Position numbers and translations under genes: made by a program. Of a stretch of 64,000 bases of DNA, positions 1 to 64,000 are shown piece after piece. How positions within the stretch are numbered: the stretch's first letter is position 1; each line of letters opens with the position of its first letter. Below the pieces are notes generated by a model. That model was given only the letters and a program-made list of their open reading frames with translations, ran no database searches and had not been told where the DNA came from. The DNA is from a virus, in IMG/VR virus record IMGVR_UViG_3300028027_000047, positions 52,221-116,220 of that record; one strand, given 5' to 3'.

Positions 1-34
1 ATACACTTAGTAGACACAAGAAGGCGGAACACAA

Positions 35-238
35 ATGACAACGAGAGTAAAAGTAGATCTTTCCTTTACTAGAAATCTTGGTAACTATGAAAGCATTAAG
101 ATTGGCGTAGGCATTGAAGATGATGTAAGGCAGGGAGAGACAGTAGAAGCTGCAACAGAAAGAGTATATACTTTTGTTGAGAACAAACTAATTCAAAAAA
201 CAGAAGAGGTCGAGGAAGAGCTAAAGCGTGGCAAATAG
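35..238 (+). CDS. hypothetical phage protein
   Basis: 67-aa ORF with upstream RBS-like sequence, coupled to the next gene. Confidence 0.7.
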   Translation: MTTRVKVDLSFTRNLGNYESIKIGVGIEDDVRQGETVEAATERVYTFVENKLIQKTEEVEEELKRGK

Positions 239-551
239 TAAAGAGCCATATATCCTTCTCTCTCTCTATCAAAACCTTTACAAAGAGAAGTATGGTAAGG
301 CCCCATCAATAAACAAGTTCCGTGAAAAATGGGCTATGCAAGATGTGATTGATAGTGTAGGATTTGATCGTGCTAAAGAGTTGCTTGAATACTATTTCAA
401 TCTAACAAAGCACGGACATACTATCCAGTTTTTTTTATACAACTTTGACAAGATGGATACAGTCAGGACTGAGATTGAAAAGGATAAGGCAAAGCGTCGT
501 TTGTTACTAGAGGAAACGAAGAAGATGGTAGAGCAAGGCGGACTAGAGTGA
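228..551 (+). CDS. hypothetical protein (possible helicase loader)
   Basis: 107-aa ORF overlapping the DnaB start; function inferred from position only. Confidence 0.6.
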   Translation: MANSKEPYILLSLYQNLYKEKYGKAPSINKFREKWAMQDVIDSVGFDRAKELLEYYFNLTKHGHTIQFFLYNFDKMDTVRTEIEKDKAKRRLLLEETKKMVEQGGLE

Positions 552-1810
552 ATACAGAAGCAGAGTTAATCTCAGCGGTATGCAAAAATAAAGATATTAG
601 TACGCTACTTGCGGATAACGTAGACGATTTATTTACATCACATAAAGATATCTGGGATGGCCTAAAGTCATACTACTATAAGTTTAAAGCCGTACCAGAA
701 GCTGGAATTCTTCAAGAAAAGTTTAAAGACTTTGAGCCAGTAGATGTTAAAGGCCAGACTGGATACTATCTAGACACGCTTAAGAATGAATTTATTTCAA
801 ACAAACTTAAGACTATTATTCTCCGTGCTGGATCATCACTTAAAGAAGATGCTGCCTCAAGAGTTCTTGAGAACATGCAGTCTCAATTAGCTGGCCTCAG
901 CAGGTTCACAAACAATGTTCGAGATCTAGACATAACGGATGCAGATGCAGCAATTAGATATATGGAATTATTAAAGGTACGCTCTGCCGAGATGGGCGGT
1001 TCTCCAGGCATCAAGACTGGTTTTGAGGCCATAGATTTAGCATACCCAACAGGTATGGCTCCAGGCCACCTTATCGTCGCTATTGGCTGGCCAGGACGTG
1101 GTAAGACATGGTTTACATCCTACCTTGCCTGTAAAGCGTGGGAGCAAGGGTTTAAGCCTATGATTGTATCCCTTGAAATGTCACCAGAGAATATGCGTGA
1201 TCGTATTTATACAATGCTTGGCTCTGGACTATTTAAGGCTTCCGATTTTTCAAAGGGAGATATTAATATAGATGACTTCCGCTCATGGTCAACAAAGAAA
1301 TTTGCTGATAAGAATAGCTTTATCCTTATTTCAAATGAGGGCAATACGGAAGTCACACCAGCAACTATTCAAGGAAAGATTGATCAGCATAAGCCAGACT
1401 TAGTTATCCTTGATTATCATCAATTATTTAATGATAACAAGCGAAGCAATTCTGAAGTTGAAAGAAACCGAAATGTTTCTCGTGAATTTAAAATGCTAGC
1501 AGTATCTAACAATATTCCTATTATCGATATCACAGCAGCCACTGCAGATGATGTATCTGATCAGGACAATCCGCCGATGATGTCTCAGGTTGCGTGGTCA
1601 AAAGCTATTGAGTACGATGCCGATATGGCTATGGCCGTACACAGATATCCAGGGACTAACATGATTGAGATTGTGTCACGCAAGAATCGACATGGACATG
1701 AATTTGGTTTATACTTAGATTGGGATATCAACAGGGGTATCGTCAAAGAGATTTATGAGAATCCGTTCCAAAATAATGAATCACAAACCGATAAAAAGAT
1801 TCCAGGTTAG
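548..1810 (+). CDS. dnaB: replicative DNA helicase, DnaB family
   Basis: Walker A GWPGRGKT, SLEM, LVILDYHQL, IEYDAD and KNRHG motifs. Confidence 0.95.
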   Translation: MNTEAELISAVCKNKDISTLLADNVDDLFTSHKDIWDGLKSYYYKFKAVPEAGILQEKFKDFEPVDVKGQTGYYLDTLKNEFISNKLKTIILRAGSSLKEDAASRVLENMQSQLAGLSRFTNNVRDLDITDADAAIRYMELLKVRSAEMGGSPGIKTGFEAIDLAYPTGMAPGHLIVAIGWPGRGKTWFTSYLACKAWEQGFKPMIVSLEMSPENMRDRIYTMLGSGLFKASDFSKGDINIDDFRSWSTKKFADKNSFILISNEGNTEVTPATIQGKIDQHKPDLVILDYHQLFNDNKRSNSEVERNRNVSREFKMLAVSNNIPIIDITAATADDVSDQDNPPMMSQVAWSKAIEYDADMAMAVHRYPGTNMIEIVSRKNRHGHEFGLYLDWDINRGIVKEIYENPFQNNESQTDKKIPG

Positions 1811-2066
1811 AGTTGAATTTTTAGATGACTCTGATATGGTTCGCATTAAGTATCAATATGAAAGCATGCTTACGCACCAAATGAGAGACAAAGGGTATCT
1901 TAGGGTACTTGACATAGACACTAACTTTTCGGTAGAATTTGATGGCACAACATGGATGTTCTTAATGACACTCTATGGCACTTATGTAGGAAAGAAGACG
2001 GCATGGCGGCACGAAGCAATTACGCAAGGAAAGCTGATACCACGCAATACTCTAAGCAGCATATAA
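1776..2066 (+). CDS. hypothetical protein
   Basis: ORF between helicase and primase; ATG at 1776. Confidence 0.65.
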   Translation: MNHKPIKRFQVRVEFLDDSDMVRIKYQYESMLTHQMRDKGYLRVLDIDTNFSVEFDGTTWMFLMTLYGTYVGKKTAWRHEAITQGKLIPRNTLSSI

Positions 2067-3007
2067 AGGCGATTGTAAAAAGCCTTGGCTTACAGGTAGC
2101 GGGTGAAACAGATATAGAGATCTCTTTCTACTGCCCATTTCATTCCAATAGACATAGTGCTAGCTGCAGCATAAGTAAAACAACTGGTGCATGGCTATGC
2201 TTTAATCCATCCTGTGGTGAAACTGGATCGCTGATAGAGATAGTTAAAAGAGTTTTGCATAAGAATGATTTTGAAGCTATGAGATACGTATATTCAAAAG
2301 AGGCAGAGACACTAGAAAACTTTGATGATCTTCTAAACGATATGTTAGAAGACAAGCCAGACTTTGTAGAGTTCCCAGAAGAGATACTAAAGAATTTATA
2401 TAACGACCTGATTGCCAGTCCAGAGGCACAAAATTATTTTAAGTCTAGGGGCATTGATATGTCTTCGATAGCGCACTTTTCTTTAGGCTATTCCCCAAAG
2501 CAAGACATGGTTACTGTTCCAGTACACAGCCCAGACGGCCTTGCAGTTGGTATTGTTGGCAGATCAATATCAGAAAAGAAATTTAAGAACAGTACTAATT
2601 TACCAAGAAGTAAAACTATGTTTAACATTCACCGTGCTAAAAAAATAGGTGACAATGTTATTATTGTAGAGTCTAGCTTTGATGCAATCCGTGTGCATCA
2701 GGCTGGATTCCCCAATGTTATTGCAACACTTGGTGGCCATATATCCACAGAAAACTTGGCATTAATAAATAGATATTTTAATAAGGTTACTCTAATGACT
2801 GATGCGGACCACGCTGGGCGTGAGCTTGCCAATAGCATAGTCTCTAGATTAAACAATAAAGACCTCTTGTGGGCTTCGTATGAATATGGTAAGATATATC
2901 CACATGATGCAAAAGATGCTGGCGATATGACCGAAGAGGAAATTAAAGCCTGTATTAAAAACGCAGTTTCCAATATTGAATATCAATCTTGGACCCATCA
3001 AAAATAA
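2003..3007 (+). CDS. dnaG: DNA primase (CHC2 zinc finger + TOPRIM)
   Basis: CPFH...CFNPSC zinc finger, VESSFDA and DADHAG TOPRIM motifs, KDAGD; start could be 1952. Confidence 0.93.
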   Translation: MAARSNYARKADTTQYSKQHIKAIVKSLGLQVAGETDIEISFYCPFHSNRHSASCSISKTTGAWLCFNPSCGETGSLIEIVKRVLHKNDFEAMRYVYSKEAETLENFDDLLNDMLEDKPDFVEFPEEILKNLYNDLIASPEAQNYFKSRGIDMSSIAHFSLGYSPKQDMVTVPVHSPDGLAVGIVGRSISEKKFKNSTNLPRSKTMFNIHRAKKIGDNVIIVESSFDAIRVHQAGFPNVIATLGGHISTENLALINRYFNKVTLMTDADHAGRELANSIVSRLNNKDLLWASYEYGKIYPHDAKDAGDMTEEEIKACIKNAVSNIEYQSWTHQK

Positions 3008-3049
3008 TAAACAGATGGATTTATACCATCAACTACAAAGGAGAAATAT

Positions 3050-3721
3050 ATGGGAATAGTAAAAGGTCTAAAAGATCTTAATAAAGTTATGGACAAACCA
3101 CAATCAAGTGGTGGCGAAGGCACAAAGGGTCGCTGGGTAAAGTTAGAGGATGCAGAAAGCGTAAAGATTCGCTTCTTGCAGGAACTAGATCCAGACTCAC
3201 CAACATACAACGAAAAGGCTGGTCTAGGATTTATTGCTGTAGAGCACACAAATCCAAAAGATTATCGCCGTAAGGGTCTTTGCACAATGGAAGACCAAGG
3301 CAAGTGCTACGGATGTGAGCAACACCGTAAAGATTACAAGGCGGGATGGAAGGGTCGTTCACGACTTTACATTAATGTTCTTGTTGACGATGGCAAGGAA
3401 GATCCATACGTGGCTATTCTTTCTCAGGGATCAAGTGGTAAAACAATTACCCCAACACTAATTGAATATGCTGGCGAAATGGGAAGCATCACTAATCTGA
3501 TGTGGCGTGTTAAGCGTTCTGGAACAAAGACAGATACAAGTTACACAATCATTCCTTTAGCAAAAGATGAGGCTGCTTTTGATGCTTCATCACTAGAACT
3601 GTTTGAGCTTGAAACAGCAGCAGTTCGTGACATGCCTTATACAGAACAAGAAGCTTTCTTTGCTGGCGAAAGTACTCATGCAGATGAGCCTTCAGCAACT
3701 AGCAGCAACTTAGACTGGTAA
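3050..3721 (+). CDS. single-stranded DNA-binding protein (gp32-like)
   Basis: KIRFL, C-x7-CxxC zinc motif, acidic C-terminal tail, located in the replication module. Confidence 0.75.
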   Translation: MGIVKGLKDLNKVMDKPQSSGGEGTKGRWVKLEDAESVKIRFLQELDPDSPTYNEKAGLGFIAVEHTNPKDYRRKGLCTMEDQGKCYGCEQHRKDYKAGWKGRSRLYINVLVDDGKEDPYVAILSQGSSGKTITPTLIEYAGEMGSITNLMWRVKRSGTKTDTSYTIIPLAKDEAAFDASSLELFELETAAVRDMPYTEQEAFFAGESTHADEPSATSSNLDW

Positions 3722-3732
3722 AAAATTAAATA

Positions 3733-3768
3733 GCGGGGGCAGTCTATTGACTGCCCCTGTATTATTTA
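3733..3768 (+). terminator. intrinsic terminator-like hairpin
   Basis: GGGGCAGTC-tatt-GACTGCCCC followed by a T-rich tract after the SSB gene. Confidence 0.7.
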
Positions 3769-3781
3769 GTAGAATGACAAC

Positions 3782-3988
3782 ATGATCTCATACGAAATAC
3801 CAGATCCTTTTGATACTTTTGTGGCGCACAAGTATAAAGACTATAAGGGAATGCTCTATGACTTCTTTGCAAAAGAATGGCATTTAAAGGCAGCTTGTTG
3901 TGGCGAAGATTTATATGCACCAAATAAAAAAACAATGACAAAGATTAGACTTTATCATACTAGAAACGAATGCATGGGCGGATATTAA
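3782..3988 (+). CDS. hypothetical protein
   Basis: 68-aa ORF coupled (TAATG) to dnaE. Confidence 0.65.
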   Translation: MISYEIPDPFDTFVAHKYKDYKGMLYDFFAKEWHLKAACCGEDLYAPNKKTMTKIRLYHTRNECMGGY

Positions 3989-6900
3989 TGAGTTTTACAC
4001 ACCTACATGTTCATTCATACTATTCATTAATGGATGGACTAAATTCACCTAAAGAATTATGCCAAGCAGCGTTAGATGCTGGGCAAACTGCGATTGCAAT
4101 TACAGACCATGGTACTCTCTCGTCACACAGAGATATGCAAATTGCCGCAAAGGAAACTGGCATTAAGCCAATTCTTGGTGTTGAGGCGTACATTTCTCCA
4201 ACCGATAGGTTTGACAGATCATCTAAAACAGATAAGTCTATTCAGGCCTACAACCATATTATTTTGCTAGCGAAAAATAAAAAGGGGCTGGAGAACATAA
4301 ACATTCTGCAAGAGCTTGCTTGGAACGAAGGCTTTTATCATAAGCCACGCATTGATAGAGAGGTTTTAAATGAGTACAAAGAAGGCATTATCGTTCTTTC
4401 TGGATGTCTTAATGGTCTTATTTCGAAGTGCATTGAAAAGGGTGAGTTCGAAGAAGCAAGGTCTATCTTACAAAATTTTAAGAAAAATTTTGCTGAGGAT
4501 TTCTATATTGAAGTGCAGTCTCACAATCCCGAAGAAATAAATTCAAAGCTTCTTGAATTAGCCGATGAACTTAAAATTAAGGCGGTGGCAACAGGAGATG
4601 CCCATTTTGCTAAAGAAGAAGACAGAATTCTAGAAGAAGCATTACTCATTCTATCAACATCTCCAAAGGCTGATAAAGATATGGACTTTGATATCTCCAG
4701 AAATATGAAGGATATGTTAGATAGATTTAACTATCTTTATCCTGACCGTAGAATCTCATTCCAGGATATGAATTTGTTTATTCAAAGCCGTTCCGAGATA
4801 GAGGCAGACTTTAATAAAGCTGGGATTAATCGAACAGACATCTATGAAAATACAATGGAAATTGCAGATAAGGTTGGAGACTATGACTTCTACCAGGGCC
4901 TGGACCTACTGCCAGTCCCGAAGACTGATGCCGATGAAAGACTAAGGGAGTTGGCTGAAAAGGGCTTACAGAGGCTTCAGAAGGCTTCAGACCCTATTTA
5001 TATGGACAGGCTTAACGAAGAGCTTGGGATTATTGCCAAGAAAAATTTTGCTTCGTATTTCCTTGTTGTTGGAGATATGATTAATTGGGCTAAAGAAAAT
5101 AATATTATGGTTGGGCCTGGGCGTGGTTCTGCCGCTGGATCTTTAGTTTGTTATACATTAGGAATTACTGATGTGGATCCAATTAAGTACGACCTACTGT
5201 TCTTTAGATTTATTAATGAAGAGCGTAATGACTTTCCAGATATTGATACTGACTTTGAAGACCGCAGAAGAAAAGAAGTTAAAGATTATTTAAAGAAAAG
5301 GTTCAAGCACGTTGCTTCTATTTCTACATACACTTATTTTAAAGATAAGGGTGTTGTTAGAGATGCTGCTCGTGTATTTATGGTTCCTCTTCAAGAAGTT
5401 AATCGTGCACTAAAATCTGTAGATACATTTGAAGACTTTATAGATTCTCCAAATACAAAAGAATTTAGAATGCGCTACCCAGAAGTTGTTTGGCTTGCCG
5501 ATAGACTTCGTGGAAGAATCAGATCAGTAGGCGTACACGCTGCTGGTGTTGTTGTTGCAAAAGATGATTTAAGAAAGTTTGCGCCAGTTGAATCTCGTGA
5601 AGACTCTCAAGATAAAGTATCGGGAAGAATTCCAGTCGTCGCATACGACATGGATACGGTTGCAGATATAGGTCTTATTAAGCTAGATGCACTAGGTCTT
5701 AAGACTTTGTCTGTGATCTCTGATACATTGAAGTCGATTAAAGATAGGCACGGCAAGACAATTAATCTTTCCGAAATGACTATGGATGACGCCAATGTTT
5801 ACAAGATGTTGAACGATGGGTATACAAAGGGTGTATTCCAAGCAGAAGCAACTCCTTACACAAACCTTTTGATTAAGATGGGTATAGATAAGTTTGAAGA
5901 TCTTGCTGCTTCTAATGCACTTGTGCGCCCTGGCGCAATGAATACAGTGGGTGCAGCCTACATTAGTCGCAAGAATGGCAACGAAGCTGTGGACTACATG
6001 CACACAATCATGAAGCCTTTTACCGAGAATACATATGGTGTTATTATATATCAAGAGCAAGTTATGCAGGCATGCGTACACTTGGGCGGTATGACTTGGG
6101 CAGAGGCTGATAAGGTCCGCAAGATTATTGGAAAGAAAAAGGATGCAAAAGAGTTTGACCAGTTCAAAGATAAGTTTATTGCTGGGGCTTCAGAACACAT
6201 TACTAAGAAAAAAGCCGAAGCGCTATGGCATGATTTTGAAGCGCATGCTGGTTATTCTTTTAACCGTTCCCATGCTGTTGCTTACTCTATGCTTAGTTAT
6301 TATACTGCTTGGCTTAAGTTTTATTATCCGCTTGAGTTCATGTTTTCAATTCTTAAAAATGAAAATGATAAAGACGCAAGAACAGAATATTTAATTGAGT
6401 CAAAAAGACTTGGGCTAAAAGTACTGCTACCTCATATCAATGAGTCCCAGGTTTATTTTTCTTTACAAGATAATGCAATTAGATTTGGATTGGCTGAAGT
6501 AAAGTTTATTTCAGACAGTATTGCAAACAAGATAATAGAAAGAAGACCGTTCAGTGACTATGCTGACTTTATTGATAAGGCATCGAAAAAGGGTTCTGGC
6601 ATTAATAGCCGTGCTATTGCTGCTCTTAACTCCATCGGCGGTGCTGCGTTTACTGATAACAAAAGGCAAGGAAATGAAAAAGACAATTACTATGAATACT
6701 TAGGTATTCCAACATTTAATCTTGAAGGAATTCCTCCAAGGATTAAAGCTCAGGCAAGACCAATTGAAGAGTTTGACGATCTTGGTTCATTTGTAATGTT
6801 TGGAATGGCTAAGTCCATCAAGCGTGGAAATGGGTGGGCTAGAGTTGAGCTAGTTGATGAGACTGGTTCTGTTGGTTTATTCCATACTGAGCAAACACAA

Positions 6901-7257
6901 ATTGAAACAGGACAGATGTATTTTATTCTAGTTGGAGACAACAGAATAGCTAGGTATATAAAGGTGTCCGATATAAGCCCAGACTCTAGTGACCTATTTG
7001 TTGATTATCTGTACAGAAAAAAGTATGATCTTGAAGAAGACGAGTACATTGTGGTAAACTTTACACCTTACACAACCAAGGCTGGGAAGCAAATGAGCCA
7101 CATCGTCTTATCGGACAGAGACAAAAAGTTAACAAGAGCTATTGCTTTCCCAGCAATGTATAAAATGACTTTAGCAAAAATGCGAGAAGGAATGAAATGT
7201 AAAGTGACGTTAGCTAAACTAGATGACGGGACATTAAATATCAAGGAGATAAAATGA
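3988..7257 (+). CDS. dnaE: DNA polymerase III alpha subunit
   Basis: PHP domain HLHVHSYYSLMDG and TDHG; GRGSAAGSLV; PDIDTDF; YSFNRSHA. Confidence 0.97.
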   Translation: MSFTHLHVHSYYSLMDGLNSPKELCQAALDAGQTAIAITDHGTLSSHRDMQIAAKETGIKPILGVEAYISPTDRFDRSSKTDKSIQAYNHIILLAKNKKGLENINILQELAWNEGFYHKPRIDREVLNEYKEGIIVLSGCLNGLISKCIEKGEFEEARSILQNFKKNFAEDFYIEVQSHNPEEINSKLLELADELKIKAVATGDAHFAKEEDRILEEALLILSTSPKADKDMDFDISRNMKDMLDRFNYLYPDRRISFQDMNLFIQSRSEIEADFNKAGINRTDIYENTMEIADKVGDYDFYQGLDLLPVPKTDADERLRELAEKGLQRLQKASDPIYMDRLNEELGIIAKKNFASYFLVVGDMINWAKENNIMVGPGRGSAAGSLVCYTLGITDVDPIKYDLLFFRFINEERNDFPDIDTDFEDRRRKEVKDYLKKRFKHVASISTYTYFKDKGVVRDAARVFMVPLQEVNRALKSVDTFEDFIDSPNTKEFRMRYPEVVWLADRLRGRIRSVGVHAAGVVVAKDDLRKFAPVESREDSQDKVSGRIPVVAYDMDTVADIGLIKLDALGLKTLSVISDTLKSIKDRHGKTINLSEMTMDDANVYKMLNDGYTKGVFQAEATPYTNLLIKMGIDKFEDLAASNALVRPGAMNTVGAAYISRKNGNEAVDYMHTIMKPFTENTYGVIIYQEQVMQACVHLGGMTWAEADKVRKIIGKKKDAKEFDQFKDKFIAGASEHITKKKAEALWHDFEAHAGYSFNRSHAVAYSMLSYYTAWLKFYYPLEFMFSILKNENDKDARTEYLIESKRLGLKVLLPHINESQVYFSLQDNAIRFGLAEVKFISDSIANKIIERRPFSDYADFIDKASKKGSGINSRAIAALNSIGGAAFTDNKRQGNEKDNYYEYLGIPTFNLEGIPPRIKAQARPIEEFDDLGSFVMFGMAKSIKRGNGWARVELVDETGSVGLFHTEQTQIETGQMYFILVGDNRIARYIKVSDISPDSSDLFVDYLYRKKYDLEEDEYIVVNFTPYTTKAGKQMSHIVLSDRDKKLTRAIAFPAMYKMTLAKMREGMKCKVTLAKLDDGTLNIKEIK

Positions 7258-7505
7258 CAGAAGACATTAAAGTAAGTACAGCAGAAGATGTATTTGGCGC
7301 ACTTAGTGTACCAAAGATTTTGATTGCTGCCCTAGAAACACTTGGCACAATCACTGTGTCAACAGACTTATTTATGAATGCAGCAACGGATGACCAAGAG
7401 CTTAAAGTTGATTATAATTCAGATGATCAAACATTTACATTTACACTAAAAGGAAAAGATGAATCAGGGACAGATAACGACCAGCTCATTACAGACTTCG
7501 AGTAA
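7254..7505 (+). CDS. hypothetical protein
   Basis: 83-aa ORF, ATGA overlap with dnaE, GGAG RBS. Confidence 0.7.
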   Translation: MTEDIKVSTAEDVFGALSVPKILIAALETLGTITVSTDLFMNAATDDQELKVDYNSDDQTFTFTLKGKDESGTDNDQLITDFE

Positions 7506-7848
7506 AGATCTAGAGCTTGTGACTGATTATGGACTAGACGTCCTGTCAGCATTATTGCATGAGACGGCAATTGAAAAAGGTTTTTGGGATAAGCCAAAAA
7601 ACTTTGATGTGCTTGGAAATAAGTTGGCTTTAATACACTCGGAAGTAACTGAAGTTCTTGAAGCTATTAGAAAGAATAAAGGCTCGGAAGAAATTGTAGA
7701 AGAGATGGTCGACATCTTAATTAGAACTCTTGACCTATATGCATCAATGCGTAACGGTGGATTTGTAGAACATAGTTTAGATGAAGTTTTATTTAAAAAA
7801 ATGGAAATTAATAAAGAAAGACCAAGGCTTCACGGCAATTTATTTTAA
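7459..7848 (+). CDS. MazG-like nucleotide pyrophosphohydrolase
   Basis: LIHSEVTEVLEA...EEMVDILIR all-alpha NTP-PPase motif. Confidence 0.85.
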   Translation: MNQGQITTSSLQTSSKDLELVTDYGLDVLSALLHETAIEKGFWDKPKNFDVLGNKLALIHSEVTEVLEAIRKNKGSEEIVEEMVDILIRTLDLYASMRNGGFVEHSLDEVLFKKMEINKERPRLHGNLF

Positions 7849-7878
7849 TGATATAATTGTATAAAAGAAAGAGAATAA

Positions 7879-8883
7879 ATGACTATAGCGATAGACGATA
7901 TCCTAGCGGCACTAGATCCAAAAACAAGAGCAAGAGTTAAAGCAGCACAAGATGTAAAAGTAGAAAAGCAAAAGACACCAAGCATTGGCCTAAACATGGC
8001 ATTAAAGGGAGGTCTTGGCTACGGAAGACAGGTTCTTGTTTGGGGAAATAAATCCGCAGGAAAGTCTTCATTCTGTTTACAGATGATTGCGCTTGCTCAA
8101 AAAGAAGGCAAGACTTGTGCATGGATTGACGCCGAAGCATCATACGATCAGGCTTGGGCTGAGATGCTTGGGGTAGATTCCTCTTCCCTTATCTATTCAC
8201 CAGCTAAAACAGTTAATGATATGGTTGATGTTGCTACAAAGCTAATGGATGCTGGTGTTGATATTATTGTAGTAGATTCTATATCTGCCCTACTGCCAGC
8301 CATTTATTTTGAAAAAGATGGTAATGAAATGAAAGATTTGCAAGACACAAAGCAAATCGGCGCTGAAGCAAAGGATATGACTCACGCAGTCAAGATGTTA
8401 AACTATGCAAACAAGAACACACTATTGGTACTCATCTCACAACAAAGAAATCAGTTTGGATCTATGCATGCCTCCCACATACCGACAGGAGGAATGGCAG
8501 TCAAGTTCTTCTCTTCCACCGTCATTAAGCTTTGGTCTTCTGAGGCTGAAGCTAATGCTATCAAAGCAGGCGTTAAGGTTGGTGACAAGATTATTGAACA
8601 AAGAGTTGGCAGACCAGTCAATTGGATTATTGATTACAACAAGCTCGGCCCCCCTAACTTATCTGGACAATACGATTTCTACTACCAAGGAGAATCTCTA
8701 GGAGTTGATCTTGTTGGAGAGACTCTGGATGTCGCAGAAATGGTTGGCGCTATAGAAAAGGGCGGCGCTTGGTACACTATAAATGGAGAAAGATTACAGG
8801 GTCGTGCAAAAGCTGTCACATACTTAAAAGATAATCCAAAGGTTGTTGATCAGCTAATTAAGGACATTGATGCCAAATCTTAA
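7879..8883 (+). CDS. recA: RecA recombinase
   Basis: GNKSAGKS Walker A, WIDAE, IVVDSISAL, TGGMAVKFFSS, KGGAWY. Confidence 0.95.
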   Translation: MTIAIDDILAALDPKTRARVKAAQDVKVEKQKTPSIGLNMALKGGLGYGRQVLVWGNKSAGKSSFCLQMIALAQKEGKTCAWIDAEASYDQAWAEMLGVDSSSLIYSPAKTVNDMVDVATKLMDAGVDIIVVDSISALLPAIYFEKDGNEMKDLQDTKQIGAEAKDMTHAVKMLNYANKNTLLVLISQQRNQFGSMHASHIPTGGMAVKFFSSTVIKLWSSEAEANAIKAGVKVGDKIIEQRVGRPVNWIIDYNKLGPPNLSGQYDFYYQGESLGVDLVGETLDVAEMVGAIEKGGAWYTINGERLQGRAKAVTYLKDNPKVVDQLIKDIDAKS

Positions 8884-9067
8884 TGAATTTTTAAAAAATA
8901 TTAATGTTGAAGAAAATATTCTTGATGAAAATATTCAAATAATAAAACAGATGAGGCCTTGCTCAAAGTGTGATTTATATGTTGAGTCATATGAATTCAA
9001 CACAAATTCCATGGAGATGTACTGGAAATGTAAGGATGGGCATGAGACAAGGTATAGTGTTGGCTGA
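8867..9067 (+). CDS. small zinc-ribbon protein
   Basis: CSKC...CKDGH. Confidence 0.6.
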   Translation: MMPNLNEFLKNINVEENILDENIQIIKQMRPCSKCDLYVESYEFNTNSMEMYWKCKDGHETRYSVG

Positions 9068-9369
9068 TGTCAGAAAGATCAGAAGTCAAAAGGGATGGGG
9101 CTAAGGCTCAAAAAAACAGTGGGCGTGGAGATTATCAAAAGGGCGACGCTCAATGGAAACAGTTCCTTGTTGATTATAAAGAAGCAGGATCATCATTCAC
9201 TTTAAATAAAGACATCTGGGCAAAGATATGCACAGATACATTTAAAGTAAATAGAGATATGTACCCAGCGTTAAAAATTATTATAGGTAAAGACTCCAAG
9301 GTTCGACTTGGAATTATCGAGTGGGCAGTTCTTGAAGAGCTGATTCAGTTTTGGGAGAACAACCAGTGA
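9067..9369 (+). CDS. PD-(D/E)XK nuclease / Holliday-junction-resolvase-like
   Basis: NSGRG..KGD...LVDYK motif. Confidence 0.65.
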   Translation: MSERSEVKRDGAKAQKNSGRGDYQKGDAQWKQFLVDYKEAGSSFTLNKDIWAKICTDTFKVNRDMYPALKIIIGKDSKVRLGIIEWAVLEELIQFWENNQ

Positions 9370-9470
9370 CTATGTTTTTATTTGGATTAATGGTAGGATT
9401 TATTATTGGGTATCCAGTCGGACTATTCATTGACAAGTGGGATAAGAGGATTAAAAATGGCGGAAGATAA
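9366..9470 (+). CDS. small membrane protein (34 aa)
   Basis: MTMFLFGLMVGFIIGYPVGLFIDKW, read manually; fills the gap with GTGA overlap. Confidence 0.5.
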   Translation: MTMFLFGLMVGFIIGYPVGLFIDKWDKRIKNGGR

Positions 9471-9795
9471 GAACACACTTCAATTAATTAGTGATATAAC
9501 AGAGTTCAATGATCTGCACGAATATATGCAAGATGAGCACCTAGACAAAGCATTGGCTATTGTTGTAAAGCTATTGATGACACCAGATGTTCCATCAGCA
9601 AAAGCCCCTATCCTTATTATGGAACTTCAAGCAATGTCCACCAAGTTTGCCGTAATGTCTTCTGTGTATTCAACCATTGCTAAGGATAAAGCGGGAACAG
9701 TAAATAACAATAAAAAGAACGTTTATTATTCAGTAAAGGAGTCCATAGACAAACTTGTAGATGCACTCAAGTATGTCGTTAGGTACAACTCATAA
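9457..9795 (+). CDS. hypothetical protein
   Basis: ATG at 9457 preceded by AGAGGA. Confidence 0.7.
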   Translation: MAEDKNTLQLISDITEFNDLHEYMQDEHLDKALAIVVKLLMTPDVPSAKAPILIMELQAMSTKFAVMSSVYSTIAKDKAGTVNNNKKNVYYSVKESIDKLVDALKYVVRYNS

Positions 9796-10587
9796 ATGGC
9801 TAGAGATATTGTAAAGAACCTTAAGTTTAAGAAACATACTGGAAAGTTCTTTGACCCAGAAAAGTTTGCGTCATTGCTTGACGAGTCATATCGTAATACC
9901 AAAAGAGCAGACGGACAGATGACAAAGAAGTCATTTAGCCCAAGCTCACTTGGATATGGGCACGGAACATGCCCTAGATATTGGTATATGGCTTTTTCTG
10001 GTGCAGTATTTATTGATGATAACGATGCTGTAGCGGTTGCCAATATGGCACAAGGAACCCAGGCTCACGAAAGACTTCAAAAGCTTATTGCTACAATGCC
10101 AGAATGGAAAGCGGAAGAAGAGGAGATAATTAATGAGTATCCCCCCATCAGAGGTTTTATAGATCTAATCATGGAGTACGATGGCGAGACTGTAATTGGT
10201 GAAATCAAAACGGCGAAGCAAGAAGTTTGGGACACCAGACAGTCAGAAATGAAGTCGTCAGCAAACCATATGCTTCAGCTATTAACCTATATGAAATTAA
10301 AGAATGCTAAAGAAGGATTCTTTCTGTATGAAAACAAAAACACCCAAGAGATATTAATTATTCCTATTTCAATGAATGATAAGAATAAAGCAATAATCGA
10401 AGAGGCATTTTCTTGGATGGAGCAAGTCTGGGATAACTTTCAAAATGGAGACCTACCAGTAAGGCCATCAGGATCAACTAAGTCAAAGATGCCCTGTACT
10501 TATTGCCCAGTTAAAAAGGAATGCTATGACAAGTCTGGTCCAGTGGGCACAGTAGAAATAGATTTATATAAGGTTCCTAAGATATGA
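9796..10587 (+). CDS. Cas4-like / PD-(D/E)XK exonuclease
   Basis: CPRYW, GTQAHE, GFIDLI, EIKT, QLLTY and C-terminal CTYCPVKKEC Fe-S motif. Confidence 0.9.
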   Translation: MARDIVKNLKFKKHTGKFFDPEKFASLLDESYRNTKRADGQMTKKSFSPSSLGYGHGTCPRYWYMAFSGAVFIDDNDAVAVANMAQGTQAHERLQKLIATMPEWKAEEEEIINEYPPIRGFIDLIMEYDGETVIGEIKTAKQEVWDTRQSEMKSSANHMLQLLTYMKLKNAKEGFFLYENKNTQEILIIPISMNDKNKAIIEEAFSWMEQVWDNFQNGDLPVRPSGSTKSKMPCTYCPVKKECYDKSGPVGTVEIDLYKVPKI

Positions 10588-10862
10588 TTTGTGCTAATAA
10601 GGAATGCGCTAAAGATTTTATTGGGAAAACCCATAATCAAAAATATTGTACAGATGAGTGTTGCAGAGTTGCAACAAATAAAAGAATCATGGAAAAGTAT
10701 TATGAAAAAAAAGCTATCAAAAAAGGTGCAGTCAGGTTATGTAAAACATGTAAATCTCAGCTTAGCAGATACAACTCAGATGAAGTTTGCTCTTCCTGTT
10801 TAAAGAAATCAAATTCTAAATCAAAGAAATTATTACAAGGAATAGTAGATGAAATTAGCTAG
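10584..10862 (+). CDS. cysteine-rich zinc-finger protein
   Basis: multiple CxxC motifs. Confidence 0.7.
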   Translation: MICANKECAKDFIGKTHNQKYCTDECCRVATNKRIMEKYYEKKAIKKGAVRLCKTCKSQLSRYNSDEVCSSCLKKSNSKSKKLLQGIVDEIS

Positions 10863-11415
10863 CCTCATAAAGACAAAAGCAAATAGGGTTTTAGGGATAG
10901 ATGCCTCAACCAACTCTATAGCCTTTTGTTTAATGGAAGACGATATTCCCCTAAAGTGGGGAAAGATAAATCTTGTTGGCGAAGATATATATGAAAAAAT
11001 TTATGATGCAAAAAACAAAATGGCAATGATGCTAGATGAATTAAAGAGTGATTATATTGCCGTAGAGGGTGCAATACTTGTCAGATCACCAGATGCTGTG
11101 ATAAAATTGTCTTATGTCTATGGAGTTGTTATTGCTGAGCTTATGTCTACTGGTGCTAAGGTTATTACTATTAGCCCATCATCGTGGCAGGCGTACATTG
11201 GCAACAAAAATCCTACGAAAGATGAGAAGTCTGCAATAAGGTTGGCTAATCCAGGTTATGCTGAGTCTTGGTATAAAAATCAGTTAAGAAATATGAGAAA
11301 GCAAAGAACTGCTGATTACTTTAATAAAAAATACGGTTTAGAAATTATAGATTTTGATGTTGCAGATAGCTTTGGAATTGCACACTATAGCAACCAGGTG
11401 CTTACTAAGCGATGA
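10849..11415 (+). CDS. ruvC: RuvC-like Holliday junction resolvase
   Basis: VLGIDAS, IAVEG, DVADSFGIA. Confidence 0.85.
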   Translation: MKLASLIKTKANRVLGIDASTNSIAFCLMEDDIPLKWGKINLVGEDIYEKIYDAKNKMAMMLDELKSDYIAVEGAILVRSPDAVIKLSYVYGVVIAELMSTGAKVITISPSSWQAYIGNKNPTKDEKSAIRLANPGYAESWYKNQLRNMRKQRTADYFNKKYGLEIIDFDVADSFGIAHYSNQVLTKR

Positions 11416-11558
11416 AACTTTATCAAAGCAAAGATTGGCTATACAGAAGATACATAGTTCAAAAGAAAACAGTTACAGAAATAGGTAAAGAGTGCGGGGT
11501 CTCTGCTATGACTATACAGAGATATTTACAAGAGTTTGGATTGTTGAGAAAAAAATGA
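11412..11558 (+). CDS. small HTH DNA-binding protein (48 aa)
   Basis: MKLYQSKDWLYRRY..KTVTEIGKECGVSAMTIQRYL, read manually; ATGA overlaps at both ends. Confidence 0.7.
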   Translation: MKLYQSKDWLYRRYIVQKKTVTEIGKECGVSAMTIQRYLQEFGLLRKK

Positions 11559-11881
11559 GTGAGTACCCAAATAAAGATGGCGGATACCAGGCTTGGATAA
11601 CAGACCTTCAGTTGATTGCAACAGATGCTCCTTCTGGACATAAAATCATTAGAGAGTGTTTAGAGATTTCAGAGATGCTCATAAAGAAGAATATATCATA
11701 TGGCAACTCTGCGCTTGATCCAATTCGTATATTTTCCAAGGCGGATTCAACAGAACAAATTCGTGTTCGTATTGATGATAAATTAAATAGAATTCAAAAT
11801 GATAAGGCGTTTCCTGGCGATAATGATATTGATGATTTAATAGGATATTTAATTCTTCTTAAAATAGCCAATAAGTCCTAG
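11555..11881 (+). CDS. DUF1599 / nucleotide-modification-associated domain-like protein
   Basis: KKNISYGNS...VRIDDKLNRI...DLIGYLIL. Confidence 0.7.
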   Translation: MSEYPNKDGGYQAWITDLQLIATDAPSGHKIIRECLEISEMLIKKNISYGNSALDPIRIFSKADSTEQIRVRIDDKLNRIQNDKAFPGDNDIDDLIGYLILLKIANKS

Positions 11882-11908
11882 TCAACTAAAACATGGTATA
11901 ATTTAATT

Positions 11909-12445
11909 ATGAATGAAATAGAGCCAGCGGTTCACTTTGACCGTATGAACAAGGTTGTAGAAGAGCTTTTAAAAGGTAATTCAGCAACTCAAATAGCTAC
12001 ACTTACAGGATTTTCCCGCAAAGAAGTTTTAGAGTATGTAGATGAATGGAAGTCTGTCGTGCATAACGATAGCAATATCCGTGATCGTGCTCGTGAAGCA
12101 ATATCTGGCGCAGACCAGCATTATGCAATGCTAATAAAAGAAGCCTGGAAAACAGTAGAGGATGCCGATACGCAAGGAGCGCTTGCGGTAAAATCTGGCT
12201 CTTTAAAGCTAATAGCCGATATAGAGACTAAAAGAATAGCCATGCTTCAGTCTGTAGGTGTTTTAGAAAACACTCAAATAGCTTCTCAAATTGCAGAGAC
12301 AGAACGCAAGCAGGAAATATTAGTTGGAATATTAAAAGAAGTGACTGCATCTTGTCCTAAATGTAAAATGGATGTTGCAAAAAGGCTCTCTCAAATTACT
12401 GGCATAGTTGAAGCAGTAATAATTGAGGATGCTGATGTCGTTTGA
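11909..12445 (+). CDS. putative terminase small subunit (N-terminal HTH)
   Basis: HTH SATQIATLTGFSRKEV, directly upstream of TerL. Confidence 0.55.
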   Translation: MNEIEPAVHFDRMNKVVEELLKGNSATQIATLTGFSRKEVLEYVDEWKSVVHNDSNIRDRAREAISGADQHYAMLIKEAWKTVEDADTQGALAVKSGSLKLIADIETKRIAMLQSVGVLENTQIASQIAETERKQEILVGILKEVTASCPKCKMDVAKRLSQITGIVEAVIIEDADVV

Positions 12446-14237
12446 TTTTTCAGATTTAATTGACATTTTAGATGGCGAAGAGTTTGAAGAAAAGCCAGTA
12501 GACCTTCGTACATTTGTCAACGACCCAAACTATCTAGGGCTCCCACCACTTTCAGATTATCAATACACTTTAATTGAAAAAAGCTCACAGATATATAAAG
12601 AAGCAACATTAAAAAAATTATTTGGAGACGAAGAAGGATCTATTAGATTTAAGCAAACGGCAAATGAAGTTGTAGCACAGCTTGGAAAAGGTTCTGGAAA
12701 AGACTACTGCTCAACAATTGCAGTTGCTTATATAGTGTATTTACTATTGTGTTTAAAAGACCCAGCAACATATTATGGCAAGCCGCCAGGAGATTCAATT
12801 GATATTATTAACATTGCTATTAACTCACAGCAAGCAAGCAATGTCTTTTTTAAAGGCTTTAGAAGCCGCATAGACAAATCCCCATGGTTCATTGGTAAAT
12901 ACTATGCCAAGGCATCAGAAATTCAGTTTAACAAGGCTATAACAGTGCATTCAGGGCACTCAGAGAGAGAGGCCTGGGAAGGCTACAACGTTTTAGTTGT
13001 AATCTTGGATGAAATTTCTGGCTTTGCAATTGACAATACAACTGGCCACGATCAAGCAAAAACAGGTAGTGCAGTTTATGATATGTATAGAGCATCAGTA
13101 GATTCCCGTTTTCCAGATTTTGGTAAAGTTATTCTTTTATCATTCCCTAGATTTAAGAATGATTACATACAGCAAAGATATGATGCGGTTGTAGGAGAAA
13201 AAGAAACTGTAATTAGGGACCACAAGTTTAAGATGTACGAGGAGCTCCCAGACGGTACAGAGGGAAATGAGTTTGAGATACAATGGGAAGAAGACCATAT
13301 CATATCTTATAAAATACCTAAAGTATATGCAATTAAGCGCCCAACTTGGGAGATTAACCCAGTTAGAAAAATTGACGATTTCAAAACAGCATTCTATACA
13401 AACCCGACAGATGCGCTTTCAAGATTTGCGTGTATGCCACCAGATGCAGTAGATGCATTTTTTAAATCTAGAGAAAAAGTAGAGAAAGCTTTTAACGTCG
13501 GATCGATTGCAGTCGATAACTTCGGAAGACTTGAAGAATGGTTTCTCCCAGACCCAGATAAAAAATATTATATACATGTAGACTTAGCACAAAAGCACGA
13601 CCATTGTGCTGTAACAATGGCGCATGTTAATAAATGGGTTAATGTAAAGGTGACTGACACCTATTCGCAGCCAGCTCCAATAGTAGAAGTTGATGCTGTA
13701 AGATACTGGACTCCAACCCCAGACAAATCAGTTGACTTTACAGAAGTTAAAGACTACATCCTTTCTCTTAAAACTAGAGGCTTTAACATAGCAATATGCA
13801 CCTTTGACAGATGGAACTCTCATGACATGATGCAACAACTAAAACAATATGGTATCAATACAGAGATTCTGTCTGTCGCTAAAAAACATTATGATGATAT
13901 GGCAATGATTGTAGCGGAAGAAAGGCTTATTGGTCCACATATACCCCTGCTTATAGATGAGCTTTGTCAGCTTAGGATTATGAGAGATAAGGTAGACCAC
14001 CCAAGAAAAGGATCTAAAGACTTGGCGGATGCTACATGTGGAGCAATATTTAATTCAATCAGCAGAACAAGGTTTGATAATAATCAAGAAATAAATATAC
14101 ATACATACGAATCAATGAACTATGATAATGACTTTGGGGCCAAAGATGACCCAGACACAACATCTTATAACATGATTAGGGCGCCAAGAATGCCTGAAGG
14201 TTTGAGAGAAGCAATGGACAGGATGCAAATACTATGA
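12435..14237 (+). CDS. terL: terminase large subunit
   Basis: GKGSGKD Walker A, VILDE Walker B, HVDLA nuclease motif, FDRWNS, KDLADA. Confidence 0.92.
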   Translation: MSFDFSDLIDILDGEEFEEKPVDLRTFVNDPNYLGLPPLSDYQYTLIEKSSQIYKEATLKKLFGDEEGSIRFKQTANEVVAQLGKGSGKDYCSTIAVAYIVYLLLCLKDPATYYGKPPGDSIDIINIAINSQQASNVFFKGFRSRIDKSPWFIGKYYAKASEIQFNKAITVHSGHSEREAWEGYNVLVVILDEISGFAIDNTTGHDQAKTGSAVYDMYRASVDSRFPDFGKVILLSFPRFKNDYIQQRYDAVVGEKETVIRDHKFKMYEELPDGTEGNEFEIQWEEDHIISYKIPKVYAIKRPTWEINPVRKIDDFKTAFYTNPTDALSRFACMPPDAVDAFFKSREKVEKAFNVGSIAVDNFGRLEEWFLPDPDKKYYIHVDLAQKHDHCAVTMAHVNKWVNVKVTDTYSQPAPIVEVDAVRYWTPTPDKSVDFTEVKDYILSLKTRGFNIAICTFDRWNSHDMMQQLKQYGINTEILSVAKKHYDDMAMIVAEERLIGPHIPLLIDELCQLRIMRDKVDHPRKGSKDLADATCGAIFNSISRTRFDNNQEINIHTYESMNYDNDFGAKDDPDTTSYNMIRAPRMPEGLREAMDRMQIL

Positions 14238-14488
14238 GCGAATATCAAGAGATGGCAAGGCAGTGTAAGTGTTGCACAAAGCATGTGCCTTTGCCAACCG
14301 TAATGAAGACATACAATGGGCTAATCGTATGCCCAACAACACTACAAAATATAATAGAGTACAACAGGCTGTGGGAGACTTTCGGATCAAGACCTATGGG
14401 CAGTATTAGAAAACATTTCTCCGAGTACGTACAGCAAATTGTAGAAAATCAATATTCAAATAAGGAAGGTATTAATGGAAATACTTGA
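14234..14488 (+). CDS. hypothetical protein
   Basis: 84-aa ORF coupled to terL. Confidence 0.65.
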   Translation: MSEYQEMARQCKCCTKHVPLPTVMKTYNGLIVCPTTLQNIIEYNRLWETFGSRPMGSIRKHFSEYVQQIVENQYSNKEGINGNT

Positions 14489-15131
14489 ACCATTTTTAGG
14501 ACTCCGCATATATAAAAATGCCATGCCTAACCCTAAAGATATACCAAAAAGACTTGAAGAGTTGCTATCAGTTAACCCAACTGAAATATTTAAATGGAAC
14601 GATGTAGCCGTTTCGTTTCGAAAAAAAGATCACAGCGTTAGAAATTGTGTAGACCATAAGGTAAATAAATTAAGCTTTAAGCTAATGTCTGAAGATAAAA
14701 AAGATTTAGAGATTGTATGGCAAGAGACAAAAGATGCAATAGTAGTATGTTTAAATGAATACATGGAACAGTTTGTAAATACACCGCCATTAAACTATAT
14801 GGAATCAATTAATTTTATAAAATATGAACCTGGCGCTTATTTTAAATCACATGTAGACCACGGACCATCTTACTCTTCTGTAGTTTCTTGTGTTGTATAT
14901 TTTAATGATGATTTTGAAGGCGGAGAGTTATCCTTCCCATATTTTGATAACTATACATATAAGCCAGAAGCTGGTGATATATTATTTTTTCCATCTAATA
15001 TTATGTATCTTCATGAAGCAAAAAGTGTAATTTCTGGCACAAAGTATTCTGCAGTTACAATGTTTGATTTTAATGATATAAACCATAGATTGCAAACTGG
15101 TGACAGGACCCCAGCAGTAAAAAACTATTGA
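14475..15131 (+). CDS. 2OG-Fe(II) oxygenase (prolyl-4-hydroxylase-like)
   Basis: HVD...YFNDDFEGGEL.F...HEA...GTKY. Confidence 0.9.
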   Translation: MEILEPFLGLRIYKNAMPNPKDIPKRLEELLSVNPTEIFKWNDVAVSFRKKDHSVRNCVDHKVNKLSFKLMSEDKKDLEIVWQETKDAIVVCLNEYMEQFVNTPPLNYMESINFIKYEPGAYFKSHVDHGPSYSSVVSCVVYFNDDFEGGELSFPYFDNYTYKPEAGDILFFPSNIMYLHEAKSVISGTKYSAVTMFDFNDINHRLQTGDRTPAVKNY

Positions 15132-15165
15132 CAAATCTAATTTATATTATATACTTAACAAACTA

Positions 15166-15239
15166 GCGACAGTAGCTTAGTTGGTTAAAGCCCCGAACTC
15201 ATAATTCGGTAATCGTAGGTTCGAGTCCTACCTGTCGCA
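15166..15239 (+). tRNA. tRNA-Met or tRNA-Ile2 (CAT)
   Basis: full cloverleaf; anticodon arm CCGAA-ctCATaa-TTCGG; T-loop TTCGAGT. Confidence 0.9.
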
Positions 15240-15243
15240 CAAT

Positions 15244-15316
15244 CCCTTCGTAGCTCAGAGGATAGAGCGAGGCTCTTCTAAGGCCTGCGTCGCACGTTCG
15301 AATCGTGCCGAGGGGG
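15244..15316 (+). tRNA. tRNA-Arg(TCT)
   Basis: cloverleaf; AGGCT-ctTCTaa-GGCCT. Confidence 0.9.
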
Positions 15317-15320
15317 CGTC

Positions 15321-15393
15321 GCCCCCCTAGCCCAGCGGTAGAGGCAGTGGACTTAAAATCCATACAGCACTGGTTCGAATCCAGTGGGGGGCA
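15321..15393 (+). tRNA. tRNA-Leu(TAA), short variable arm
   Basis: cloverleaf; GTGGA-ctTAAaa-TCCAT; 5-nt variable loop. Confidence 0.9.
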
Positions 15394-15397
15394 CAAA

Positions 15398-15470
15398 GCT
15401 TCTATAGCTCAGCTGGTAGAGCAGCAGACTTTTAATCTGCGGGTCGTTGGTTCGAAACCAACTGGAGGCA
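15398..15470 (+). tRNA. tRNA-Lys(TTT)
   Basis: cloverleaf; GCAGA-ctTTTaa-TCTGC. Confidence 0.92.
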
Positions 15471-15521
15471 CTAAATGGTATACTAATACTTTAATACCAA
15501 ATATACAATAGGAGAAGTAAA

Positions 15522-16100
15522 ATGGCAGCAGAACAGGGTACGGCAGCAAGATTAGTAGAGGTAGCACTAGCAGAAGTTGGCACTATCGAAGGTCCAAAAG
15601 AAAATGAAACGAAGTATGGTAAGTTTACAAAATCAAACTTTCAACCATGGTGCGGAAGTTTCTGTATGTGGGTGGCAGATCAGGCTGGCGTAAAGATTCC
15701 TAACACGGTTTACACACCAGCAGGAGCACAGGCATTTATTAAAGCAGGTGCATGGCAGATGGCAGAAGTAGCAACACCAGAAGTAGGAGATATTGCCTAT
15801 TTTGATTTCCCATCAGATGGCGTCGATAGAATTTCTCATGTAGGAATTGTTGTCGCAGTCAATACTGACGGAACGGTAGATGTTGTAGAAGGAAATACAT
15901 CTTCAGATAAGAAGGGCGATCAAAGAAATGGTGGAGAGTGTTGCCTTAAGAATCGTGCTTACAAAAAGAAGAACGGATCAAAGCTTCGCAGAAGCCAAAT
16001 CGTAGGAATTGTTGGATTTGGAAGACCATCATTTGGCAAGCCAGTAGTTAAAAAAACAGCAGCTCCAGCAAAGAAATCTGTAGTCAAGAAGACTAAGTAA
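15522..16100 (+). CDS. CHAP-domain peptidoglycan hydrolase (endolysin)
   Basis: PWCGSF, SHVGIV, VEGNT; Lys-rich tail. Confidence 0.88.
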   Translation: MAAEQGTAARLVEVALAEVGTIEGPKENETKYGKFTKSNFQPWCGSFCMWVADQAGVKIPNTVYTPAGAQAFIKAGAWQMAEVATPEVGDIAYFDFPSDGVDRISHVGIVVAVNTDGTVDVVEGNTSSDKKGDQRNGGECCLKNRAYKKKNGSKLRRSQIVGIVGFGRPSFGKPVVKKTAAPAKKSVVKKTK

Positions 16101-16507
16101 TGTACGAGTACTACGTTAGAAAAGTAGAAGGTGTAGTCGATGGGGATACAATTGATGTCCTCATCGACCTAGGCTTTGACATACTATTTGCATCAAGAGT
16201 AAGACTTGCTGGTATAGACACCCCAGAATCAAGAACTAAAGATTTGGCTGAAAAAAAGCTAGGACTTGAAGCAAAAGAGTATTTAAAATATAAGATAAAA
16301 GATGCCAAATCTGTTAAAATTAAAACAGAAAAAATGGACTCTTCTGAAAAATATGGAAGAATCCTAGGCTGGATATTTATTGATGACCAGACAACTTCAA
16401 TTAATGAGCAGATGATTTCAGATGGTTATGCCTGGGGATATCTTGGAGATACTAAGGTCAAGGACTTTGAAGCACTTGCTAAAGCAAGAGCAAAGTCTAA
16501 AAAATAA
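16100..16507 (+). CDS. thermonuclease (SNase-like)
   Basis: VVDGDT, VRLAGIDTPE, KYGRILG. Confidence 0.92.
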   Translation: MYEYYVRKVEGVVDGDTIDVLIDLGFDILFASRVRLAGIDTPESRTKDLAEKKLGLEAKEYLKYKIKDAKSVKIKTEKMDSSEKYGRILGWIFIDDQTTSINEQMISDGYAWGYLGDTKVKDFEALAKARAKSKK

Positions 16508-16594
16508 CTTGCAATCTTAGTTATCTAAATGCTATAATAGATTAGTACCTGCCAAAAGGGGGTACTAATTTAACTCGCTTAAAAGGAGCACAAA

Positions 16595-17011
16595 ATGGTA
16601 ACACAGTTCGCCATGGATCTTTTCAAAGATCCATTTTTTATTGGTTTCAACCGAGAGTTGGAACGATTCAATAGTCTTAGTAAAGTAAATAATACAGCAT
16701 TTCCGCCGTATGATTTATTGAAGTTAGACGAAGACAACTACCAGCTATCGCTGGCAGTTGCTGGATTTACAAGAGACGATTTAACTGTATCAATTGAAGA
16801 CGGAAGTCTTTGGATTACAGGTGAAATTACAGAAGTAACAGATGCAGAGGTTGTCCACAAGGGAATTGCTGCACGTAAGTTCACAAGAATCTTTGAACTA
16901 AGTGAATACATGGAAGTTTCAAATGTAGAGCTAAAAGACGGAATGCTACACATTCTTGTTGTTAGAAATCTACCAAAAGAAAAACAACCTAAAATTCTAA
17001 AAATTAAATAA
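16595..17011 (+). CDS. small heat-shock protein (Hsp20/IbpA family)
   Basis: FPPYDL, LAVAGF, HKGIAARKFTRIF, LKDGML. Confidence 0.92.
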   Translation: MVTQFAMDLFKDPFFIGFNRELERFNSLSKVNNTAFPPYDLLKLDEDNYQLSLAVAGFTRDDLTVSIEDGSLWITGEITEVTDAEVVHKGIAARKFTRIFELSEYMEVSNVELKDGMLHILVVRNLPKEKQPKILKIK

Positions 17012-17017
17012 TGTTGA

Positions 17018-17043
17018 GACCTGAGTATGTCCTAAAACTGCTC
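17018..17043 (+). ncRNA. compact pseudoknot motif, copy 1 of 3
   Basis: GAC-CTGAGTA-T-GTC-CTAAAAC-TGCTC, 6 nt after the Hsp20 stop. Confidence 0.55.
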
Positions 17044-17062
17044 ACTACATAATTGGAGTACA

Positions 17063-17659
17063 GTGGGATATATTAATGAGGATCGTGGTCTTGATGGAAG
17101 AAATCATGATACAGCTGTCCTGACTGCGGAGTTTACAATAGGACTTGCTATTGCTTCTTATAGAGGCATACCAATGTATTTAGAAAATCAGCGAAATCAT
17201 AAATGGATATTTAGCCAACAGCAGAGCCTTGATGGGAAAATGATTGCTGTAATTGGAAATGGCCATATTGGTAAAAGAATTCAAGCAATTAAATCATTTG
17301 CCCCAAGAGCTCAGGTAACTAATTTCTCAAGAACTGGTAGTGAAGGCTCATTAATTATAGATAAGTTCTTCCCAATGCTAGAAAGATTTGATATAATTAT
17401 AGTATTAGCAGAGCTAAATGATTCAACTCGAAACATGTTTAATAAAGATGTGTTTTCAAGAATGAAAAATGGATCTCTATTTATAAATATGAGCAAGGGT
17501 CCCATTGTAAATACAATGGACTTAGTAGAAGAGTTACATAAAAATAGAATATTTGCTGCAATTGATCAGGTTGATCCAGACCCACTTCCAGCAGACCACC
17601 CTTTATGGGATTGTCCGAATCTCATACTAACACCACACGTAGCGAGTAATGCAAAATAA
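17063..17659 (+). CDS. D-2-hydroxyacid dehydrogenase-like, NAD-binding domain (N-terminally truncated)
   Basis: GNGHIG Rossmann motif, MKNGSLFINMSKG, HPLWDCPNLILTPHVA. Confidence 0.8.
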   Translation: MGYINEDRGLDGRNHDTAVLTAEFTIGLAIASYRGIPMYLENQRNHKWIFSQQQSLDGKMIAVIGNGHIGKRIQAIKSFAPRAQVTNFSRTGSEGSLIIDKFFPMLERFDIIIVLAELNDSTRNMFNKDVFSRMKNGSLFINMSKGPIVNTMDLVEELHKNRIFAAIDQVDPDPLPADHPLWDCPNLILTPHVASNAK

Positions 17660-17847
17660 TGCCAGTATACGAATACAAATGTTCATATGACGAAGCTCAT
17701 GCTTCAATGTCCATACACAGATCAATCAAAGATGACGATCCAGGATACACTTGTGTAGAGTGTGAATCAGAAATGATAAGATTTTTTACTCCATTTGGCA
17801 TACAGTTTAAAGGTAATGGTTTTTACAAAACAGATAATCCTAAGTAG
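17659..17847 (+). CDS. FmdB-family zinc-ribbon protein
   Basis: MPVYEYKC...CVEC...FKGNGFYKTD. Confidence 0.85.
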   Translation: MPVYEYKCSYDEAHASMSIHRSIKDDDPGYTCVECESEMIRFFTPFGIQFKGNGFYKTDNPK

Positions 17848-17914
17848 TTTAAACTAACATTCTGCTATAATTAACAGGTAAGCAAAAATATTGCATTACC
17901 TGGGGGTCCCTTAG

Positions 17915-20092
17915 TTGACTAAGAAGTTAAGAATATTTACAGCCTTCCTACTCTCAGTGGGTTGGCTTTTTGCTGGTCCCTCCCAAGCTAATGCTGCAGA
18001 CACACTAATAAACGGATCCTTCTCGTCAACTGGCGGAGGATGGTCTGGAGCAAATATTACTGGGGCTGTAAATAATAATGATGCCTGCGCTGATGCTGGA
18101 CCAAGCCTTGGAGTTTGGCAAGAGAATGCTTTAGTTATGTCATACGGCACAGACAGGCCAGTCACACAAGTAGTAGTAATATCTCAACCTTCATCTGTAG
18201 TATTTACAGTAAATGCTCGGAACAGATCAGATGTTCCTGGGGCACAAGCAACAATTAGACTTCAAGACTCTAATCAAAATAATTCAACAGGCGGCAACTA
18301 TTCTACTAGTGGAATTAATAAAACGCTAACAGTAACAACCACATCTCCAAATGAAAATGTAACAATAACAATAAGCGGAACAGACGGATTAGGCTGGGCT
18401 GGATGCTACGGAACTATATTTACTAATGCCTCTTTATCTGTGACACCAACAGTTGTTAAAACCATTGGAGCCCCAAGAAATTTAACTATATCTAGCAATG
18501 AAACATCAACCGTCCTGTCCTGGCAAGCACCAGATACTGGTAACACACAGCCAGAAAGATATGCTATAAGTTTTAATTGCTCTGGGTGTAATGGCTGGGG
18601 AATTGCAACTGGAAATGTTGGCGGACCAAATTCTTTAAACACAACAATTACAATTGATCACTCCTTGTTAGACGGACTTCGCCCTGCAGGAACCGTATGG
18701 TCATTCCATATTAGATCAGATAACGACACGTTTGCTCTTTACTCTGCAAACTCAAATGTTGTTACTGGGTCTACATATGTAGCACCAACCCCCACACCAG
18801 AGCCTTCACCGACACCAACCCCCACACCAACCCCAACACCAGAACCTAGTCCAACTCCTACGCCTACACCAACTCCTACACCAACTCCCGAACCTTCACC
18901 AACGCCCGTTACAACAACGACTCCAGATCCAGGGCCAGTTACAGTAGCACCGACTGGGCCAACTGAAGCAGAAATTGCAGCACAGGCAGCAGCACAGGCA
19001 GCAGCACAGGCAGCACAGGCAGCAGCAAATGCCGCAGCGTTAGCAGCAGCACAGGCACAAGCCGAAGCACAAATTGCAGCAACAACCGCAGCGCAAGCAG
19101 CAGCGCAAGCAGCAGAAGCAGCAAGAATAGAGGCTGAAACAGCAGCATTAATTGCACAGCAAGCAGCAGCAGCAAAAGCAGAGGCTGATAGAATTGCTGC
19201 AGAAGAAGCAGCTAAAGAAGCAGCAAGAATTAAAGCAGAGGCGGAACTAAAAGAAAAGGCTGACCGTGAAGCAGCGGAGATTGAAGCAGCAAGAATTAAA
19301 GCAGAAGCAGAAGCCAAAGAAGAAGCAGATCGTATTGCAGCAGAAGTTAAAGCAGCAGAAGAAAAAGCAGAAGCAGAGGCTAAGGCAGAGTCTGATCGTA
19401 TAGAAGCAGAGCGTATAGCGGAAGAAAAAAGAATTGCTGAAGAAGCAGAAGCAGAGCGTATAGCAGCAGAAGAAGAAGCAATTGCAGAAACAAAGAAAGA
19501 AGCAGAGGCTAAAGCACTTGCAGAAGAAGAAAAAATTGCAGAAGAGTTAGCGGCAATTAAAGAAGAAGAAGAAAAGGTTGTCGAAGAAATAGAAAAAGCT
19601 GTAGAGTCTGGTAAAGAATTAACTGAAGAGCAAAAAGATATTGTAGTAGCGGCATTAATAGAAACATTGGCACCAGGAGAATCAATTTCAGTAGCAGAAG
19701 TTGTAGCAGCTGGGGTTGAACTTAAAGATTTGCCACCAGATACTCCAATTGAAGTTAGAACATCAGAGTCTGGCGAAGTTTTAATTATTACCGCTGAGGT
19801 AGCAGCAAATATTGAATTAGTTACAGATCCAGGAGCATTGGTAGAAGCAATATTTACAGATCCACAGGCAGCACTTGCTGCTATTGGAAGCATAGGCGCT
19901 GACATGACGGATGAGGAAAGAACAGAAGCAACCGAGATGGTTGTAGCAACAGTTGTAGCAACAGGTGCAGCATTGAATGCTGTAAGTGCCGCTACAGGAA
20001 CCACTGGAGGATCCACAGGCAGTAGTTCTGGAGGATCAGGTGGTGGAGGAGCCTCTGGCGATTCCAAGGGAATAAGGAGAAGAAGACCATGA
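17915..20092 (+). CDS. large exported/surface protein (beta domain, FN3-like domain, Pro-Thr linker, Ala/Glu coiled coil)
   Basis: signal peptide ending ANA; GAPRNL...LSWQAP FN3 motif; (PT)n repeats; EAARIKAEAE repeats. Confidence 0.75.
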   Translation: MTKKLRIFTAFLLSVGWLFAGPSQANAADTLINGSFSSTGGGWSGANITGAVNNNDACADAGPSLGVWQENALVMSYGTDRPVTQVVVISQPSSVVFTVNARNRSDVPGAQATIRLQDSNQNNSTGGNYSTSGINKTLTVTTTSPNENVTITISGTDGLGWAGCYGTIFTNASLSVTPTVVKTIGAPRNLTISSNETSTVLSWQAPDTGNTQPERYAISFNCSGCNGWGIATGNVGGPNSLNTTITIDHSLLDGLRPAGTVWSFHIRSDNDTFALYSANSNVVTGSTYVAPTPTPEPSPTPTPTPTPTPEPSPTPTPTPTPTPTPEPSPTPVTTTTPDPGPVTVAPTGPTEAEIAAQAAAQAAAQAAQAAANAAALAAAQAQAEAQIAATTAAQAAAQAAEAARIEAETAALIAQQAAAAKAEADRIAAEEAAKEAARIKAEAELKEKADREAAEIEAARIKAEAEAKEEADRIAAEVKAAEEKAEAEAKAESDRIEAERIAEEKRIAEEAEAERIAAEEEAIAETKKEAEAKALAEEEKIAEELAAIKEEEEKVVEEIEKAVESGKELTEEQKDIVVAALIETLAPGESISVAEVVAAGVELKDLPPDTPIEVRTSESGEVLIITAEVAANIELVTDPGALVEAIFTDPQAALAAIGSIGADMTDEERTEATEMVVATVVATGAALNAVSAATGTTGGSTGSSSGGSGGGGASGDSKGIRRRRP

Positions 20093-20268
20093 TAAAGAAA
20101 ATAATAAAAGATATGATAGATCAACTTTGGACACTTCTAGGTATGTTTATTGCCTGGGTAGTCCTTGATGGTTCTGCAAAAACAGTAGTAGGTTATGCAA
20201 TTGTAGGTACATTAATTGCATGGGGAATTACATACCCAATTAGAAATAAAGAATGGGATGAAGAATAA
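20089..20268 (+). CDS. small two-TM membrane protein (59 aa)
   Basis: read manually; two hydrophobic segments; coupled at both ends. Confidence 0.6.
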   Translation: MIKKIIKDMIDQLWTLLGMFIAWVVLDGSAKTVVGYAIVGTLIAWGITYPIRNKEWDEE

Positions 20269-20558
20269 TGGCAAAGGCATATATTGAAGAGCCAACACAG
20301 GTAGGTTCAGGAGCAATTGCAAACATTAATAATATTGTAATGCGAATAATTGCAGTATTTGCTGCATCTGGATTATCCGTAATTGGAGCAGGAGCAATAG
20401 TAGGAATTGAAACCTACAAAGCAGTTATATTAGCAGGTACTCTTGGCGTTGCCACCGTAGTTGAAAGGCTTGCACGAGGTTTCCTAGACGACGGGAAATT
20501 AACGGTAGCAGAAATAAATGCTGCCTTCTTAGCAGTAGATAAAAAAGCTTCTAAGTAA
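20268..20558 (+). CDS. membrane protein, possible holin
   Basis: two hydrophobic helices, DDGKLT..E tail. Confidence 0.55.
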   Translation: MAKAYIEEPTQVGSGAIANINNIVMRIIAVFAASGLSVIGAGAIVGIETYKAVILAGTLGVATVVERLARGFLDDGKLTVAEINAAFLAVDKKASK

Positions 20559-20573
20559 TGCTATAATTAGACT

Positions 20574-20717
20574 ATGAATAAATACCGCATTAAATTAGAT
20601 GTAGAGGTAGAGGTAGAAGCCTTTAATTCAGAAGATGCAGGCGAGTATATTCATGACATATTTAATATAGATGACGAAATTAAAAAAGTCAATATCGTTA
20701 AAATACAACAAAAGTAA
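20574..20717 (+). CDS. small hypothetical protein (47 aa), probably leaderless
   Basis: MNKYRIKLDVEVEVEA; ATG 6 nt after TGCTATAAT. Confidence 0.55.
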   Translation: MNKYRIKLDVEVEVEAFNSEDAGEYIHDIFNIDDEIKKVNIVKIQQK

Positions 20718-20786
20718 ATGCAGACAGCATTGACATATATTTTAAAAGCAGTGTATAATCGTACATAACGCTTTTTAAAGGATAGA

Positions 20787-21518
20787 ATGAATATATATCA
20801 AGATGAAATAAATAGTTTGAATGAAAACTATAAGATATGGCTGTCCAACAACATAGAGCCTATGGTTGAATTTGAAACTCAATGGATGAAAGATAACGAA
20901 TATACTTTAAATAACCACGGTCTTAGATGTGATAATTTTTATAAAATAGAAAATAAAAAAGATCACATACTTTTTGCTGGATGTGAGTATTCTTTGGCCA
21001 TAAGCCATGAGGTGAAATTTTCTTGGGCTTACATGTTGTACAGCTACCTACTAGGATCCGTTGGCACGTACAGGAACATCTCCTATCCAGGAGCAAACCC
21101 AGAAAAAATTATTGCAAATTTAATTAAGTATGTTGATGCATATGGGGCACCATACAAAATGTTTGTTCTTATGCCAGAAATAATAAGAGATTATGGGTAC
21201 TGGCCAGATGGCAAAGTTTACAAGCCAAAGATGTATAGACAGCTAAAAGGAAATGGTGGCGTAGAGCATAACGATGTTGCTATACCAAATGATGTTCCAT
21301 TAAACTTATTGCTATTAAGATATGTAAGATCTATTAGAATTTTAGAGTCGTACTGCAGCGCCCTTGGAATAGATCTAATCTGGACAACATGGGACAGAGA
21401 CTCGTCAGAAATACTATCACAAATGGACTTTAAGTACTTCTTCCCAGCACAGATTAACCCAGATGATCAAAATGATATATATAATCATTTTGTTAAACAG
21501 ATTAAGGAAAATAGATGA
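20787..21518 (+). CDS. hypothetical protein, SGNH-like fold possible
   Basis: YTLNNHGLRCD..HILFAGC...NISYPGA pattern. Confidence 0.55.
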   Translation: MNIYQDEINSLNENYKIWLSNNIEPMVEFETQWMKDNEYTLNNHGLRCDNFYKIENKKDHILFAGCEYSLAISHEVKFSWAYMLYSYLLGSVGTYRNISYPGANPEKIIANLIKYVDAYGAPYKMFVLMPEIIRDYGYWPDGKVYKPKMYRQLKGNGGVEHNDVAIPNDVPLNLLLLRYVRSIRILESYCSALGIDLIWTTWDRDSSEILSQMDFKYFFPAQINPDDQNDIYNHFVKQIKENR

Positions 21519-22225
21519 GCGATCAAGATAATAAAATTTGGTCTTATTACGCCGAGGATTTTAACAAAATAGGTAGGCTTAAAGACAACGTAGTACACAT
21601 TAAAAATTTTTTAGAACCAGAAGACTTGTTGGCCATCAGCAATTATTTAAAAACACACCAGGATGATCCAGAGTTTTCTGGTGGCAAAATGATAAATTTT
21701 GAAAAAGCCAGCCAGGAAAATCCAGAAGTTGCACAGCTTTTAATTAAATATGAAAAAAGAATATATGATGTTGTTGAAAAAAACTTTTGTCAAAAGTATA
21801 ATATAAAGATTAAAAGAAAGCCTTGGGTCGAATTACATTTTATTAAATGGAGGCCAGGAATGGGCTCTAAACTACATTCAGACTGCCAGTATCCAAATGG
21901 GGATCCATTAATGAAGTCTAATTATTATAAATTAAACTTAACTGCATTGATATACCCAAATGAAGATTATACTGGTGGGGAAATAGGGTGGCCAGAATAT
22001 GGAATAGAAATCAAGCCATCTGCTGGAGACCTTGCTGTGTTCCCAGCCAATAATGACTACTTACATTATGTTAATGATGTAATGACTGGCACAAGATACA
22101 CTATGCCAATATGGTACACATTTGATAATGGCGCACCAGAAAAAGAAATGATCTACGACCCTGAAGCCTCAAAAAATTTATGGCTTAATGAAGGTGAAGA
22201 CACAAATCAATTAAGATCCTATTGA
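21515..22225 (+). CDS. 2OG-Fe(II) oxygenase
   Basis: HSD...YPNEDYTGGE...HYV...GTRY. Confidence 0.88.
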   Translation: MSDQDNKIWSYYAEDFNKIGRLKDNVVHIKNFLEPEDLLAISNYLKTHQDDPEFSGGKMINFEKASQENPEVAQLLIKYEKRIYDVVEKNFCQKYNIKIKRKPWVELHFIKWRPGMGSKLHSDCQYPNGDPLMKSNYYKLNLTALIYPNEDYTGGEIGWPEYGIEIKPSAGDLAVFPANNDYLHYVNDVMTGTRYTMPIWYTFDNGAPEKEMIYDPEASKNLWLNEGEDTNQLRSY

Positions 22226-22266
22226 CATCACTTTGTCAATATTGTATAATTATAAAGATGGAATAA

Positions 22267-22500
22267 ATGCTAAATTTAACAGAACAAGGTGTTGAAATAT
22301 TTATCAAAAAATTTCAATCAAGCGTACAAAAATCTTTTTGGAACAACTATGATTTAGTTATATGGAAAAAAGATCACGGCGGGTACACAGATACAAAAGG
22401 CATGTATTATAACAATACATGGGGAAAGGCAGAAAAAATTTCTGTCGATAAAAAAGGAATCTGGAAACTGCCGAAAAAATATGTCAGATATTTTAAATAG
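22267..22500 (+). CDS. hypothetical protein
   Basis: 77-aa ORF following a TTGACA...TATAAT promoter. Confidence 0.65.
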   Translation: MLNLTEQGVEIFIKKFQSSVQKSFWNNYDLVIWKKDHGGYTDTKGMYYNNTWGKAEKISVDKKGIWKLPKKYVRYFK

Positions 22501-22792
22501 CTTAGGTGTTGAGCAAGATAATATTAAATGGTGGGACCTAGCCCTTTGTCATGGGATGGACACTAATTTATTTTTTGATAAATACGAGTCAGATATAAAT
22601 GTAGCAAAGAGTATTGACGAGGCATGCCTATCTTGCCCAGTCATAAAGTTATGTCATGAAAGTGGTGTAGAAAATTCAGACTACGGAGTCTGGGGCGGAA
22701 TATACCTTGCTTCAGGGTCCACAGATAAAGCACGTAATGCACACAAAACAAAAGATATTTGGAAGCGAATAAGGGAAAAGCATGTTTATTGA
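22481..22792 (+). CDS. whiB: WhiB-family transcription factor
   Basis: ALC..TNLFF...CLSCPV..C...YGVWGG. Confidence 0.9.
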   Translation: MSDILNSLGVEQDNIKWWDLALCHGMDTNLFFDKYESDINVAKSIDEACLSCPVIKLCHESGVENSDYGVWGGIYLASGSTDKARNAHKTKDIWKRIREKHVY

Positions 22793-23102
22793 TAAGAATA
22801 AAAACCATTTTAAGTACGGAATTAACGAATGGACAGGTGAGCCAAATAAGCCAACGTTCTACACAAAAGAAATGGCGCTCAAAATAAGAGAACTTAAAAA
22901 ACCTACTTCAACACTTGAAATGGATATAGTTAAGTACCCAGACTTTTTAGCAATCAGATTATATGAGAATAATTTTGCACAATACGACGGCTCAATGAGA
23001 GTCAGAGTTATAGAATATGTAGAAATGGTAAAGAATATCTTGGAATCATACGGAGTAAGAGTAGAGCTTGAAGGAAAGCCAGGAGGAAAAAATCATGGAT
23101 AA
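22782..23102 (+). CDS. hypothetical protein
   Basis: 106-aa ORF in operon. Confidence 0.7.
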   Translation: MFIDKNKNHFKYGINEWTGEPNKPTFYTKEMALKIRELKKPTSTLEMDIVKYPDFLAIRLYENNFAQYDGSMRVRVIEYVEMVKNILESYGVRVELEGKPGGKNHG

Positions 23103-23331
23103 AGTATTGTGTTATTCCTGCAATAAAAGCAAGAACGAGCTTTCGGCAAAGAAATCTGTTTTGCTACCAATAAATTTGTTGCTGTGTAAATCATGTACGG
23201 ACAACAAATTAGAACCAAGATGGATAGTTATTTTAGCAGGAAGACAATATGGCTCTGATCATGTAAAAGAACATATTGCAAAAAAGAAGTATGTGGGCGT
23301 AGATATAACAGCCTCTGAGTTATTAATTTAA
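23095..23331 (+). CDS. zinc-binding hypothetical protein
   Basis: CYSC...CKSC; GGAGG RBS. Confidence 0.65.
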   Translation: MDKVLCYSCNKSKNELSAKKSVLLPINLLLCKSCTDNKLEPRWIVILAGRQYGSDHVKEHIAKKKYVGVDITASELLI

Positions 23332-23360
23332 TATAGATTGTACGGTATAATATTCATATA

Positions 23361-23669
23361 ATGAATATTCCTCTAACTGAGATACTAATAACTCTCTTTG
23401 CAGCCGCTATAAGTGGGCTACTAACAGCACAGATAGGCGCTAGAAGGTCAAAAAAAGAAAAGGCGGAGCGCCAGGTAGAAAAGGCACACGACCAACTCCT
23501 ATTGGAATTAAAAGACCTTGAGATTAAATTATATAAATTAGAAAAAGATCTAAATGAATGGAAAGACAAATACTTTGAGGCCTTACAGGAATTAATTCGT
23601 GTTAAGGCAGAATTAGAGGGAACTCTGCTTAAATTAAGCCATCTAGAAATTCATTCTGATGAGCACTAG
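23361..23669 (+). CDS. membrane-anchored coiled-coil protein
   Basis: N-terminal TM helix followed by heptad repeats. Confidence 0.65.
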   Translation: MNIPLTEILITLFAAAISGLLTAQIGARRSKKEKAERQVEKAHDQLLLELKDLEIKLYKLEKDLNEWKDKYFEALQELIRVKAELEGTLLKLSHLEIHSDEH

Positions 23670-23701
23670 CACTACAAAAATAAAAATAGTATACTAATAT
23701 T

Positions 23702-24259
23702 ATGACTTGTATTGTTGCTATCGCCCAAAATGGGGTTGTGTATATGGGGTCTGACCATGCCGCCTCAGACGATAAAACTGGCTGGATCCTATCAAGAAAA
23801 GAACCAAAAGTTTTTAAAAACGGTCAATACGGAATTGCATTTACAGACTCATTTCGTATGGGACAAATTCTACAGTACATGTGGACCCCTCCAAAATATA
23901 CACCAACTAAAACTAACTCTGGGTTAGATAAATTTATGCGAACCAAATTTGTTGATTCTGTTAAGGCTGCATTTAAAGATCATGGCTATGGAAGTATTGG
24001 CTCCGCATCAGAAGAAGATACTGGTGGAATTTTTATAGTTGGAGTATGCGGTAGACTCTTTACCATAGATGAAGACTTTCATGTTGGAGAAAATATTGTA
24101 AACTACATGGCTGAAGGAAGCGGCGGACAGATAGCCCTTGGAGCCCTTCATGCAACAAAAAAGCAACAAAACCCAAAGCTTAGATTAAAAGCAGCATTAG
24201 AAGCGGCAACCGAGTTCAATATGAGCGTAGCAGCACCCTATACATACATCCAAGTTTAG
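23702..24259 (+). CDS. Ntn-hydrolase protease (HslV / proteasome beta-like)
   Basis: N-terminal Thr (MTCIVA), GSD, KVF, AEGSGG.IALGAL. Confidence 0.82.
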   Translation: MTCIVAIAQNGVVYMGSDHAASDDKTGWILSRKEPKVFKNGQYGIAFTDSFRMGQILQYMWTPPKYTPTKTNSGLDKFMRTKFVDSVKAAFKDHGYGSIGSASEEDTGGIFIVGVCGRLFTIDEDFHVGENIVNYMAEGSGGQIALGALHATKKQQNPKLRLKAALEAATEFNMSVAAPYTYIQV

Positions 24260-24273
24260 TGTATAATTGAATC

Positions 24274-24630
24274 ATGGAAACCGTTGCCTACATACTAATA
24301 GCTTTTTTTATTATCTCATCTTTTAGATGGCTGAGGGCAAGGTACACTCTTGGAATTTATTATATTAACAAGTTAGAAGAACTACGGGAGCAGTCACAAA
24401 AGAGAGAGTACCCTCTAAGTATTAGCGACTTGAAACCAGAAAATTATGATCATGCGATGGATTTAAGAGGAGCACCAACCCACCTATGCCCATGCGGATG
24501 CAATATATGGAATGTAAAGGTTATATTTGAAGAGTTTGAAATAGCTACATATTTTCTTGATATGGAATGTGCTAACTGCGGAAGCATGGCAACAGCACCT
24601 ACGCTACTAGACAGAGAGATACAAGAATGA
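24274..24630 (+). CDS. hypothetical protein with zinc ribbon
   Basis: N-terminal hydrophobic helix, CPCGC...CANCG. Confidence 0.65.
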   Translation: METVAYILIAFFIISSFRWLRARYTLGIYYINKLEELREQSQKREYPLSISDLKPENYDHAMDLRGAPTHLCPCGCNIWNVKVIFEEFEIATYFLDMECANCGSMATAPTLLDREIQE

Positions 24631-24797
24631 GAAAGTCAGAAAGATTAAGGCAGCTTGAGATTGCTGTTATTAGAATGGAAATGCATGTCGAATTGCTTTC
24701 AGCAACTCTATCTAATCTATTAGATTCACAAGGCATGGACACCGCCCCGTCGCTAGATAACGGTAAGTGGTACAAAAAACCAACAGACACCCCTTGA
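24627..24797 (+). CDS. small hypothetical protein (56 aa)
   Basis: MRKSERLRQLE..., read manually; ATGA overlap. Confidence 0.55.
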   Translation: MRKSERLRQLEIAVIRMEMHVELLSATLSNLLDSQGMDTAPSLDNGKWYKKPTDTP

Positions 24798-24827
24798 CAT
24801 CCTGCCATTATTTAGTAGAATTAGGTT

Positions 24828-25946
24828 ATGAATAAAAAACTAATATCTGCGTTAATCGCACTCACACTATCAGTACCTACAACCGCTCATGCAGCGGGAC
24901 TACAGAATCGTACAGATTCGAAGCCAGCAGTTGCTATTCTTGATACAGCAATTGACACATCCCTACCAGCATTTCAAGGAAAAATTATTCAAGAGGTATG
25001 TATCCTAGAATGGACAACATGCCCTAACGGTGCATCATTCATGGAAGGACCTGGGGCGGCATCAATGCCAGCAGGCCTTATATCAAAAAATGGATTCGAT
25101 CACGGAACATATATGACATCGGTATTTGTTGCAACCAACCCAAATGTAAATATTGTTTTTATTAAAATTATTGGTAATACTTCAACTGGTATGCGTCAGA
25201 ATGCTGGGGAAGCTGCAGTATACAATGCTCTTAATTGGGTAAAGTCTAATGCATCAAAGTACAACATTCAAGCAGTTACTATGTCCCAGGGAATGCATAA
25301 CCTAGGTGCCCCAGGAACAAACTACTGCCCTAAAACACCAGTAACACAGCAGTCTATTAAAGATTTAATTGCTATTGGTATCCCCACTTTTTTCCCTTCA
25401 GGAAATGGAAGAGATTACCAGCGTATTGATTGGCCAGCATGCCTAGAAGAATCTATCTCAGTCGGCTACGTCGATCAACAAAACGAAATCTCATCGAACA
25501 GCAACAATGATTCAGCAATACTTGACTTTTTTGCACCAGGATTTTTTACAATTGCTGGTCCAGGCAATGTCTCAAAGAATATCGCTGGGTCTTCTTCCGC
25601 AATTCAGGTTGCAGGAGCGCAATGGATGAAGCTAAAAGCAGCAAAGCCAACATTTACATATGATCAATTGCTTACTGCTTTTCGTTCTACTGCATCTTCT
25701 ACAATTGGAAGACAAGGAACGTTTACTAAATTAATTAATATCAACGCAGCGCTTTCCTATACAGCAATAGTTGCAGCACCAGCAGGACCGACTCCTGAAG
25801 AATTAGCTGCAGCCAAGGCAGCACTACAGGCAGACGTTAACGCACAAATTGCAAAAGCGCAGGCTGAGTACGATGCAGCAGTCAAAGCAGCATCAGACAA
25901 ACTTGCAGCACTTCGAGCAGCACAGTTAGCTAGATTAAATGGATAA
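24828..25946 (+). CDS. secreted subtilisin-like S8 protease
   Basis: signal peptide; triad ILDTAID / DHGT / GSSSA; PSGN oxyanion motif; C-terminal coiled coil. Confidence 0.85.
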   Translation: MNKKLISALIALTLSVPTTAHAAGLQNRTDSKPAVAILDTAIDTSLPAFQGKIIQEVCILEWTTCPNGASFMEGPGAASMPAGLISKNGFDHGTYMTSVFVATNPNVNIVFIKIIGNTSTGMRQNAGEAAVYNALNWVKSNASKYNIQAVTMSQGMHNLGAPGTNYCPKTPVTQQSIKDLIAIGIPTFFPSGNGRDYQRIDWPACLEESISVGYVDQQNEISSNSNNDSAILDFFAPGFFTIAGPGNVSKNIAGSSSAIQVAGAQWMKLKAAKPTFTYDQLLTAFRSTASSTIGRQGTFTKLININAALSYTAIVAAPAGPTPEELAAAKAALQADVNAQIAKAQAEYDAAVKAASDKLAALRAAQLARLNG

Positions 25947-26148
25947 CAAGCTAACAGTACTTGAAGAAATTATTAAAGAGATTGGTGAGGAGTTGTACCA
26001 GAAATGGTACAACGCCCTTGCTATTGAAGACAGGACTGAGGAGGCTTCAAAAGCAATGTCAGCCAACGCAGGAGAAACCGCAGTTTGGGTGATCCAAACA
26101 TTTATGAATAAATTCAATAACGCAGCGGATGAACTAAAAGGAGATTAA
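25939..26148 (+). CDS. hypothetical protein
   Basis: 69-aa ORF in operon. Confidence 0.65.
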   Translation: MDNKLTVLEEIIKEIGEELYQKWYNALAIEDRTEEASKAMSANAGETAVWVIQTFMNKFNNAADELKGD

Positions 26149-26149
26149 G

Positions 26150-26452
26150 TTGATAGTCACAGACGAATCTTTTGATTCTGTTCTGCAGAATCACAAGTTG
26201 GTGCTTATAGATTTTTGGGCACCGTGGTGCGGACCATGCAAAAGGATATCTCCAATACTAGATGAGATATCAAATGAGCGTGGTTTATGGGTTGGAAAGT
26301 TAAATGTTGATGAGAATCCTATCAAATCAGCAGAATACTCTGTAACCTCCATACCATATATGGTACTATTTAAGTCTGGGGTCCCAGTTAAAACTATTTC
26401 TGGTGCAAAACCTAAGCACGTAATGCTTGAGGAGCTATCAGAATGGATCTAG
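26150..26452 (+). CDS. trxA: thioredoxin
   Basis: DFWAPWCGPCK. Confidence 0.93.
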   Translation: MIVTDESFDSVLQNHKLVLIDFWAPWCGPCKRISPILDEISNERGLWVGKLNVDENPIKSAEYSVTSIPYMVLFKSGVPVKTISGAKPKHVMLEELSEWI

Positions 26453-26643
26453 GAGATGAAGAAGGATACATCAATCACGTAGAGTTTGAAATATGGCTCA
26501 AAAATGGTTATGACAGAGGATGGATTTCTGATGTGTTTTGCAATACACACGATGGTCCTCCTATGACAGAAGAAGAAATGCAAGAATGGGATGAAGGCGG
26601 AGATCCTTGTTCATTCCAGGTGAAAGTAATAGAACTAAACTAA
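26443..26643 (+). CDS. hypothetical protein
   Basis: acidic 66-aa ORF. Confidence 0.65.
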   Translation: MDLGDEEGYINHVEFEIWLKNGYDRGWISDVFCNTHDGPPMTEEEMQEWDEGGDPCSFQVKVIELN

Positions 26644-26690
26644 ATTTCTGTTCTCATCAAGAGACAGAGGAAATAAGGAGAATAAATTAA

Positions 26691-27791
26691 ATGAACTCAT
26701 TTAAGAAACTATCAATCGCTACTGCTGCAGCCCTAGCGATTATCAGCGTCCCTGTATCACCAGCATCGGCAGCACCATTAGTCGTAACGGTGGCAACAGT
26801 AACTAACGCAACCACATCTGCAGCACCAGCAACGGTGGCAGTACCATCAAGCAATGTTATTGCTTCTGGAAACACTATCGCACTTGCAGCAACAGCAGAT
26901 ACAGGAACAGTTGTTTCTTTTACTGCATCATCAACAGTTAAGTTAGTATCAGCACTAAACACAACAGATGCACCAAAGACAGTTGCTTCAGGGGTTCCAG
27001 CCCTTTCAGTAACTTCAGCAGGCGTAGCGGTTACAGTTTATGCATACACAACCACAACAGCAGTTGGAACGGTTACCATTACAAATGGTGCTTATTCAAC
27101 AATCGTATATGTTAAGGGAACAGCAGGAGCAGCGTCAAACGTTGCAGTTGCAGTCCCTGCAGCAACAGCAGTTGGAACAATTCCAACAATCACAGTTTCA
27201 GCAACAGATGTTTTTGGAAACGTAGTAGCAACAGGTGAAACAATCACCGCTACAGTAATCGGCTCAACATTTGCTGATGGCACAGTCACAAAGACCCTAG
27301 TTACTACAACAACAGCAGAAGGCGCAGCAGATACAACTTTAGTAGTTGGATCAAAGACAGCGGCACTTGCCACAGCAGTAGCAGGAACAATTCAGGTTGT
27401 TGTTACTGGTGTCACATCAGCAGCAACAGTTACTGGGCTCACAGCACCAGTTAAGGCAGCAACTGCATCATTTACAGTTTCAGATCTTAATGGAACAATC
27501 GCTAAGTTAACAGCAGATCTTGCAGCAGAAAAGGCTGGCCGTGCACTTGATGCACAGGCAGCAGCAACTGCTAAGGCAACTGCAGCATCAACTGCAGCAG
27601 CAGAACTTGCTTTAGCTAAGGCAGAAACAGCCAAGGTGTCAGCAGATGCAGCAGCAGCAAAGATTGCAGCAGATGCTTCATCAAAGGCCGCAGCAGATCT
27701 TGCTAAGGCTACATACAAGGCGGAATACAATGCACTAGCAGCTAAATGGAATAAGAAGTTTCCTAAGCTGAAGGTTGCATTAAAGAAGTAA
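26691..27791 (+). CDS. exported Ala/Thr-rich protein (Ig-like domains + C-terminal coiled coil)
   Basis: signal peptide ending ASA; ATDVFGN Ig-like motif; Ala/Lys-rich tail. Confidence 0.7.
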   Translation: MNSFKKLSIATAAALAIISVPVSPASAAPLVVTVATVTNATTSAAPATVAVPSSNVIASGNTIALAATADTGTVVSFTASSTVKLVSALNTTDAPKTVASGVPALSVTSAGVAVTVYAYTTTTAVGTVTITNGAYSTIVYVKGTAGAASNVAVAVPAATAVGTIPTITVSATDVFGNVVATGETITATVIGSTFADGTVTKTLVTTTTAEGAADTTLVVGSKTAALATAVAGTIQVVVTGVTSAATVTGLTAPVKAATASFTVSDLNGTIAKLTADLAAEKAGRALDAQAAATAKATAASTAAAELALAKAETAKVSADAAAAKIAADASSKAAADLAKATYKAEYNALAAKWNKKFPKLKVALKK

Positions 27792-27798
27792 TTTGAGT

Positions 27799-27828
27799 CC
27801 TGGTGGGCGAAAGCCCACCAGGGTTTTT
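27799..27828 (+). terminator. intrinsic terminator
   Basis: CCTGGTGGGC-GAAA-GCCCACCAGG followed by GTTTTT. Confidence 0.85.
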
Positions 27829-28605
27829 ATGAAATCAATCTATTTTAATCATATTCCAAGAACTGGCGGGACAACTATATCCAGGATGCTGTACAGCTCT
27901 GGAATAGGTAACTCTAGATTAAAAGTATTTACAAAAGAGATGTCAGCCTATCAAAAAAAAGAATTTAACCATACAAATTTATCAAATAGCGATATAATAA
28001 TGGGTCATTATGGAATTGCACCATCAATAATAAATCCAGGCATAGACACAATTACATTTTTAAGAAATCCAGTTGATCAAGTAGTAAGCATGTTCTCTAA
28101 ATTATATAAAGAAAGCCAATCTCAAGAAGCAAATTCTATTGATTTTAACCTAATAAGATTAAGTAAATTCAAAGATGATCCAGTAAATTTATTTAGAGAA
28201 TGGCTCTATGATGAAAAGTCTAAACGCTATACAAATAATGGGCAAATATCTAATCTAATTAATACAAGATACCCCTATTTATACGACATAGATACAAAAG
28301 AAGTATCTGATATGGAAACAGATATAGAAGTAACCGAATCAAATGCAAAGGAAAAAATAGAATCTCTTCTTTTTATAGGGGCTACAGAGAATCTGTATGA
28401 AGGATATATAAAAGTTATAGACATCATAAATGATAGATTTAATATTAATTTACTCAAGTCCAATAAAATTGGTAAAGATAATTCAATCGGTACTACCAAC
28501 GATATATTAAGTACATTAAATAAAGAGGAAATAGATTATATTTTAGCCAAAAATAGCATAGACAACTATTACTGGGGGCTGTCAAAGCAAGATCTTGGAC
28601 AATGA
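27829..28605 (+). CDS. sulfotransferase family protein
   Basis: 5'-PSB HIPRTGGTT and 3'-PB FLRNPVDQVVS; N..D..Y C-terminal motif. Confidence 0.82.
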   Translation: MKSIYFNHIPRTGGTTISRMLYSSGIGNSRLKVFTKEMSAYQKKEFNHTNLSNSDIIMGHYGIAPSIINPGIDTITFLRNPVDQVVSMFSKLYKESQSQEANSIDFNLIRLSKFKDDPVNLFREWLYDEKSKRYTNNGQISNLINTRYPYLYDIDTKEVSDMETDIEVTESNAKEKIESLLFIGATENLYEGYIKVIDIINDRFNINLLKSNKIGKDNSIGTTNDILSTLNKEEIDYILAKNSIDNYYWGLSKQDLGQ

Positions 28606-28635
28606 TATAATAGATATACTATAATAGGAGATGAT

Positions 28636-28836
28636 ATGGAAACTACAAAAAAGAGTTATATAAAGACATTTAGCTGGGAAGCTTTTCATTTCACAGTGCT
28701 TGCTGGAATCATTTATTTATTTACAGGCGACTGGGAATACTCGGGCATTGGGGCATTAGTTTATATTGGAATTGAATCTTTAGGGTATTTTGTACATGAA
28801 AGATTATGGGCAAGATTTGGGAATAAGCTTAAATGA
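28636..28836 (+). CDS. DUF2061-like small membrane protein
   Basis: KTFSWE...YFVHERLW. Confidence 0.7.
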   Translation: METTKKSYIKTFSWEAFHFTVLAGIIYLFTGDWEYSGIGALVYIGIESLGYFVHERLWARFGNKLK

Positions 28837-29744
28837 AATTTCCAATATTGCAAGAACAGTTCTATACTCAAGAAGAATTAGATTCAGCCAATAGTTTTAT
28901 GAAAAGCATATTAGATGCACCAACATGGAGAATGCTTAAAGAAATAACTAGAGAGCAGATTGAAACCGATATGCTTGTTCCAGTAGTTGATCACTTTTTA
29001 GCAAGAGCACAATGCTCGCTTCCAGAACATAAGGTGCCAGAAGAAATTTTAAGAAAACCAAAAGAAGAAGCAAAAAAAATTAATCCCAACGCACAGATTA
29101 GATTTGTTTCTTTTGTTAGATACTCAAATCAATTTGGCTTTCCTCAACTAGGACCACACCTAGATCCAGTATCAAAAGAACATTTCTTTTTTGATGTACA
29201 GCTAGACGGTAACGTAGATTGGCCAATAGTTGTTGCAGAAGAAGACCCAGAAGCCCCAGATAAGAAGGGCAATGTAGTGGGGTATAGTTTAAAGAACAAT
29301 GATTCTTTGTGTATTGAAATTACTAGACAAGCGCATTGGAGAACCCCAGTTAAATTTAAAGATGGGGACTTCATCGATATGATATTTATAAGCTTTGAGG
29401 ATCCCAACATTGAACCGCCAACACTTGAGTGGCAAACGGAGATCGGATTGAAGTATATGGATGACTATGAGGCAGAACTTGAATTAATATATCCAAAAAA
29501 CACTACAATAACATTTGATCAACGTGCAGAGTATGCAAAAAATAATGTTAAGCAGATGGGCAAGCTAGATCTAAATGCAGTATCTGCAGAAGAGGGTTCT
29601 GGAAAGAAGCAGGACAATGAAATAAGCTTCTTAGACAATAAAAAAGATTTTTATACATTAAAGCAAGAGGCAGAAGCAAAGAAAAAAAATGATGACCCAA
29701 GCTGTATGGTAGAAATGATGAATGAAATGAGGGAAAAAAATTAA
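28833..29744 (+). CDS. divergent 2OG-Fe(II) oxygenase-like protein
   Basis: RY...LGPHLD...WPI...HWR; paralog of the next gene. Confidence 0.65.
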   Translation: MKFPILQEQFYTQEELDSANSFMKSILDAPTWRMLKEITREQIETDMLVPVVDHFLARAQCSLPEHKVPEEILRKPKEEAKKINPNAQIRFVSFVRYSNQFGFPQLGPHLDPVSKEHFFFDVQLDGNVDWPIVVAEEDPEAPDKKGNVVGYSLKNNDSLCIEITRQAHWRTPVKFKDGDFIDMIFISFEDPNIEPPTLEWQTEIGLKYMDDYEAELELIYPKNTTITFDQRAEYAKNNVKQMGKLDLNAVSAEEGSGKKQDNEISFLDNKKDFYTLKQEAEAKKKNDDPSCMVEMMNEMREKN

Positions 29745-30459
29745 ATTCCCTTTTGTAATAAAAGACATTCTAACTGAAGAAGAGCTAAATTTGTTTAGAA
29801 ATTTCATGGATGATCTATTAAAAAACAAAAATTATATAATGCTTTCTGATATTTCTAGAGAAACAATTGAAACAAATATGAATGATTGGGTGGTCGACCA
29901 CTACCTTGGACGAATTCAATGCAGCTTGCAGGACTGGGAGATGTCTGATGAATTAAAGCAAATAATAACCAAATTTGCAAAACAATTTAATGAAAATGCT
30001 GAATTTAGATACGTTTCTTTTGTAAGATATTCAAAAGATTTTGGTTTCCCACAGTTGGGGCCACATTTAGATCCTCCAACAAAAGAACATTTCATGTTTG
30101 ATATACAGCTAAGGTCGACTTTAGACTGGCCAATAGTTGTCGCACAAGATGATGAAATAAAAGAGTATACATTAAATACAAATGACGCTCTTGTTTTAGA
30201 AATAACTAGAAATGCTCATTGGAGAAAACCACTAAGGTTTGAAGACAGTGATTATTTAGATATGCTATTTTTTAGCTATACTGACAACAGTCTAGACATA
30301 CCATCCTTAGAATGGCAGTCAGAGACTGGTTTAAAACATATGGATTCATACAATGAAGAATTGGCTACGGTTTATCCAGAGTCAGAAAAAGAAATTAGAG
30401 ATAGATATACTAACTCTATAAAAAAAGAAAACTTTATACTTCAAGGGCAGGTAAGATAA
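29740..30459 (+). CDS. divergent 2OG-Fe(II) oxygenase-like protein (tandem paralog; probable ATT start)
   Basis: FGFPQLGPHLDP shared with the previous gene; in-frame IKFPFV at 29740 aligns with MKFPIL. Confidence 0.65.
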   Translation: MKFPFVIKDILTEEELNLFRNFMDDLLKNKNYIMLSDISRETIETNMNDWVVDHYLGRIQCSLQDWEMSDELKQIITKFAKQFNENAEFRYVSFVRYSKDFGFPQLGPHLDPPTKEHFMFDIQLRSTLDWPIVVAQDDEIKEYTLNTNDALVLEITRNAHWRKPLRFEDSDYLDMLFFSYTDNSLDIPSLEWQSETGLKHMDSYNEELATVYPESEKEIRDRYTNSIKKENFILQGQVR

Positions 30460-30602
30460 TGGGAAAGCATCACGATAAAATTAAGAAGGCTTTAGAGCAA
30501 AGAATTGCCGCTACCCCAAATGGGTCTGGCTACAAAAAGCCAGGATCAATGAATAAGAAAAAGACAGGGTACCGTGGCCAAACAGCCAAAGGATCTAAAT
30601 AG
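30459..30602 (+). CDS. small basic protein (47 aa)
   Basis: MGKHHDKIKKALEQR..., read manually. Confidence 0.55.
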   Translation: MGKHHDKIKKALEQRIAATPNGSGYKKPGSMNKKKTGYRGQTAKGSK

Positions 30603-30799
30603 TGCTTGGTGATTTATGCGAATGGAACGGCTGTGGCAAAAAAGCAACAAGGATAGCAGCTAAGCCAGCAGGAATGATAATAGATATATGTGATGAATGC
30701 TGGCACGAGTATTACAGATCCTAATCAACTAAATGCTATAATAGTCTTATGAGCGGAATACTAGTCCCGCTTAAATAAATAACCTATAGGAGTAAGAAA

Positions 30800-30946
30800 A
30801 TGACAGACGGATTGAATTTAACAGGATTTAACGAAGTAAAGCCAGCAGTACAGCACACAATCGGAGAGCAGTACGCTGCCGATCCATCAGCAGCATTCCC
30901 TGCATCAGATGTATCTAACCAGCCATCAGCACAAGGCCCAAAGTAA
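30800..30946 (+). CDS. small hypothetical protein (48 aa)
   Basis: AGGAG RBS; MTDGLNLTGFNE. Confidence 0.55.
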   Translation: MTDGLNLTGFNEVKPAVQHTIGEQYAADPSAAFPASDVSNQPSAQGPK

Positions 30947-30948
30947 AA

Positions 30949-31128
30949 ATGGATCTATTTGATAAAGAAGAAGTAACTGCTCCATCAATTGAAGCAGCTA
31001 TCGCTGAGGCTGTAAAGCCAGTAGCACCAACACCAACGCCTGCACCAGTAAAGTCTGGCGCAGAGTGCACAAGAGACACAAGAGGCGAAGCTGATTGTGC
31101 AGTAAAGAATTGTGAGAACTGCAACTAA
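30949..31128 (+). CDS. small protein with Cys-rich tail (59 aa)
   Basis: read manually; ends C..C..CENCN. Confidence 0.55.
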   Translation: MDLFDKEEVTAPSIEAAIAEAVKPVAPTPTPAPVKSGAECTRDTRGEADCAVKNCENCN

Positions 31129-31227
31129 TGTGTTACGAATGCGGATGCGAAACATTAGGTAGCCCCAAAGGCGCTACCCCAGTCACAATTACAGATGTAT
31201 CTAGAGATGGTGAGTCGGGCTTAACCA

Positions 31228-31434
31228 ATGAGTAATAGTTTTAAAAAAGAAGACGGTACTGGCATGGTGCCACCAGCAAATGCTGGTGCGCCTGCTGGTG
31301 CTGTTACCAGCACTAATACTCCAAAGAAGTATCCAAGACAGGGTGTAAAGATAGATACAAATAAGCACGGAATAAGAAGAGAGACAAGCTTAATTCCAAA
31401 ACCCACTAAAAAACCAAGATACAAAAAACCTTAA
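31228..31434 (+). CDS. hypothetical basic protein
   Basis: 68-aa ORF. Confidence 0.6.
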   Translation: MSNSFKKEDGTGMVPPANAGAPAGAVTSTNTPKKYPRQGVKIDTNKHGIRRETSLIPKPTKKPRYKKP

Positions 31435-31448
31435 GAACGGAACAATCT

Positions 31449-32045
31449 GTGAAATCATTTTATGAAAAAAATGTTTTTGAAGAAGAAGATTTTAATGCTT
31501 TAAAAGAAATAGCATTCAAAGACCTGTCATCAGAAAACATATATTTTTCAGAAGCCTATAGTAGATACTATGCTATAACTGATTTTCCAGAAAATATAAA
31601 GGCAAAGATCGTTGACTTGGCGAATAAAAAATTTAATACAAAAGATTTAGACATTGTTTATACACATGCAGTAAAGTACCAAATAGTAAATGGCATAAAG
31701 CCTAGCCTTAAAAAGCATTTAGATAATTTGCCATCAACCCATGTTATTGATTTATGTGTAGAGACTACATTGCCAGATTGGGGACTTACCGTTGGTGATG
31801 ATTTTTTTCAAGACGACCCCAACTCTGCAGTATTTCTATACGGGAAAGAAGATATTCATTTTAGGCCAGACTATACTTCTGAAGATGAAAATGATTACTG
31901 CGTAATGTTTCTTATTAATTTGGCACCCCCAGGTCATTGGGGGCATAAAGCCGCAGACTCTTTAAAGTTAATGCCAGAACACTTAAGGCAAAAAATGATA
32001 GACCAGCTGACACCACACCACAGAAAGAAAGACATGAACAAATGA
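31449..32045 (+). CDS. divergent 2OG-Fe(II) oxygenase-like protein
   Basis: KY...LKKHLD...WGL...HFR. Confidence 0.65.
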   Translation: MKSFYEKNVFEEEDFNALKEIAFKDLSSENIYFSEAYSRYYAITDFPENIKAKIVDLANKKFNTKDLDIVYTHAVKYQIVNGIKPSLKKHLDNLPSTHVIDLCVETTLPDWGLTVGDDFFQDDPNSAVFLYGKEDIHFRPDYTSEDENDYCVMFLINLAPPGHWGHKAADSLKLMPEHLRQKMIDQLTPHHRKKDMNK

Positions 32046-32797
32046 TTATTCAAGTAATAGGACTACCAGGTTCTGGCAAAACTACATTTTCAAAAGAGCT
32101 AGCAGATAGAATTAATGCTGTGCATTTAAATGCAGATGCAGTAAGAGCAGAACTAAATAAAGATCTAGGATTTAGCCCAGAAGATAGGATTGAGCAAGCC
32201 CGTAGGATGGGTGCGCTGTCTAGGCTTCTTTCAGAGCAAGGATACCATGTAGTAGTAGATTTTGTTAATCCAACAAAAGAAACAAGGTCTTCATTCGGAA
32301 AGCCAGATAAAATTGTTTGGATGAATAGAAAGCCCGTAAGAGATTTCCCAGATACAACTGCGATGTGGGAGTACCCAGAGGGTGTTGACCTAATGTTTGA
32401 CGACAATACAGAATCAAATTTAGCTGCGAGGCTTGCGTGTGTTGACTTTCAATTACACGATTGGAGGGAGCCAACTACACTAATGCTTGGGAGATACCAG
32501 CCGTGGCATGAGGGGCACCACGCTTTATATAAAGAGGCGGGTGAACGAACAAAGCAAGTAATGCTTGGTGTAAGAAATACGTACAAGACTAGTAATAAAG
32601 ACCCACTAGATTTTGACCAAGTAATGGCATATATTGCAGAGGATCCAGTAATGGATAAAGCAATGGTAATTAAGATGCCTAACATTACGAATATAGTCTA
32701 TGGTCGTGATGTAGGATATAAGATTGAACAGGTATCTTTAGGAGCAGAAATTGAAGCTATTAGTGCTACTCAAAAACGTAAAGAGATGGGCATATAA
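32042..32797 (+). CDS. cysC: adenylylsulfate kinase-like domain fused to HIGH-type nucleotidyltransferase domain
   Basis: GLPGSGKTT, NADAVR..L..DLGFSPEDRIEQARR; C-terminal GRYQPWHEGH and ISATQKR. Confidence 0.8.
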   Translation: MIIQVIGLPGSGKTTFSKELADRINAVHLNADAVRAELNKDLGFSPEDRIEQARRMGALSRLLSEQGYHVVVDFVNPTKETRSSFGKPDKIVWMNRKPVRDFPDTTAMWEYPEGVDLMFDDNTESNLAARLACVDFQLHDWREPTTLMLGRYQPWHEGHHALYKEAGERTKQVMLGVRNTYKTSNKDPLDFDQVMAYIAEDPVMDKAMVIKMPNITNIVYGRDVGYKIEQVSLGAEIEAISATQKRKEMGI

Positions 32798-32842
32798 GGT
32801 GTGGGACTTTGTATCTAAGCCAAACAATATTGAGTGGCCATC

Positions 32843-33055
32843 ATGAATGTTACTAAACAAAGATCAGCATTAAAAGCAATTACATGGCGTGTAATTGGAA
32901 CAGCAGACACGTTTGTTATATCATGGGCCATAACCAAAGAGCCAGTAACAGCAGGAGCAATTGCAAGCTTTGAGGTATTTACAAAAACAATTCTTTACTA
33001 TTTTCATGAGCGTGGATGGAATAGAGTTAAGTGGGGCAGAAAAAATGATAGATAG
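32843..33055 (+). CDS. DUF2061-like small membrane protein
   Basis: RSALKAITWR...LYYFHERGW. Confidence 0.78.
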   Translation: MNVTKQRSALKAITWRVIGTADTFVISWAITKEPVTAGAIASFEVFTKTILYYFHERGWNRVKWGRKNDR

Positions 33056-33317
33056 AAACATAGATGAATTAAAAAATGAAATTGCTAACCATTTGCAAAA
33101 TACAAACTACCCCCCAGTCACCCTTGATCTCATAGACTCCTGTATTGAAGCAATCAGGCTAGCTGAAGACAAAAAGTGGGACCATTTGGTAAAGCTACCA
33201 GACTCTGTTAAATTTAATGGGGCTGAGTATGCGACAGTAAACGATATAATTGCGGGGCAAAGGCTAGAAAAATGGTTAGACGTTTCTGATCATGCACAAA
33301 CATTTGGAGCAAATTAA
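33045..33317 (+). CDS. hypothetical protein (paralog of 48647..48910)
   Basis: HLQ..NYPPV...CIEAI...WL shared motif. Confidence 0.65.
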   Translation: MIDRNIDELKNEIANHLQNTNYPPVTLDLIDSCIEAIRLAEDKKWDHLVKLPDSVKFNGAEYATVNDIIAGQRLEKWLDVSDHAQTFGAN

Positions 33318-33916
33318 TGCGTGTATTAAATTGGATATCAGTTCAAGGACTTTCTTTAGAGCAGGTTTATAAAAAGGTGGACGATGAGCTGAAATCATCA
33401 AATCATTTATGGTTTGATGACTATATCATTGGAGGCGGAAGATGGAATACTGGGGTTGATTTGGAGCTGTGCGCTAAAGCAAAAACTAAAACTAAGCTAC
33501 CAGACAATGTAACATTTGATGGTGATGGAAAAATTCATCACAATATGCTGCTAAACTATAATCTAAGGAGCGAAGACTTTAACACAATAATTAAAGACAT
33601 CCAAGCGGCAAGATCAATGACAATGGAAAATTTTAAAAAAAGATATCCAAATTTACTTGAAACTATTCCAAAAGATATGGATGACTATTCAAATGGCGAT
33701 GAGTCTAATTTATATGGTAATGAAAATGAACAAAATAGATATAGCATGAAGCATATTATGAATATTATTAATGGCGAATGGACAGAAGATAGCTATTTTT
33801 ATGATTTAAAAATGAAAACAAGCAAAATGACATTTTTTAAAGAAAGACTAAGCAATACAGGGTCAGACCAAGAGTGGCTTGTACCAGTAGATTTTCACAT
33901 TAGAGAGTATAGATAG
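33317..33916 (+). CDS. hypothetical protein
   Basis: 199-aa ORF with IIGGGRWN and WLVPVDFH. Confidence 0.7.
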   Translation: MRVLNWISVQGLSLEQVYKKVDDELKSSNHLWFDDYIIGGGRWNTGVDLELCAKAKTKTKLPDNVTFDGDGKIHHNMLLNYNLRSEDFNTIIKDIQAARSMTMENFKKRYPNLLETIPKDMDDYSNGDESNLYGNENEQNRYSMKHIMNIINGEWTEDSYFYDLKMKTSKMTFFKERLSNTGSDQEWLVPVDFHIREYR

Positions 33917-33924
33917 GAAATAAA

Positions 33925-34788
33925 ATGACTGGTAAATTAATTGTAGGATCCATGCCGCTAGGCAATTTAGAAGATATAACATTGAGAATGCTTGATGCAT
34001 TTAAAAATGCAGATATTATTTTATCCGACTACCCGACAACATATGCAGATCAACTATTGGAAAAATATGAAATCAATAAAAATTTAATAATCTTAAAAAG
34101 CTTTCATTCGTGTCACGCAGATAGGGAGCAGCTAGACTATGTAATTAGTTCTATCAGGGATGGGCTAACTGTCTTAATCATTTGTTCGGAGGGCCAGGTT
34201 GCCGTATCCGATCCAGGAGTACAATACATTCAGGAGTGCATTAGGCTAAGCCTGCCGTACGTGGTGCTTCCAGGCCCTAACGCAGGCATACAGGCACTTG
34301 TAGCAAGCGGACTATCAAATGGAAGGGTTTTTATACATCCCACAATTGAACCTAAAAATGTTGATACTGAATTCCCATTGCTTAAGGATGTTCAGACAAG
34401 CCTAACTGTTTATGTCTGGGGTAAGGATATACCAAAAATTCTTGAAATTATTGAAAAAGATTTTAAGTGGGAAACAGATCAAAATGAGCAATATGCAAAT
34501 AAACTTATATCATTTTGCTGCGATCTAACATTGCCTACAGAGTTTATAGTTACTGGGTGGGCACACGAAATATCTAAGCACCCAGACCTGCAAAAGATTA
34601 CTACTAGAACTAAGGTTACTATTGTTATGGGAGAAATGATGCACATGGAAGATTGTGATCATCATATTTGTAATTCAATTAGAAGCCTGTACCCAGGACA
34701 AAAGTATCTAGGTGAGCCACAAAAGCCAGTGGATACTACAAAGTTTTATTGTGAGCACCCAAAAGATCCGTGGACTTATAGCAATTAG
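33925..34788 (+). CDS. RsmI-like SAM-dependent methyltransferase (tetrapyrrole-methylase fold)
   Basis: GKLIVGSMPLGNLEDITLR, SEG..AVSDPG, LPGPNA..ALVASGL. Confidence 0.8.
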   Translation: MTGKLIVGSMPLGNLEDITLRMLDAFKNADIILSDYPTTYADQLLEKYEINKNLIILKSFHSCHADREQLDYVISSIRDGLTVLIICSEGQVAVSDPGVQYIQECIRLSLPYVVLPGPNAGIQALVASGLSNGRVFIHPTIEPKNVDTEFPLLKDVQTSLTVYVWGKDIPKILEIIEKDFKWETDQNEQYANKLISFCCDLTLPTEFIVTGWAHEISKHPDLQKITTRTKVTIVMGEMMHMEDCDHHICNSIRSLYPGQKYLGEPQKPVDTTKFYCEHPKDPWTYSN

Positions 34789-35420
34789 CTAGAATACTTT
34801 TCGTCTTTATTACCAATGCCAGTGAGATCTATTAAAAAGTTAGACCTTTCATCTTGCATCTTAAAATGATTTTCTTGCAAAGGTCTGTCTGGTAGATAAG
34901 AGAAGTTGCATACAAGCATATCAATTTCTGCGTCTTCTCTTAAATCAATGTGCTCTCTCCAGTGCTGCTGCTGGGTTCCAGCGAATATTAAACCTTGGTT
35001 GTATTTAAGTACTGTTTCTTTGCCTTCTACAACAACTCCCCAATCTTGATTTGAATTAAGCTGGATGTCAATTGTTACTCTTTGAGACACCCTATCGTCA
35101 TAATGTGGGAACAATTTAGGAATATATCCATATTTTGGGTTGTATCTAATAAAGAAATACTCTTTTAGTATTAGAGTTATTCCAATTTTATCTCTAATTA
35201 CTTGATTCAGTCTTTGATACATATGCTTGTCTACCATTAAGTTCCAGCTTTTTCTTCCGCCCCAAGCTTGAACAGTAGACTCACTTTGTTCAATAATTTT
35301 GTACAAATCTTTAATATTTTCTTCTGTGAGAACGTCGTCTACGACTCTAATTTCAAAGTCCTCATCAATTATAGGACCCTGATTTTTTTTAAATTCATTA
35401 TATTTATCTTGATCTATCAT
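34785..35420 (-). CDS. divergent 2OG-Fe(II) oxygenase-like protein
   Basis: RY...PKLFPHYD...WGV...HWR. Confidence 0.65.
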   Translation of the reverse strand: MIDQDKYNEFKKNQGPIIDEDFEIRVVDDVLTEENIKDLYKIIEQSESTVQAWGGRKSWNLMVDKHMYQRLNQVIRDKIGITLILKEYFFIRYNPKYGYIPKLFPHYDDRVSQRVTIDIQLNSNQDWGVVVEGKETVLKYNQGLIFAGTQQQHWREHIDLREDAEIDMLVCNFSYLPDRPLQENHFKMQDERSNFLIDLTGIGNKDEKYSS

Positions 35421-35483
35421 ATACTAATTATACCGCAAAGAATATTGACATCACAATTTATATTGTATATAATGGTTATAAGA

Positions 35484-35556
35484 TGCCCCATAGCTCAGTT
35501 GGTAGAGCACCGAACTGTTAATTCGGGTGTCCCTGGATCGAGGCCAGGTGGGGCAG
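35484..35556 (+). tRNA. tRNA-Asn(GTT), atypical T-loop
   Basis: cloverleaf; CCGAA-ctGTTaa-TTCGG; T-loop ATCGAGG; upstream TTGACA...TATAAT. Confidence 0.85.
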
Positions 35557-35571
35557 CAAAGAAAGGTAACA

Positions 35572-36156
35572 ATGCGTAATTTGAATACAATATTTTTTTC
35601 TTCTAATTTTTTTGATTTAAATATAGATAAAAATGAGTCAGATATTATTAATGAACTGTTTTTACATTGTAAAAGTAAGTTTAATTTAGAGTTTAATATG
35701 GAAATAATAAATGAACAGTCTGATGGAGACGGAATATCTGTAATTGTAGTAAGCGATTATGATACAGAAATAGTGTTTGAAGACACTGCAGATATATTAA
35801 GGTTCCCAGATAAAAAAAGAATAAGTGCTAGCCCTGGCGACATTATTTCTTTCCACAGCTCAAATAATTTTATATCTAATCAAACAATTAAATTGTATAA
35901 CTTTAATTACAAGATAGATGAAAAAGTTTTTGGGGAGGGGTCAAAGTTATTTGAGGTAACGGCCACCCTTAAAGACGAATACAAGATAAGGGTTAAATCT
36001 GATAGCTATGAGGATGCAATAAAACAGGCCTACTCAATAAATCTTACAGAATGGAAGCACGTGGAATTAAATACTAATCTTCCATCTATTCAGATAAACA
36101 GATATACTAAATGGGGAATGCTTGATGCATTTGAGTTGCCCAAAAATCCTGGTTGA
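35572..36156 (+). CDS. hypothetical protein
   Basis: ATG at 35572 after GAAAGG. Confidence 0.6.
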   Translation: MRNLNTIFFSSNFFDLNIDKNESDIINELFLHCKSKFNLEFNMEIINEQSDGDGISVIVVSDYDTEIVFEDTADILRFPDKKRISASPGDIISFHSSNNFISNQTIKLYNFNYKIDEKVFGEGSKLFEVTATLKDEYKIRVKSDSYEDAIKQAYSINLTEWKHVELNTNLPSIQINRYTKWGMLDAFELPKNPG

Positions 36157-36179
36157 CTTTTCTACTCTAAAGTGAGATA

Positions 36180-36785
36180 ATGATTTGTATGATAGAAAAA
36201 ACAGATCCTATGTCAGAAAAATTAGGCAATAGCATTGATAATATAAAAATTATTAAAAACTATATGCCGCATAATCATATTGATGAAATTTTAAGCTACA
36301 CTGATCTATACCTTGACAAAAATCCAACATTAGATTTAAAAATTAAAATTAAAAATGCTTATTCTCAAAGAGAGCTTTTAAAAGCATACGAGTACCTGCT
36401 TAGATCTGAAGCCGAAAAGCTTTATGGCTGGGAGTTTGAAAGAGATAGAACAGTAGACTTTAATAATCGTGAGGCTGGTTCCTCTGTTCCAGAGCATACA
36501 GATATGATTCAACCTCATTTTTTTGATCCGCTCGAACCAGTATATTCTTGGTATCAAAATCAATATTCTTGGAGCGGACATCTATCTTTAATCGTATATC
36601 TAAATGATGATTTTGAAGGCGGGGAGTTGGTATTCCCGCAGCACAACTTAACAATTAAACCAGAAAAGGGAATGCTTATTGCTTTTCCTGGAAACCTTTA
36701 CTTCCATCATGAAGTCAAAGAGGTTAAGTCTGGAACAAGAAAAACAATTTCTTTATGGACAAAATTTAAAGGATTTTCTTTATGA
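36180..36785 (+). CDS. 2OG-Fe(II) oxygenase
   Basis: HTD...YLNDDFEGGELVF...HEV...GTR. Confidence 0.9.
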   Translation: MICMIEKTDPMSEKLGNSIDNIKIIKNYMPHNHIDEILSYTDLYLDKNPTLDLKIKIKNAYSQRELLKAYEYLLRSEAEKLYGWEFERDRTVDFNNREAGSSVPEHTDMIQPHFFDPLEPVYSWYQNQYSWSGHLSLIVYLNDDFEGGELVFPQHNLTIKPEKGMLIAFPGNLYFHHEVKEVKSGTRKTISLWTKFKGFSL

Positions 36786-36952
36786 AAAGAATAATATGCA
36801 TGATCAAGGGCCATATGTCTAGAGAGTCTAGCTGTCCATTTACTGGGAATCTGTATGACATATGTGACAATTGTGGCAAGAAAAATGTAATCGGCAACAT
36901 ATCTAATCAATACAAATTTGATGAGATAAATAAGACTTGGAGAACAATATGA
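36782..36952 (+). CDS. small Cys-rich protein (56 aa)
   Basis: C..KGH...CPFTG...CDNCG, read manually. Confidence 0.55.
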   Translation: MKRIICMIKGHMSRESSCPFTGNLYDICDNCGKKNVIGNISNQYKFDEINKTWRTI

Positions 36953-37080
36953 TACCTATCGGAACTATAGAATGTGAAACATGCAATGAAACTATTGAAT
37001 TAACTGTAAACCATTTGCTAGAATCTGGTAATTATTGTCAATCTTGCTATCAAAAGGATGTTGACAAAATAAATGGCTAG
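36949..37080 (+). CDS. small zinc-finger protein (43 aa)
   Basis: CETC...CQSC, read manually. Confidence 0.5.
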   Translation: MIPIGTIECETCNETIELTVNHLLESGNYCQSCYQKDVDKING

Positions 37081-37804
37081 AGACTGTGTTTGTGGAAGAT
37101 CCCTTAAGTTTCCATATTGTGATGGCACACACAATAGGTTAGAGAAGCTTAATTTAAAACCAGCACCTCCTAAAGATACATCGACTATACACGGAATGCT
37201 GCTCGATGATGGGCTTCCGTACAAAGTATATAAAAATCTTATGCCAGAGGAAACAAGAATAAGGCTTTTAAATATGATGAAGACATTGGATCAAGAGTTT
37301 TGGCACGACAGCTCTTGCACAAATGACCCAGTAGATCAACTACGAATGCATATGCCAAGATCAATTAATCATGAGTTATGGAAAGTTGGCGCAGAAAATT
37401 ACCTTGAATGGGCAAAGCTATTTAATGCAGAAGTTAACAATGTCAGCTACTCACACCCGCTAGACCATGGAAGAATTGTAGACAGAAGAGGCCCAGGTGC
37501 CTTCTTAGGAAAGCATCAAGACGTTCCAACTGGAGATTTTGCTAAATATTTTGGAGCAGCTCCAGGTGAATCTTTAATGGAATTTACTCAAATTTTTTAT
37601 TGGAATGATGATTTTGAAGGGGGCGAGCTAGTATTTTGTGAAAGCGACTTTATAAAAGAGCCAATAGTCTACAAACCAGTTGCTGGTGACGTAATAGTTT
37701 TTAGATCCCACCATGAGCACGAGATACTCCCAATTATTGCTGGCGAAAGATACTCTTCCCAATATTTCTTCTACAACAAGAAAAAGCCTAGACCCCCTGC
37801 TTAA
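37073..37804 (+). CDS. CDGSH iron-sulfur domain fused to 2OG-Fe(II) oxygenase
   Basis: CVCGRSLKFPYCDGTH, then HQD...WNDDFEGGEL...HEI...GERY. Confidence 0.82.
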   Translation: MARDCVCGRSLKFPYCDGTHNRLEKLNLKPAPPKDTSTIHGMLLDDGLPYKVYKNLMPEETRIRLLNMMKTLDQEFWHDSSCTNDPVDQLRMHMPRSINHELWKVGAENYLEWAKLFNAEVNNVSYSHPLDHGRIVDRRGPGAFLGKHQDVPTGDFAKYFGAAPGESLMEFTQIFYWNDDFEGGELVFCESDFIKEPIVYKPVAGDVIVFRSHHEHEILPIIAGERYSSQYFFYNKKKPRPPA

Positions 37805-38082
37805 ACTATTGACTACATTTATGTTATATAGTATACTAACTATATGAAAAAAAATAATGTAGCAAAGTCCCAGGCTGGAATAAAGCGCCAAAAGAAAAAT
37901 TTAAAAAGGCTGGCATCCAAGCCTCAATCTAGTGCATTTGAAAGAAAGCAAGCATTAATTATGGAGCAGATGAGAATTATCTCTAATGAAAGAGCCTAAA
38001 ATAATGAAGATGGACTGGCGTTCGTTAGGGTATTGGCCAGTTTACAAAGATGGAAAACTTACATGGGAAAAGGATCCAGAAA

Positions 38083-38352
38083 ATGATTGATTGGTTAGTT
38101 AATAGAATATTTAGATGGGATTCACTTCGCAAGGCGGTATTTGATGAGGTAAGAATGTACCAGTCCATAGACAGATCAATGTGGGAATATGAAAAAGAAG
38201 GACCAACTAATCTAACATGGTCAGAAGGAGATAGATGGTACGGGTGGACTTACAATAGTAACGCTAAGCGTTATTACTTTGATGATATTGGTAACGAATC
38301 ATTAATAGGCTTATGGGAAGATCAATGGCTTCGTGAAGCGGATGCTCATTGA
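38083..38352 (+). CDS. hypothetical protein
   Basis: Trp-rich ORF. Confidence 0.6.
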   Translation: MIDWLVNRIFRWDSLRKAVFDEVRMYQSIDRSMWEYEKEGPTNLTWSEGDRWYGWTYNSNAKRYYFDDIGNESLIGLWEDQWLREADAH

Positions 38353-38585
38353 CAATAATGCTGAGTGCTTTCTGCGTTATTTGTAATAAAAACGTAGACG
38401 GAAGGCTAACCGAGATGGTTGTCTTAGATTCAGGTAAATGGTTGCACAAAGGCGAATGTCCAAACTGTTTATATGAAATTAAGCGAATTGTCCCTAAAGA
38501 CAGTTCAGGTTCCTATAATGGCCGTAGAGCAGTTTCCGAAACTGATAATGAAGGTCCGATTCCTTCACCTGAAGCTGATGAGTAA
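38349..38585 (+). CDS. small zinc-ribbon protein
   Basis: AFCVIC...KGECPNC; 3' end overlaps a tRNA-like element. Confidence 0.6.
   Translation: MTIMLSAFCVICNKNVDGRLTEMVVLDSGKWLHKGECPNCLYEIKRIVPKDSSGSYNGRRAVSETDNEGPIPSPEADE
38504..38574 (+). tRNA. degenerate tRNA-Arg(CCG)-like
   Basis: acceptor TTCAGGT/ACCTGAA, anticodon arm CAGT-ttCCGaa-ACTG, T-arm GAAGG-tccgatt-CCTTC; weak D-arm. Confidence 0.6.
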
Positions 38586-38775
38586 ACAATGGGAAGACAA
38601 GTCTCAGTGGATCACACACTGCCCCATATGCTTTTGTTCAGTCACACATCAATTATATGACTTTCATATGCAATATCATGAAAATAAGATCGCAATTAGT
38701 GAAATCGGCGGCGGTAGAGAGATCCCAGTCAACTACGTTGACACATTTAGGGTAGGGTTTGATGAAAATTTGTAG
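38578..38775 (+). CDS. small zinc-finger protein
   Basis: CPIC...H...H. Confidence 0.5.
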   Translation: MSKQWEDKSQWITHCPICFCSVTHQLYDFHMQYHENKIAISEIGGGREIPVNYVDTFRVGFDENL

Positions 38776-39307
38776 TTCATGCAAGGTTGCTGAATCAATA
38801 AGTGGTAGCTATTGCAAGCCATGTAGGTCTATTTATAATGCTGCCTACCATAGAGCAAATCCAGAGAAAAGTAGACAAACCAGTAAAAAATATGATAAAG
38901 AAAATAGAGACAAAAGAGTGGTTCATGAGCAAAAATATAAAAAATCCAACCCAGAGAAAGTAAAAGAATGGGGAAGAAAGAAAAATAGAAAGCGTGAAGC
39001 TTTAAAAAGAAACAATGCACATGCACCTTACTCTGAGAAGCAGGTTCTAGATAAGTATGGGAATTTATGCCATATCTGCCAAACCCCAATAGATTTATCT
39101 GCCCCAAGACAGTGTGGTAAGCCTGGATGGGATAATGGCTTGCATATAGATCACCTATATCCTTTATCAAAAGGTGGTTCAGATAACTTAGATAATGTTA
39201 GACCAGCACACGGAAGATGTAATGTAATTAAAAGTGCAAAGGTGTTTAAGGCAATGAGTGATAGCCCTTGGGGCACGATGAAGGCGGGGAAGCCTAAAGG
39301 TGTATAA
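38759..39307 (+). CDS. HNH endonuclease (possibly homing)
   Basis: CHIC...HIDHLYPLSKGG..NLDNVRPAHGRCN. Confidence 0.9.
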   Translation: MMKICSSCKVAESISGSYCKPCRSIYNAAYHRANPEKSRQTSKKYDKENRDKRVVHEQKYKKSNPEKVKEWGRKKNRKREALKRNNAHAPYSEKQVLDKYGNLCHICQTPIDLSAPRQCGKPGWDNGLHIDHLYPLSKGGSDNLDNVRPAHGRCNVIKSAKVFKAMSDSPWGTMKAGKPKGV

Positions 39308-39351
39308 TAGTTCTATAAGGGAATATTCCCTTTAATAGAGAAAGAACTACA

Positions 39352-39549
39352 ATGGCATCACCAATGTGTAAGACATGTTCAATAGAGACAAATAGAGCAG
39401 CATGGGCAAACTATCCAGATATGCTCGATCTCTGCAAAATGTGCAAATCCTTTCAGAAATCCATAGAACATACAATAAACTCAGCCGAAAAGATACGAAA
39501 GAAAGCTGCAGCAATAGGCAGTAAATTAGAGCATAAAGCAGTTGACTAG
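39352..39549 (+). CDS. hypothetical protein
   Basis: CKTC...CKMC. Confidence 0.6.
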   Translation: MASPMCKTCSIETNRAAWANYPDMLDLCKMCKSFQKSIEHTINSAEKIRKKAAAIGSKLEHKAVD

Positions 39550-39577
39550 AATTATATCAATATAGTATAATTACTAT

Positions 39578-39862
39578 ATGGCTAAAAAGAAATATAAGGG
39601 TCAATCTAGAGCATCTATCGAAGCTGAGAAAAAGAAAAGTCTATCTGATATTGAAAAGACTAGACGCAAGCTTCAAGCAATTGATGGGCGGGAATTGGAA
39701 AGTAAGAGACTTTCTGCTAAGGATATGATAGAACTCAATAGAGCAATACAAGACCTAGATAAGAATAAAGCTTTGATTGAAGATACATATATGGGAACAC
39801 CTAGCCATAAAGTCTCAACCTGGACTAGAAAGTCTAAAGTCAATAAAAGCAAAATATGGTAA
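39578..39862 (+). CDS. basic hypothetical protein, probably leaderless
   Basis: TTGACT-N18-TATAAT 6 nt upstream of ATG. Confidence 0.65.
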   Translation: MAKKKYKGQSRASIEAEKKKSLSDIEKTRRKLQAIDGRELESKRLSAKDMIELNRAIQDLDKNKALIEDTYMGTPSHKVSTWTRKSKVNKSKIW

Positions 39863-39871
39863 ACTAGAACT

Positions 39872-40471
39872 ATGAAAAAGATCCTAATTGCTGATGTGAT
39901 CAAAGATATATCTGACTCATACCTTGAAGAACGTGCTCTGAGAATTAAAGAGCTCACTGATCAGTTTAATATAACCAAAGACGATGCAACTAATATTGTC
40001 GACAATTATAGTGATTATGATACTCAAGATTTGATTGCCAAAGCAATGGAAGCCTATGACCTAGATTTAGGCGAAGCAGAGATGTTTGTGGATGATCACC
40101 CAAATGAGTCTACATGGGCAGACTATGAGTCTGCAGCAGAGGCAATGGGTGTGGATATCACAGATGTTGATGATGATGATGTTGAAGCAGTAAATATGGC
40201 GGGGGCAAGTGGAGAGATAGAATCTTCATCAGGACCCATAAGATACAAATACATACTAGGCATAGGATATATGGTTCATCTAGTGTTAAATGGCAAAGAT
40301 ATCATGTACCAGAATATAGAACCAGATGTAATGTCTGATTGGATAAATGCTGATTCTGCTGGAAATTACTATTTAGATAATATTCGTAGCAATGTAGCTT
40401 TAGATCAAGAACTCTGTGGATGTAATGACAAGCCCTGTGTAGACACAGATATAGCACAAATTAACAGCTAA
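39872..40471 (+). CDS. acidic protein with C-terminal KTSC-like domain
   Basis: YQNIEPDVMSDWINADSAGNYYLDNIR resembles the KTSC consensus. Confidence 0.6.
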   Translation: MKKILIADVIKDISDSYLEERALRIKELTDQFNITKDDATNIVDNYSDYDTQDLIAKAMEAYDLDLGEAEMFVDDHPNESTWADYESAAEAMGVDITDVDDDDVEAVNMAGASGEIESSSGPIRYKYILGIGYMVHLVLNGKDIMYQNIEPDVMSDWINADSAGNYYLDNIRSNVALDQELCGCNDKPCVDTDIAQINS

Positions 40472-40507
40472 CTCCTATATCCCCCTCCCATTTATCTCCT
40501 CTCTAAT

Positions 40508-40528
40508 AGCCCTTCTAGGGCTTTTTTT
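40508..40528 (+). terminator. intrinsic terminator ending the + strand arm
   Basis: AGCCC-ttcta-GGGCT followed by a T run. Confidence 0.75.
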
Positions 40529-40797
40529 GTGGAGTAAAGTGGAGCATTGTGGAGAATTTATACTATAGATAGCATATCATATACTATAGTTATATATAGT
40601 TAGATATACATATGTAATGACGCATCCTTAATAGATAACGTATCGTAATGTCTATTCATTTGGGCATACATGCATGCATATTGATCCATATTTGTCAATA
40701 GATTTCATGAGGAATTTTGATCTATTTTGCCAAATTCTCTACACATTTGTCGACATTCTATATGTATAATTAATCATATAGACATATTGTGTAGCAT

Positions 40798-40842
40798 TTT
40801 CAGGGATTTTTGTCAAGGCTTCGTAAATAGAAAATTTGGCCC
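40798..40842 (+). repeat. gapped scaffold repeat copy 1 (TTYCAGG..CGTAA..CCC)
   Basis: CAGG 40801, CGTAA 40822, CCC 40840. Confidence 0.8.
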
Positions 40843-40845
40843 AAG

Positions 40846-40889
40846 CTTCAGGGGTTTTGATCATGTATCGTAAATAGAAAATTTGGCCC
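40846..40889 (+). repeat. gapped scaffold repeat copy 2
   Basis: CAGG 40849, CGTAA 40869, CCC 40887. Confidence 0.8.
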
Positions 40890-41002
40890 ACATGCCCACA
40901 CATACAAAAAATCCACAGGATGTGGATAACCCTGTGGATAATTTGGGCTAGATATGTTTATCTATCTAACCAGGCATTCGATCTCTCATTGTATGTATGC
41001 CT

Positions 41003-41374
41003 CTATTGACTGAATGGGTCTTCTTCTTCCCGCCAACCAAAGATTCGTTCTCTTACTGGTTCCTCCCGTTTTACTTTGTAAGAACGGGACGGCAACTTAA
41101 GATTAACTAAGTTGTTATCTTGCTGATATGCCTTGATACATTCATTCAGTTCCTTGGCTAATGCTAGACCTTCTGTATATGTACCTTGATTTGAATATAC
41201 ATCATACATCTTTGCCTGCTCTGATATTACTGATACAACCATTTCCATAATTCGGTCAATTGTATAGATTGGCTGTTCCGCCAGATATCGACCAAAGATA
41301 GTTGGATTGAACCAATGGTCATCCATTAGATTAACTAATGATTCTGCTACTTTGATTTCTTGTGTTTTACTCAT
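41003..41374 (-). CDS. hypothetical early protein
   Basis: 123-aa ORF. Confidence 0.7.
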   Translation of the reverse strand: MSKTQEIKVAESLVNLMDDHWFNPTIFGRYLAEQPIYTIDRIMEMVVSVISEQAKMYDVYSNQGTYTEGLALAKELNECIKAYQQDNNLVNLKLPSRSYKVKREEPVRERIFGWREEEDPFSQ

Positions 41375-41408
41375 TCGTCCGCCTTCCGCCTAACTGTCAA
41401 TTGTACCA

Positions 41409-41451
41409 AAAATAAGAGAGGAGGTCAAGGACCAACGAAGCCCCGACCTCC
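41409..41451 (-). terminator. terminator-like hairpin with anti-leader loop UUCGUUG
   Basis: GGAGGTCGGGGC-TTCGTTG-GTCCTTGACCTCC followed by TCTCTTATTTTT on the minus strand. Confidence 0.65.
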
Positions 41452-41461
41452 ACCCCTGGAA

Positions 41462-41611
41462 TTACTTAGCCTTATTGCTTGGTGTTTCTGCAGTAAATGT
41501 AACGCCCTTGGCTACAGCTTCCGCTAGAGCTACCTTGGCTGCTCCTGAGAAACGACCACGTACACCGACTGTAATGCCTTGCTGCTTTAGATATTCACGC
41601 TTTGTTGTCAT
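41462..41611 (-). CDS. Lsr2-like DNA-binding domain protein (49 aa)
   Basis: MTTKREYLKQQGITVGVRGRFSGAAKVALAEA, RGR AT-hook; read manually. Confidence 0.7.
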   Translation of the reverse strand: MTTKREYLKQQGITVGVRGRFSGAAKVALAEAVAKGVTFTAETPSNKAK

Positions 41612-41652
41612 TTGAATCCCCTTTCAAGAGATGTTTTATTTAGTATATCAGT

Positions 41653-41698
41653 TTTCAGGGGTATTGTAAATACCCCTCGTAAGACAAAATTTTTGCCC
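41653..41698 (+). repeat. gapped scaffold repeat copy 3
   Basis: CAGG 41656, CGTAA 41678, CCC 41696. Confidence 0.8.
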
Positions 41699-41831
41699 CT
41701 ACGAAAGATCTGCTTGTTCAATACGATCTTTAATTAATTTAGCAATGATGTTATGGGCCTCAATATTTTCTGTTTCGGATCCACCCCACAAAAGCTTTTG
41801 TGCTGTATTTAATTGATCATTCAGGTAGTTG

Positions 41832-42149
41832 TCACTCATCTTCATCTTCGTCTTCTTCCTCTTCCTCAAACATTGTGTCTACAATGTATTCACGATTCAT
41901 CATCCATTCAAGTACATCGTCCTGATGTTGTTCCGCCCCGTACTCTAGAGAGAAGCCCTGGCCCGCCTCCACGGCCTCGCAGAGGTGCCCCCACATCTCG
42001 TCTATGGTGCAGTTCTGCTTGTAGGTCTCATCCTCAAAGATGTTGTTAATTGTCGACCACGTCCACAGCCATACTAGTGACAGCCCTAGGTCCGTAGTGT
42101 CTAGAATCTTTAAACATTCGTTTAGTTTATCTTTGTCTTCAGGCTTCAT
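41832..42149 (-). CDS. acidic hypothetical early protein
   Basis: 105-aa ORF with acidic tail. Confidence 0.7.
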   Translation of the reverse strand: MKPEDKDKLNECLKILDTTDLGLSLVWLWTWSTINNIFEDETYKQNCTIDEMWGHLCEAVEAGQGFSLEYGAEQHQDDVLEWMMNREYIVDTMFEEEEEDEDEDE

Positions 42150-42415
42150 AGTGTACGTGCTCCAATCGCAAATGATAATTGATAAGTTAATTGATACAGT
42201 TCGACTAGCATATCTAGGCGACCTTCACATTCTGTACGGACCATAGAGTCCATTGCCTCTTCTGATATCTCTTCTTGTTCTATTGCACTTGCTAGGTCCT
42301 GCTCAGCAATGAGCATTAGATTCTTTAGTTCTCCGTGCATAATGTCAAGGCCCGATACTCCAGCGTTGACCATACGTTGCAAATGGGGCGGGAGCCCAAT
42401 ATCTTCTGCATTCAT
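42146..42415 (-). CDS. hypothetical early protein
   Basis: AACGAAAGGG leader. Confidence 0.75.
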   Translation of the reverse strand: MNAEDIGLPPHLQRMVNAGVSGLDIMHGELKNLMLIAEQDLASAIEQEEISEEAMDSMVRTECEGRLDMLVELYQLTYQLSFAIGARTL

Positions 42416-42416
42416 T

Positions 42417-42596
42417 TTATACCCTTTCGTTAGTAGAATTCATTATATCAGTAGCCACTGACAATAAATGCCTGGTTGCTTCAATTTGTCCTGGGATATC
42501 AATTACATTGATAGATTCAGGATTCATTTCTAAATCTTGTTCAAGACTAATTAAATGAAGTTTCATATACTCCATAAACTGTGATGACTTAGTCAT
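42417..42596 (-). CDS. small early protein (59 aa)
   Basis: MTKSSQFMEYMKLH, AGGAG RBS; read manually. Confidence 0.55.
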   Translation of the reverse strand: MTKSSQFMEYMKLHLISLEQDLEMNPESINVIDIPGQIEATRHLLSVATDIMNSTNERV

Positions 42597-42656
42597 AGTA
42601 ATATTCTCCTGTCTCTCTATTGAAGTATCTTACCATAGAGCACTGACAAGTAAAAA

Positions 42657-42701
42657 TTCCAGGGACATCTGAACACTCCCAGTAATGCTGACATTTAGCC
42701 C
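42657..42701 (+). repeat. gapped scaffold repeat copy 4 (AGTAA variant)
   Basis: CAGG 42660, AGTAA 42681, CCC 42699. Confidence 0.65.
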
Positions 42702-42704
42702 CCA

Positions 42705-42881
42705 TTAGTCAAAGTACCCTTCTGCCCATAGGCCTTGCAGGAAATCATTTGCTTTCAACAAACCTTCAACTAAAGGGTCTTTGTCTACTTGCTCAACATC
42801 TGATTTCATAATATAAAAAAGCTTTGCATCGTGTATAGCATTAGACATCTGATCGATATCTTCTTTTGTGTAGCCTAACAT
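42705..42881 (-). CDS. small early protein
   Basis: MLGYTKEDI after GGAGG. Confidence 0.65.
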   Translation of the reverse strand: MLGYTKEDIDQMSNAIHDAKLFYIMKSDVEQVDKDPLVEGLLKANDFLQGLWAEGYFD

Positions 42882-43051
42882 TATGCCTCCTCTAATTCCC
42901 AAGACGTATCGGGCCAACCTAAATCATATTTGATAATGCTTTCAACTTGGCCAAGGTCGTCAAGATGTCCATTGATTTTCTCAATTGCTTCTTCTTCGCT
43001 ATTAGCGCCAACGGCGCCGTGTAATTTAATTACGAAGTTATAGTATGTCAT
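42881..43051 (-). CDS. small early protein (56 aa)
   Basis: MTYYNFVIKL..ANSEEEAIEK, read manually; coupled at both ends. Confidence 0.6.
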   Translation of the reverse strand: MTYYNFVIKLHGAVGANSEEEAIEKINGHLDDLGQVESIIKYDLGWPDTSWELEEA

Positions 43052-43284
43052 TCTGCGTTCTCATCCCATTGTAGGTAGTAATTATCTGTTGGACTTAAAT
43101 CGTGAAACTGATTGAACCTGCCTTTTAGATAATTGCTGTTAGACATATCGGCAACACACCAATCGGCATATAGTTGCCCTTCATCTAAATTAGAGTTCAT
43201 CCAATCTTCAACGAGTTGTTCTCCAATTTCAGAGAAGATTGCGTCAATCAACATTTCATTTTCATTTTCTAAGAAACTAGACAT
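43048..43284 (-). CDS. acidic early protein
   Basis: 78-aa ORF. Confidence 0.7.
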   Translation of the reverse strand: MSSFLENENEMLIDAIFSEIGEQLVEDWMNSNLDEGQLYADWCVADMSNSNYLKGRFNQFHDLSPTDNYYLQWDENAE

Positions 43285-44068
43285 TTAGTGCCTCTTCCTG
43301 TGTGTAGGTTTTCAAAGGTAATAATACCATATGGGTCTGACATTCTTTCATAGCCACTTCATCCTGCCAAGAGCCCTCATTGCATTCTGAGCAGAATTCA
43401 CCGCAGTCATTCTCGCAATAGTCAATACAATCAAAAGACTGGCAAGCATAGCAACGGTTCTCATATGCCAATAGTTCTTTTACTTCACCACGGACAATCT
43501 CATATTCCCCACCCCAACCTGTTTCTTCCTCAAACTCTAATGTGAGCAGGCAGTTCGGAACAAGATTACTTAGTTTAGTTAAGATAGTTACAGCAGGTGA
43601 CCAAGCAGTCTCATACTTATATACAAGCCAGTTGTCATCACCTTCTGATTTGTATTCAAGTAATTCTGTATTAGAATACTTTTCCTCATCAGATACGGCT
43701 ACATCCCACTTAGTTCCCCAATTAGAGTTATTCCACGAATACCAATCCTTCTGAGTCTTAGCAAACTCAACAGACTTGCGGAACCAATCAGGGTCATTCT
43801 TGATATCTATGTCACCACGATTAGGTTGGCAGGCATATTCTTCATCAGTAATACCTTCATCCTTATATGAGTGGATATTAAAGAAAGCGAATACAGGATT
43901 ATTATATTCAACTAATTTAATTTTGGTGGGGAAACCCATAGATGAAATATCACCCATACCATATGTCTCTTGTGCTAATGTAAATGGAGCATTCAATCTA
44001 TCTTTAATCATATCTACCTCAGACTTAGGTCCTTGGATAGTTAATGTGTTGTAACACCAATTTGGCAT
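43277..44068 (-). CDS. DUF1281/YubB-like (Api92-type ferredoxin-like domain) protein
   Basis: MPNWCYNTL, WYSWN..NWGTKWD, YETAWSP. Confidence 0.8.
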   Translation of the reverse strand: MPNWCYNTLTIQGPKSEVDMIKDRLNAPFTLAQETYGMGDISSMGFPTKIKLVEYNNPVFAFFNIHSYKDEGITDEEYACQPNRGDIDIKNDPDWFRKSVEFAKTQKDWYSWNNSNWGTKWDVAVSDEEKYSNTELLEYKSEGDDNWLVYKYETAWSPAVTILTKLSNLVPNCLLTLEFEEETGWGGEYEIVRGEVKELLAYENRCYACQSFDCIDYCENDCGEFCSECNEGSWQDEVAMKECQTHMVLLPLKTYTQEEALNV

Positions 44069-44181
44069 TTTATATCCTTTCGTTGATATGTTCCAATTAT
44101 ACAATGGACCACTGACATTTGGAATAGATTTTGCCTGTGATACAGGCCACATTATTCAGCTTTGTGGTCAAGATCACAAAT

Positions 44182-44240
44182 TTTCAGGAGTTTTGCTATT
44201 GACCTCGTAAAAGAGATATGTTACCCTCGCCCTTGCGGGC
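44182..44240 (+). repeat. gapped scaffold repeat copy 5
   Basis: CAGG 44185, CGTAA 44206, CCC 44224, GCGGGC 44235. Confidence 0.85.
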
Positions 44241-44400
44241 AAAAAATTCCCCCTAGGCTCAGAGTTGAAGCTGACTAGGGGGTAATGAATATGGCTGCTG
44301 ATTTCCAACGAAAGAAATAAACCGCTTTACTTAGCGCCTGGCCCGTAGACTAGTTAGGCGCACCATTTCATTTCTGTATTAAAACCAGGACCAAGGTCCT
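44241..44400 (-). ncRNA. putative structured small RNA antisense to the shared early-gene leader
   Basis: TGGTATAAT promoter (44415-44407); 5' AGGAC-CUUG-GUCCU hairpin; multi-stem core with loop UUUCGUUG; terminator CCCCUAG...CUAGGGG followed by U6; no ORF in the supplied track. Confidence 0.7.
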
Positions 44401-44407
44401 AGATTAA

Positions 44408-44776
44408 TTATACCACACTTAGTTGACTACAATATTTAGCAACAAATGCCTCAAGGCTTGTACTGAATACTACAGTCTGCAGGTCTTCTTCCATTAATGT
44501 GAAAGTTTTATTCTTCCAATCAATAATAGGGACCTTGTGCTCATTGTCGGCCAATTCATTAACGCTAATTCCCCAGCCTGTTTCGCTAGCCCATTCGTCA
44601 CCAATCATTTGACTAATAGTAATACGTGTTGCATATGCCTCGTCATTCCAACGTGGATGTGCAATCTGCACGGCGTCCGCTAAGTTCTCTAGCATTCGGT
44701 GCCCCGCCCAGTGACCGTATAGAAATACAATATTTTCCTTGGAATCTCTGAATCCAAAGTTTGCTCTGTCGCCCAT
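44408..44776 (-). CDS. hypothetical early protein
   Basis: MGDRANF...LYGHWAG. Confidence 0.75.
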   Translation of the reverse strand: MGDRANFGFRDSKENIVFLYGHWAGHRMLENLADAVQIAHPRWNDEAYATRITISQMIGDEWASETGWGISVNELADNEHKVPIIDWKNKTFTLMEEDLQTVVFSTSLEAFVAKYCSQLSVV

Positions 44777-44777
44777 T

Positions 44778-44966
44778 TTATTCCGCCTTTGTTAGTTGGT
44801 CTTGCTCGTAGTTTAGTAATTGTACCATTTCTTCGGCCCAGTCCACAAGAGATTCGCCCTGTGAATTTTTATGATGTCCACAAAAATAAAGAGACATTGC
44901 ATCTTTCTTTGCTTCCCACATAGCTTGGGCTGCACATTGATCACACTTAAGCCATTCAGCCATCAC
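44778..44966 (-). CDS. small zinc-finger protein
   Basis: CDQC...FCGHH. Confidence 0.7.
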   Translation of the reverse strand: MMAEWLKCDQCAAQAMWEAKKDAMSLYFCGHHKNSQGESLVDWAEEMVQLLNYEQDQLTKAE

Positions 44967-45109
44967 AGTGTTCCACCTTCAATCATTTCTGAAAGACGGT
45001 CAAGGATCCAAGTATCGATGTCAGCGATATCAATCTCTGATAACTTTTCCATCATCTCTTCACGAGCAAACTTATACCCGTCTTGAAATCCATCTTTATA
45101 GTCTGACAT
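44963..45109 (-). CDS. small acidic protein (48 aa)
   Basis: MSDYKDGFQDGYKF, AGGAG RBS; read manually. Confidence 0.6.
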   Translation of the reverse strand: MSDYKDGFQDGYKFAREEMMEKLSEIDIADIDTWILDRLSEMIEGGTL

Positions 45110-45117
45110 TTTATCTC

Positions 45118-45321
45118 CTAGTATCCCGTCGCTTCTTTGTCTGACCAGTATGATTCTTTTAAATTATACTTATCACGAATACGACTAACTTTCTCAATAC
45201 TACCAGTTCCAACATTGAATGTCAACGGTGGCATAAATTCAGGGTCAAGCCCAGTAATTTGTGCATCCCAATAAGCCATCTCAAGAGATAGCCTATCGGG
45301 AGCGGTCAACTCAAAGTACAT
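45118..45321 (-). CDS. hypothetical early protein
   Basis: 67-aa ORF. Confidence 0.7.
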   Translation of the reverse strand: MYFELTAPDRLSLEMAYWDAQITGLDPEFMPPLTFNVGTGSIEKVSRIRDKYNLKESYWSDKEATGY

Positions 45322-45977
45322 TAGTTCTCACGCACATTACATACTTCTTGGTCATTGATTTCAATGTTACCGTTATGTGAATCAGCAAAGATTGCATCTG
45401 TAATTTCTGACTCAAGGTCTAAGTCATAATCGTTTTCAAGAATGTTATATGAATATGTTCCGCTAACTTCAATAGATGCAGACCATTCAACTTCTTTAAT
45501 AAGTTCAATACCAAGCGCCTCAGCGATTTCACGCAATGTGTCTTGGTCTTGTGAGTCTGCATATGCTTCGCAGATAATTTCTTTAGCAGAATCAATCTTG
45601 CTATTTAGAACGCCGACAGTCTTCTGAGATTGGCGTCCATTGTGTAGGTCCCACTCAAGACTTGTAATCTTGTCAGTTGCATATTCTGCATCTGAGAATC
45701 CGCGGATAACTTTGTAGGTTACCAATAGATTAGAGTTATATGACTCAGGGATTTGTGTTGTTGTTGGTTCCATTTTTTCCTCTTTCGTTTGGGTTATAGG
45801 AGCAATTGTAGCATTGACCACTGACACCAAGGTGGTCTTTCGACCACACGGGCACGTGAGTTCTGTCACACCTGATGGAAATCCAAACCCGTCAGATGAT
45901 GTTAATTCAATTAGGCAGTCACATTCATCTGGGTCACAGACAAATGTATATTTACTTGATACTAGTTCGTTGGTCAT
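45321..45977 (-). CDS. early protein with N-terminal zinc ribbon; internal in-frame start at 45773
   Basis: leaderless ATG at 45977 below the promoter at 46001; internal promoter at 45821 plus AACGAAAGAGG leader before ATG at 45773. Confidence 0.7.
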   Translation of the reverse strand: MTNELVSSKYTFVCDPDECDCLIELTSSDGFGFPSGVTELTCPCGRKTTLVSVVNATIAPITQTKEEKMEPTTTQIPESYNSNLLVTYKVIRGFSDAEYATDKITSLEWDLHNGRQSQKTVGVLNSKIDSAKEIICEAYADSQDQDTLREIAEALGIELIKEVEWSASIEVSGTYSYNILENDYDLDLESEITDAIFADSHNGNIEINDQEVCNVREN

Positions 45978-46017
45978 GATGAGAATTATACACGAGCCCA
46001 CTGACATTTACAATAGC

Positions 46018-46076
46018 TTTCAGGGCTTTTTTTATGTGACACGTAACACACTTTTAATTCCCTTAATATTGCGGGC
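46018..46076 (+). repeat. gapped scaffold repeat copy 6
   Basis: CAGG 46021, CGTAA 46042, CCC 46060, GCGGGC 46071. Confidence 0.85.
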
Positions 46077-46082
46077 GCTTTG

Positions 46083-46156
46083 CGATCTGTAACGGACTTG
46101 AACCGTCGACCTCTACCGTGACAGGGTAGCGCTCTAACCAACTGAGCTAACAGACC
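46083..46156 (-). tRNA. tRNA-Asp(GTC)
   Basis: cloverleaf on the minus strand; CTACC-ctGTCac-GGTAG. Confidence 0.92.
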
Positions 46157-46168
46157 AAGAAAAATTGT

Positions 46169-46196
46169 GAGCAGTTTTAAATCTTGCTCAGGATTT
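46169..46196 (-). ncRNA. compact pseudoknot motif, copy 2 of 3
   Basis: AAATC-CTGAGCA-A-GATTT-AAAAC-TGCTC between the DUF932 stop and tRNA-Asp. Confidence 0.55.
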
Positions 46197-46211
46197 TTAT
46201 TTATTTTTTTT

Positions 46212-47216
46212 TTAGAAAGTTGCAACCATTCGATACAACTTATTTTTTTCTGCGGTTAGAACTGGGTCAAACCCTGATGCACCCGCCATAAGTGTTTCGC
46301 CATTGCCACGACCTGAACGATAATAATCAAGGCGCTCAGTTAGTGCATTGAACGCACCCCACTTTGTTCCCTTGATTGTAGCGTTAGTAGGTGAGTTATG
46401 ATAAAGGTCATCAAGCAGAACAACTTTGTTCTCCCACTTTTTGATTGCACCCTTAGCATCTTTTTCTGGCTTAGGATAGATTGTCTGAATCAACTTAGAG
46501 AATTCAGCATCGGTGATTGCTTGTGAGTAAAGTGCTTTTGCTTGAACTTCGAATTCATCGAAATATCCAAGAGCAAGCCCAAGAGTTTCACGAGCAACTT
46601 GAATACGACCTTCAACAGATTGCGTGTGGCGAATCTTGAAAGATTGCTTAGCATTCTTCATTGCAAGGTTTAGCGTATTTTGGCATACAACACGAACAGG
46701 TGTAACGGCTGCCTGAACAGCAACAGAACCATCGTGTGATGTCCATACGATTAGATATAACTTTGTCTCATCATTGGCGCCTTGTGGGTCAAGAACCATT
46801 GTGCGAGGAATATCAACAGTGCCGAATACAACTTTACCCTTTTTTAATGAGCCAGCAGATTCCCAACGGCAGTCAGCGTTAGCATCGTGAATTGCATCAG
46901 CGAATGCAAATAGTTCCTCATTCTGCACAGGCTTGTAACGCTTGCCAACAGTAGCAAGAACATCAGTTCCGCCGTTGAATGGGTTATCACGAATGACAAG
47001 AGATGCAGTTGAAACATCATTCCAAGATTCTGGAATGTGTTCGGTGATTGGAGATAAGCGAACATTCCAATTTGCTAACTTTGCCTCTTCAAGCATTGTT
47101 GCGGTTGTAACTTCTTCATCTTGTGTGAAGATGCGATTTGCTAGATTGTGCCAAGCAGGTGCGCCACGGAGAGCGAAAGCAACTTCGCCATTTTCCATTT
47201 CTAGATTGTGAGCCAT
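46212..47216 (-). CDS. DUF932/DUF945-family protein
   Basis: MAHNLE..PAWHNL, YKPVQNEE.F, SHDGS, PVRVVCQNTL, IRHT, WGAFNALTE. Confidence 0.88.
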   Translation of the reverse strand: MAHNLEMENGEVAFALRGAPAWHNLANRIFTQDEEVTTATMLEEAKLANWNVRLSPITEHIPESWNDVSTASLVIRDNPFNGGTDVLATVGKRYKPVQNEELFAFADAIHDANADCRWESAGSLKKGKVVFGTVDIPRTMVLDPQGANDETKLYLIVWTSHDGSVAVQAAVTPVRVVCQNTLNLAMKNAKQSFKIRHTQSVEGRIQVARETLGLALGYFDEFEVQAKALYSQAITDAEFSKLIQTIYPKPEKDAKGAIKKWENKVVLLDDLYHNSPTNATIKGTKWGAFNALTERLDYYRSGRGNGETLMAGASGFDPVLTAEKNKLYRMVATF

Positions 47217-47326
47217 ATATTTTTTACCTTTCGTTTGATTAGTTGTAAGTATAACAGGTGGCACTGACATTGTCTAGATTAGATAGTCATTTGTCCGAAT
47301 TGTGCGGTGTGATCATTCTCACAAAC

Positions 47327-47384
47327 TTTCAGGGTTATCCACAAGCACTCGTAAACCTGTGGATAACCCCCCAAAAGCGGGGGC
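47327..47384 (+). repeat. gapped scaffold repeat copy 7 (spacers hold two DnaA boxes)
   Basis: CAGG 47330, CGTAA 47350, CCC 47368, GGGGGC 47379; TTATCCACA 47335, TGTGGATAA 47358. Confidence 0.85.
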
Positions 47385-47395
47385 CGAGCTGGAGA

Positions 47396-47656
47396 TTAAA
47401 TCCCCACCTCTACCTTTTTAGCATTGCTAATTAGATTTTTATTAAACTCAACTGTGGTCTCATCAAGAAACATCGCAGTTGTTTTTTTCTTTTTTACATT
47501 ATCAAAAACATAAGCGTTAATCTTTCCGCTAAAGTTTCTGATGTTGCTGAATACTAATTCAGTTAAGTATTCTTTATCAACACCTTGATCTGAATAAATC
47601 GTGATGTCATTTGCTTTGTTTGCATCGTAGATTTCTACTCTGAAACGATTTGCCAT
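47396..47656 (-). CDS. hypothetical early protein
   Basis: 86-aa ORF, AACAAAGG leader. Confidence 0.7.
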   Translation of the reverse strand: MANRFRVEIYDANKANDITIYSDQGVDKEYLTELVFSNIRNFSGKINAYVFDNVKKKKTTAMFLDETTVEFNKNLISNAKKVEVGI

Positions 47657-47688
47657 TGTATTACCTTTGTTAGTAGTTCCCCGAAGGA

Positions 47689-47715
47689 GAGCAGTTTGGC
47701 GACTTACTCAGGTCG
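47689..47715 (-). ncRNA. compact pseudoknot motif, copy 3 of 3
   Basis: CGAC-CTGAGTA-A-GTCG-CCAAAC-TGCTC. Confidence 0.55.
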
Positions 47716-47779
47716 TTCGCAATTTAGCGTTATGCGAGAACGATTGGGTTCAGGACTTTAGTTCTGCCCCCCAAATTAT

Positions 47780-48202
47780 TTAGAGATAACGAGCAACCGC
47801 TTGATAAGTTGATGTGGAAACTGTTTCCTCATCTGTCATCTTTAGAATACGGATTGCGTTTTCCATCTCCTCTTTCATCTCACGATAAGTGTGCTGATGA
47901 ATTACCTCAAAGTCCTTTTCAGGTTCTGTTGGGAAAGAAGTTTCCTCTGTGATGATGTCAAAATCAACATTGAGTGTCTTGTTCCAAGAGCGATAGTTTG
48001 TGCGAAGGTTCTCTGCTTTTGAGAAATTAGCAATAGCCCACTTGCCGATTTCTTTTTGCCAAGCCTTGTAAGCCTTTTGATACTTTGCTTCGTTTGCTTC
48101 TTGTGCCTGATAGTCTTTAGTTAGTTGTGCTAACTTAGTTTCTAGTGCCTTGATTACCTTTGGTGTTGCGATTTTTACTGAGATTGCTTTTCCTCTAGCC
48201 AT
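47780..48202 (-). CDS. hypothetical early protein
   Basis: 140-aa ORF, CCAACGAAAGAGG leader. Confidence 0.78.
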   Translation of the reverse strand: MARGKAISVKIATPKVIKALETKLAQLTKDYQAQEANEAKYQKAYKAWQKEIGKWAIANFSKAENLRTNYRSWNKTLNVDFDIITEETSFPTEPEKDFEVIHQHTYREMKEEMENAIRILKMTDEETVSTSTYQAVARYL

Positions 48203-48372
48203 TTATTTTCCTCTTTCGTTGGTTGGTTGTTGTTAGTTGTAGTATAGCAGGGGGGTCTGACATTTCCCCCGAAGGGGGGAGAGTTCTTACTTACGACATT
48301 GGACTAGATACTCTCCTAAACTGTCCCTGTTTCGTGGCTTAGCACCCGATTATGGTGTATGCCTCCGTCTTA

Positions 48373-48552
48373 TTAGCCAAGTAGTGTCTTGGCTGATACT
48401 GAAGTCCAGCGAGTTTCCCTGCTAGGTAGTTCCAGTAGCACACGCACCGAGCCAGATGCCTGTGGGTGTATCTCTTTGATAACACCTGTCTTTTTTGACT
48501 TTAGGCTGGTGAATAAATCGCCGACCTGATAGAGTTTTCCTTCTATTGTCAT
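48373..48552 (-). CDS. small SH3/KOW-like beta-barrel protein (59 aa)
   Basis: YQVGDLFT..KTGVIKEI...VRVLL; own promoter at 48596; read manually. Confidence 0.6.
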   Translation of the reverse strand: MTIEGKLYQVGDLFTSLKSKKTGVIKEIHPQASGSVRVLLELPSRETRWTSVSAKTLLG

Positions 48553-48646
48553 TTTTGCCTCTTTTCTTTGTTAGGTAGTATTGTAGCATTGGGGTCTGAC
48601 ATTAGTCTAGCCCTATCTCATTATGTGAGAATGTTATTGTGTGACC

Positions 48647-48910
48647 TTAGTCACTTTCTTGTAGCCAAGCGTGTAAGTGATGCTGTTCTACTATTGCGTG
48701 TGCGGGTGCAAACTTATCTCCTCGATAAGATACGCCTTCAGGCATTTCGATCAATTTATCATACTCATCTGCCCAGTATGCGTCAATAGCCTCGATGCAA
48801 GGTTGCACCATAGAAAGTGGAACGGGTGGATAGTGATTACCCTGTAAGTGAATAGAGATACCTTGCTCTAATCCTAAGTCTGATAAATCTAACGCTGTTG
48901 TGTATCCCAT
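48647..48910 (-). CDS. hypothetical early protein (paralog of 33045..33317)
   Basis: HLQGNHYPPVP...CIEAI...HHLHAWL. Confidence 0.75.
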   Translation of the reverse strand: MGYTTALDLSDLGLEQGISIHLQGNHYPPVPLSMVQPCIEAIDAYWADEYDKLIEMPEGVSYRGDKFAPAHAIVEQHHLHAWLQESD

Positions 48911-49116
48911 TAGTTAGCCACCTTTAGAATTGCGTATGAGCCGTTTTCGTTGATGTGGTCAATTACTGGCTGAATTGCAGATACCAATAAATCTTTTAGC
49001 ATTGACTCTAGCATAGCAATTTGTGATTGTTCATCTAATTGTAAGAATTGTTTTGCGATAGGATGTGTTTCGTCAAACTCGGTTACGAATTTGAGTGAGT
49101 GTTCTACTGATGTCAT
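48910..49116 (-). CDS. hypothetical early protein
   Basis: AACGAAAGG leader. Confidence 0.72.
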   Translation of the reverse strand: MTSVEHSLKFVTEFDETHPIAKQFLQLDEQSQIAMLESMLKDLLVSAIQPVIDHINENGSYAILKVAN

Positions 49117-49216
49117 TTGTTACCTTTCGTTGTTGGATAAGAGTATTATAGCATTGGCCACTGACATTACCTAATCCATTATGGGCGTGTCGCAGCTTTT
49201 GTGATAATACTCACAA

Positions 49217-49276
49217 TTCCAGGGGTTGTGGATAACCCCCGTAAGCCTGTGGATAACCCCCCACAATATTGCGGGC
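49217..49276 (+). repeat. gapped scaffold repeat copy 8 (spacers hold two DnaA boxes)
   Basis: CAGG 49220, CGTAA 49240, CCC 49258, GCGGGC 49271; TGTGGATAA 49227 and 49248. Confidence 0.85.
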
Positions 49277-49305
49277 CAACTTGACTTTGTCAAGTCGACA
49301 CGCCG

Positions 49306-49449
49306 TTACCAACGATTAGGCAAATCATCTTTTCCGTCATTGTCGTTATCAAATTTTGCACCATTCCACATGTACACTGCTAGCACAATTGGTGAGAATA
49401 AGAATGCAATTAATAAAATTCCAATTAAGGATCCGAGAATGTCATACAT
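49306..49449 (-). CDS. small membrane protein (47 aa)
   Basis: MYDILGSLIGILLIAFLFSPIVLAVY, read manually. Confidence 0.55.
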   Translation of the reverse strand: MYDILGSLIGILLIAFLFSPIVLAVYMWNGAKFDNDNDGKDDLPNRW

Positions 49450-50168
49450 CATTTTTTACTCGCAGAAAATCTAATATCCGCTTTACCGTATACGCATAGG
49501 CCACAAGATACGCAGGCGGACCCATTGCTAGAGATAAGCGGAATACTCTTCATATTCTCAGGACACTTAGCGCCAGGCTTGCCAGTCAATTCTTTCATTG
49601 TGTTTTCCGTTGCAGAGAATGTCTTTCCTAGGTATGCAAGGCGGACCTTAGAATTAGTTTTCAAATCGAATGCTATTTCTTTATTCTCATCATCGGTAGA
49701 ATAGTATAAAGATAGATTAGATACATCCTTAAGAATAAGCGCTGCAGACTTTACTCGTGTATAAACCCAAAATTGAACATCGGGATGATTAGCAATAACA
49801 GTCTTCCAGGCATAAGTATAAACATCATTAAAAAAATCTCCGTCCCAATGGATACGGAATAACTTAGGCGCCTCTTTCTTTTCACAGTCAGCAATAAATT
49901 CAACAATCATCTCATCCAATAGAATAAGCATTGTGTCCATATCTGCATTACGTAGGAGCTCCCAATTGTGTAACAAATTAACTTTAACGCTAGGGAATAC
50001 CTTTTCTAATTTTCCTGCATAGCAGACACTCTCGCAAATAGACGTTGCGCCAGGACAAGAATAATTCTTTCCAGCAGGTAATCCGAACGTGTTGGCAATT
50101 GCTGCCTGCTTTCCATTTTTTGTGACAAGGTTAGCGACCTTTCTATCATTAGAACGTTTTAATTTCAT
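49449..50168 (-). CDS. GP88-like (radical-SAM-like Cys motif) phage protein
   Basis: FGLPAG..SCPGA..C...CYA, FRIHWDGDF, FWVYTR; leaderless start MKLKRS below the promoter at 50192. Confidence 0.78.
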   Translation of the reverse strand: MKLKRSNDRKVANLVTKNGKQAAIANTFGLPAGKNYSCPGATSICESVCYAGKLEKVFPSVKVNLLHNWELLRNADMDTMLILLDEMIVEFIADCEKKEAPKLFRIHWDGDFFNDVYTYAWKTVIANHPDVQFWVYTRVKSAALILKDVSNLSLYYSTDDENKEIAFDLKTNSKVRLAYLGKTFSATENTMKELTGKPGAKCPENMKSIPLISSNGSACVSCGLCVYGKADIRFSASKK

Positions 50169-50199
50169 AGGGGTAATTATAGCGGTGGCCTCTGACATA

Positions 50200-50409
50200 T
50201 TAGTAATCCTCATCCATACCGTGGCCTGCAGACGCTAGGGCGTCAGAATCAGACCAGCCAATAGTTTCAAAGAATTCCATTTCCTCAGACGCATAGCATT
50301 CAGCGCAGATATAATCATCGCCATAAATTTCATATTCTGAATCATTGTCAAAAGTTTCTTGAGCGCCACAAATTTCATAGTTCAAGCAAGATACTGTAAA
50401 TAGTTCCAT
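50200..50409 (-). CDS. acidic zinc-finger early protein
   Basis: C..C...CAEC; DSDALASAGHGMDEDY tail. Confidence 0.72.
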   Translation of the reverse strand: MELFTVSCLNYEICGAQETFDNDSEYEIYGDDYICAECYASEEMEFFETIGWSDSDALASAGHGMDEDY

Positions 50410-50485
50410 AGTGGACCTCTTTCGTTGGTAGATACGGAAATTATAGCAGAATGGACTGACATATCAAAATCGACACGCCGTAAAA

Positions 50486-50543
50486 TTTCAGGCAATTCGG
50501 ACATGTGTCGTAATTCACATGAAGCCCCCACAAAAGAGCGGGC
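50486..50543 (+). repeat. gapped scaffold repeat copy 9
   Basis: CAGG 50489, CGTAA 50509, CCC 50527, GCGGGC 50538. Confidence 0.85.
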
Positions 50544-50560
50544 AGCTGCATATTTATGCG

Positions 50561-50692
50561 CTACTCTGAATATTTATTTTTATGTTTGATCTTGCGTGTG
50601 TATTTTTTTTTATTGCGAACAGGTTGCGCCGCATTACTGCGGCGCAATTCCTGAATGCGTTTTACTTTATCTTGAAGTGAATTTAGGAACAT
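50561..50692 (-). CDS. small very basic protein (43 aa)
   Basis: IQELRRSNAAQPVRNKKKYTRKIKHK, read manually. Confidence 0.55.
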   Translation of the reverse strand: MFLNSLQDKVKRIQELRRSNAAQPVRNKKKYTRKIKHKNKYSE

Positions 50693-50858
50693 TGTAATTA
50701 CTCGCTTCGTGAAATCTTGCTACATCAAATCGCTCATTATCTTTCGCAAACATTTCAGCGAAATCATTTACGATTTTAGAAAATAAAGCGGGGTGCGTTT
50801 TATCGCTTGCATACTTTAGAATTTCTGCCGTTGCTACATAGTCTTTTCGTGTCATCAT
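50667..50858 (-). CDS. hypothetical early protein
   Basis: MTRKDYVATAEIL...DNERFD..RF. Confidence 0.75.
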   Translation of the reverse strand: MMTRKDYVATAEILKYASDKTHPALFSKIVNDFAEMFAKDNERFDVARFHEASNYNVPKFTSR

Positions 50859-51061
50859 TTTGTTACGACCTTTCGTCCTTCACGATAGAAAACTCGTGTG
50901 TGCATTTTGCCAGTTGGCGTCATTAGATTTACAGTTGAGTATTCGTTAGCAAATCCCCAATCGGTGAAAAGGAAAAAGTTTTCCCACGCACCAAATTCGT
51001 TTTCGTATTCTGCTGACCAATGCGGAGCATTTGAGTCATAAGCGCAAGTCAATTTATACAT
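50855..51061 (-). CDS. hypothetical early protein
   Basis: AACGAAAGGG leader. Confidence 0.72.
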   Translation of the reverse strand: MYKLTCAYDSNAPHWSAEYENEFGAWENFFLFTDWGFANEYSTVNLMTPTGKMHTRVFYREGRKVVTK

Positions 51062-51178
51062 TAGTTTCCCTTTCGTTAGTTACGCATTTACATTGTGTTA
51101 TTTGTATTGTATCAGTTAGCACTGACACAACGGCAAGGGTATCGCAATTATCGCAAATCCACATCCCCGCTATTTGGC

Positions 51179-51304
51179 TCATTCAAAAGCCCCCTCATTC
51201 AGTAGCCCTAATTCAATGTTGAACATTTCATCGGGTGTTGCTTCGGATAAATCTACCCAGCCCGCACCTTCATCATCCATACGGAAAATCTCAATGTATC
51301 CCAT
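51179..51304 (-). CDS. small acidic protein (41 aa)
   Basis: MGYIEIFRMDDEGAGW, read manually. Confidence 0.5.
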   Translation of the reverse strand: MGYIEIFRMDDEGAGWVDLSEATPDEMFNIELGLLNEGAFE

Positions 51305-51306
51305 TA

Positions 51307-51474
51307 TTATTCACACTCGCATTTCTTATCGTAGTCAAATTCGCAATAGTAGCAACCCATTTGCTCGCCGTGTTCTTTACACACATAAACAAATTGGCTT
51401 TCATCACAATGAAATTTCATTTCATCTTTTATGAAATAGAATTCGGTTTCGTCAATGTATTTTGTATCTAACAT
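51307..51474 (-). CDS. small Cys-rich protein (55 aa)
   Basis: read manually; coupled to the upstream stop. Confidence 0.55.
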   Translation of the reverse strand: MLDTKYIDETEFYFIKDEMKFHCDESQFVYVCKEHGEQMGCYYCEFDYDKKCECE

Positions 51475-51674
51475 TAGTCACCTACCTTTACCGCTAAATA
51501 ACGATAAGTATCGCTAAAAGAATTAGAGGGGCGAACCTGAACACGATAAGTATCGCAATCGGCATACCAAACCTTAGAGGTTTTTTCTGCGTCAATTATT
51601 TCGCCCTTTACTGAGCGAGAGTAATACATTTTCCCAATAAGTAGGGACTCTACGGAATAAACATTTGCTGACAT
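51474..51674 (-). CDS. hypothetical early protein
   Basis: AACGAAAGG leader. Confidence 0.72.
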   Translation of the reverse strand: MSANVYSVESLLIGKMYYSRSVKGEIIDAEKTSKVWYADCDTYRVQVRPSNSFSDTYRYLAVKVGD

Positions 51675-51793
51675 TAGTTGTCACCTTTCGTTGTTGTTGA
51701 TACGGACATTGTAGCAGATAGCACTGACAAGGCTTCTGCCTTACTTGCTTCACGGGTGGCGGTGATGTGCGCCTTGAATTCATCTAGGTTCAT
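51674..51793 (-). CDS. small early protein (39 aa)
   Basis: MNLDEFKAHI; own promoter at 51843 and AACGAAAGAAGG leader. Confidence 0.55.
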   Translation of the reverse strand: MNLDEFKAHITATREASKAEALSVLSATMSVSTTTKGDN

Positions 51794-51955
51794 TACTGAC
51801 CTTCTTTCGTTGTTGTTATAGTAGACATTATACATTAGGGCACTGACATTTCTCTACCTACTAGCCAGTAAGTCCACATAGTAAGACGCTCAACCTATGT
51901 GATACTCATCACACAAATATGTCCGATATGTCTGTCAAATCGACACGCCGTAGAA

Positions 51956-52013
51956 TTCCAGGGCTTCTGTAACAATCTCGTAACGACACGCCCGACCCCG
52001 TGCCTTTGCGGGC
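51956..52013 (+). repeat. gapped scaffold repeat copy 10
   Basis: CAGG 51959, CGTAA 51979, CCC 51997, GCGGGC 52008. Confidence 0.85.
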
Positions 52014-52042
52014 CAGATTGACATTGTCAAGCCGACACGCCG

Positions 52043-52237
52043 CTATTCTTCTTCTAATTCTGCTAAGTAGTCCTCGTGCTCCACTAGTCCAATAGCAAAC
52101 GCAACAGGATCACAGCACTCTAGTATCTCGGCGGGTGTGAAGGTAGAGTAACCAATCTTTACTGTAGGATAAACATCATTTAGTAAATCTATAAAGCTTT
52201 CTTTTATCTCTATGTCTTTTTCTAATTGTGATTTCAT
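52043..52237 (-). CDS. acidic early protein
   Basis: 64-aa ORF. Confidence 0.7.
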   Translation of the reverse strand: MKSQLEKDIEIKESFIDLLNDVYPTVKIGYSTFTPAEILECCDPVAFAIGLVEHEDYLAELEEE

Positions 52238-52502
52238 TAGTTGAGTCCATTCTCTCTAAGGTCTTTTATTACTAGGCGAAGCATTAGCAGGGCGGGAATA
52301 CCGATACCTAATTGCACTAAGGTAGTTAGTAGGCGAGTAGTAGTCATTACTTATTCTTCTTTCTCTTGTAAATCTTATAGGCGGTTACTAGTAAGGCGGT
52401 GATGATTATAGTGTGCCAAGGTAAGTAGATAGCCCCTAAGAAACTATCAAACTCTAAGCCGTATTCGTTTAGTGCTAATTCTAATCCGTTGCTAATCATT
52501 TA

Positions 52503-52685
52503 TTATGCCTCCCAAGTAAGTGTGAATAGTTTTGCTAATTCCTCATCATCAACATCATCAAAATCATCAACGGGAGGTTGTTCCTCATCTACCTCATCAA
52601 GGTAGGCGTATGCGTCTGCGACATCTGATTGAATAGAGGCGTATTTATCTATTGAGTTAGTTTGGTATGAGTATGCGTATGACAT
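52503..52685 (-). CDS. acidic early protein
   Basis: 60-aa ORF. Confidence 0.65.
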   Translation of the reverse strand: MSYAYSYQTNSIDKYASIQSDVADAYAYLDEVDEEQPPVDDFDDVDDEELAKLFTLTWEA

Positions 52686-52834
52686 TACATTGAAACCTTT
52701 CGTAGGTGTGCTACTACATTACTAGAAATTGTCTGTAGTTCTTTTACTGTCTTGTTCATTTCTTCTGCGCTAGTAGCGGTGAAATCCACGCCTAGTAGTT
52801 GAGCGCCGTCCCATAGTGAGTAAGTGATAGTCAT
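52685..52834 (-). CDS. small early protein (49 aa)
   Basis: MTITYSLWDG; promoter at 52886 and AACGAAAG leader. Confidence 0.6.
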   Translation of the reverse strand: MTITYSLWDGAQLLGVDFTATSAEEMNKTVKELQTISSNVVAHLRKVSM

Positions 52835-52940
52835 TATCTGTTCTTCTTTCGTTAGTAGTTATAGTAGGAATTGTAGCGTATCGGGCTGACATTATCAACA
52901 CGACACGCCGTAGAGCGGAGAGCCTAGCGTGTGAGTTGCC

Positions 52941-53096
52941 TCACAGGCAGTTGATACACTCGCAACCCTTAGAGCGGATAAGGTAGGCAAGGATTTCCTT
53001 GCGTGTGTAAGCGTTTAGCCCATAAGAGGATTTTACGCCACCATTGTGGAAATCGTGCACGATAGTGCTAAATAGTGTTTCGGTTAGTTGAGTCAT
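52941..53096 (-). CDS. first gene of the early block (51 aa)
   Basis: MTQLTETLFS...CECINCL; promoter at 53148 and AACGAAAGGGG leader. Confidence 0.6.
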   Translation of the reverse strand: MTQLTETLFSTIVHDFHNGGVKSSYGLNAYTRKEILAYLIRSKGCECINCL

Positions 53097-53345
53097 TTTG
53101 ACCCCTTTCGTTTGTTTTTCTTTATACCTTTATCATAGCAGGGGGGACTGACATTTAGAGGTGTTTCTCGGGCGTGTCGCAAATAAATCTTAGAAAAACC
53201 CTGTGAGTTGCGCCACATTCACGCTCATTATGTGCGGTCTATCCTAAATGTCCGAATTTTTCTGTAGTGTGTATCGTACAAGATAAAAATATATTAACAT
53301 TTTTTCAAATTTGAAATAACATTAACCCTGGTATAATTATTTAAT

Positions 53346-54245
53346 ATGGCTACCTATAATAAAGATTTACACCCAGAGATGATGCGCCAACTAGAACCAT
53401 TTGTTGAAGCAGAGATGATTCGTCATGCTTCGATGAGTGAACAATGGTATCCACATGAGTATGTCCCATGGTCGGATGGAGAAAATTTTGATGGTCCATT
53501 AAATGGGAAAGCCTGGGATCAGTCTCAGTCTAAAATATCTAAACTTGTAGCAGATGCAATAATACTAAACCTGGTTACTGAAGATAATTTGCCTCAGTAT
53601 CACGCAGAGCTAGTCTCAAACTTTGGCAGGAATCATCCTTGGAAAAAATGGATTGATAGATGGACTGCTGAGGAGGCCAGGCATAGCATGGCATTGAGAG
53701 ACTATGTTTTAACAACTCGTGCAATTGATCCAAAAAAACTTGAGGACATTAGAATAGCTTTTATGTCAGATAATTTACAGATGCCAATGTTTGCACACGA
53801 TTGGCTACACATGTTGCTATATACATCCATTGAGGAGCTTGCTGCAAGAATATGCCATAGAAATACTGGTTTGGTTTGCGGAGATCCAGTAGGGGATGCT
53901 CTAATGGCTCAGATTGCTAGAGACGAAAATCTACATATGATATTTTATAGAAATGTAGCAAAAAAATGTTTTGAGATAGATCCAGAAGCTACTATAGGGG
54001 CTCTAGCAGATGTTATAACAAACTTTGAGATGCCAAGTGTTAATATGGAGGGGTATAGAGATATAGCTGGCTCAGTTGCAGAAGCTGGTATCTATAATTT
54101 ACCAATACACATGAATGAAGTAGTTGCACCTATGTTAAAATTTTGGAATATCGACAATTTAGATCTATCACAAAACGGACAAATGCATAGAAATAGAATA
54201 AATACCTTTGTTCTTTTAAAAAATAAACAGATAAATAAAAAATAA
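53346..54245 (+). CDS. acyl-ACP desaturase (DesA-type, di-iron ferritin-like)
   Basis: WYPHEYVPW..G, LNLVTEDNLP.YH, WTAEEARH, EELA, IARDENLHMIFYR. Confidence 0.9.
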   Translation: MATYNKDLHPEMMRQLEPFVEAEMIRHASMSEQWYPHEYVPWSDGENFDGPLNGKAWDQSQSKISKLVADAIILNLVTEDNLPQYHAELVSNFGRNHPWKKWIDRWTAEEARHSMALRDYVLTTRAIDPKKLEDIRIAFMSDNLQMPMFAHDWLHMLLYTSIEELAARICHRNTGLVCGDPVGDALMAQIARDENLHMIFYRNVAKKCFEIDPEATIGALADVITNFEMPSVNMEGYRDIAGSVAEAGIYNLPIHMNEVVAPMLKFWNIDNLDLSQNGQMHRNRINTFVLLKNKQINKK

Positions 54246-54567
54246 ATCCTTGACAACGAAAATAGAAATAGTATAATTTTTCTAGGGGGGTCGGGGGGTC
54301 AGTAAATCAATAAATAATAAATATTAAATATATAGTAAGACCTAAGACCTAAGATCAAGTGATAAGTCCAAAAAAATATTTTATTAACATTTTACAATTA
54401 TGTAATATTACAGTCAACTAGAATTATGGTACAATAGATTTATGAAATGTGACTTTTGCGAAAACCCAAAGTATGTAGAGCGTATAAACGCTAAAGGCAT
54501 ACTTGAAAACTTTTGCACACACTGTATTGAAAAATTAATCGGCGGGAATCGAATACGCTAGTCCCTA

Positions 54568-54642
54568 GGGGATATAGCTTAATTTGGTTAAAGCACTTGT
54601 CTTATATGCAATAGATTCTGAGTTCAAATCTCAGTATCCCTA
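54568..54642 (+). tRNA. tRNA-Ile(TAT)
   Basis: acceptor GGGGATA/TATCCCT, anticodon loop ctTATat, T-arm CTGAG-ttcaaat-CTCAG. Confidence 0.8.
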
Positions 54643-54881
54643 CAATATAAAAGCAGTTGACTAGGATATATATGAAGAAGTTATGGGTGTTAGTAGTTCT
54701 AATTGCGATAGCAATCTCTTCTGGGTATGCTTTATTTGCAAGTTTAAAAAAGGTGGGACTAGAAGATATCTTTGATTTCGACCTAAACGAAGATATAGAT
54801 AATGAAGAACTCTCAGCTATATAGGTCTATACAGATCCTTGGCCTAGTGCTAGTTGTTATATATGTAGCAAGTAGTATATT

Positions 54882-55151
54882 TTGGTAAATGCGGACGAAT
54901 CGGACAAATTAGCGAAATATCTAGCCGAAGTTCGTTATAAAGAAAATAATTATTTTGAAGCTAATAAACTTATGGCTATGTCTTCGCTAGAATGGGTCAT
55001 AGAAGGCCTCAAGAGCCGATTAGAGACATGTTTGAATGCAAGTTCAGGGGTATGTGACATATGGTACTTAGAATCCCATACAAGCTGTTTATTATTAATG
55101 AATCTAATATACGAATATAGTGGAGATCCCCTATATGATGCTAAATTCTAA
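54882..55151 (+). CDS. hypothetical protein
   Basis: 89-aa ORF, start uncertain. Confidence 0.55.
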   Translation: MVNADESDKLAKYLAEVRYKENNYFEANKLMAMSSLEWVIEGLKSRLETCLNASSGVCDIWYLESHTSCLLLMNLIYEYSGDPLYDAKF

Positions 55152-55303
55152 AATGGTCTCTTCTGCCGCCGCACTTCACTTTGCTGGATATAGTATACTT
55201 TAATAATGTGTAAGAGTTGTGGGTCATGTGATAGAGAACATCAATCCAATATTGATGACAATATAGATTTAGTTCTAGATTCTCCTGTACTGTAAAGGTT
55301 TGT

Positions 55304-55837
55304 ATGAATAAGACATATTTAGATGATAATGTTTACACCATTGCTAATTTTTTAAGCGAAGAAGAGCTTCTTGCTCTTGATGCAATAATTTACGACGATG
55401 AACCTTGGGAACTCTCAGAGGTTTCCAAAACTAGCCATACATCTAACCTTAAAGATACTGTGTGGAAAACTAATATTAAGGTGATTAAAGATAAAAGCCT
55501 TCTTAAAGCAATTAATGACAAGATAAAGCTTCTGTACCCAGACTTACTAATAACCGAAGTACGTGCATTGCAAAGGTTATTCCCAGGACAAATACTAGAA
55601 GCTCATTTTGATAAAAGTAGATATAGCCCTTATGTAGAGCGTGGTTTCATTTGTTATATTAATGATAATTACGATGGAGGACAGTTGTATTATCCATATA
55701 AGGGGTTTGAATATAAGCCAGTTAGAGGTTCTTTTGCTTCTCACCCCGCTACTGAAGAGTATACTCATGGCGTAAAACCTTCATCCGATAATATAAGATA
55801 TATTCTGACATCATTTGGCATAGCCAAAAAAATTTAG
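55304..55837 (+). CDS. 2OG-Fe(II) oxygenase
   Basis: HFD...YINDNYDGGQLYY...HGV...RY. Confidence 0.88.
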   Translation: MNKTYLDDNVYTIANFLSEEELLALDAIIYDDEPWELSEVSKTSHTSNLKDTVWKTNIKVIKDKSLLKAINDKIKLLYPDLLITEVRALQRLFPGQILEAHFDKSRYSPYVERGFICYINDNYDGGQLYYPYKGFEYKPVRGSFASHPATEEYTHGVKPSSDNIRYILTSFGIAKKI

Positions 55838-56066
55838 TCTCTACCGTCGCCGCACTTTCGCACTATTAGCGAAGCTTGATCAATTTTAAGTAAAAGTTAT
55901 AAATCTTATCTTTAATAGAATGAATTTTTTCTTCTGGGGATCCCTGCTTGTAATCATTTGCAGCAAAATGATACCAGTTACCAGCATTTTGTGTGTGGCT
56001 ACCAGTAAATTTAGCAAAGTATCTTGGGCTCATGAATTAATTATACACCCTATTTAATAAAAAAAG

Positions 56067-56101
56067 AAAACCCAATCAGAGGCGGATCCGATTGGGTTTT
56101 T
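56067..56101. terminator. bidirectional terminator
   Basis: AAAACCCAATC..GATTGGGTTTT with A and T tracts on both sides, at convergent transcription. Confidence 0.7.
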
Positions 56102-56186
56102 GTATCTTTACGATACTTTGTATGAGGAACATTTTGCAATGCTACTACTCATACAAACATAATTATATATTAGTTAAAAACTAATG

Positions 56187-56399
56187 TCAATCATTTTCTT
56201 CGTTAGGCCTAAAGGCTGGCTCTGGGCCCAATAGATATCCTTGTTCGTGATACTCTATCATTTTGCTAACTTCTTCTTGCCCTACAGATCCCTTTGCTAT
56301 TAAACTTAGCATGTCGTATATTCTGTGAAGCATAATATAGTTAACCATTGGAAGGTTCTCTTCCAGGTTATTTTTTTCATCAATCTGGTCTTCCAGCAT
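56187..56399 (-). CDS. hypothetical protein
   Basis: ENLPMVNYIMLHRIYD. Confidence 0.65.
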   Translation of the reverse strand: MLEDQIDEKNNLEENLPMVNYIMLHRIYDMLSLIAKGSVGQEEVSKMIEYHEQGYLLGPEPAFRPNEEND

Positions 56400-56486
56400 C
56401 TTGCCACCATATCTCTCTACCCATTGCATCTGTTATGATCATTGGAGTTGACTCGTTTTCTAATATTTCTTTTGGATTTATTTCCA

Positions 56487-57440
56487 TTATACACCCCTAG
56501 ATTTAATAAAATCATACATTTCTACGTCATGCTGATTTCTATATAAAATTTTATCAATTACGTGCTTTGGCAAAGTTTTTTTAAATTCCGATGTAGAGAA
56601 AGGGCTTCTATTCAAATAGAGGTCATTTACTTTGTGTGACAAATACCCCTCTGACTGAATTAATGAATTAATTTTTATATCAAAGTCTTTTTTATTTTCT
56701 AGAGTACCTATTAAAGAAAATTTATTAATATGGTCTTTCCAATTTTTTTCATTTGTCTCTTTGGCCAGTGACCTGGGATCTTTTACGTAGGCATCATATG
56801 GACCTTGCTGACGCCTTATGTCTAAATCAGAAAGAGCAAAGCTGGAGATTGTTTTAGCAGATGTAATATCCAAAGAAGAAGTTATGTTCTTTGATTGTAA
56901 GTTTTTTGTGAATCTTTCAGACATCATGTATATCTGAAAGTCTTCTACGCTAGGCTGCTCTTCAGTTGTTATAAATTTATTTTTGTATAAATACTCGCTA
57001 ATGCATCTATCAACTGGATCCCTTAATAATGTAAAGGTATGTAATTTTTTATTATTTTTTAAAAATAAATCTACTGGGTATGAAGCAAAATGGCCGCTAA
57101 TAAAGCTAGATGATAATAGTAATTCATCGTTTATGTATGAAATATAGTTTCTATATATCTGTAAGTCATTGAAATAATCTACTAGGTTAGCGTACAACGA
57201 TACCCCAGATGTTTTATAAATATGCATATGGTAAAACGGTACTCTATTATCTTCTGGAACTACTTTTATATTTTTTATTTTGATGTTTCTATTTTCATCA
57301 ATTATTGTCATCCCTGGTTGCAAAAAAACAACTGGGAGATCTTTTATTTCTTTCCTGTCTGTATGTATAACCCAGGAGTCAGGAACAATTACTTTAAATA
57401 TTGTTTTATCTGGGTATGTCTTATTGTTTATTATTATCAT
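56487..57440 (-). CDS. sulfotransferase family protein
   Basis: HIYKTSGVS, ISGH, TLLRDPVDRCISEY, NQHDVEMY. Confidence 0.82.
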   Translation of the reverse strand: MIIINNKTYPDKTIFKVIVPDSWVIHTDRKEIKDLPVVFLQPGMTIIDENRNIKIKNIKVVPEDNRVPFYHMHIYKTSGVSLYANLVDYFNDLQIYRNYISYINDELLLSSSFISGHFASYPVDLFLKNNKKLHTFTLLRDPVDRCISEYLYKNKFITTEEQPSVEDFQIYMMSERFTKNLQSKNITSSLDITSAKTISSFALSDLDIRRQQGPYDAYVKDPRSLAKETNEKNWKDHINKFSLIGTLENKKDFDIKINSLIQSEGYLSHKVNDLYLNRSPFSTSEFKKTLPKHVIDKILYRNQHDVEMYDFIKSRGV

Positions 57441-57642
57441 TTAAATTAACCCGCTTAACTATATTCTCATAAGTAGCTGCACCTATATTTTTCAGGTATT
57501 TGCACTCCAAGCAGTATAAAAAAATATTATCTTCTAAATCTTGATTACAAAAAAGAAGGGATTGGTCTACTGGGCATAAAAGCTTTTCAACCAATCCTTC
57601 TTCTGACATGGAGATGTAAGTTGATACGTATTGTATCCTCAT
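57421..57642 (-). CDS. zinc-ribbon protein
   Basis: CPVD...CLEC. Confidence 0.65.
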   Translation of the reverse strand: MRIQYVSTYISMSEEGLVEKLLCPVDQSLLFCNQDLEDNIFLYCLECKYLKNIGAATYENIVKRVNLNDNNKQ

Positions 57643-57652
57643 CCCATCTCCT

Positions 57653-58201
57653 TTACTTTGTCGGAAATTTTAATAAAAATTCCTTAGCTCTTGGGGTCAT
57701 ACCCTTCCAAGCTGACCAATCGATACCGCCATTGGTCATATAGTACGTTATCTCTGCGTTTGTTACTGGGTCGAATAACTCTTTGTTACTCTGTAGACCA
57801 AATTTCTCAAGTCTTGTAGGACCAAGATCTCCGATCATATTTATCTGAAATAGTCCGTAAGAACTATCTCCTGTATTCCTATTCCCGTTATATGCAAGCG
57901 GTCTTCCATTAGATTCACGCTTTGCTATGGACCAAGCTTTTTTAAGGCCTACTCCTTCGAATCCTACAGTCTCCAGAAGTGTTAACAACTCTTGATCTGT
58001 AAGCATCTCAGACGGCTTGTAAATTTCTTTACTAAAACTATCTAAGACTTCTTGCTTTAATTGGGCTTCAGTTTTCACTAAAGGTTTTACTACAGGTAAA
58101 GCGTTTGCAGGTGATCCAAACAAAAATAACATTGTTACTGCTATTATTGTCCAGTCACGAACCAAATCGCTAAACTGTTGCTTTATATTCTCCATTGGCA
58201 T
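57653..58201 (-). CDS. lytic transglycosylase / lysozyme-like protein, membrane-anchored
   Basis: IAKRESNG, SYGLFQIN, LFDPVTNA, WSAW. Confidence 0.85.
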   Translation of the reverse strand: MPMENIKQQFSDLVRDWTIIAVTMLFLFGSPANALPVVKPLVKTEAQLKQEVLDSFSKEIYKPSEMLTDQELLTLLETVGFEGVGLKKAWSIAKRESNGRPLAYNGNRNTGDSSYGLFQINMIGDLGPTRLEKFGLQSNKELFDPVTNAEITYYMTNGGIDWSAWKGMTPRAKEFLLKFPTK

Positions 58202-58397
58202 TTCCTCCTATAGAGATAACGAACTCTAAGAATAGCATTGATTATAAACACCTGTCAAGTTAGTTGACTAAAATGCTATCTCACATAATGATATTCTTTA
58301 AAATATTTTTTAGCCCTAGACCATTAAATAAAAGTTTGATACACTAGGACTTCACTTAAAATTAGCACCGCAAGGCGGAGAAAAGGTCGTATAATAA

Positions 58398-60332
58398 ATG
58401 TCACAAACTATTGAAAATCCTTATGAAAACTTTATTGCCCTATCCAGGTATGCAAAGTGGGTAGAAGCAGAAGGGCGTAGAGAAACTTGGGGAGAAACAG
58501 TAGATAGATATTTTACATTTATGACTAATCATTTAAAGACAAATCACAATTATATTCCAAATGAAAAGCTTGTTGCGGAATTAAAAGAGTTTGTTTTTGA
58601 AAGAAATGTAATGCCATCTATGAGATCAGTAATGACTTCAGGTGCTGCTTTAGAAAGAGATAATGTTGCTGGATATAACTGTGCCTTCCTTCCAGTTGAT
58701 TCCCCTCGTTCATTTGATGAAACAATGTATGTACTTATGTGTGGAACTGGTGTCGGATTCTCAGTTGAATACAAGTACATCAATAAGCTTCCCTCAGTAC
58801 CAGAAAAACTTGAAAAATCAGATACTGTAATTGTTGTTGAAGATTCAAAACAAGGTTGGGCTAAATCTTATCGTGAATTACTTGCATTACTGTGGACAGG
58901 TCATATCCCCGCAATCGATGTTTCTAAAGTTAGACCTGCTGGAGCAAGACTTAAGACAATGGGTGGAAGATCTTCTGGCCCACAACCACTTATAAACCTT
59001 TTTGATTTTACAATTGCAAAATTTAAAAATGCAGCAGGAAGAAATCTTAAGCCAATTGAATGTCACGACATAATGTGTAAAATTGGTGAAGTTGTTGTTG
59101 TGGGTGGCGTAAGACGATCAGCAATGATTTCTCTTTCTAACATCAACGATATTGAAATGGCGCAGGCTAAGTCGGGAAACTGGTGGGAGCCAAGTCCACA
59201 ACGTGCATTATCAAATAACTCTGTTGCATACTCACGCAAGCCAGAGATGGAGCAATTTATTGCAGAATGGAAATCTCTTTATGATTCAAAGTCGGGAGAA
59301 CGAGGCATATACAATGTGGCCGCAGCTCAAGCCCAGGCAGCCAAGTTTGGAAGAAGAGATCCAGATATACACTACGGAACTAACCCGTGCTCAGAAATTA
59401 TTTTACGTCCTTATCAGTTTTGCAACCTTTCAGAAGTGGTATTACGTGAAAATGATACAAAGAAAGACATTCAACGCAAAGTTGAGCTTGCTACAATTCT
59501 TGGAACTTGGCAGTCAACGCTAACTGACTTTAAGTACCTACGTAAAATTTGGAAAGATAACACAGAAGAAGAAAGGCTGCTTGGAGTTTCCCTTACAGGG
59601 CAGTTTGGCCATAAGTTTATGTCTGGCAAAGAAGATCTAGTAATGCTTGAGTCATTCTTAATGACAATGCGTGAAAGAGCAAGAGAAGTTAATAAAGAAG
59701 AGGCTGGGAAAATTGGGATTCCTGAGTCTGCCGCCATTACTTGCGTAAAGCCTTCTGGAACAGTATCTCAATTGGTCGGGGTATCTTCAGGAATGCATCC
59801 ATGGCATTCACCGTATTACATTCGCACAGTTCGTGGCTCAAAAGGAGATCCTATCTCTACATTTTTGAAGGAAGTCGGAATTCCAGTGGAAGACGACGTC
59901 ATGAAGCCAAACGACACTTATGTATTTTCATTTCCAGTAAAAGCGCCAGAAGGTGCAATTGTTAGAAATGATTTAACAGCCATTCAGCACCTAGACATAT
60001 GGCTAGTTTATCAACGTGCTTGGTGTGAGCATAAGCCATCGATTACAGTTTCCGTTAAAGAAGATGAATGGATGGAAGTAGGAGCTTGGGTATATAAAAA
60101 CTTTGATGAAGTTTCTGGCATATCTTTTCTGCCTCACTCAGATCACACATACAAGCAGGCCCCGTACCAGGAGGTATCAAAAAAAGAATATGATGACCTT
60201 GTATTAAAAATGCCCAAAGATATTCGTTGGGAAGATTTATCATTCTACGAAACAGAAGATGGGACATCACCCTCTGCCACGCTAGCTTGCAGTTCTGACG
60301 GTAATTGCGAACTTGTGGATATTTCCGCATAG
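58398..60332 (+). CDS. nrdJ: class II (adenosylcobalamin-dependent) ribonucleotide reductase
   Basis: YNCAF, GGVRRSAMISL, GTNPCSEI, CNLSE, TCVKPSGTVSQL, C-terminal Cys pair. Confidence 0.93.
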   Translation: MSQTIENPYENFIALSRYAKWVEAEGRRETWGETVDRYFTFMTNHLKTNHNYIPNEKLVAELKEFVFERNVMPSMRSVMTSGAALERDNVAGYNCAFLPVDSPRSFDETMYVLMCGTGVGFSVEYKYINKLPSVPEKLEKSDTVIVVEDSKQGWAKSYRELLALLWTGHIPAIDVSKVRPAGARLKTMGGRSSGPQPLINLFDFTIAKFKNAAGRNLKPIECHDIMCKIGEVVVVGGVRRSAMISLSNINDIEMAQAKSGNWWEPSPQRALSNNSVAYSRKPEMEQFIAEWKSLYDSKSGERGIYNVAAAQAQAAKFGRRDPDIHYGTNPCSEIILRPYQFCNLSEVVLRENDTKKDIQRKVELATILGTWQSTLTDFKYLRKIWKDNTEEERLLGVSLTGQFGHKFMSGKEDLVMLESFLMTMRERAREVNKEEAGKIGIPESAAITCVKPSGTVSQLVGVSSGMHPWHSPYYIRTVRGSKGDPISTFLKEVGIPVEDDVMKPNDTYVFSFPVKAPEGAIVRNDLTAIQHLDIWLVYQRAWCEHKPSITVSVKEDEWMEVGAWVYKNFDEVSGISFLPHSDHTYKQAPYQEVSKKEYDDLVLKMPKDIRWEDLSFYETEDGTSPSATLACSSDGNCELVDISA

Positions 60333-60400
60333 TGGTAGAATTATAGTATTCGGCCTAGCCGAAAATTCCAAGGGCAAATTGCCCACAAGGAGATAACAAA

Positions 60401-60640
60401 ATGGCTAAATTTGCAAAAGCAGATTTAAACAAAGATGGAAAGGTAACTATGCAAGAACAGATCCTAGCAGCACTAGCAAGCTACGGAAGAGCATTTCTTT
60501 CAGCAGCACTAGCCTTATACATGACAGGTAATACAAATCCTAAAGATTTGCTACTTGGCGGAATTGCAGCGGTAGCGCCCGTAATCCTAAAGGCATTAAA
60601 TCCAAATGATAAGAGTTTTGGATTTACCAACAAGGCCTAA
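60401..60640 (+). CDS. holin-like membrane protein
   Basis: DLNKDGKVT EF-hand-like start, two TM helices, ALNPND..FG. Confidence 0.6.
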   Translation: MAKFAKADLNKDGKVTMQEQILAALASYGRAFLSAALALYMTGNTNPKDLLLGGIAAVAPVILKALNPNDKSFGFTNKA

Positions 60641-60708
60641 GTTATAGTCAATTGGGAAGTCCCTTATGCTAAAATTGGCATAAGGGCTTTTCTAATTTAG
60701 GGGTAAAT

Positions 60709-61053
60709 GTGGCAGCGCAAAAAAATTTCGAAGTAGACCAAAATACGACTTTTACATTTGAAGTTCAGTATCTTGACGAAGACCAAACCCCAATTCAGTT
60801 AAATTTTCATGAAGCAAAACTCCAAGTTAGAGATACCCAGGGTGGCAAAAAACTAGCATTTACATTAACAGAGCAAGATGGAATACAAATTAGCCCAACA
60901 GAAGGAAAGCTAAAGATTTCTATTTCTGCTGACAGAACAAACAAGATGTTCTATCCAAAATCTGCATACGACCTAGTTATAGTTGACCCAAGCGTTAATA
61001 AGACAAGATTATTAGAAGGGTACATGACTCTAAATAGGTCAGTAACGGTATAA
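60709..61053 (+). CDS. virion structural protein (BppU-like baseplate/tail)
   Basis: AKLQVR...AYDL...RLLEG.MTL...VT. Confidence 0.65.
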   Translation: MAAQKNFEVDQNTTFTFEVQYLDEDQTPIQLNFHEAKLQVRDTQGGKKLAFTLTEQDGIQISPTEGKLKISISADRTNKMFYPKSAYDLVIVDPSVNKTRLLEGYMTLNRSVTV

Positions 61054-61490
61054 TGGCAACACGTTTAATAGTAACCGAGAATAACCCCCTAGTAGTTGTA
61101 AGGTCTACTGGTGCGCCAGGGCGCACAATTATAAGCGGACAAGGAAATCCAAATAATGCTCTTGGAGTTCCTGGAGATTTTTATTTTGATACAAATACAA
61201 CAAGATTCTGGGGTCCAAAAGACACACAGACAAATACGTGGAATATAGCAAAAAGTTTCATTCTGGATAAGCAGATATCACTGACTCATTCTTGGGAACT
61301 AGCACAGATAGTTGGACCAGTAAATGGAATTTACTCGTTGCCAATAACACATAACCTTGGGTTCCACCCCAATGTGACTGTTAAGTCAAGTGCTGGGGAT
61401 ATATTAGAAACTGGAATAGACTATAATAGTATAAACATATTAACACTGACTATGGCACAACCGTTTTCAGGGACAGCATATCTGTCATAA
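61053..61490 (+). CDS. tail-associated protein
   Basis: G.PGDFYFD, ITHNLGFHPNVTV, FSGTAYL. Confidence 0.65.
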   Translation: MATRLIVTENNPLVVVRSTGAPGRTIISGQGNPNNALGVPGDFYFDTNTTRFWGPKDTQTNTWNIAKSFILDKQISLTHSWELAQIVGPVNGIYSLPITHNLGFHPNVTVKSSAGDILETGIDYNSINILTLTMAQPFSGTAYLS

Positions 61491-61502
61491 GGGAGAAAGA
61501 AA

Positions 61503-62702
61503 ATGGCAAAAAAGTTTTTAGTTAGCATTGACCTCAATAAAAATGAGCTCTTAAATGCTAGAATTCAGAATTTAGGCTCAGCTCCATCTAATCCAGTAAT
61601 TGGTCAAATTTACTATAACAGTGGCGACAATGTTATGTACTACTACAATGGACTAGCATCACCAGACGGTCCATGGCAATCAATGAGCGGTTCTCAAGAA
61701 GTAATTCAAGATGTAATCGGCGCTTCAATTGAAGGCGGAGTTGGCTTAACAAGAACATACGTAGATTCTACAGGAATCACAACAATAGATTTAGATAATA
61801 CCGCAGTAACTGCTGGTTCATACGGATCACAAACAAAGATACCGACATTCACAGTAGATCAGCAAGGTAGATTAACTGCAGCTGGTCAGGTTGATGTAGC
61901 AACAGAGCTTGCAATAACTGGAGACACTGGAAATACATCCATTTCATTACTTACAGAAGGATTAACTGTAAATGGTGGAGAAGGAATTGATGTTGCTGTA
62001 ACAAATAATGCAATTACAATTTCTGGTGAAGACGCAAGCACAACAAACAAAGGTGTTGCTTCTTTTGATGCAGCAGACTTTAATGTAAACGCAGGCGTAG
62101 TATCTGTAAAAGATATTAATTTAGATTCACAAACAACAGGTGACTATGTAGCAACTATTGTAGGAACAGCAAATGAAATTACTGTTTCTCCAAATAGCGG
62201 ACACAACGCAGCGGTAACCGTAGGCTTGCCAGACAATGTAGAAATTACTGGAAACTTGCAGGTTGGTGGAAACCTCAATGTTATTGGAACTGTTAACTCT
62301 GTAAATACGACACAGATTAATATTGAAGATAATAAGGTAAAGCTAAATAGCAATTTTGCTGGCACACCAACGACAGATGCTGGAATAACAGTAGAGCGTG
62401 GACTAGATACAGATGTAGAAATTCTATGGAATGAAACTTCAGACAAATGGACATTAACAAATAATGGAACATCCTATCATGCAATTGCTAGAAAGTATGC
62501 AGAAACACTTGGTGCATCTGCTACATCTTATACAATAACACATGACTTGGGAACAACTGATGTAACTGTTCAAATATTTGAAGCAGCATCACCATTTGCA
62601 CAGATTGAAGCCGATGTAAAAAGGTCTAGCTCAAATACAGTAACAGTAGACTTTGCAGTAGCCCCGTCAGCTGGAGAATATAAAGTAGTAGTTGTAGGAT
62701 AA
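61503..62702 (+). CDS. tail fibre protein
   Basis: VTAGSYG..TFTVDQQGRLTAA, TKGVASF, ITHDLGTTDVTVQ. Confidence 0.75.
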   Translation: MAKKFLVSIDLNKNELLNARIQNLGSAPSNPVIGQIYYNSGDNVMYYYNGLASPDGPWQSMSGSQEVIQDVIGASIEGGVGLTRTYVDSTGITTIDLDNTAVTAGSYGSQTKIPTFTVDQQGRLTAAGQVDVATELAITGDTGNTSISLLTEGLTVNGGEGIDVAVTNNAITISGEDASTTNKGVASFDAADFNVNAGVVSVKDINLDSQTTGDYVATIVGTANEITVSPNSGHNAAVTVGLPDNVEITGNLQVGGNLNVIGTVNSVNTTQINIEDNKVKLNSNFAGTPTTDAGITVERGLDTDVEILWNETSDKWTLTNNGTSYHAIARKYAETLGASATSYTITHDLGTTDVTVQIFEAASPFAQIEADVKRSSSNTVTVDFAVAPSAGEYKVVVVG

Positions 62703-62706
62703 TAAA

Positions 62707-63165
62707 ATGTCCAGACAAATGAAGGTTGCACTTAATCTTCTTACTTCTATGGAGAACCCCGACATAGCCACTGTTGGAGATATATATTTCAACGTAGTAA
62801 GCAAGAACTTAAGAATATATAACGGTACGGTTTGGGTAGAGCTTACCCCGCCCAGCACAGACCCAACACCATTTTATATGCACACCCATACATTTGATGG
62901 AAATGTTCATACAATTGATGTTCAAAATAAGATTACATTTAAGGAAACAAATACTTCAGATTCTCCCAATCTAGTATTACCACTTGTAATTGGATACGAC
63001 GGACAAAATCCTTCAACATCAAACCAAGGCGGAACATTTGAAAACCAAACATTGCTTGATGGCGGAAACCCAGAAGGCAGCGTTACAGTAGTACAAGACG
63101 AAGTTCTAGAAGGAGGAAGTTCTGCAGACAACGATGGTATAATTGTTGATGCAGGAGGTTCATAA
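62707..63165 (+). CDS. tail-associated protein
   Basis: GDIYFN...IYNGTVW, DGG repeats. Confidence 0.65.
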
Positions 63166-63166
63166 A

Positions 63167-64000
63167 ATGGCATCATTAAGAATACAACTTAGAAGAGACA
63201 CAGCAGCAAACTGGGTGTCTAACAACCCAATACTATTATCAGGTGAACTTGGCATTGAAACAGATACCCTTAAGTTTAAAATTGGTAATGGTTCAAGATG
63301 GAATGCAACAACTTCCTATGCATTTAAAGCTGGAGAAGCCAATGGCCTAGCCACACTAAACTCTTCTGGAAAAATTCCTTCATCTCAGCTACCAGATTCA
63401 ATATCAGTAGGAGGAGACTTTACAGCAGCAATTGCAGCTTTAACTACAAACTCTATTACAGAAGGCTCAACAAATAAATATTTTACAAATCAAAGAGCAA
63501 TCGACGCAGTGGCTTCAGCTATTTCATCTGCAATCGCAGCCGAAACTACAAATAGAAATACTGCCATTGCAACTGCAAAAACAGAGGCAATAAATACAGC
63601 TTCAAATGATGCTACAAACAAATCTGCAACTGCAAAAGCAGAAGCTATTGCTGCTGCTGGAATCGCAGCAGATAATAAAGATACAGCATCAGCAGCTTCT
63701 GCAGTCACAACAGCAAATTCTTATACAGATACTAAGATTGCAACAGAAGTTTCAAATAGAAGCAATGCAATAAATACAGCAATATCAACTGAAATTACAA
63801 ACAGAAATACTGCAATCACCGCAGCAGTTTCTGGCATTACTGCTGGTACTGGAACTCAAGGTCCTGCTGGCGAAACAGGCGCAACTGGTCCACAAGGATT
63901 AAAAGGTGACACTGGCGCAACAGGCGCAACTGGTCCACAAGGATTAAAAGGTGACACTGGCGCAACAGGCGCAACTGGTCCACAAGGATTAAAAGGTGAC
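63167..64000 (+). CDS. tail fibre with Mtd-N/hyaluronidase-type N-terminus and collagen-like repeats (runs off the window)
   Basis: [38 protein letters not shown]; Gly-X-Y repeats; no stop in window. Confidence 0.82.
63869..64000 (+). repeat. 45-bp tandem repeat encoding collagen-like [15 protein letters not shown]
   Basis: units start at 63869, 63914 and 63959 (partial). Confidence 0.9.

Follow-up and report, generated by a model that had tools for sequence, protein, structure and literature searches.

A co-oriented multi-box intergenic element in the early gene block of an actinobacterial phage, possibly an operator or boundary platform

The genes between 40.9 and 53.2 kb of the window (the whole 64,000-nucleotide stretch of DNA analysed) are on the minus strand, and the repeated element that lies between them is therefore to be read as the reverse complement. 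On the coding strand its consensus, derived from 176 unique copies, is [GCCCGCA-loop-]TGnGGGC-N12-tTTACGa-N10-AAAAnCCCTGRAAtTT, with the boxes referred to from left to right as A (not always present), B, C and D. The ten copies in the window and the features next to them are as follows, with E values from the sequence model described below where available.

40530..40795, minus strand: conserved gene-free gap downstream of a tandem pair of elements
40796..40846, minus strand: element 1, downstream member of the tandem pair (E 1.5e-11), with boxes GGG (40842-40840), TTACG and CCCTGAAAA, no A box, and a TTGACA -35-like hexamer between the C and D boxes
40846..40893, minus strand: element 2, upstream tandem member, 48 nt from element 1 (E 1.9e-9), directly after a DnaA-box hairpin terminator
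40911..40941, minus strand: canonical terminator (hairpin and T-run) closing the minus-strand block, just upstream of the tandem pair
41650..41702, minus strand: element 3 (E 6e-7), its D box within the 17-nt spacer of the promoter TTTACA-N17-TGATATACT, which serves a 49-aa ORF (41611-41462)
42653..42705, minus strand: element 4, a variant with TTACT for TTACG (E 7e-3), beginning 4 nt past the upstream ORF stop; PafBC-type promoter from 42648
44178..44240, minus strand: element 5, with A/B hairpin (E 4e-11), then two Crp-type palindromes (44178, 44151) and a PafBC-type promoter (44117)
46017..46076, minus strand: element 6 (pattern and relatives-only model), its A box beginning 6 nt after tRNA-Asp (46156-46082), with a Crp-type palindrome centred on TTACG and a PafBC-type promoter (46006) 18 nt after CCTG
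47323..47384, minus strand: element 7, with A/B hairpin (E 2e-8) and an inverted DnaA-box pair across its two spacers, then a Crp-type palindrome (47323) and the DUF932 gene promoter (47269)
49213..49276, minus strand: element 8, with A/B hairpin (pattern and relatives-only model) and a direct DnaA-box pair across its two spacers, then a Crp-type palindrome (49215) and a promoter (49166)
50482..50543, minus strand: element 9, with A/B hairpin (pattern and relatives-only model) and a Crp-type palindrome centred on TTACG, followed by a promoter (50461)
51954..52013, minus strand: element 10, with A/B hairpin (pattern and relatives-only model) and GGCGTGTCG in the first spacer, then a Crp-type palindrome (51913) and a promoter (51848)

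The stem of the terminator at 40911..40941 contains two perfect DnaA boxes 3 bp apart (40941/40929). The gap at 40530..40795 contains a PafBC-like promoter (AATGTCGACAAATGTGTAGAGAAT), a lone TTACGA and three CTCCAC units, and is a candidate terminus or origin region.

The pattern CAGG-N14-20-CGTAA-N13-CCC has nine exact matches in the window, all on the plus strand (40801, 40849, 41656, 44185, 46021, 47330, 49220, 50489 and 51959), where dinucleotide shuffles predict 0.02 by chance; in the tenth copy, 42660, AGTAA replaces CGTAA. The full 116,220-bp genome contains the same nine exact matches only, and the reversed control pattern gave no match across it. An independent sequence-only model, trained on 70 copies from other contigs, returned precisely the ten window copies, all on the minus strand (E = 1.5e-11 to 7e-3), and the best match beyond them had E = 0.25. 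Ten of ten copies are intergenic. The original prediction of ten gapped elements, all intergenic, in one orientation and with none outside 40.8-52 kb, is borne out by these searches, and the motif is not comparably frequent in shuffled sequence.

The deep core of the element is TTTACGA and CCCTGRAA separated by 16-17 nt, with the GGG box exactly 13 nt upstream. A 16-nt spacer divides TTACG from CCTG in 67 copies and a 17-nt spacer in 107, and GGG was found in 194 of 212 copies in a search that did not require it. Read on the plus strand, the window copies have a CAGG-to-CGTAA spacer of 16-18 nt, and in 10/10 CCC begins 18 nt after the first base of CGTAA. GCGGGC (GGGGGC at 47330) is present in the six right-hand copies, ending at 44240, 46076, 47384, 49276, 50543 and 52013. 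Both the invariant distance of 18 and the GCGGGC of the right-hand copies agree with what had been predicted.

The source phage is uncultured, actinobacterial, 116 kb in size and apparently lytic. More than 117 viral contigs were matched, and at least 57 related contigs carry two or more co-oriented copies. In each of six roughly complete genomes of ~97-116 kb, a set that includes four of the five relatives estimated to be at least 90% complete, all copies lie in one block (~10 kb) and in one orientation. Streptomyces phage Karimac, whose early-block proteins shared with this phage are about 50% identical, has the TTTACGA/CCCGGA core as a tandem pair with the core spacing of 16 nt kept. The fixed core spacing is thus conserved in related phages, and the copies are confined to one block here and in relatives. 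Only scattered single matches in unrelated taxa were found in 596 Gb of prokaryote genomes, and a host genomic motif was rejected.

Synteny links the element block to the direct terminal repeat (11-12.6 kb) of cultured relatives, which share the same leftward array of small genes and carry DUF932 and GP88 homologues at 1.2-5.6 kb, twice per record. Injection pause, packaging and nick sites are candidate explanations because the elements are restricted to a block syntenic with the relatives' long terminal repeat. A polar signal for DNA transactions at a genome end might be a stepwise-entry pause or stop, like the T5 first-step-transfer stop, a terminase or end-processing site, or a one-strand nick site, and would account for the single shared orientation of the copies. 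An end region that lacks genes and is rich in iterons adjoins the conserved tandem pair both in this phage family and in Karimac, where the pair lies ~600 bp from the physical end, within the long terminal repeat, and the DnaA-box pairs, including that with 3 bp between boxes at 40941/40929, recall the T5 injection-stop region (10.1101/866236). However, the promoter link, the Crp-type sites at a fixed 10-nt offset and the occasional -35 hexamer would be needless for translocation or cutting, a terminase would have no use for nine or ten places to cut or package within 11 kb, and the sub-motifs have no genome-wide polarity. Further, the 'terminal repeat' of the contig is merely a 120-bp assembly overlap, and a genome-end signal is considered quite improbable.

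Every element separates two transcription units, lying past the end of the first and ahead of the promoter of the second, a feature missed by the original prediction. It starts 4-30 nt past a stop codon or tRNA, or past a separate terminator, and the next promoter, in most cases PafBC-type (TGTCAG-N10-TAnnnT), is 14-110 nt downstream at a distance that varies among copies. Two copies (40849/40801 and 44185) are behind canonical terminators, and action on DNA is therefore likelier than action in the upstream RNA.

Also overlooked was that the GCGGGC box pairs with the GGG box, forming one arm of an RNA-type hairpin on the coding strand. An inverted copy of the GGG box gives this A/B hairpin in a quarter to half of copies, and it reaches at least 5 bp in 40/176. 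Compensatory changes (CCCGC/GCGGG, CCCCTA/TAGGGG, CCCCC/GGGGG), 16 G.T against 3 A.C pairs, better folding of the sense than of the antisense strand (p = 2e-14) and the position of elements right after stop codons or tRNA would all fit an element that acts in RNA between early cistrons, where it would terminate transcripts, stabilise their 3' ends or direct their processing in the manner of the RNase III sites of the T7 early region. Such a role is nevertheless very unlikely, as the hairpin of at least 5 bp is confined to those 40 copies and lacks a U tract, the invariant TTACG and CCCTG boxes neither pair nor fold, the two copies noted above follow terminators that already look efficient, the sites for DnaA, Crp and sigma in the spacers are of DNA type, and an Rfam search gave no match. 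No covariation was detected between the GGG and CCC sides, and the folding energy of the GGG-to-CCTG core is barely lower than that of the control (z = -0.9 vs -0.7); linear recognition by a protein is favoured for these reasons. A structured RNA and an intrinsic terminator were rejected as the identity of the element. With no conserved RNA fold in the core, the large, oriented protein-DNA contact that had been proposed is supported as the simplest reading, as is the earlier view that the element is not a canonical sigma-A promoter, intrinsic terminator, CRISPR array or att site.

The spacers had been described as free in sequence. This holds between paralogous copies but not between orthologous copies in related phages, which conserve the spacers and the sites embedded in them, namely DnaA boxes, Crp-type palindromes, -35 hexamers or the GGCGTGTCG motif. 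Orthologue-conserved DnaA boxes occupy the slots of 47330 and 49220, orthologues of 46021 and 50489 keep a Crp-type palindrome whose centre is TTACG, and the second slot of the tandem and 41656 types retains TTGACA or TTTACA. A Crp-type palindrome also stands at a fixed offset from CCTG in 43/174 copies, its start being exactly 10 nt past the first C.

Occupancy of this kind could also be expected of a promoter class for host RNA polymerase retargeted by an unrecognised factor, whether a sigma (a divergent one of the phage or an alternative one of the host), a PafBC/MotA-like sigma adaptor or a protein delivered by the virion. In that case TTTACG would be a -35-like box and CCTGAA a -10-like (or '-26'-like) box, and the embedded DnaA and Crp-type sites and the downstream palindrome would be operators covering the -35 box, spacer and +1, which are typical repressor positions. 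The two TTACG-CCTG spacer lengths match classical promoter spacing, all copies point with the genes and lie upstream of them, often after a hairpin or terminator, and tandem copies exist. In the 41656 and 40801 types the D box lies at about -25 to -18 of the overlapping sigma-A promoters, near the PafBC -26 element. However, CCTGAA lacks the A at -11 and is a misfit to sigma-A, and TAnnnT/GAnnnT occurs at a fixed offset past the D box in only 66/174 copies, mostly as part of the palindrome; a general sigma-A promoter was ruled against. The genome yielded no sigma region 2, no member of the sigma-70/ECF family and no T7-type polymerase; the sole match was a weak region-4-like helix-turn-helix in a 48-aa ORF, and no DxDxD polymerase motif was seen outside DnaE. 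The class is missing upstream of all other phage genes, and the same genes already have PafBC-type promoters at the downstream distances given above. A retargeted promoter is considered unlikely. The suggested virion-delivered transcription factor, taken as a polymerase, was not upheld, as neither an RNA polymerase nor a sigma factor was found in searches of the genome and its 3,892-aa tape measure protein.

Recombination sites or linkers that shuffle early-gene cassettes, another earlier suggestion, are extremely doubtful. Similarity in the 47330 group does end at the 5' edge of the A box, and the element, promoter and downstream gene travel together. However, in a first-pass map nearly all gene boundaries show breaks, without enrichment at elements, the breaks being equally frequent at element-free boundaries (41.2, 42.1, 48.2, 48.6, 48.9, 49.1, 50.1, 50.9 and 51.7 kb), and a recombination hotspot was rejected. 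No recombinase was found among the block ORFs scanned, and homology-driven exchange would need longer and less dispersed shared sequence than the boxes offer.

The interpretation preferred here from sequence comparison, though tentatively, casts the element as an operator or boundary platform, polar and built of several boxes, for a phage-specific protein. It would be an orientation-locked docking site, or frame, acting at the DNA level and bound by a sequence-specific protein or complex particular to this phage family, and the putative binder would be phage-encoded or virion-borne. Each frame marks the head of an early transcription unit, with the A/B hairpin, where present, closing the upstream transcript. 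The slots between boxes and the position just 3' of the frame hold DnaA, Crp-type and sigma-A -35 sites for host proteins, with which, and with RNA polymerase, the bound factor would compete or cooperate. Its effect would be regulatory, the factor acting with polarity, in the way of an operator or insulator, to coordinate and probably to shut off or gate transcription in the early (terminal-repeat-like) block, and the doubled copy would guard the block end. Counted against this interpretation are a Pfam scan of 20 block ORFs that revealed nothing DNA-binding, the strict co-orientation and 16-17 nt box spacing, which are also expected of an unusual-holoenzyme promoter, and the variable distance (18 to about 110 nt) to the downstream promoter, relative to which helical phasing is only weakly suggested.

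The stoperators of cluster A mycobacteriophages (the gp71 sites of L5) are many asymmetric sites in short intergenic regions, oriented with transcription, and in L5 they serve a single phage protein both as promoter operators and as polar blocks. P1 C1 operators are likewise dispersed and asymmetric. In both cases the sites are single 13-17-bp boxes spread genome-wide in temperate phages with a known repressor. The element resembles them in its many asymmetric intergenic copies, all oriented with transcription, but is longer (45-60 bp), combines three or four boxes at fixed distances with host-factor sites in the slots between them, and is confined to one ~11 kb block of an apparently lytic phage, with a binder that is putative. 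REP/BIME sequences of enterobacteria are intergenic composites at operon ends that combine an RNA hairpin with protein-binding DNA sites in conserved linkers. The element is similarly composite and placed, with a hairpin and DNA-level sites, but shares no sequence or spacing with them; REP/BIME are host-chromosomal, consist of palindromic units and are not promoter-linked, whereas the element is phage-borne and promoter-linked.

The left terminal repeat of T5 contains repeat regions and an injection-stop (iss) locus (Davison, bioRxiv 10.1101/866236). The T5 repeats form three large untranslated clusters with long inverted repeats and a 52-bp spacer, and their function is itself a hypothesis (10.1101/866236). 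Common to both phages are conserved non-coding repeats of fixed spacing among early genes in a long terminal repeat (T5) or terminal-repeat-like block (here), paired consensus DnaA boxes, some 3 bp apart, and non-coding DNA that is better conserved than the adjoining ORFs. The T5 repeats differ in that they do not punctuate every operon, and there is no sequence similarity.

PafBC 'sigma adaptation' acts at hybrid promoters of the form tGTCgg-N10-tAnnnT (PMC8635444), and the neighbouring block promoters match this consensus exactly in spacing. The element itself has, like sigma-70-family and PafBC promoters, two boxes 16-17 nt apart, co-oriented with genes, one of them near -26 of overlapping promoters. 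Unlike in those promoters, a -10 hexamer at a constant distance is missing from most copies, and no matching sigma or adaptor was found. To our knowledge, the boxes TTTACGA and CCCTGAAA match no familiar sigma consensus. The boxB of lambda nut is GCCCTGAAAAAGGGC; the D box holds the same CCCTGAAA octamer in a similar early intergenic setting. However, the element has no boxA and lacks the complementary 3' arm, so that no boxB hairpin is possible, and the resemblance is best treated as chance.

The pattern CAGG-N14-20-CGTAA-N13-CCC gave nine exact matches in the window, all on the + strand, where 0.02 would be expected by chance from dinucleotide-preserving shuffles. A tenth copy, at 42660, is one base off (AGTAA). 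The full 116,220-bp record contains the identical nine exact matches and none additional, and a reversed control pattern gave 0 matches in that record. A sequence-only model trained on 70 copies from other contigs recovered exactly these ten sites of the window, all on the minus strand, with E values from 1.5e-11 to 7e-3, and the next-best site had E = 0.25. The spacings and positions in the original prediction are correct in the sequence, and the confinement of the element to one region also holds when its frequency is compared with the rest of the genome, as all ten sites are in the early block.

All ten copies, named here by the + strand position of CAGG, are intergenic. The genes of the block (40.9-53.2 kb) are all on the minus strand, and the element should therefore be read as its reverse complement. 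On this coding strand, the consensus of 176 unique copies is [GCCCGCA-loop-]TGnGGGC-N12-tTTACGa-N10-AAAAnCCCTG(A/G)AAtTT, made up of boxes A (GCCCGC), B (TGnGGGC), C (TTTACGA) and D (CCCTG(A/G)AA) and of two inter-box spacers, or slots. A spacer of 17 nt separates TTACG from CCTG in 107 copies, and one of 16 nt does so in 67. GGG is located 13 nt upstream in 194 of the 212 copies found by a search requiring only the TTACG and CCTG boxes. Two copies, 40849 and 40801, form a tandem pair. The spacings of tandem pairs fall into two classes, 47-50 nt and 56-58 nt.

More than 117 contigs in the viral contig collection matched, and in 57 of these there are at least two co-oriented copies. Five related genomes of 97-115 kb have 3-7 exact matches each, all co-oriented and in a single block of 9-11.5 kb, and co-orientation extends to all copies in the 57 multi-copy contigs and in six roughly complete genomes. 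Relatives are 75-88% identical across the block. The spacers had been predicted to be free in sequence; this is true only between paralogues, whereas orthologues conserve the spacers as strongly as the boxes. The cultured-phage collection gave no nucleotide match at megablast level, and no element cluster was seen in Streptomyces phage BillNye. A scan of prokaryote genomes gave at least 120 single matches in unrelated taxa, and among the matches listed none was multi-copy and none actinobacterial. A host regulon motif was rejected because the prokaryote matches listed are scattered and single, and KOPS- or Chi-like genome-wide polar words because enrichment of the sub-motifs is confined to the block. 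No description of the element was found in the literature searched on the boxes and on motifs of BE-cluster terminal repeats.

The start of each element is 4-30 nt past the preceding stop codon or 6 nt past tRNA-Asp, or else the element lies behind a separate hairpin or terminator. A promoter lies 14-110 nt downstream of every element, and a Crp-type site near -71 generally accompanies it. Most of these promoters belong to a second repeat of the block, commoner than the element, which has the form TGTCAG-N10-TAnnnT and whose copies share a downstream leader and ribosome-binding site. The features concerned are:

42463-53153, minus strand: about 20 PafBC-type promoters, TGTCAG(T/A)G-N8-TAnnnT
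53217, 52945, 51913, 49215, 48655, 47323, 45870, 44178 and 44151, minus strand: Crp/GlxR-type palindromes, TGTGA-N6-TCACA

Hybrid promoters of the PafBC/RecA-NDp type have the consensus tGTCgg-N10-tAnnnT with a -26 element (PMC8635444), and the block promoters agree with the published PafBC consensus in sequence and spacing. The early genes of the phage appear to be wired to the host activator of the single-stranded-DNA alarm. The Crp/GlxR-type palindromes are ~71 nt upstream of the inferred PafBC-type starts, the geometry of a class-I activator. Some ten PafBC-type promoters, the tightly packed internal ones, lack an element, indicating that the elements mark the heads of about nine transcription units and not every promoter. 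Distances from element to promoter peak at 18, 28-29, 50, 57-65 and 71-72 nt. Helical phasing between the two, suggestive at ~11 bp, was not significant once orthologues were collapsed and was discarded. The promoter of the 49-aa gene at 41611-41462, when window 41642-41702 is compared with relatives (e.g. contigs L122, L050 and L092), keeps the element in two arrangements, with the D box either inside the promoter spacer or, displaced by about two turns of the helix, 11 nt ahead of the -35 hexamer.

The slots, and the DNA beside the elements, carry sites of several recognisable types:

elements 47330 and 49220: perfect DnaA boxes, TTATCCACA, flanking TTACG, kept in relatives
40941/40929: pair of perfect DnaA boxes, TTATCCACA, 3 bp apart in a terminator stem, kept in relatives
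elements 46021 and 50489: Crp-type palindromes, TGTGA-N6-TCACA, centred on TTACG
element 51959: GGCGTGTCG in the first slot
tandem-pair type and relatives of the 41656 type: TTGACA/TTTACA -35 hexamers in the second slot

The terminator with the DnaA boxes in its stem is a canonical one and precedes the tandem pair. Paired DnaA boxes within elements occur in only 2 of the 10, and the second box flips orientation among aligned related copies, some of which are possibly paralogues. The distance from the first C of CCTG to the start of a Crp-type palindrome is exactly 10 nt in 43 of 174 copies. The 9-mer GGCGTGTCG/CGACACGCC has 8 copies in the 116-kb genome, all in the block (window 49192-53179; for example at 52041, 51992, 51949, 50479 and 49304). 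It includes GACAC, the WhiA-type core. The phage encodes its own WhiB at window ~22529-22702.

The best-supported reading, held tentatively and drawn from sequence comparison, is that the element would be a DNA-level, orientation-locked docking frame for a phage-family-specific protein, most likely a polar operator or insulator of early transcription. The frame sits between early transcription units, shares its DNA with sites of the DnaA, Crp and sigma-A kinds and, once bound, would coordinate or shut off early transcription. As in stoperator arrays, the sites are asymmetric, intergenic and co-oriented with transcription. No candidate for the cognate repressor was found among the block ORFs scanned.

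An RNA-level role is unlikely. GGG does not covary with the CCC of box D at any register, and the folding z-score of the core (-0.9) is hardly lower than that of the control (-0.7). The core is thus neither a structured RNA nor a hairpin, and a conserved GGG-CCC helix was rejected on both counts. The part that does look like RNA is the upstream end of the element, where the A box is an inverted copy of the B box and, where present, forms a hairpin of 5-7 bp with it. This hairpin shows compensatory changes (CCCGC/GCGGG, CCCCTA/TAGGGG and CCCCC/GGGGG), 16 G.T versus 3 A.C pairs, and better folding of the sense than of the antisense strand (p = 2e-14), and is thus of the RNA type, on the coding strand. 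It is the sole part of the element with covariation and is found in only 40 of 176 copies under a strict criterion. The sequence behind it is CAAAATTT or TTATCC rather than a U tract, so that an intrinsic terminator on either strand was rejected, and a terminator scan found none inside any element. Rfam gave no relevant match for the element, and an Rfam-type structured RNA was rejected for this reason together with the lack of core covariation and the control-like folding. The lambda boxB stem-loop is GCCCT-GAAAA-AGGGC, with boxA upstream. The likeness of CCCTGAAA to boxB was dismissed since the 3′ arm is absent, and a lambda-type nut site was rejected because CCCTGAAA is followed by tTTGTGA and not by an AGGGC arm.

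A less probable, though conceivable, alternative is that the element is itself a promoter for a retargeted polymerase, consistent with its 16-17 nt spacing, its strict co-orientation and the order of terminator then element. TTTACG matches 4 of 6 positions of the -35 consensus, and the box 16-17 nt downstream is CCTGAA. A general sigma-A promoter was rejected because CCTGAA does not qualify as a -10 box and only 38% of copies have a -10-like hexamer behind the D box (66 of 174 with [TG]AnnnT at an offset of 11-14 from CCTG). Elements of the 41656 and 40801 types have a separate canonical promoter, TTTACA/TTGACA-N17, built around the D box. A PafBC-type promoter was rejected as well, since the element has no GTC box and that motif is instead 14-110 nt downstream. 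In the phage genome there is no match to the sigma family PF04542 and none to PF00940, the latter being silent in all control genomes too and hence uninformative alone, and no DxDxD motif outside DnaE. Profile searches of the genome found no phage sigma factor or polymerase, although very divergent factors could escape them. A virion RNA polymerase within the 3,892-aa tape measure protein was rejected, as this protein has no DxDxD and its PDB matches are to tape-measure and OmpA-like structures only. A small DNA-binding regulator is a candidate function for one further ORF, which is flanked by a RuvC-like gene on one side and by the genes of the small and large terminase subunits on the other:

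11412-11558, plus strand: 48-aa ORF with a weak sigma-region-4-like helix-turn-helix (TIGR02937, PF08281)

Recombination sites that shuffle early-gene cassettes had also been proposed, and this role is unlikely. Mosaic breakpoints are no commoner at the elements than at other gene boundaries, and no recombinase was found among the block ORFs scanned; attC-like cassette or recombination sites were rejected on these grounds.

Judged on protein similarity only, the cultured phages nearest to this one are Stanwilliamsviridae of Streptomyces. The ~11-kb direct terminal repeat of BE1 phages has 20-25 small leftward genes, one of them lsr2-like (PMC5764925). Homologues of the DUF932 and GP88 genes of the block are in the terminal repeat of the cultured relatives and occur twice per record. 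In Streptomyces phage Karimac (NC_048724) the core has the form TTTACGA-N16-CCGGA and stands as a tandem pair twice, at 598-664 and at 119917-119983, which places the pair ~600 bp from the physical left end and indicates a terminal repeat of ~12.6 kb. From synteny with the repeats of Karimac and the BE1 phages, the block would be the equivalent of a long terminal repeat. One contig of 12.5 kb consists of the block alone. The record is a circular-type assembly, and the IMG/VR 'direct terminal repeat' is an exact overlap:

1-120 and 116101-116220 of the record (window 63881-64000): 120-bp end overlap

This is probably an assembly overlap and not a physical terminal repeat; it looks internally repetitive and may lie within a Gly-rich repeat gene. 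Downstream of the tandem pair is a gap whose conservation in 13 relatives equals that of coding DNA:

40530-40800: gene-free gap with a PafBC-like promoter, one isolated TTACGA, TATAGTATA repeats and CTCCAC three times at ~10 bp pitch

By analogy with the iteron-rich 600 bp at the physical end of Karimac, this gap may be a candidate genome terminus, packaging site or origin. That the elements themselves are DNA-entry or terminus signals is less probable than the retargeted-polymerase reading; the terminal-repeat-like setting and the conserved doubled copy adjoining the end region speak for it. Paired DnaA boxes in conserved repeats, as in the injection-stop signal of T5, are also found here, in two of the ten elements and at 40941/40929.

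Long-terminal-repeat phages (T5, SPO1 and the Streptomyces BE phages) carry host-takeover genes on the repeat DNA. To our knowledge, little has been established beyond E. coli and Bacillus about the reading, timing and silencing of this DNA. A more elaborate reading, which we consider unlikely, is that the frames are cis-sites of a programme for the first minutes of infection. In one version, a virion-delivered or very early factor would dock on TTTACGA-N16/17-CCCTGAAA and retarget the host RNA polymerase, making the element a new sigma-adaptation class of promoter. In the other, the terminal-repeat DNA would enter step by step and the frames would halt or gate this entry, the final stop being the doubled copy together with the DnaA-box hairpin. 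In either version, host DnaA and Crp would report the state of the cell from the slots of the same frame. We know of no such programme described for any phage.

Under the preferred reading as an operator array, the stoperator idea would extend to lytic phages; as a new class of promoter or as a signal that gates DNA entry, the element would bring a mechanism new to the control of early phage genes. The analysis defines a conserved cis-element that heads each early transcription unit in an abundant family of phages of freshwater actinobacteria, interleaved with DnaA- and Crp-type sites and beside promoters of the PafBC (single-stranded-DNA alarm) type. As the core is kept in the cultured phage Karimac (host S. 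griseus), its binder and function are open to bench work.

Nearly all intergenic regions of the Karimac repeat (positions 1-12000) contain, in this order, a UUCG-tetraloop hairpin, GCCGCCCCGG (sometimes inverted), AAAAGATCTTG, which contains a palindrome, and TTGnnn-N18-TAGACT. A related hairpin with a GCCGCCCCGG-nn-AAAAGATCTTG module is thus present at most promoters of this repeat other than that of the tandem pair. No description of the hairpin and the GCCGCCCCGG/AAAAGATCTTG module was found in the literature searched. In five promoters, counted by eye, the GC box of the GCCGCCCCGG-nn-AAAAGATCTTG module is 47-48 nt from the -10.

Follow-up and report, generated by a model that had tools for sequence, protein, structure and literature searches.

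The CI RNA of the satellite phage P4 pairs with repeated sites in early transcripts, the pRNA of phi29 is a three-way-junction phage RNA with loops that base-pair and belongs to the packaging motor of small protein-primed podoviruses, and in T4 the protein-based silencing of early mRNAs is the work of RegA and RegB. In phages P1 and P7, genes of the phage itself are blocked by c4, a structured phage RNA whose loops pair in the neighbourhood of a ribosome-binding site (PMC12197685). Among actinobacterial sRNAs, B11/6C acts independently of a chaperone and represses genes through loops that pair with many ribosome-binding sites (PMC10470900). On the side of the target, Cluster K mycobacteriophages carry SAS, a conserved asymmetric motif that overlaps the ribosome-binding site of many non-structural genes; four genomes have a single copy in the opposite orientation, and whether SAS is bound by RNA or by protein was left open (PMC3203893). 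In T4, early mRNAs are silenced at their ribosome-binding sites by phage proteins (reviewed in PMC3014915).

The locus described here lies in the window (the whole stretch of DNA analysed, 64 kb), which is the right-hand part of a complete viral record of 116,220 bp with direct terminal repeats. The phage is uncultured, comes from a lake and has a 116-kb genome with a G+C content of ~38%. Its DnaE-type polymerase shares 57% amino acid identity with the enzymes of BillNye-type Streptomyces phages, to which, judged by this protein, the phage appears only distantly related, and a BLAST search of GenBank phages gave no DNA-level match to the region. Between 42.4 and 53.2 kb the window holds a block of short minus-strand genes (the early block) with 17 minus-strand TGTCAG-N10-TAnnnT promoters. 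ARAGORN finds eight tRNA genes in the window; the tRNA-Asp gene (46082-46156, minus strand) lies within the early block and on its strand, and the other seven are on the plus strand.

Within this block, the minus strand encodes a candidate small RNA that resembles c4 in that a loop would pair with ribosome-binding sites of the phage's own genes. c4 differs in that it controls one operon and serves temperate-phage immunity, whereas here a single loop faces 12 dispersed leaders in a phage in which no lysogeny genes were seen; there is no Rfam C4 match, and the junction core of the RNA is without a counterpart in c4. In the c4 and CI systems the targets share the transcription unit from which the RNA is processed; the targets considered here lie in 12 units spread over 11 kb. 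B11/6C, which likewise has no Rfam match here, is host-encoded and folds differently, with two C-rich loops that bind G tracts, whereas the present seed is A/U-rich (three G-C pairs in eight) and would address a phage-specific extension of the Shine-Dalgarno sequence. SAS is a 13-bp motif with an AGGAG core in other phages, and no complementary RNA has been described for it; here there is a candidate RNA partner. phi29 pRNA differs by its role in packaging, by the absence of an Rfam Phage_pRNA match and by the absence of a complement of the seed 8-mer elsewhere within the present RNA. Mechanistically, c4 of P1/P7 and B11/6C come closest as precedents; for the tag, the closest genomic precedent is Cluster K SAS. 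If the pairing is real, this would be, to our knowledge, the first virulent-type phage in which one small RNA addresses a dozen of its own early messages via a tag at the ribosome-binding site. It would be an RNA counterpart of T4 RegA/RegB, with the same logic of a shared feature at the ribosome-binding site and with proteins as effectors there and a candidate RNA here; it would also provide a testable model for the start-associated repeats of actinophages, including a candidate reader of SAS. Whatever the mechanism, the RNA represents an abundant structured family of which lake phages carry hundreds of loci and Rfam has no entry.

The RNA is bounded by a promoter and a Rho-independent terminator, both predicted and both conserved in relatives. 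Its features, all on the minus strand, are as follows.

44241..44400, minus strand: whole predicted RNA, ~160 nt, from the predicted +1 to the U6 end (from sequence)
44407..44415, minus strand: predicted extended -10 promoter TGGTATAAT, without the TGTCAG element
44387..44400, minus strand: 5' hairpin H1, AGGAC-CUUG-GUCCU, followed by GGUUUU, a terminator-like site
44363..44371, minus strand: P1, 5' strand, paired with 44285-44294 (covariation)
44334..44361, minus strand: P2 hairpin, including the inner helix P2a (covariation)
44326..44333, minus strand: junction strand J2/3, UAAGUAAA, A-rich, nearly invariant in all lineages
44297..44325, minus strand: P3 hairpin, carrier of the seed; the stem covaries
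44307..44314, minus strand: P3 loop 8-mer CUUUCGUU, complement of the leader; invariant
44285..44294, minus strand: P1, 3' strand, with one bulged A (covariation)
44241..44282, minus strand: intrinsic terminator, an 8-bp G+C-rich stem followed by U6 (from sequence)

An earlier note on this DNA had proposed that the gene has an extended -10 promoter of its own, without TGTCAG, at 44415-44407 (minus strand), and this stands as a predicted sigma-70-type promoter. The 5' hairpin, closing stem, GCGCCU/AGGCGC hairpin, inner hairpin and terminator with U6 that it had drawn all lie where it placed them. P2 pairs GCGCCU with AGGCGC (44361-44356 with 44339-44334), the inner hairpin AUUUC[UUUCGUUG]GAAAU occupies 44318-44301 (minus strand), and the terminator stem is formed by 44282-44275 with 44256-44249, ahead of U6 at 44246-44241. 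The three helices meet in a three-way junction in which J1/2 is U, J2/3 is UAANUAAA and J3/1 is AG; since the flanking base pairs are also invariant, the conserved strings extend to GGUGC, UAAGUAAAGC and AGCAGCC. In the window, P3 can form either an inner helix with an 8-nt loop or an outer helix with a 14-nt loop; covariation favours the outer helix, and several sub-lineages also support an inner one. The length of P3 varies through linked insertions on both strands. The only ORF in the RNA consists of five codons inside P1/P2, which are not conserved in diverse members, and a coding function was rejected.

Flanking-protein searches and pattern scans gave ~265 IMG/VR loci with an RNA of the main type. 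The covariance model R1 scores 170 bits on 44240-44406 and, in loci where BLAST saw nothing, picked up diverged copies in the corresponding place. In an alignment of 84 sequences, fitted to our own structure model, 94.5% of cells were paired, against 79.5% in shuffles and 45-60% when the partners were slid by 1-3 columns. Stem covariation, which the earlier note had suggested testing in homologs, is present: 23 of the 30 pairs change on both sides, and H1, P1, P2, P3 and the terminator all contribute (three of four pairs of H1 in A2; all five modelled terminator pairs among relatives). In P2 the pair types among relatives include G-C, A-U, C-G, U-G and G-U. As a check that did not use the model, an independent MAFFT and RNAalifold run on 18 diverse members recovered P1, P2 and the terminator, together with the base of P3 (G-C/C-G). 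An alternative long-range pairing, proposed by RNAalifold for close relatives only, lacked covariation and was dropped once diverse members were added. The 87-nt core has a mean identity of 89%, compared with 79% for the adjoining coding DNA. Folded as a single sequence, the RNA is no better than shuffles (z = -1.3), and its structure rests on covariation, not energy.

A scan of the whole window at Rfam gathering thresholds returned only tRNAs, and a permissive scan of 44100-44450 returned only chance-level matches (RT-14 at 22.9 vs 48.1 bits, on the opposite strand). None of the Rfam 15 families was matched, C4, 6C, Phage_pRNA, riboswitches and T-box included; the earlier note, too, had not recognised the RNA as a described family. 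A second R1 match in the genome (23 bits) proved to be merely a terminator hairpin. Neither a host nor a chromosomal copy emerged from the bacterial genome collection; all it returned was seven chance matches and three short contigs from MAGs, the latter apparently phage contigs binned into taxonomically unrelated MAGs. These data lend good support to a real, uncatalogued, conserved structured phage RNA family.

Contigs from four freshwater or riverine metatranscriptome runs cover the RNA and both flanks, with no information on ends, strand or level, and fourteen public RNA runs contain part of the stretch. Some of the RNA-library contigs join the upstream gene to the RNA; the contigs are compatible with read-through, a processed 3' product or DNA carry-over. 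The upstream gene (44776-44408, minus strand) encodes a 122-aa protein, and its TAA stop (44410-44408) falls inside TGGTATAAT; this promoter sequence is unchanged in relatives despite a differing C-terminus of the upstream protein (L029, L032, L033, L036, L038). H1 may also terminate the transcript of the upstream gene. The promoter of the RNA is like the TGnTATAAT promoters that precede plus-strand genes; since a TGn extended -10 is shared by most TGTCAG promoters, it is chiefly the upstream element that separates the two classes.

The P3 loop is complementary to a motif, AACGAAAG, that occurs 12 times on the minus strand of the genome and once on the plus strand, the plus-strand copy being the loop of the RNA itself. 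Each of the 12 minus-strand copies has a TGTCAG-N10-TAnnnT promoter upstream of it and an ATG 8-14 nt further on, and no copy in the genome precedes the start of a plus-strand gene; plus-strand genes have other ribosome-binding sites or are leaderless. The complementarity to 12 minus-strand genes, claimed earlier, was thus confirmed by motif scan for 12 of 12 copies:

42424..42431, minus strand: AACGAAAG leader of the gene starting at 42415 (motif scan, duplex scan)
44077..44084, minus strand: AACGAAAG leader of the gene starting at 44068 (duplex -14.4 kcal/mol)
45782..45789, minus strand: AACGAAAG leader of the gene starting at 45773 (motif scan, duplex scan)
47228..47235, minus strand: AACGAAAG leader of the gene starting at 47216 (motif scan)
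48213..48220, minus strand: AACGAAAG leader of the gene starting at 48202 (duplex -17.1 kcal/mol)
49124..49131, minus strand: AACGAAAG leader of the gene starting at 49116 (motif scan, duplex scan)
50419..50426, minus strand: AACGAAAG leader of the gene starting at 50409 (duplex -18.1 kcal/mol)
51070..51077, minus strand: AACGAAAG leader of the gene starting at 51061 (motif scan, duplex scan)
51685..51692, minus strand: AACGAAAG leader of the gene starting at 51674 (motif scan, duplex scan)
51804..51811, minus strand: AACGAAAG leader of the gene starting at 51793 (motif scan, duplex scan)
52846..52853, minus strand: AACGAAAG leader of the gene starting at 52834 (motif scan, duplex scan)
53105..53112, minus strand: AACGAAAG leader of the gene starting at 53096 (motif scan)

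Further details of the same proposal held up as well: the leaders of the genes starting at 50858 and 52685 carry a seven-base variant, ACGAAAG, the leaderless gene at 45977 has CCAACGAA in codons 2-4, and the seed is displayed in a hairpin loop, that of P3. By composition, ~4 plus-strand copies of the 8-mer would be expected, and the single copy is in itself unremarkable; its location in the apical loop of the sole conserved structured RNA found here, together with its conservation, is not chance. When the 14-nt loop was scanned against the whole phage genome (77,460 scan windows), six early leaders came top after the complementary strand of the RNA gene, with duplexes of -18.1 to -14.4 kcal/mol against a mean of -4.25 (sd 2.1) over all scan windows. 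Ten of the 12 leaders were among the top 20, in line with the prediction that early leaders would rank first, a ranking that is partly built in by the 8-mer match. Pairing reaches 11-13 bp on several leaders. A putative second anti-leader hairpin at 41409-41460 was rejected: it has just a 7-mer, present in 10 copies per strand in the genome, and is put down to chance. The terminator hairpin that follows a 49-aa ORF at this same place (41395-41470, minus strand) has CUUCGUUGG near its loop, and its likeness to the seed is regarded as chance.

Conservation of the loop was surveyed by a scan of the collection in which only the junction was fixed and P3 was left free. This returned 53 distinct P3 segments, ~48 of which have CUUUCGUU in the apical part of the hairpin on stems of differing sequence, and the information content of the loop peaks over the eight seed positions and falls at the flanks. 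In 774 leaders the conserved block covers the same eight positions, again with variable flanks, in a logo that is anchored on the motif and therefore partly circular. Among the 908 distinct units downstream of promoters in the main lineage, 493 (54%) have the exact 8-mer. It follows 12 of the 17 promoters here, as against none of 14 and none of four TGTCAG units in the sister lineages B and C, respectively. The leader motif is most uniform where the loop exists, and the data are still compatible with an anti-leader address gained specifically in this lineage.

As the best reading, we tentatively propose that in this lineage the RNA keeps ribosomes off early mRNAs as an anti-leader sRNA, a possibility to which we give appreciable weight. 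A stand-alone RNA of ~160 nt would be transcribed on the minus strand from the extended -10 promoter, ended by the intrinsic terminator and folded into the 5' hairpin and the three-way junction, with the apical loop of P3 displaying CUUUCGUU. This loop would base-pair with the AACGAAAG copies of the 12 early mRNAs, whose 5' leaders are short and CA-rich and in which the motif overlaps the Shine-Dalgarno sequence (GAAAGG), and would thereby compete with the 3' tail of 16S rRNA. Translation of the tagged early genes would be lowered as a set, and their mRNAs possibly exposed to decay. The anatomy of the gene, its conservation, its covarying structure and the complementarity are observed; discrete transcription, pairing in vivo, repression and timing are inferred, and the name 'early-to-late switch' that the earlier note gave to the RNA is likewise a matter of inference only. 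In common with the sRNA class, there is a conserved seed that is complementary to several translation-initiation regions, those of the 12 leaders. Several points count against the sRNA reading: the seed is A/U-rich and, in the single-sequence ensemble, unpaired only in part; conservation of the junction equals that of the seed, an unusual trait in an sRNA that simply base-pairs; and the complement is Shine-Dalgarno-like, so that a pyrimidine-rich loop matches ribosome-binding sites fairly easily.

Scans with a free loop also returned sister lineages whose RNAs sit inside TGTCAG-type early regions and have full sigma-70-type promoters. They share the junction core GGUGC / UAANUAAAGC / AGCAGCC, are matched by R1 at 19-33 bits, and have P1, P2 and P3 strands that are all complementary.

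Lineage B, 8 loci: P3 loop CCUNGAAAW; full sigma-70 promoter; P1 followed directly by the U run
Lineage C, 3 loci: G-rich 11-nt loop; RNA directly 5' of an 83-aa ORF, without a separate terminator hairpin
Lineage D, 2 loci: P3 reduced to 4 bp and a tetraloop
Possible lineage E, L262 and L309: less certain

A complete 104.8-kb genome of lineage B contains AACGAAAG once. Most TGTCAG promoters of this lineage (L292, L258) have a start codon 6-8 nt after the -10 element (TAGAGT or TATAGT); both spacing and element differ from those in the window, and the early genes of the lineage appear from this spacing to be mostly leaderless. Lineage C has mostly AGAAAGG-type leaders, with three or four that read AACGAAAGG; lineage D has AAAGAAAG-type leaders and three AACGAAAG copies in 18.7 kb. 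In lineage C (L282:4387-4730, reverse strand of the locus, and L293:7208-7550), the core lies immediately before an 83-aa ORF in front of which no Shine-Dalgarno sequence is visible. Next after this ORF comes a homolog (38% amino acid identity) of the 122-aa gene that in the window lies upstream of the RNA. The 122-aa protein belongs to PHROG family phrog_31860 (function unknown) and has no Pfam family and no named look-alike in the protein atlas. The RNA and this protein family are loosely linked; the protein was considered as a partner of the RNA, which it adjoins in the main lineage and lies near in lineage C, and this is insufficient for a claim.

In the main lineage, loop and leader are both invariant, and between lineages there is no co-variation of the two. 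The co-variation of loop and leader in relatives that the earlier note had expected was not found in lineages B, C and D, nor is there seed-target co-variation across relatives of the kind expected of the sRNA class; of its proposal that the sRNA silences the early regulon, the conserved RNA gene, the seed in the loop and the early leaders as best duplex partners stand, and the lineage co-variation does not. No repeated complement to the loops of lineages B, C and E was found in the loci examined. The loop base next to the seed (U, C or A) does not consistently track the next base of the leader, and the trend is weak: loops with A at this position face leaders with G or A, never U. A loop variant in L033, with one U to A change in the 8-mer, has no compensating leaders. 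Lineages C and D keep three or four AACGAAAG leaders alongside other loops, which makes the leader independent of the loop. The same core is found with P3 loops that are unrelated or absent, so the core is older than the seed and must have a function that does not need the seed. Anti-leader silencing therefore cannot be the sole job of the RNA family, and the core very probably has a further role, such as contact with a protein or ligand or stability of the RNA. This family-level view, comprising the sister lineages and the failed between-lineage co-variation, is new.

The same observations bear on the possibility that the main job of the RNA resides in the three-way junction, as a binding site for a protein (of phage or host) or a small ligand, or as a decoy, with P3 peripheral and the leader match secondary or derived from the 16S/Shine-Dalgarno relationship. 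We regard this as a serious contender, if not a probable one. It accounts for the retention of the core strings and of the P1, P2 and P3 pairs in lineages B, C and D despite their P3 loops, for AACGAAAG leaders that occur without the loop, and for loops of other lineages without found targets, and the invariance of the junction suggests a specific molecular partner. It does not account for the constancy of the 8-mer in ~48 distinct P3 variants whose stems differ, nor for the invariant blocks of loop and leader ending at nearly the same point; moreover, there is no known partner, and the neighbouring 122-aa protein is without a recognisable family. More boldly, the phage RNA family may consist of a fixed three-way-junction scaffold with an exchangeable 'address' loop; in the dominant freshwater lineage the address would be the ribosome-binding tag common to the early genes, by which one RNA would silence a temporal class of messages, an idea that we hold to be less likely than not.

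A cis-acting leader or attenuator, riboswitch-like and controlling read-through into the next gene, would fit the order of promoter, structured domain, terminator and gene. It would also fit lineage C, where the RNA abuts the 83-aa ORF without a terminator of its own, and lineage B, where P1 runs directly into a U run. Against this, the terminator of the main lineage is separated from the next gene by ~170 nt, by a repeated intergenic element and by a separate TGTCAG promoter with its leader; no conserved antiterminator pairing was seen by eye, no Rfam riboswitch matched, and the downstream genes vary among lineages. We consider such a role improbable.

Little probability attaches, too, to a general mimic of the 16S rRNA tail, whose loop would bind Shine-Dalgarno sequences of the GAAAGG type at large, also in host mRNAs, and would damp or redirect translation instead of addressing the early regulon. 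The usual 3' tail of 16S rRNA is CCUCCUUUCU, many loop variants read UCCUUUCG, which resembles it, and the core of the leader is a Shine-Dalgarno sequence. The invariant block, however, continues into GUU, whose partner AAC lies upstream of the Shine-Dalgarno sequence and beyond the reach of 16S rRNA, and in the plus-strand genes of the phage the ribosome-binding sites are of other kinds or absent. That the RNA has no function at all, as might be read from the likeness of H1 and GGUUUU to a weak terminator, the RNA-library contigs that bridge the upstream gene and the RNA region, and the single-sequence z of -1.3, is very improbable in view of three helices that covary strongly, a promoter-like element that is conserved, a degree of conservation in excess of the coding flanks, and homologs beside different neighbouring genes.

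The surroundings of the anti-leader sRNA candidate have features of their own. Directly 3' of its terminator, at 44130-44240 (minus strand), lies a conserved intergenic element (GCCC hairpin, GAGGGTA, TTTACG, CCTG). Two CRP-like TGTGA-N6-TCACA palindromes with one mismatch each come after it, ahead of the next gene's TGTCAG promoter. That gene (43277-44068, minus strand) encodes a DUF1281_C ferredoxin-like domain (Api92-like, E = 8e-7), and upstream of the 122-aa gene a 62-aa gene (44778-44966, minus strand) encodes DUF7455. On the plus strand, TGnTATAAT or TGGTACAAT promoters are found at 11894-11911, 30734-30751, 53329-53348 and 54414-54445 with an ATG 6-8 nt downstream, a spacing that suggests leaderless mRNAs for several plus-strand genes. 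A TCAACTA motif precedes three of these promoters and the promoter of the RNA at a spacing of 8-12 nt; in the latter case it falls in coding sequence and is conserved in some, not all, relatives.
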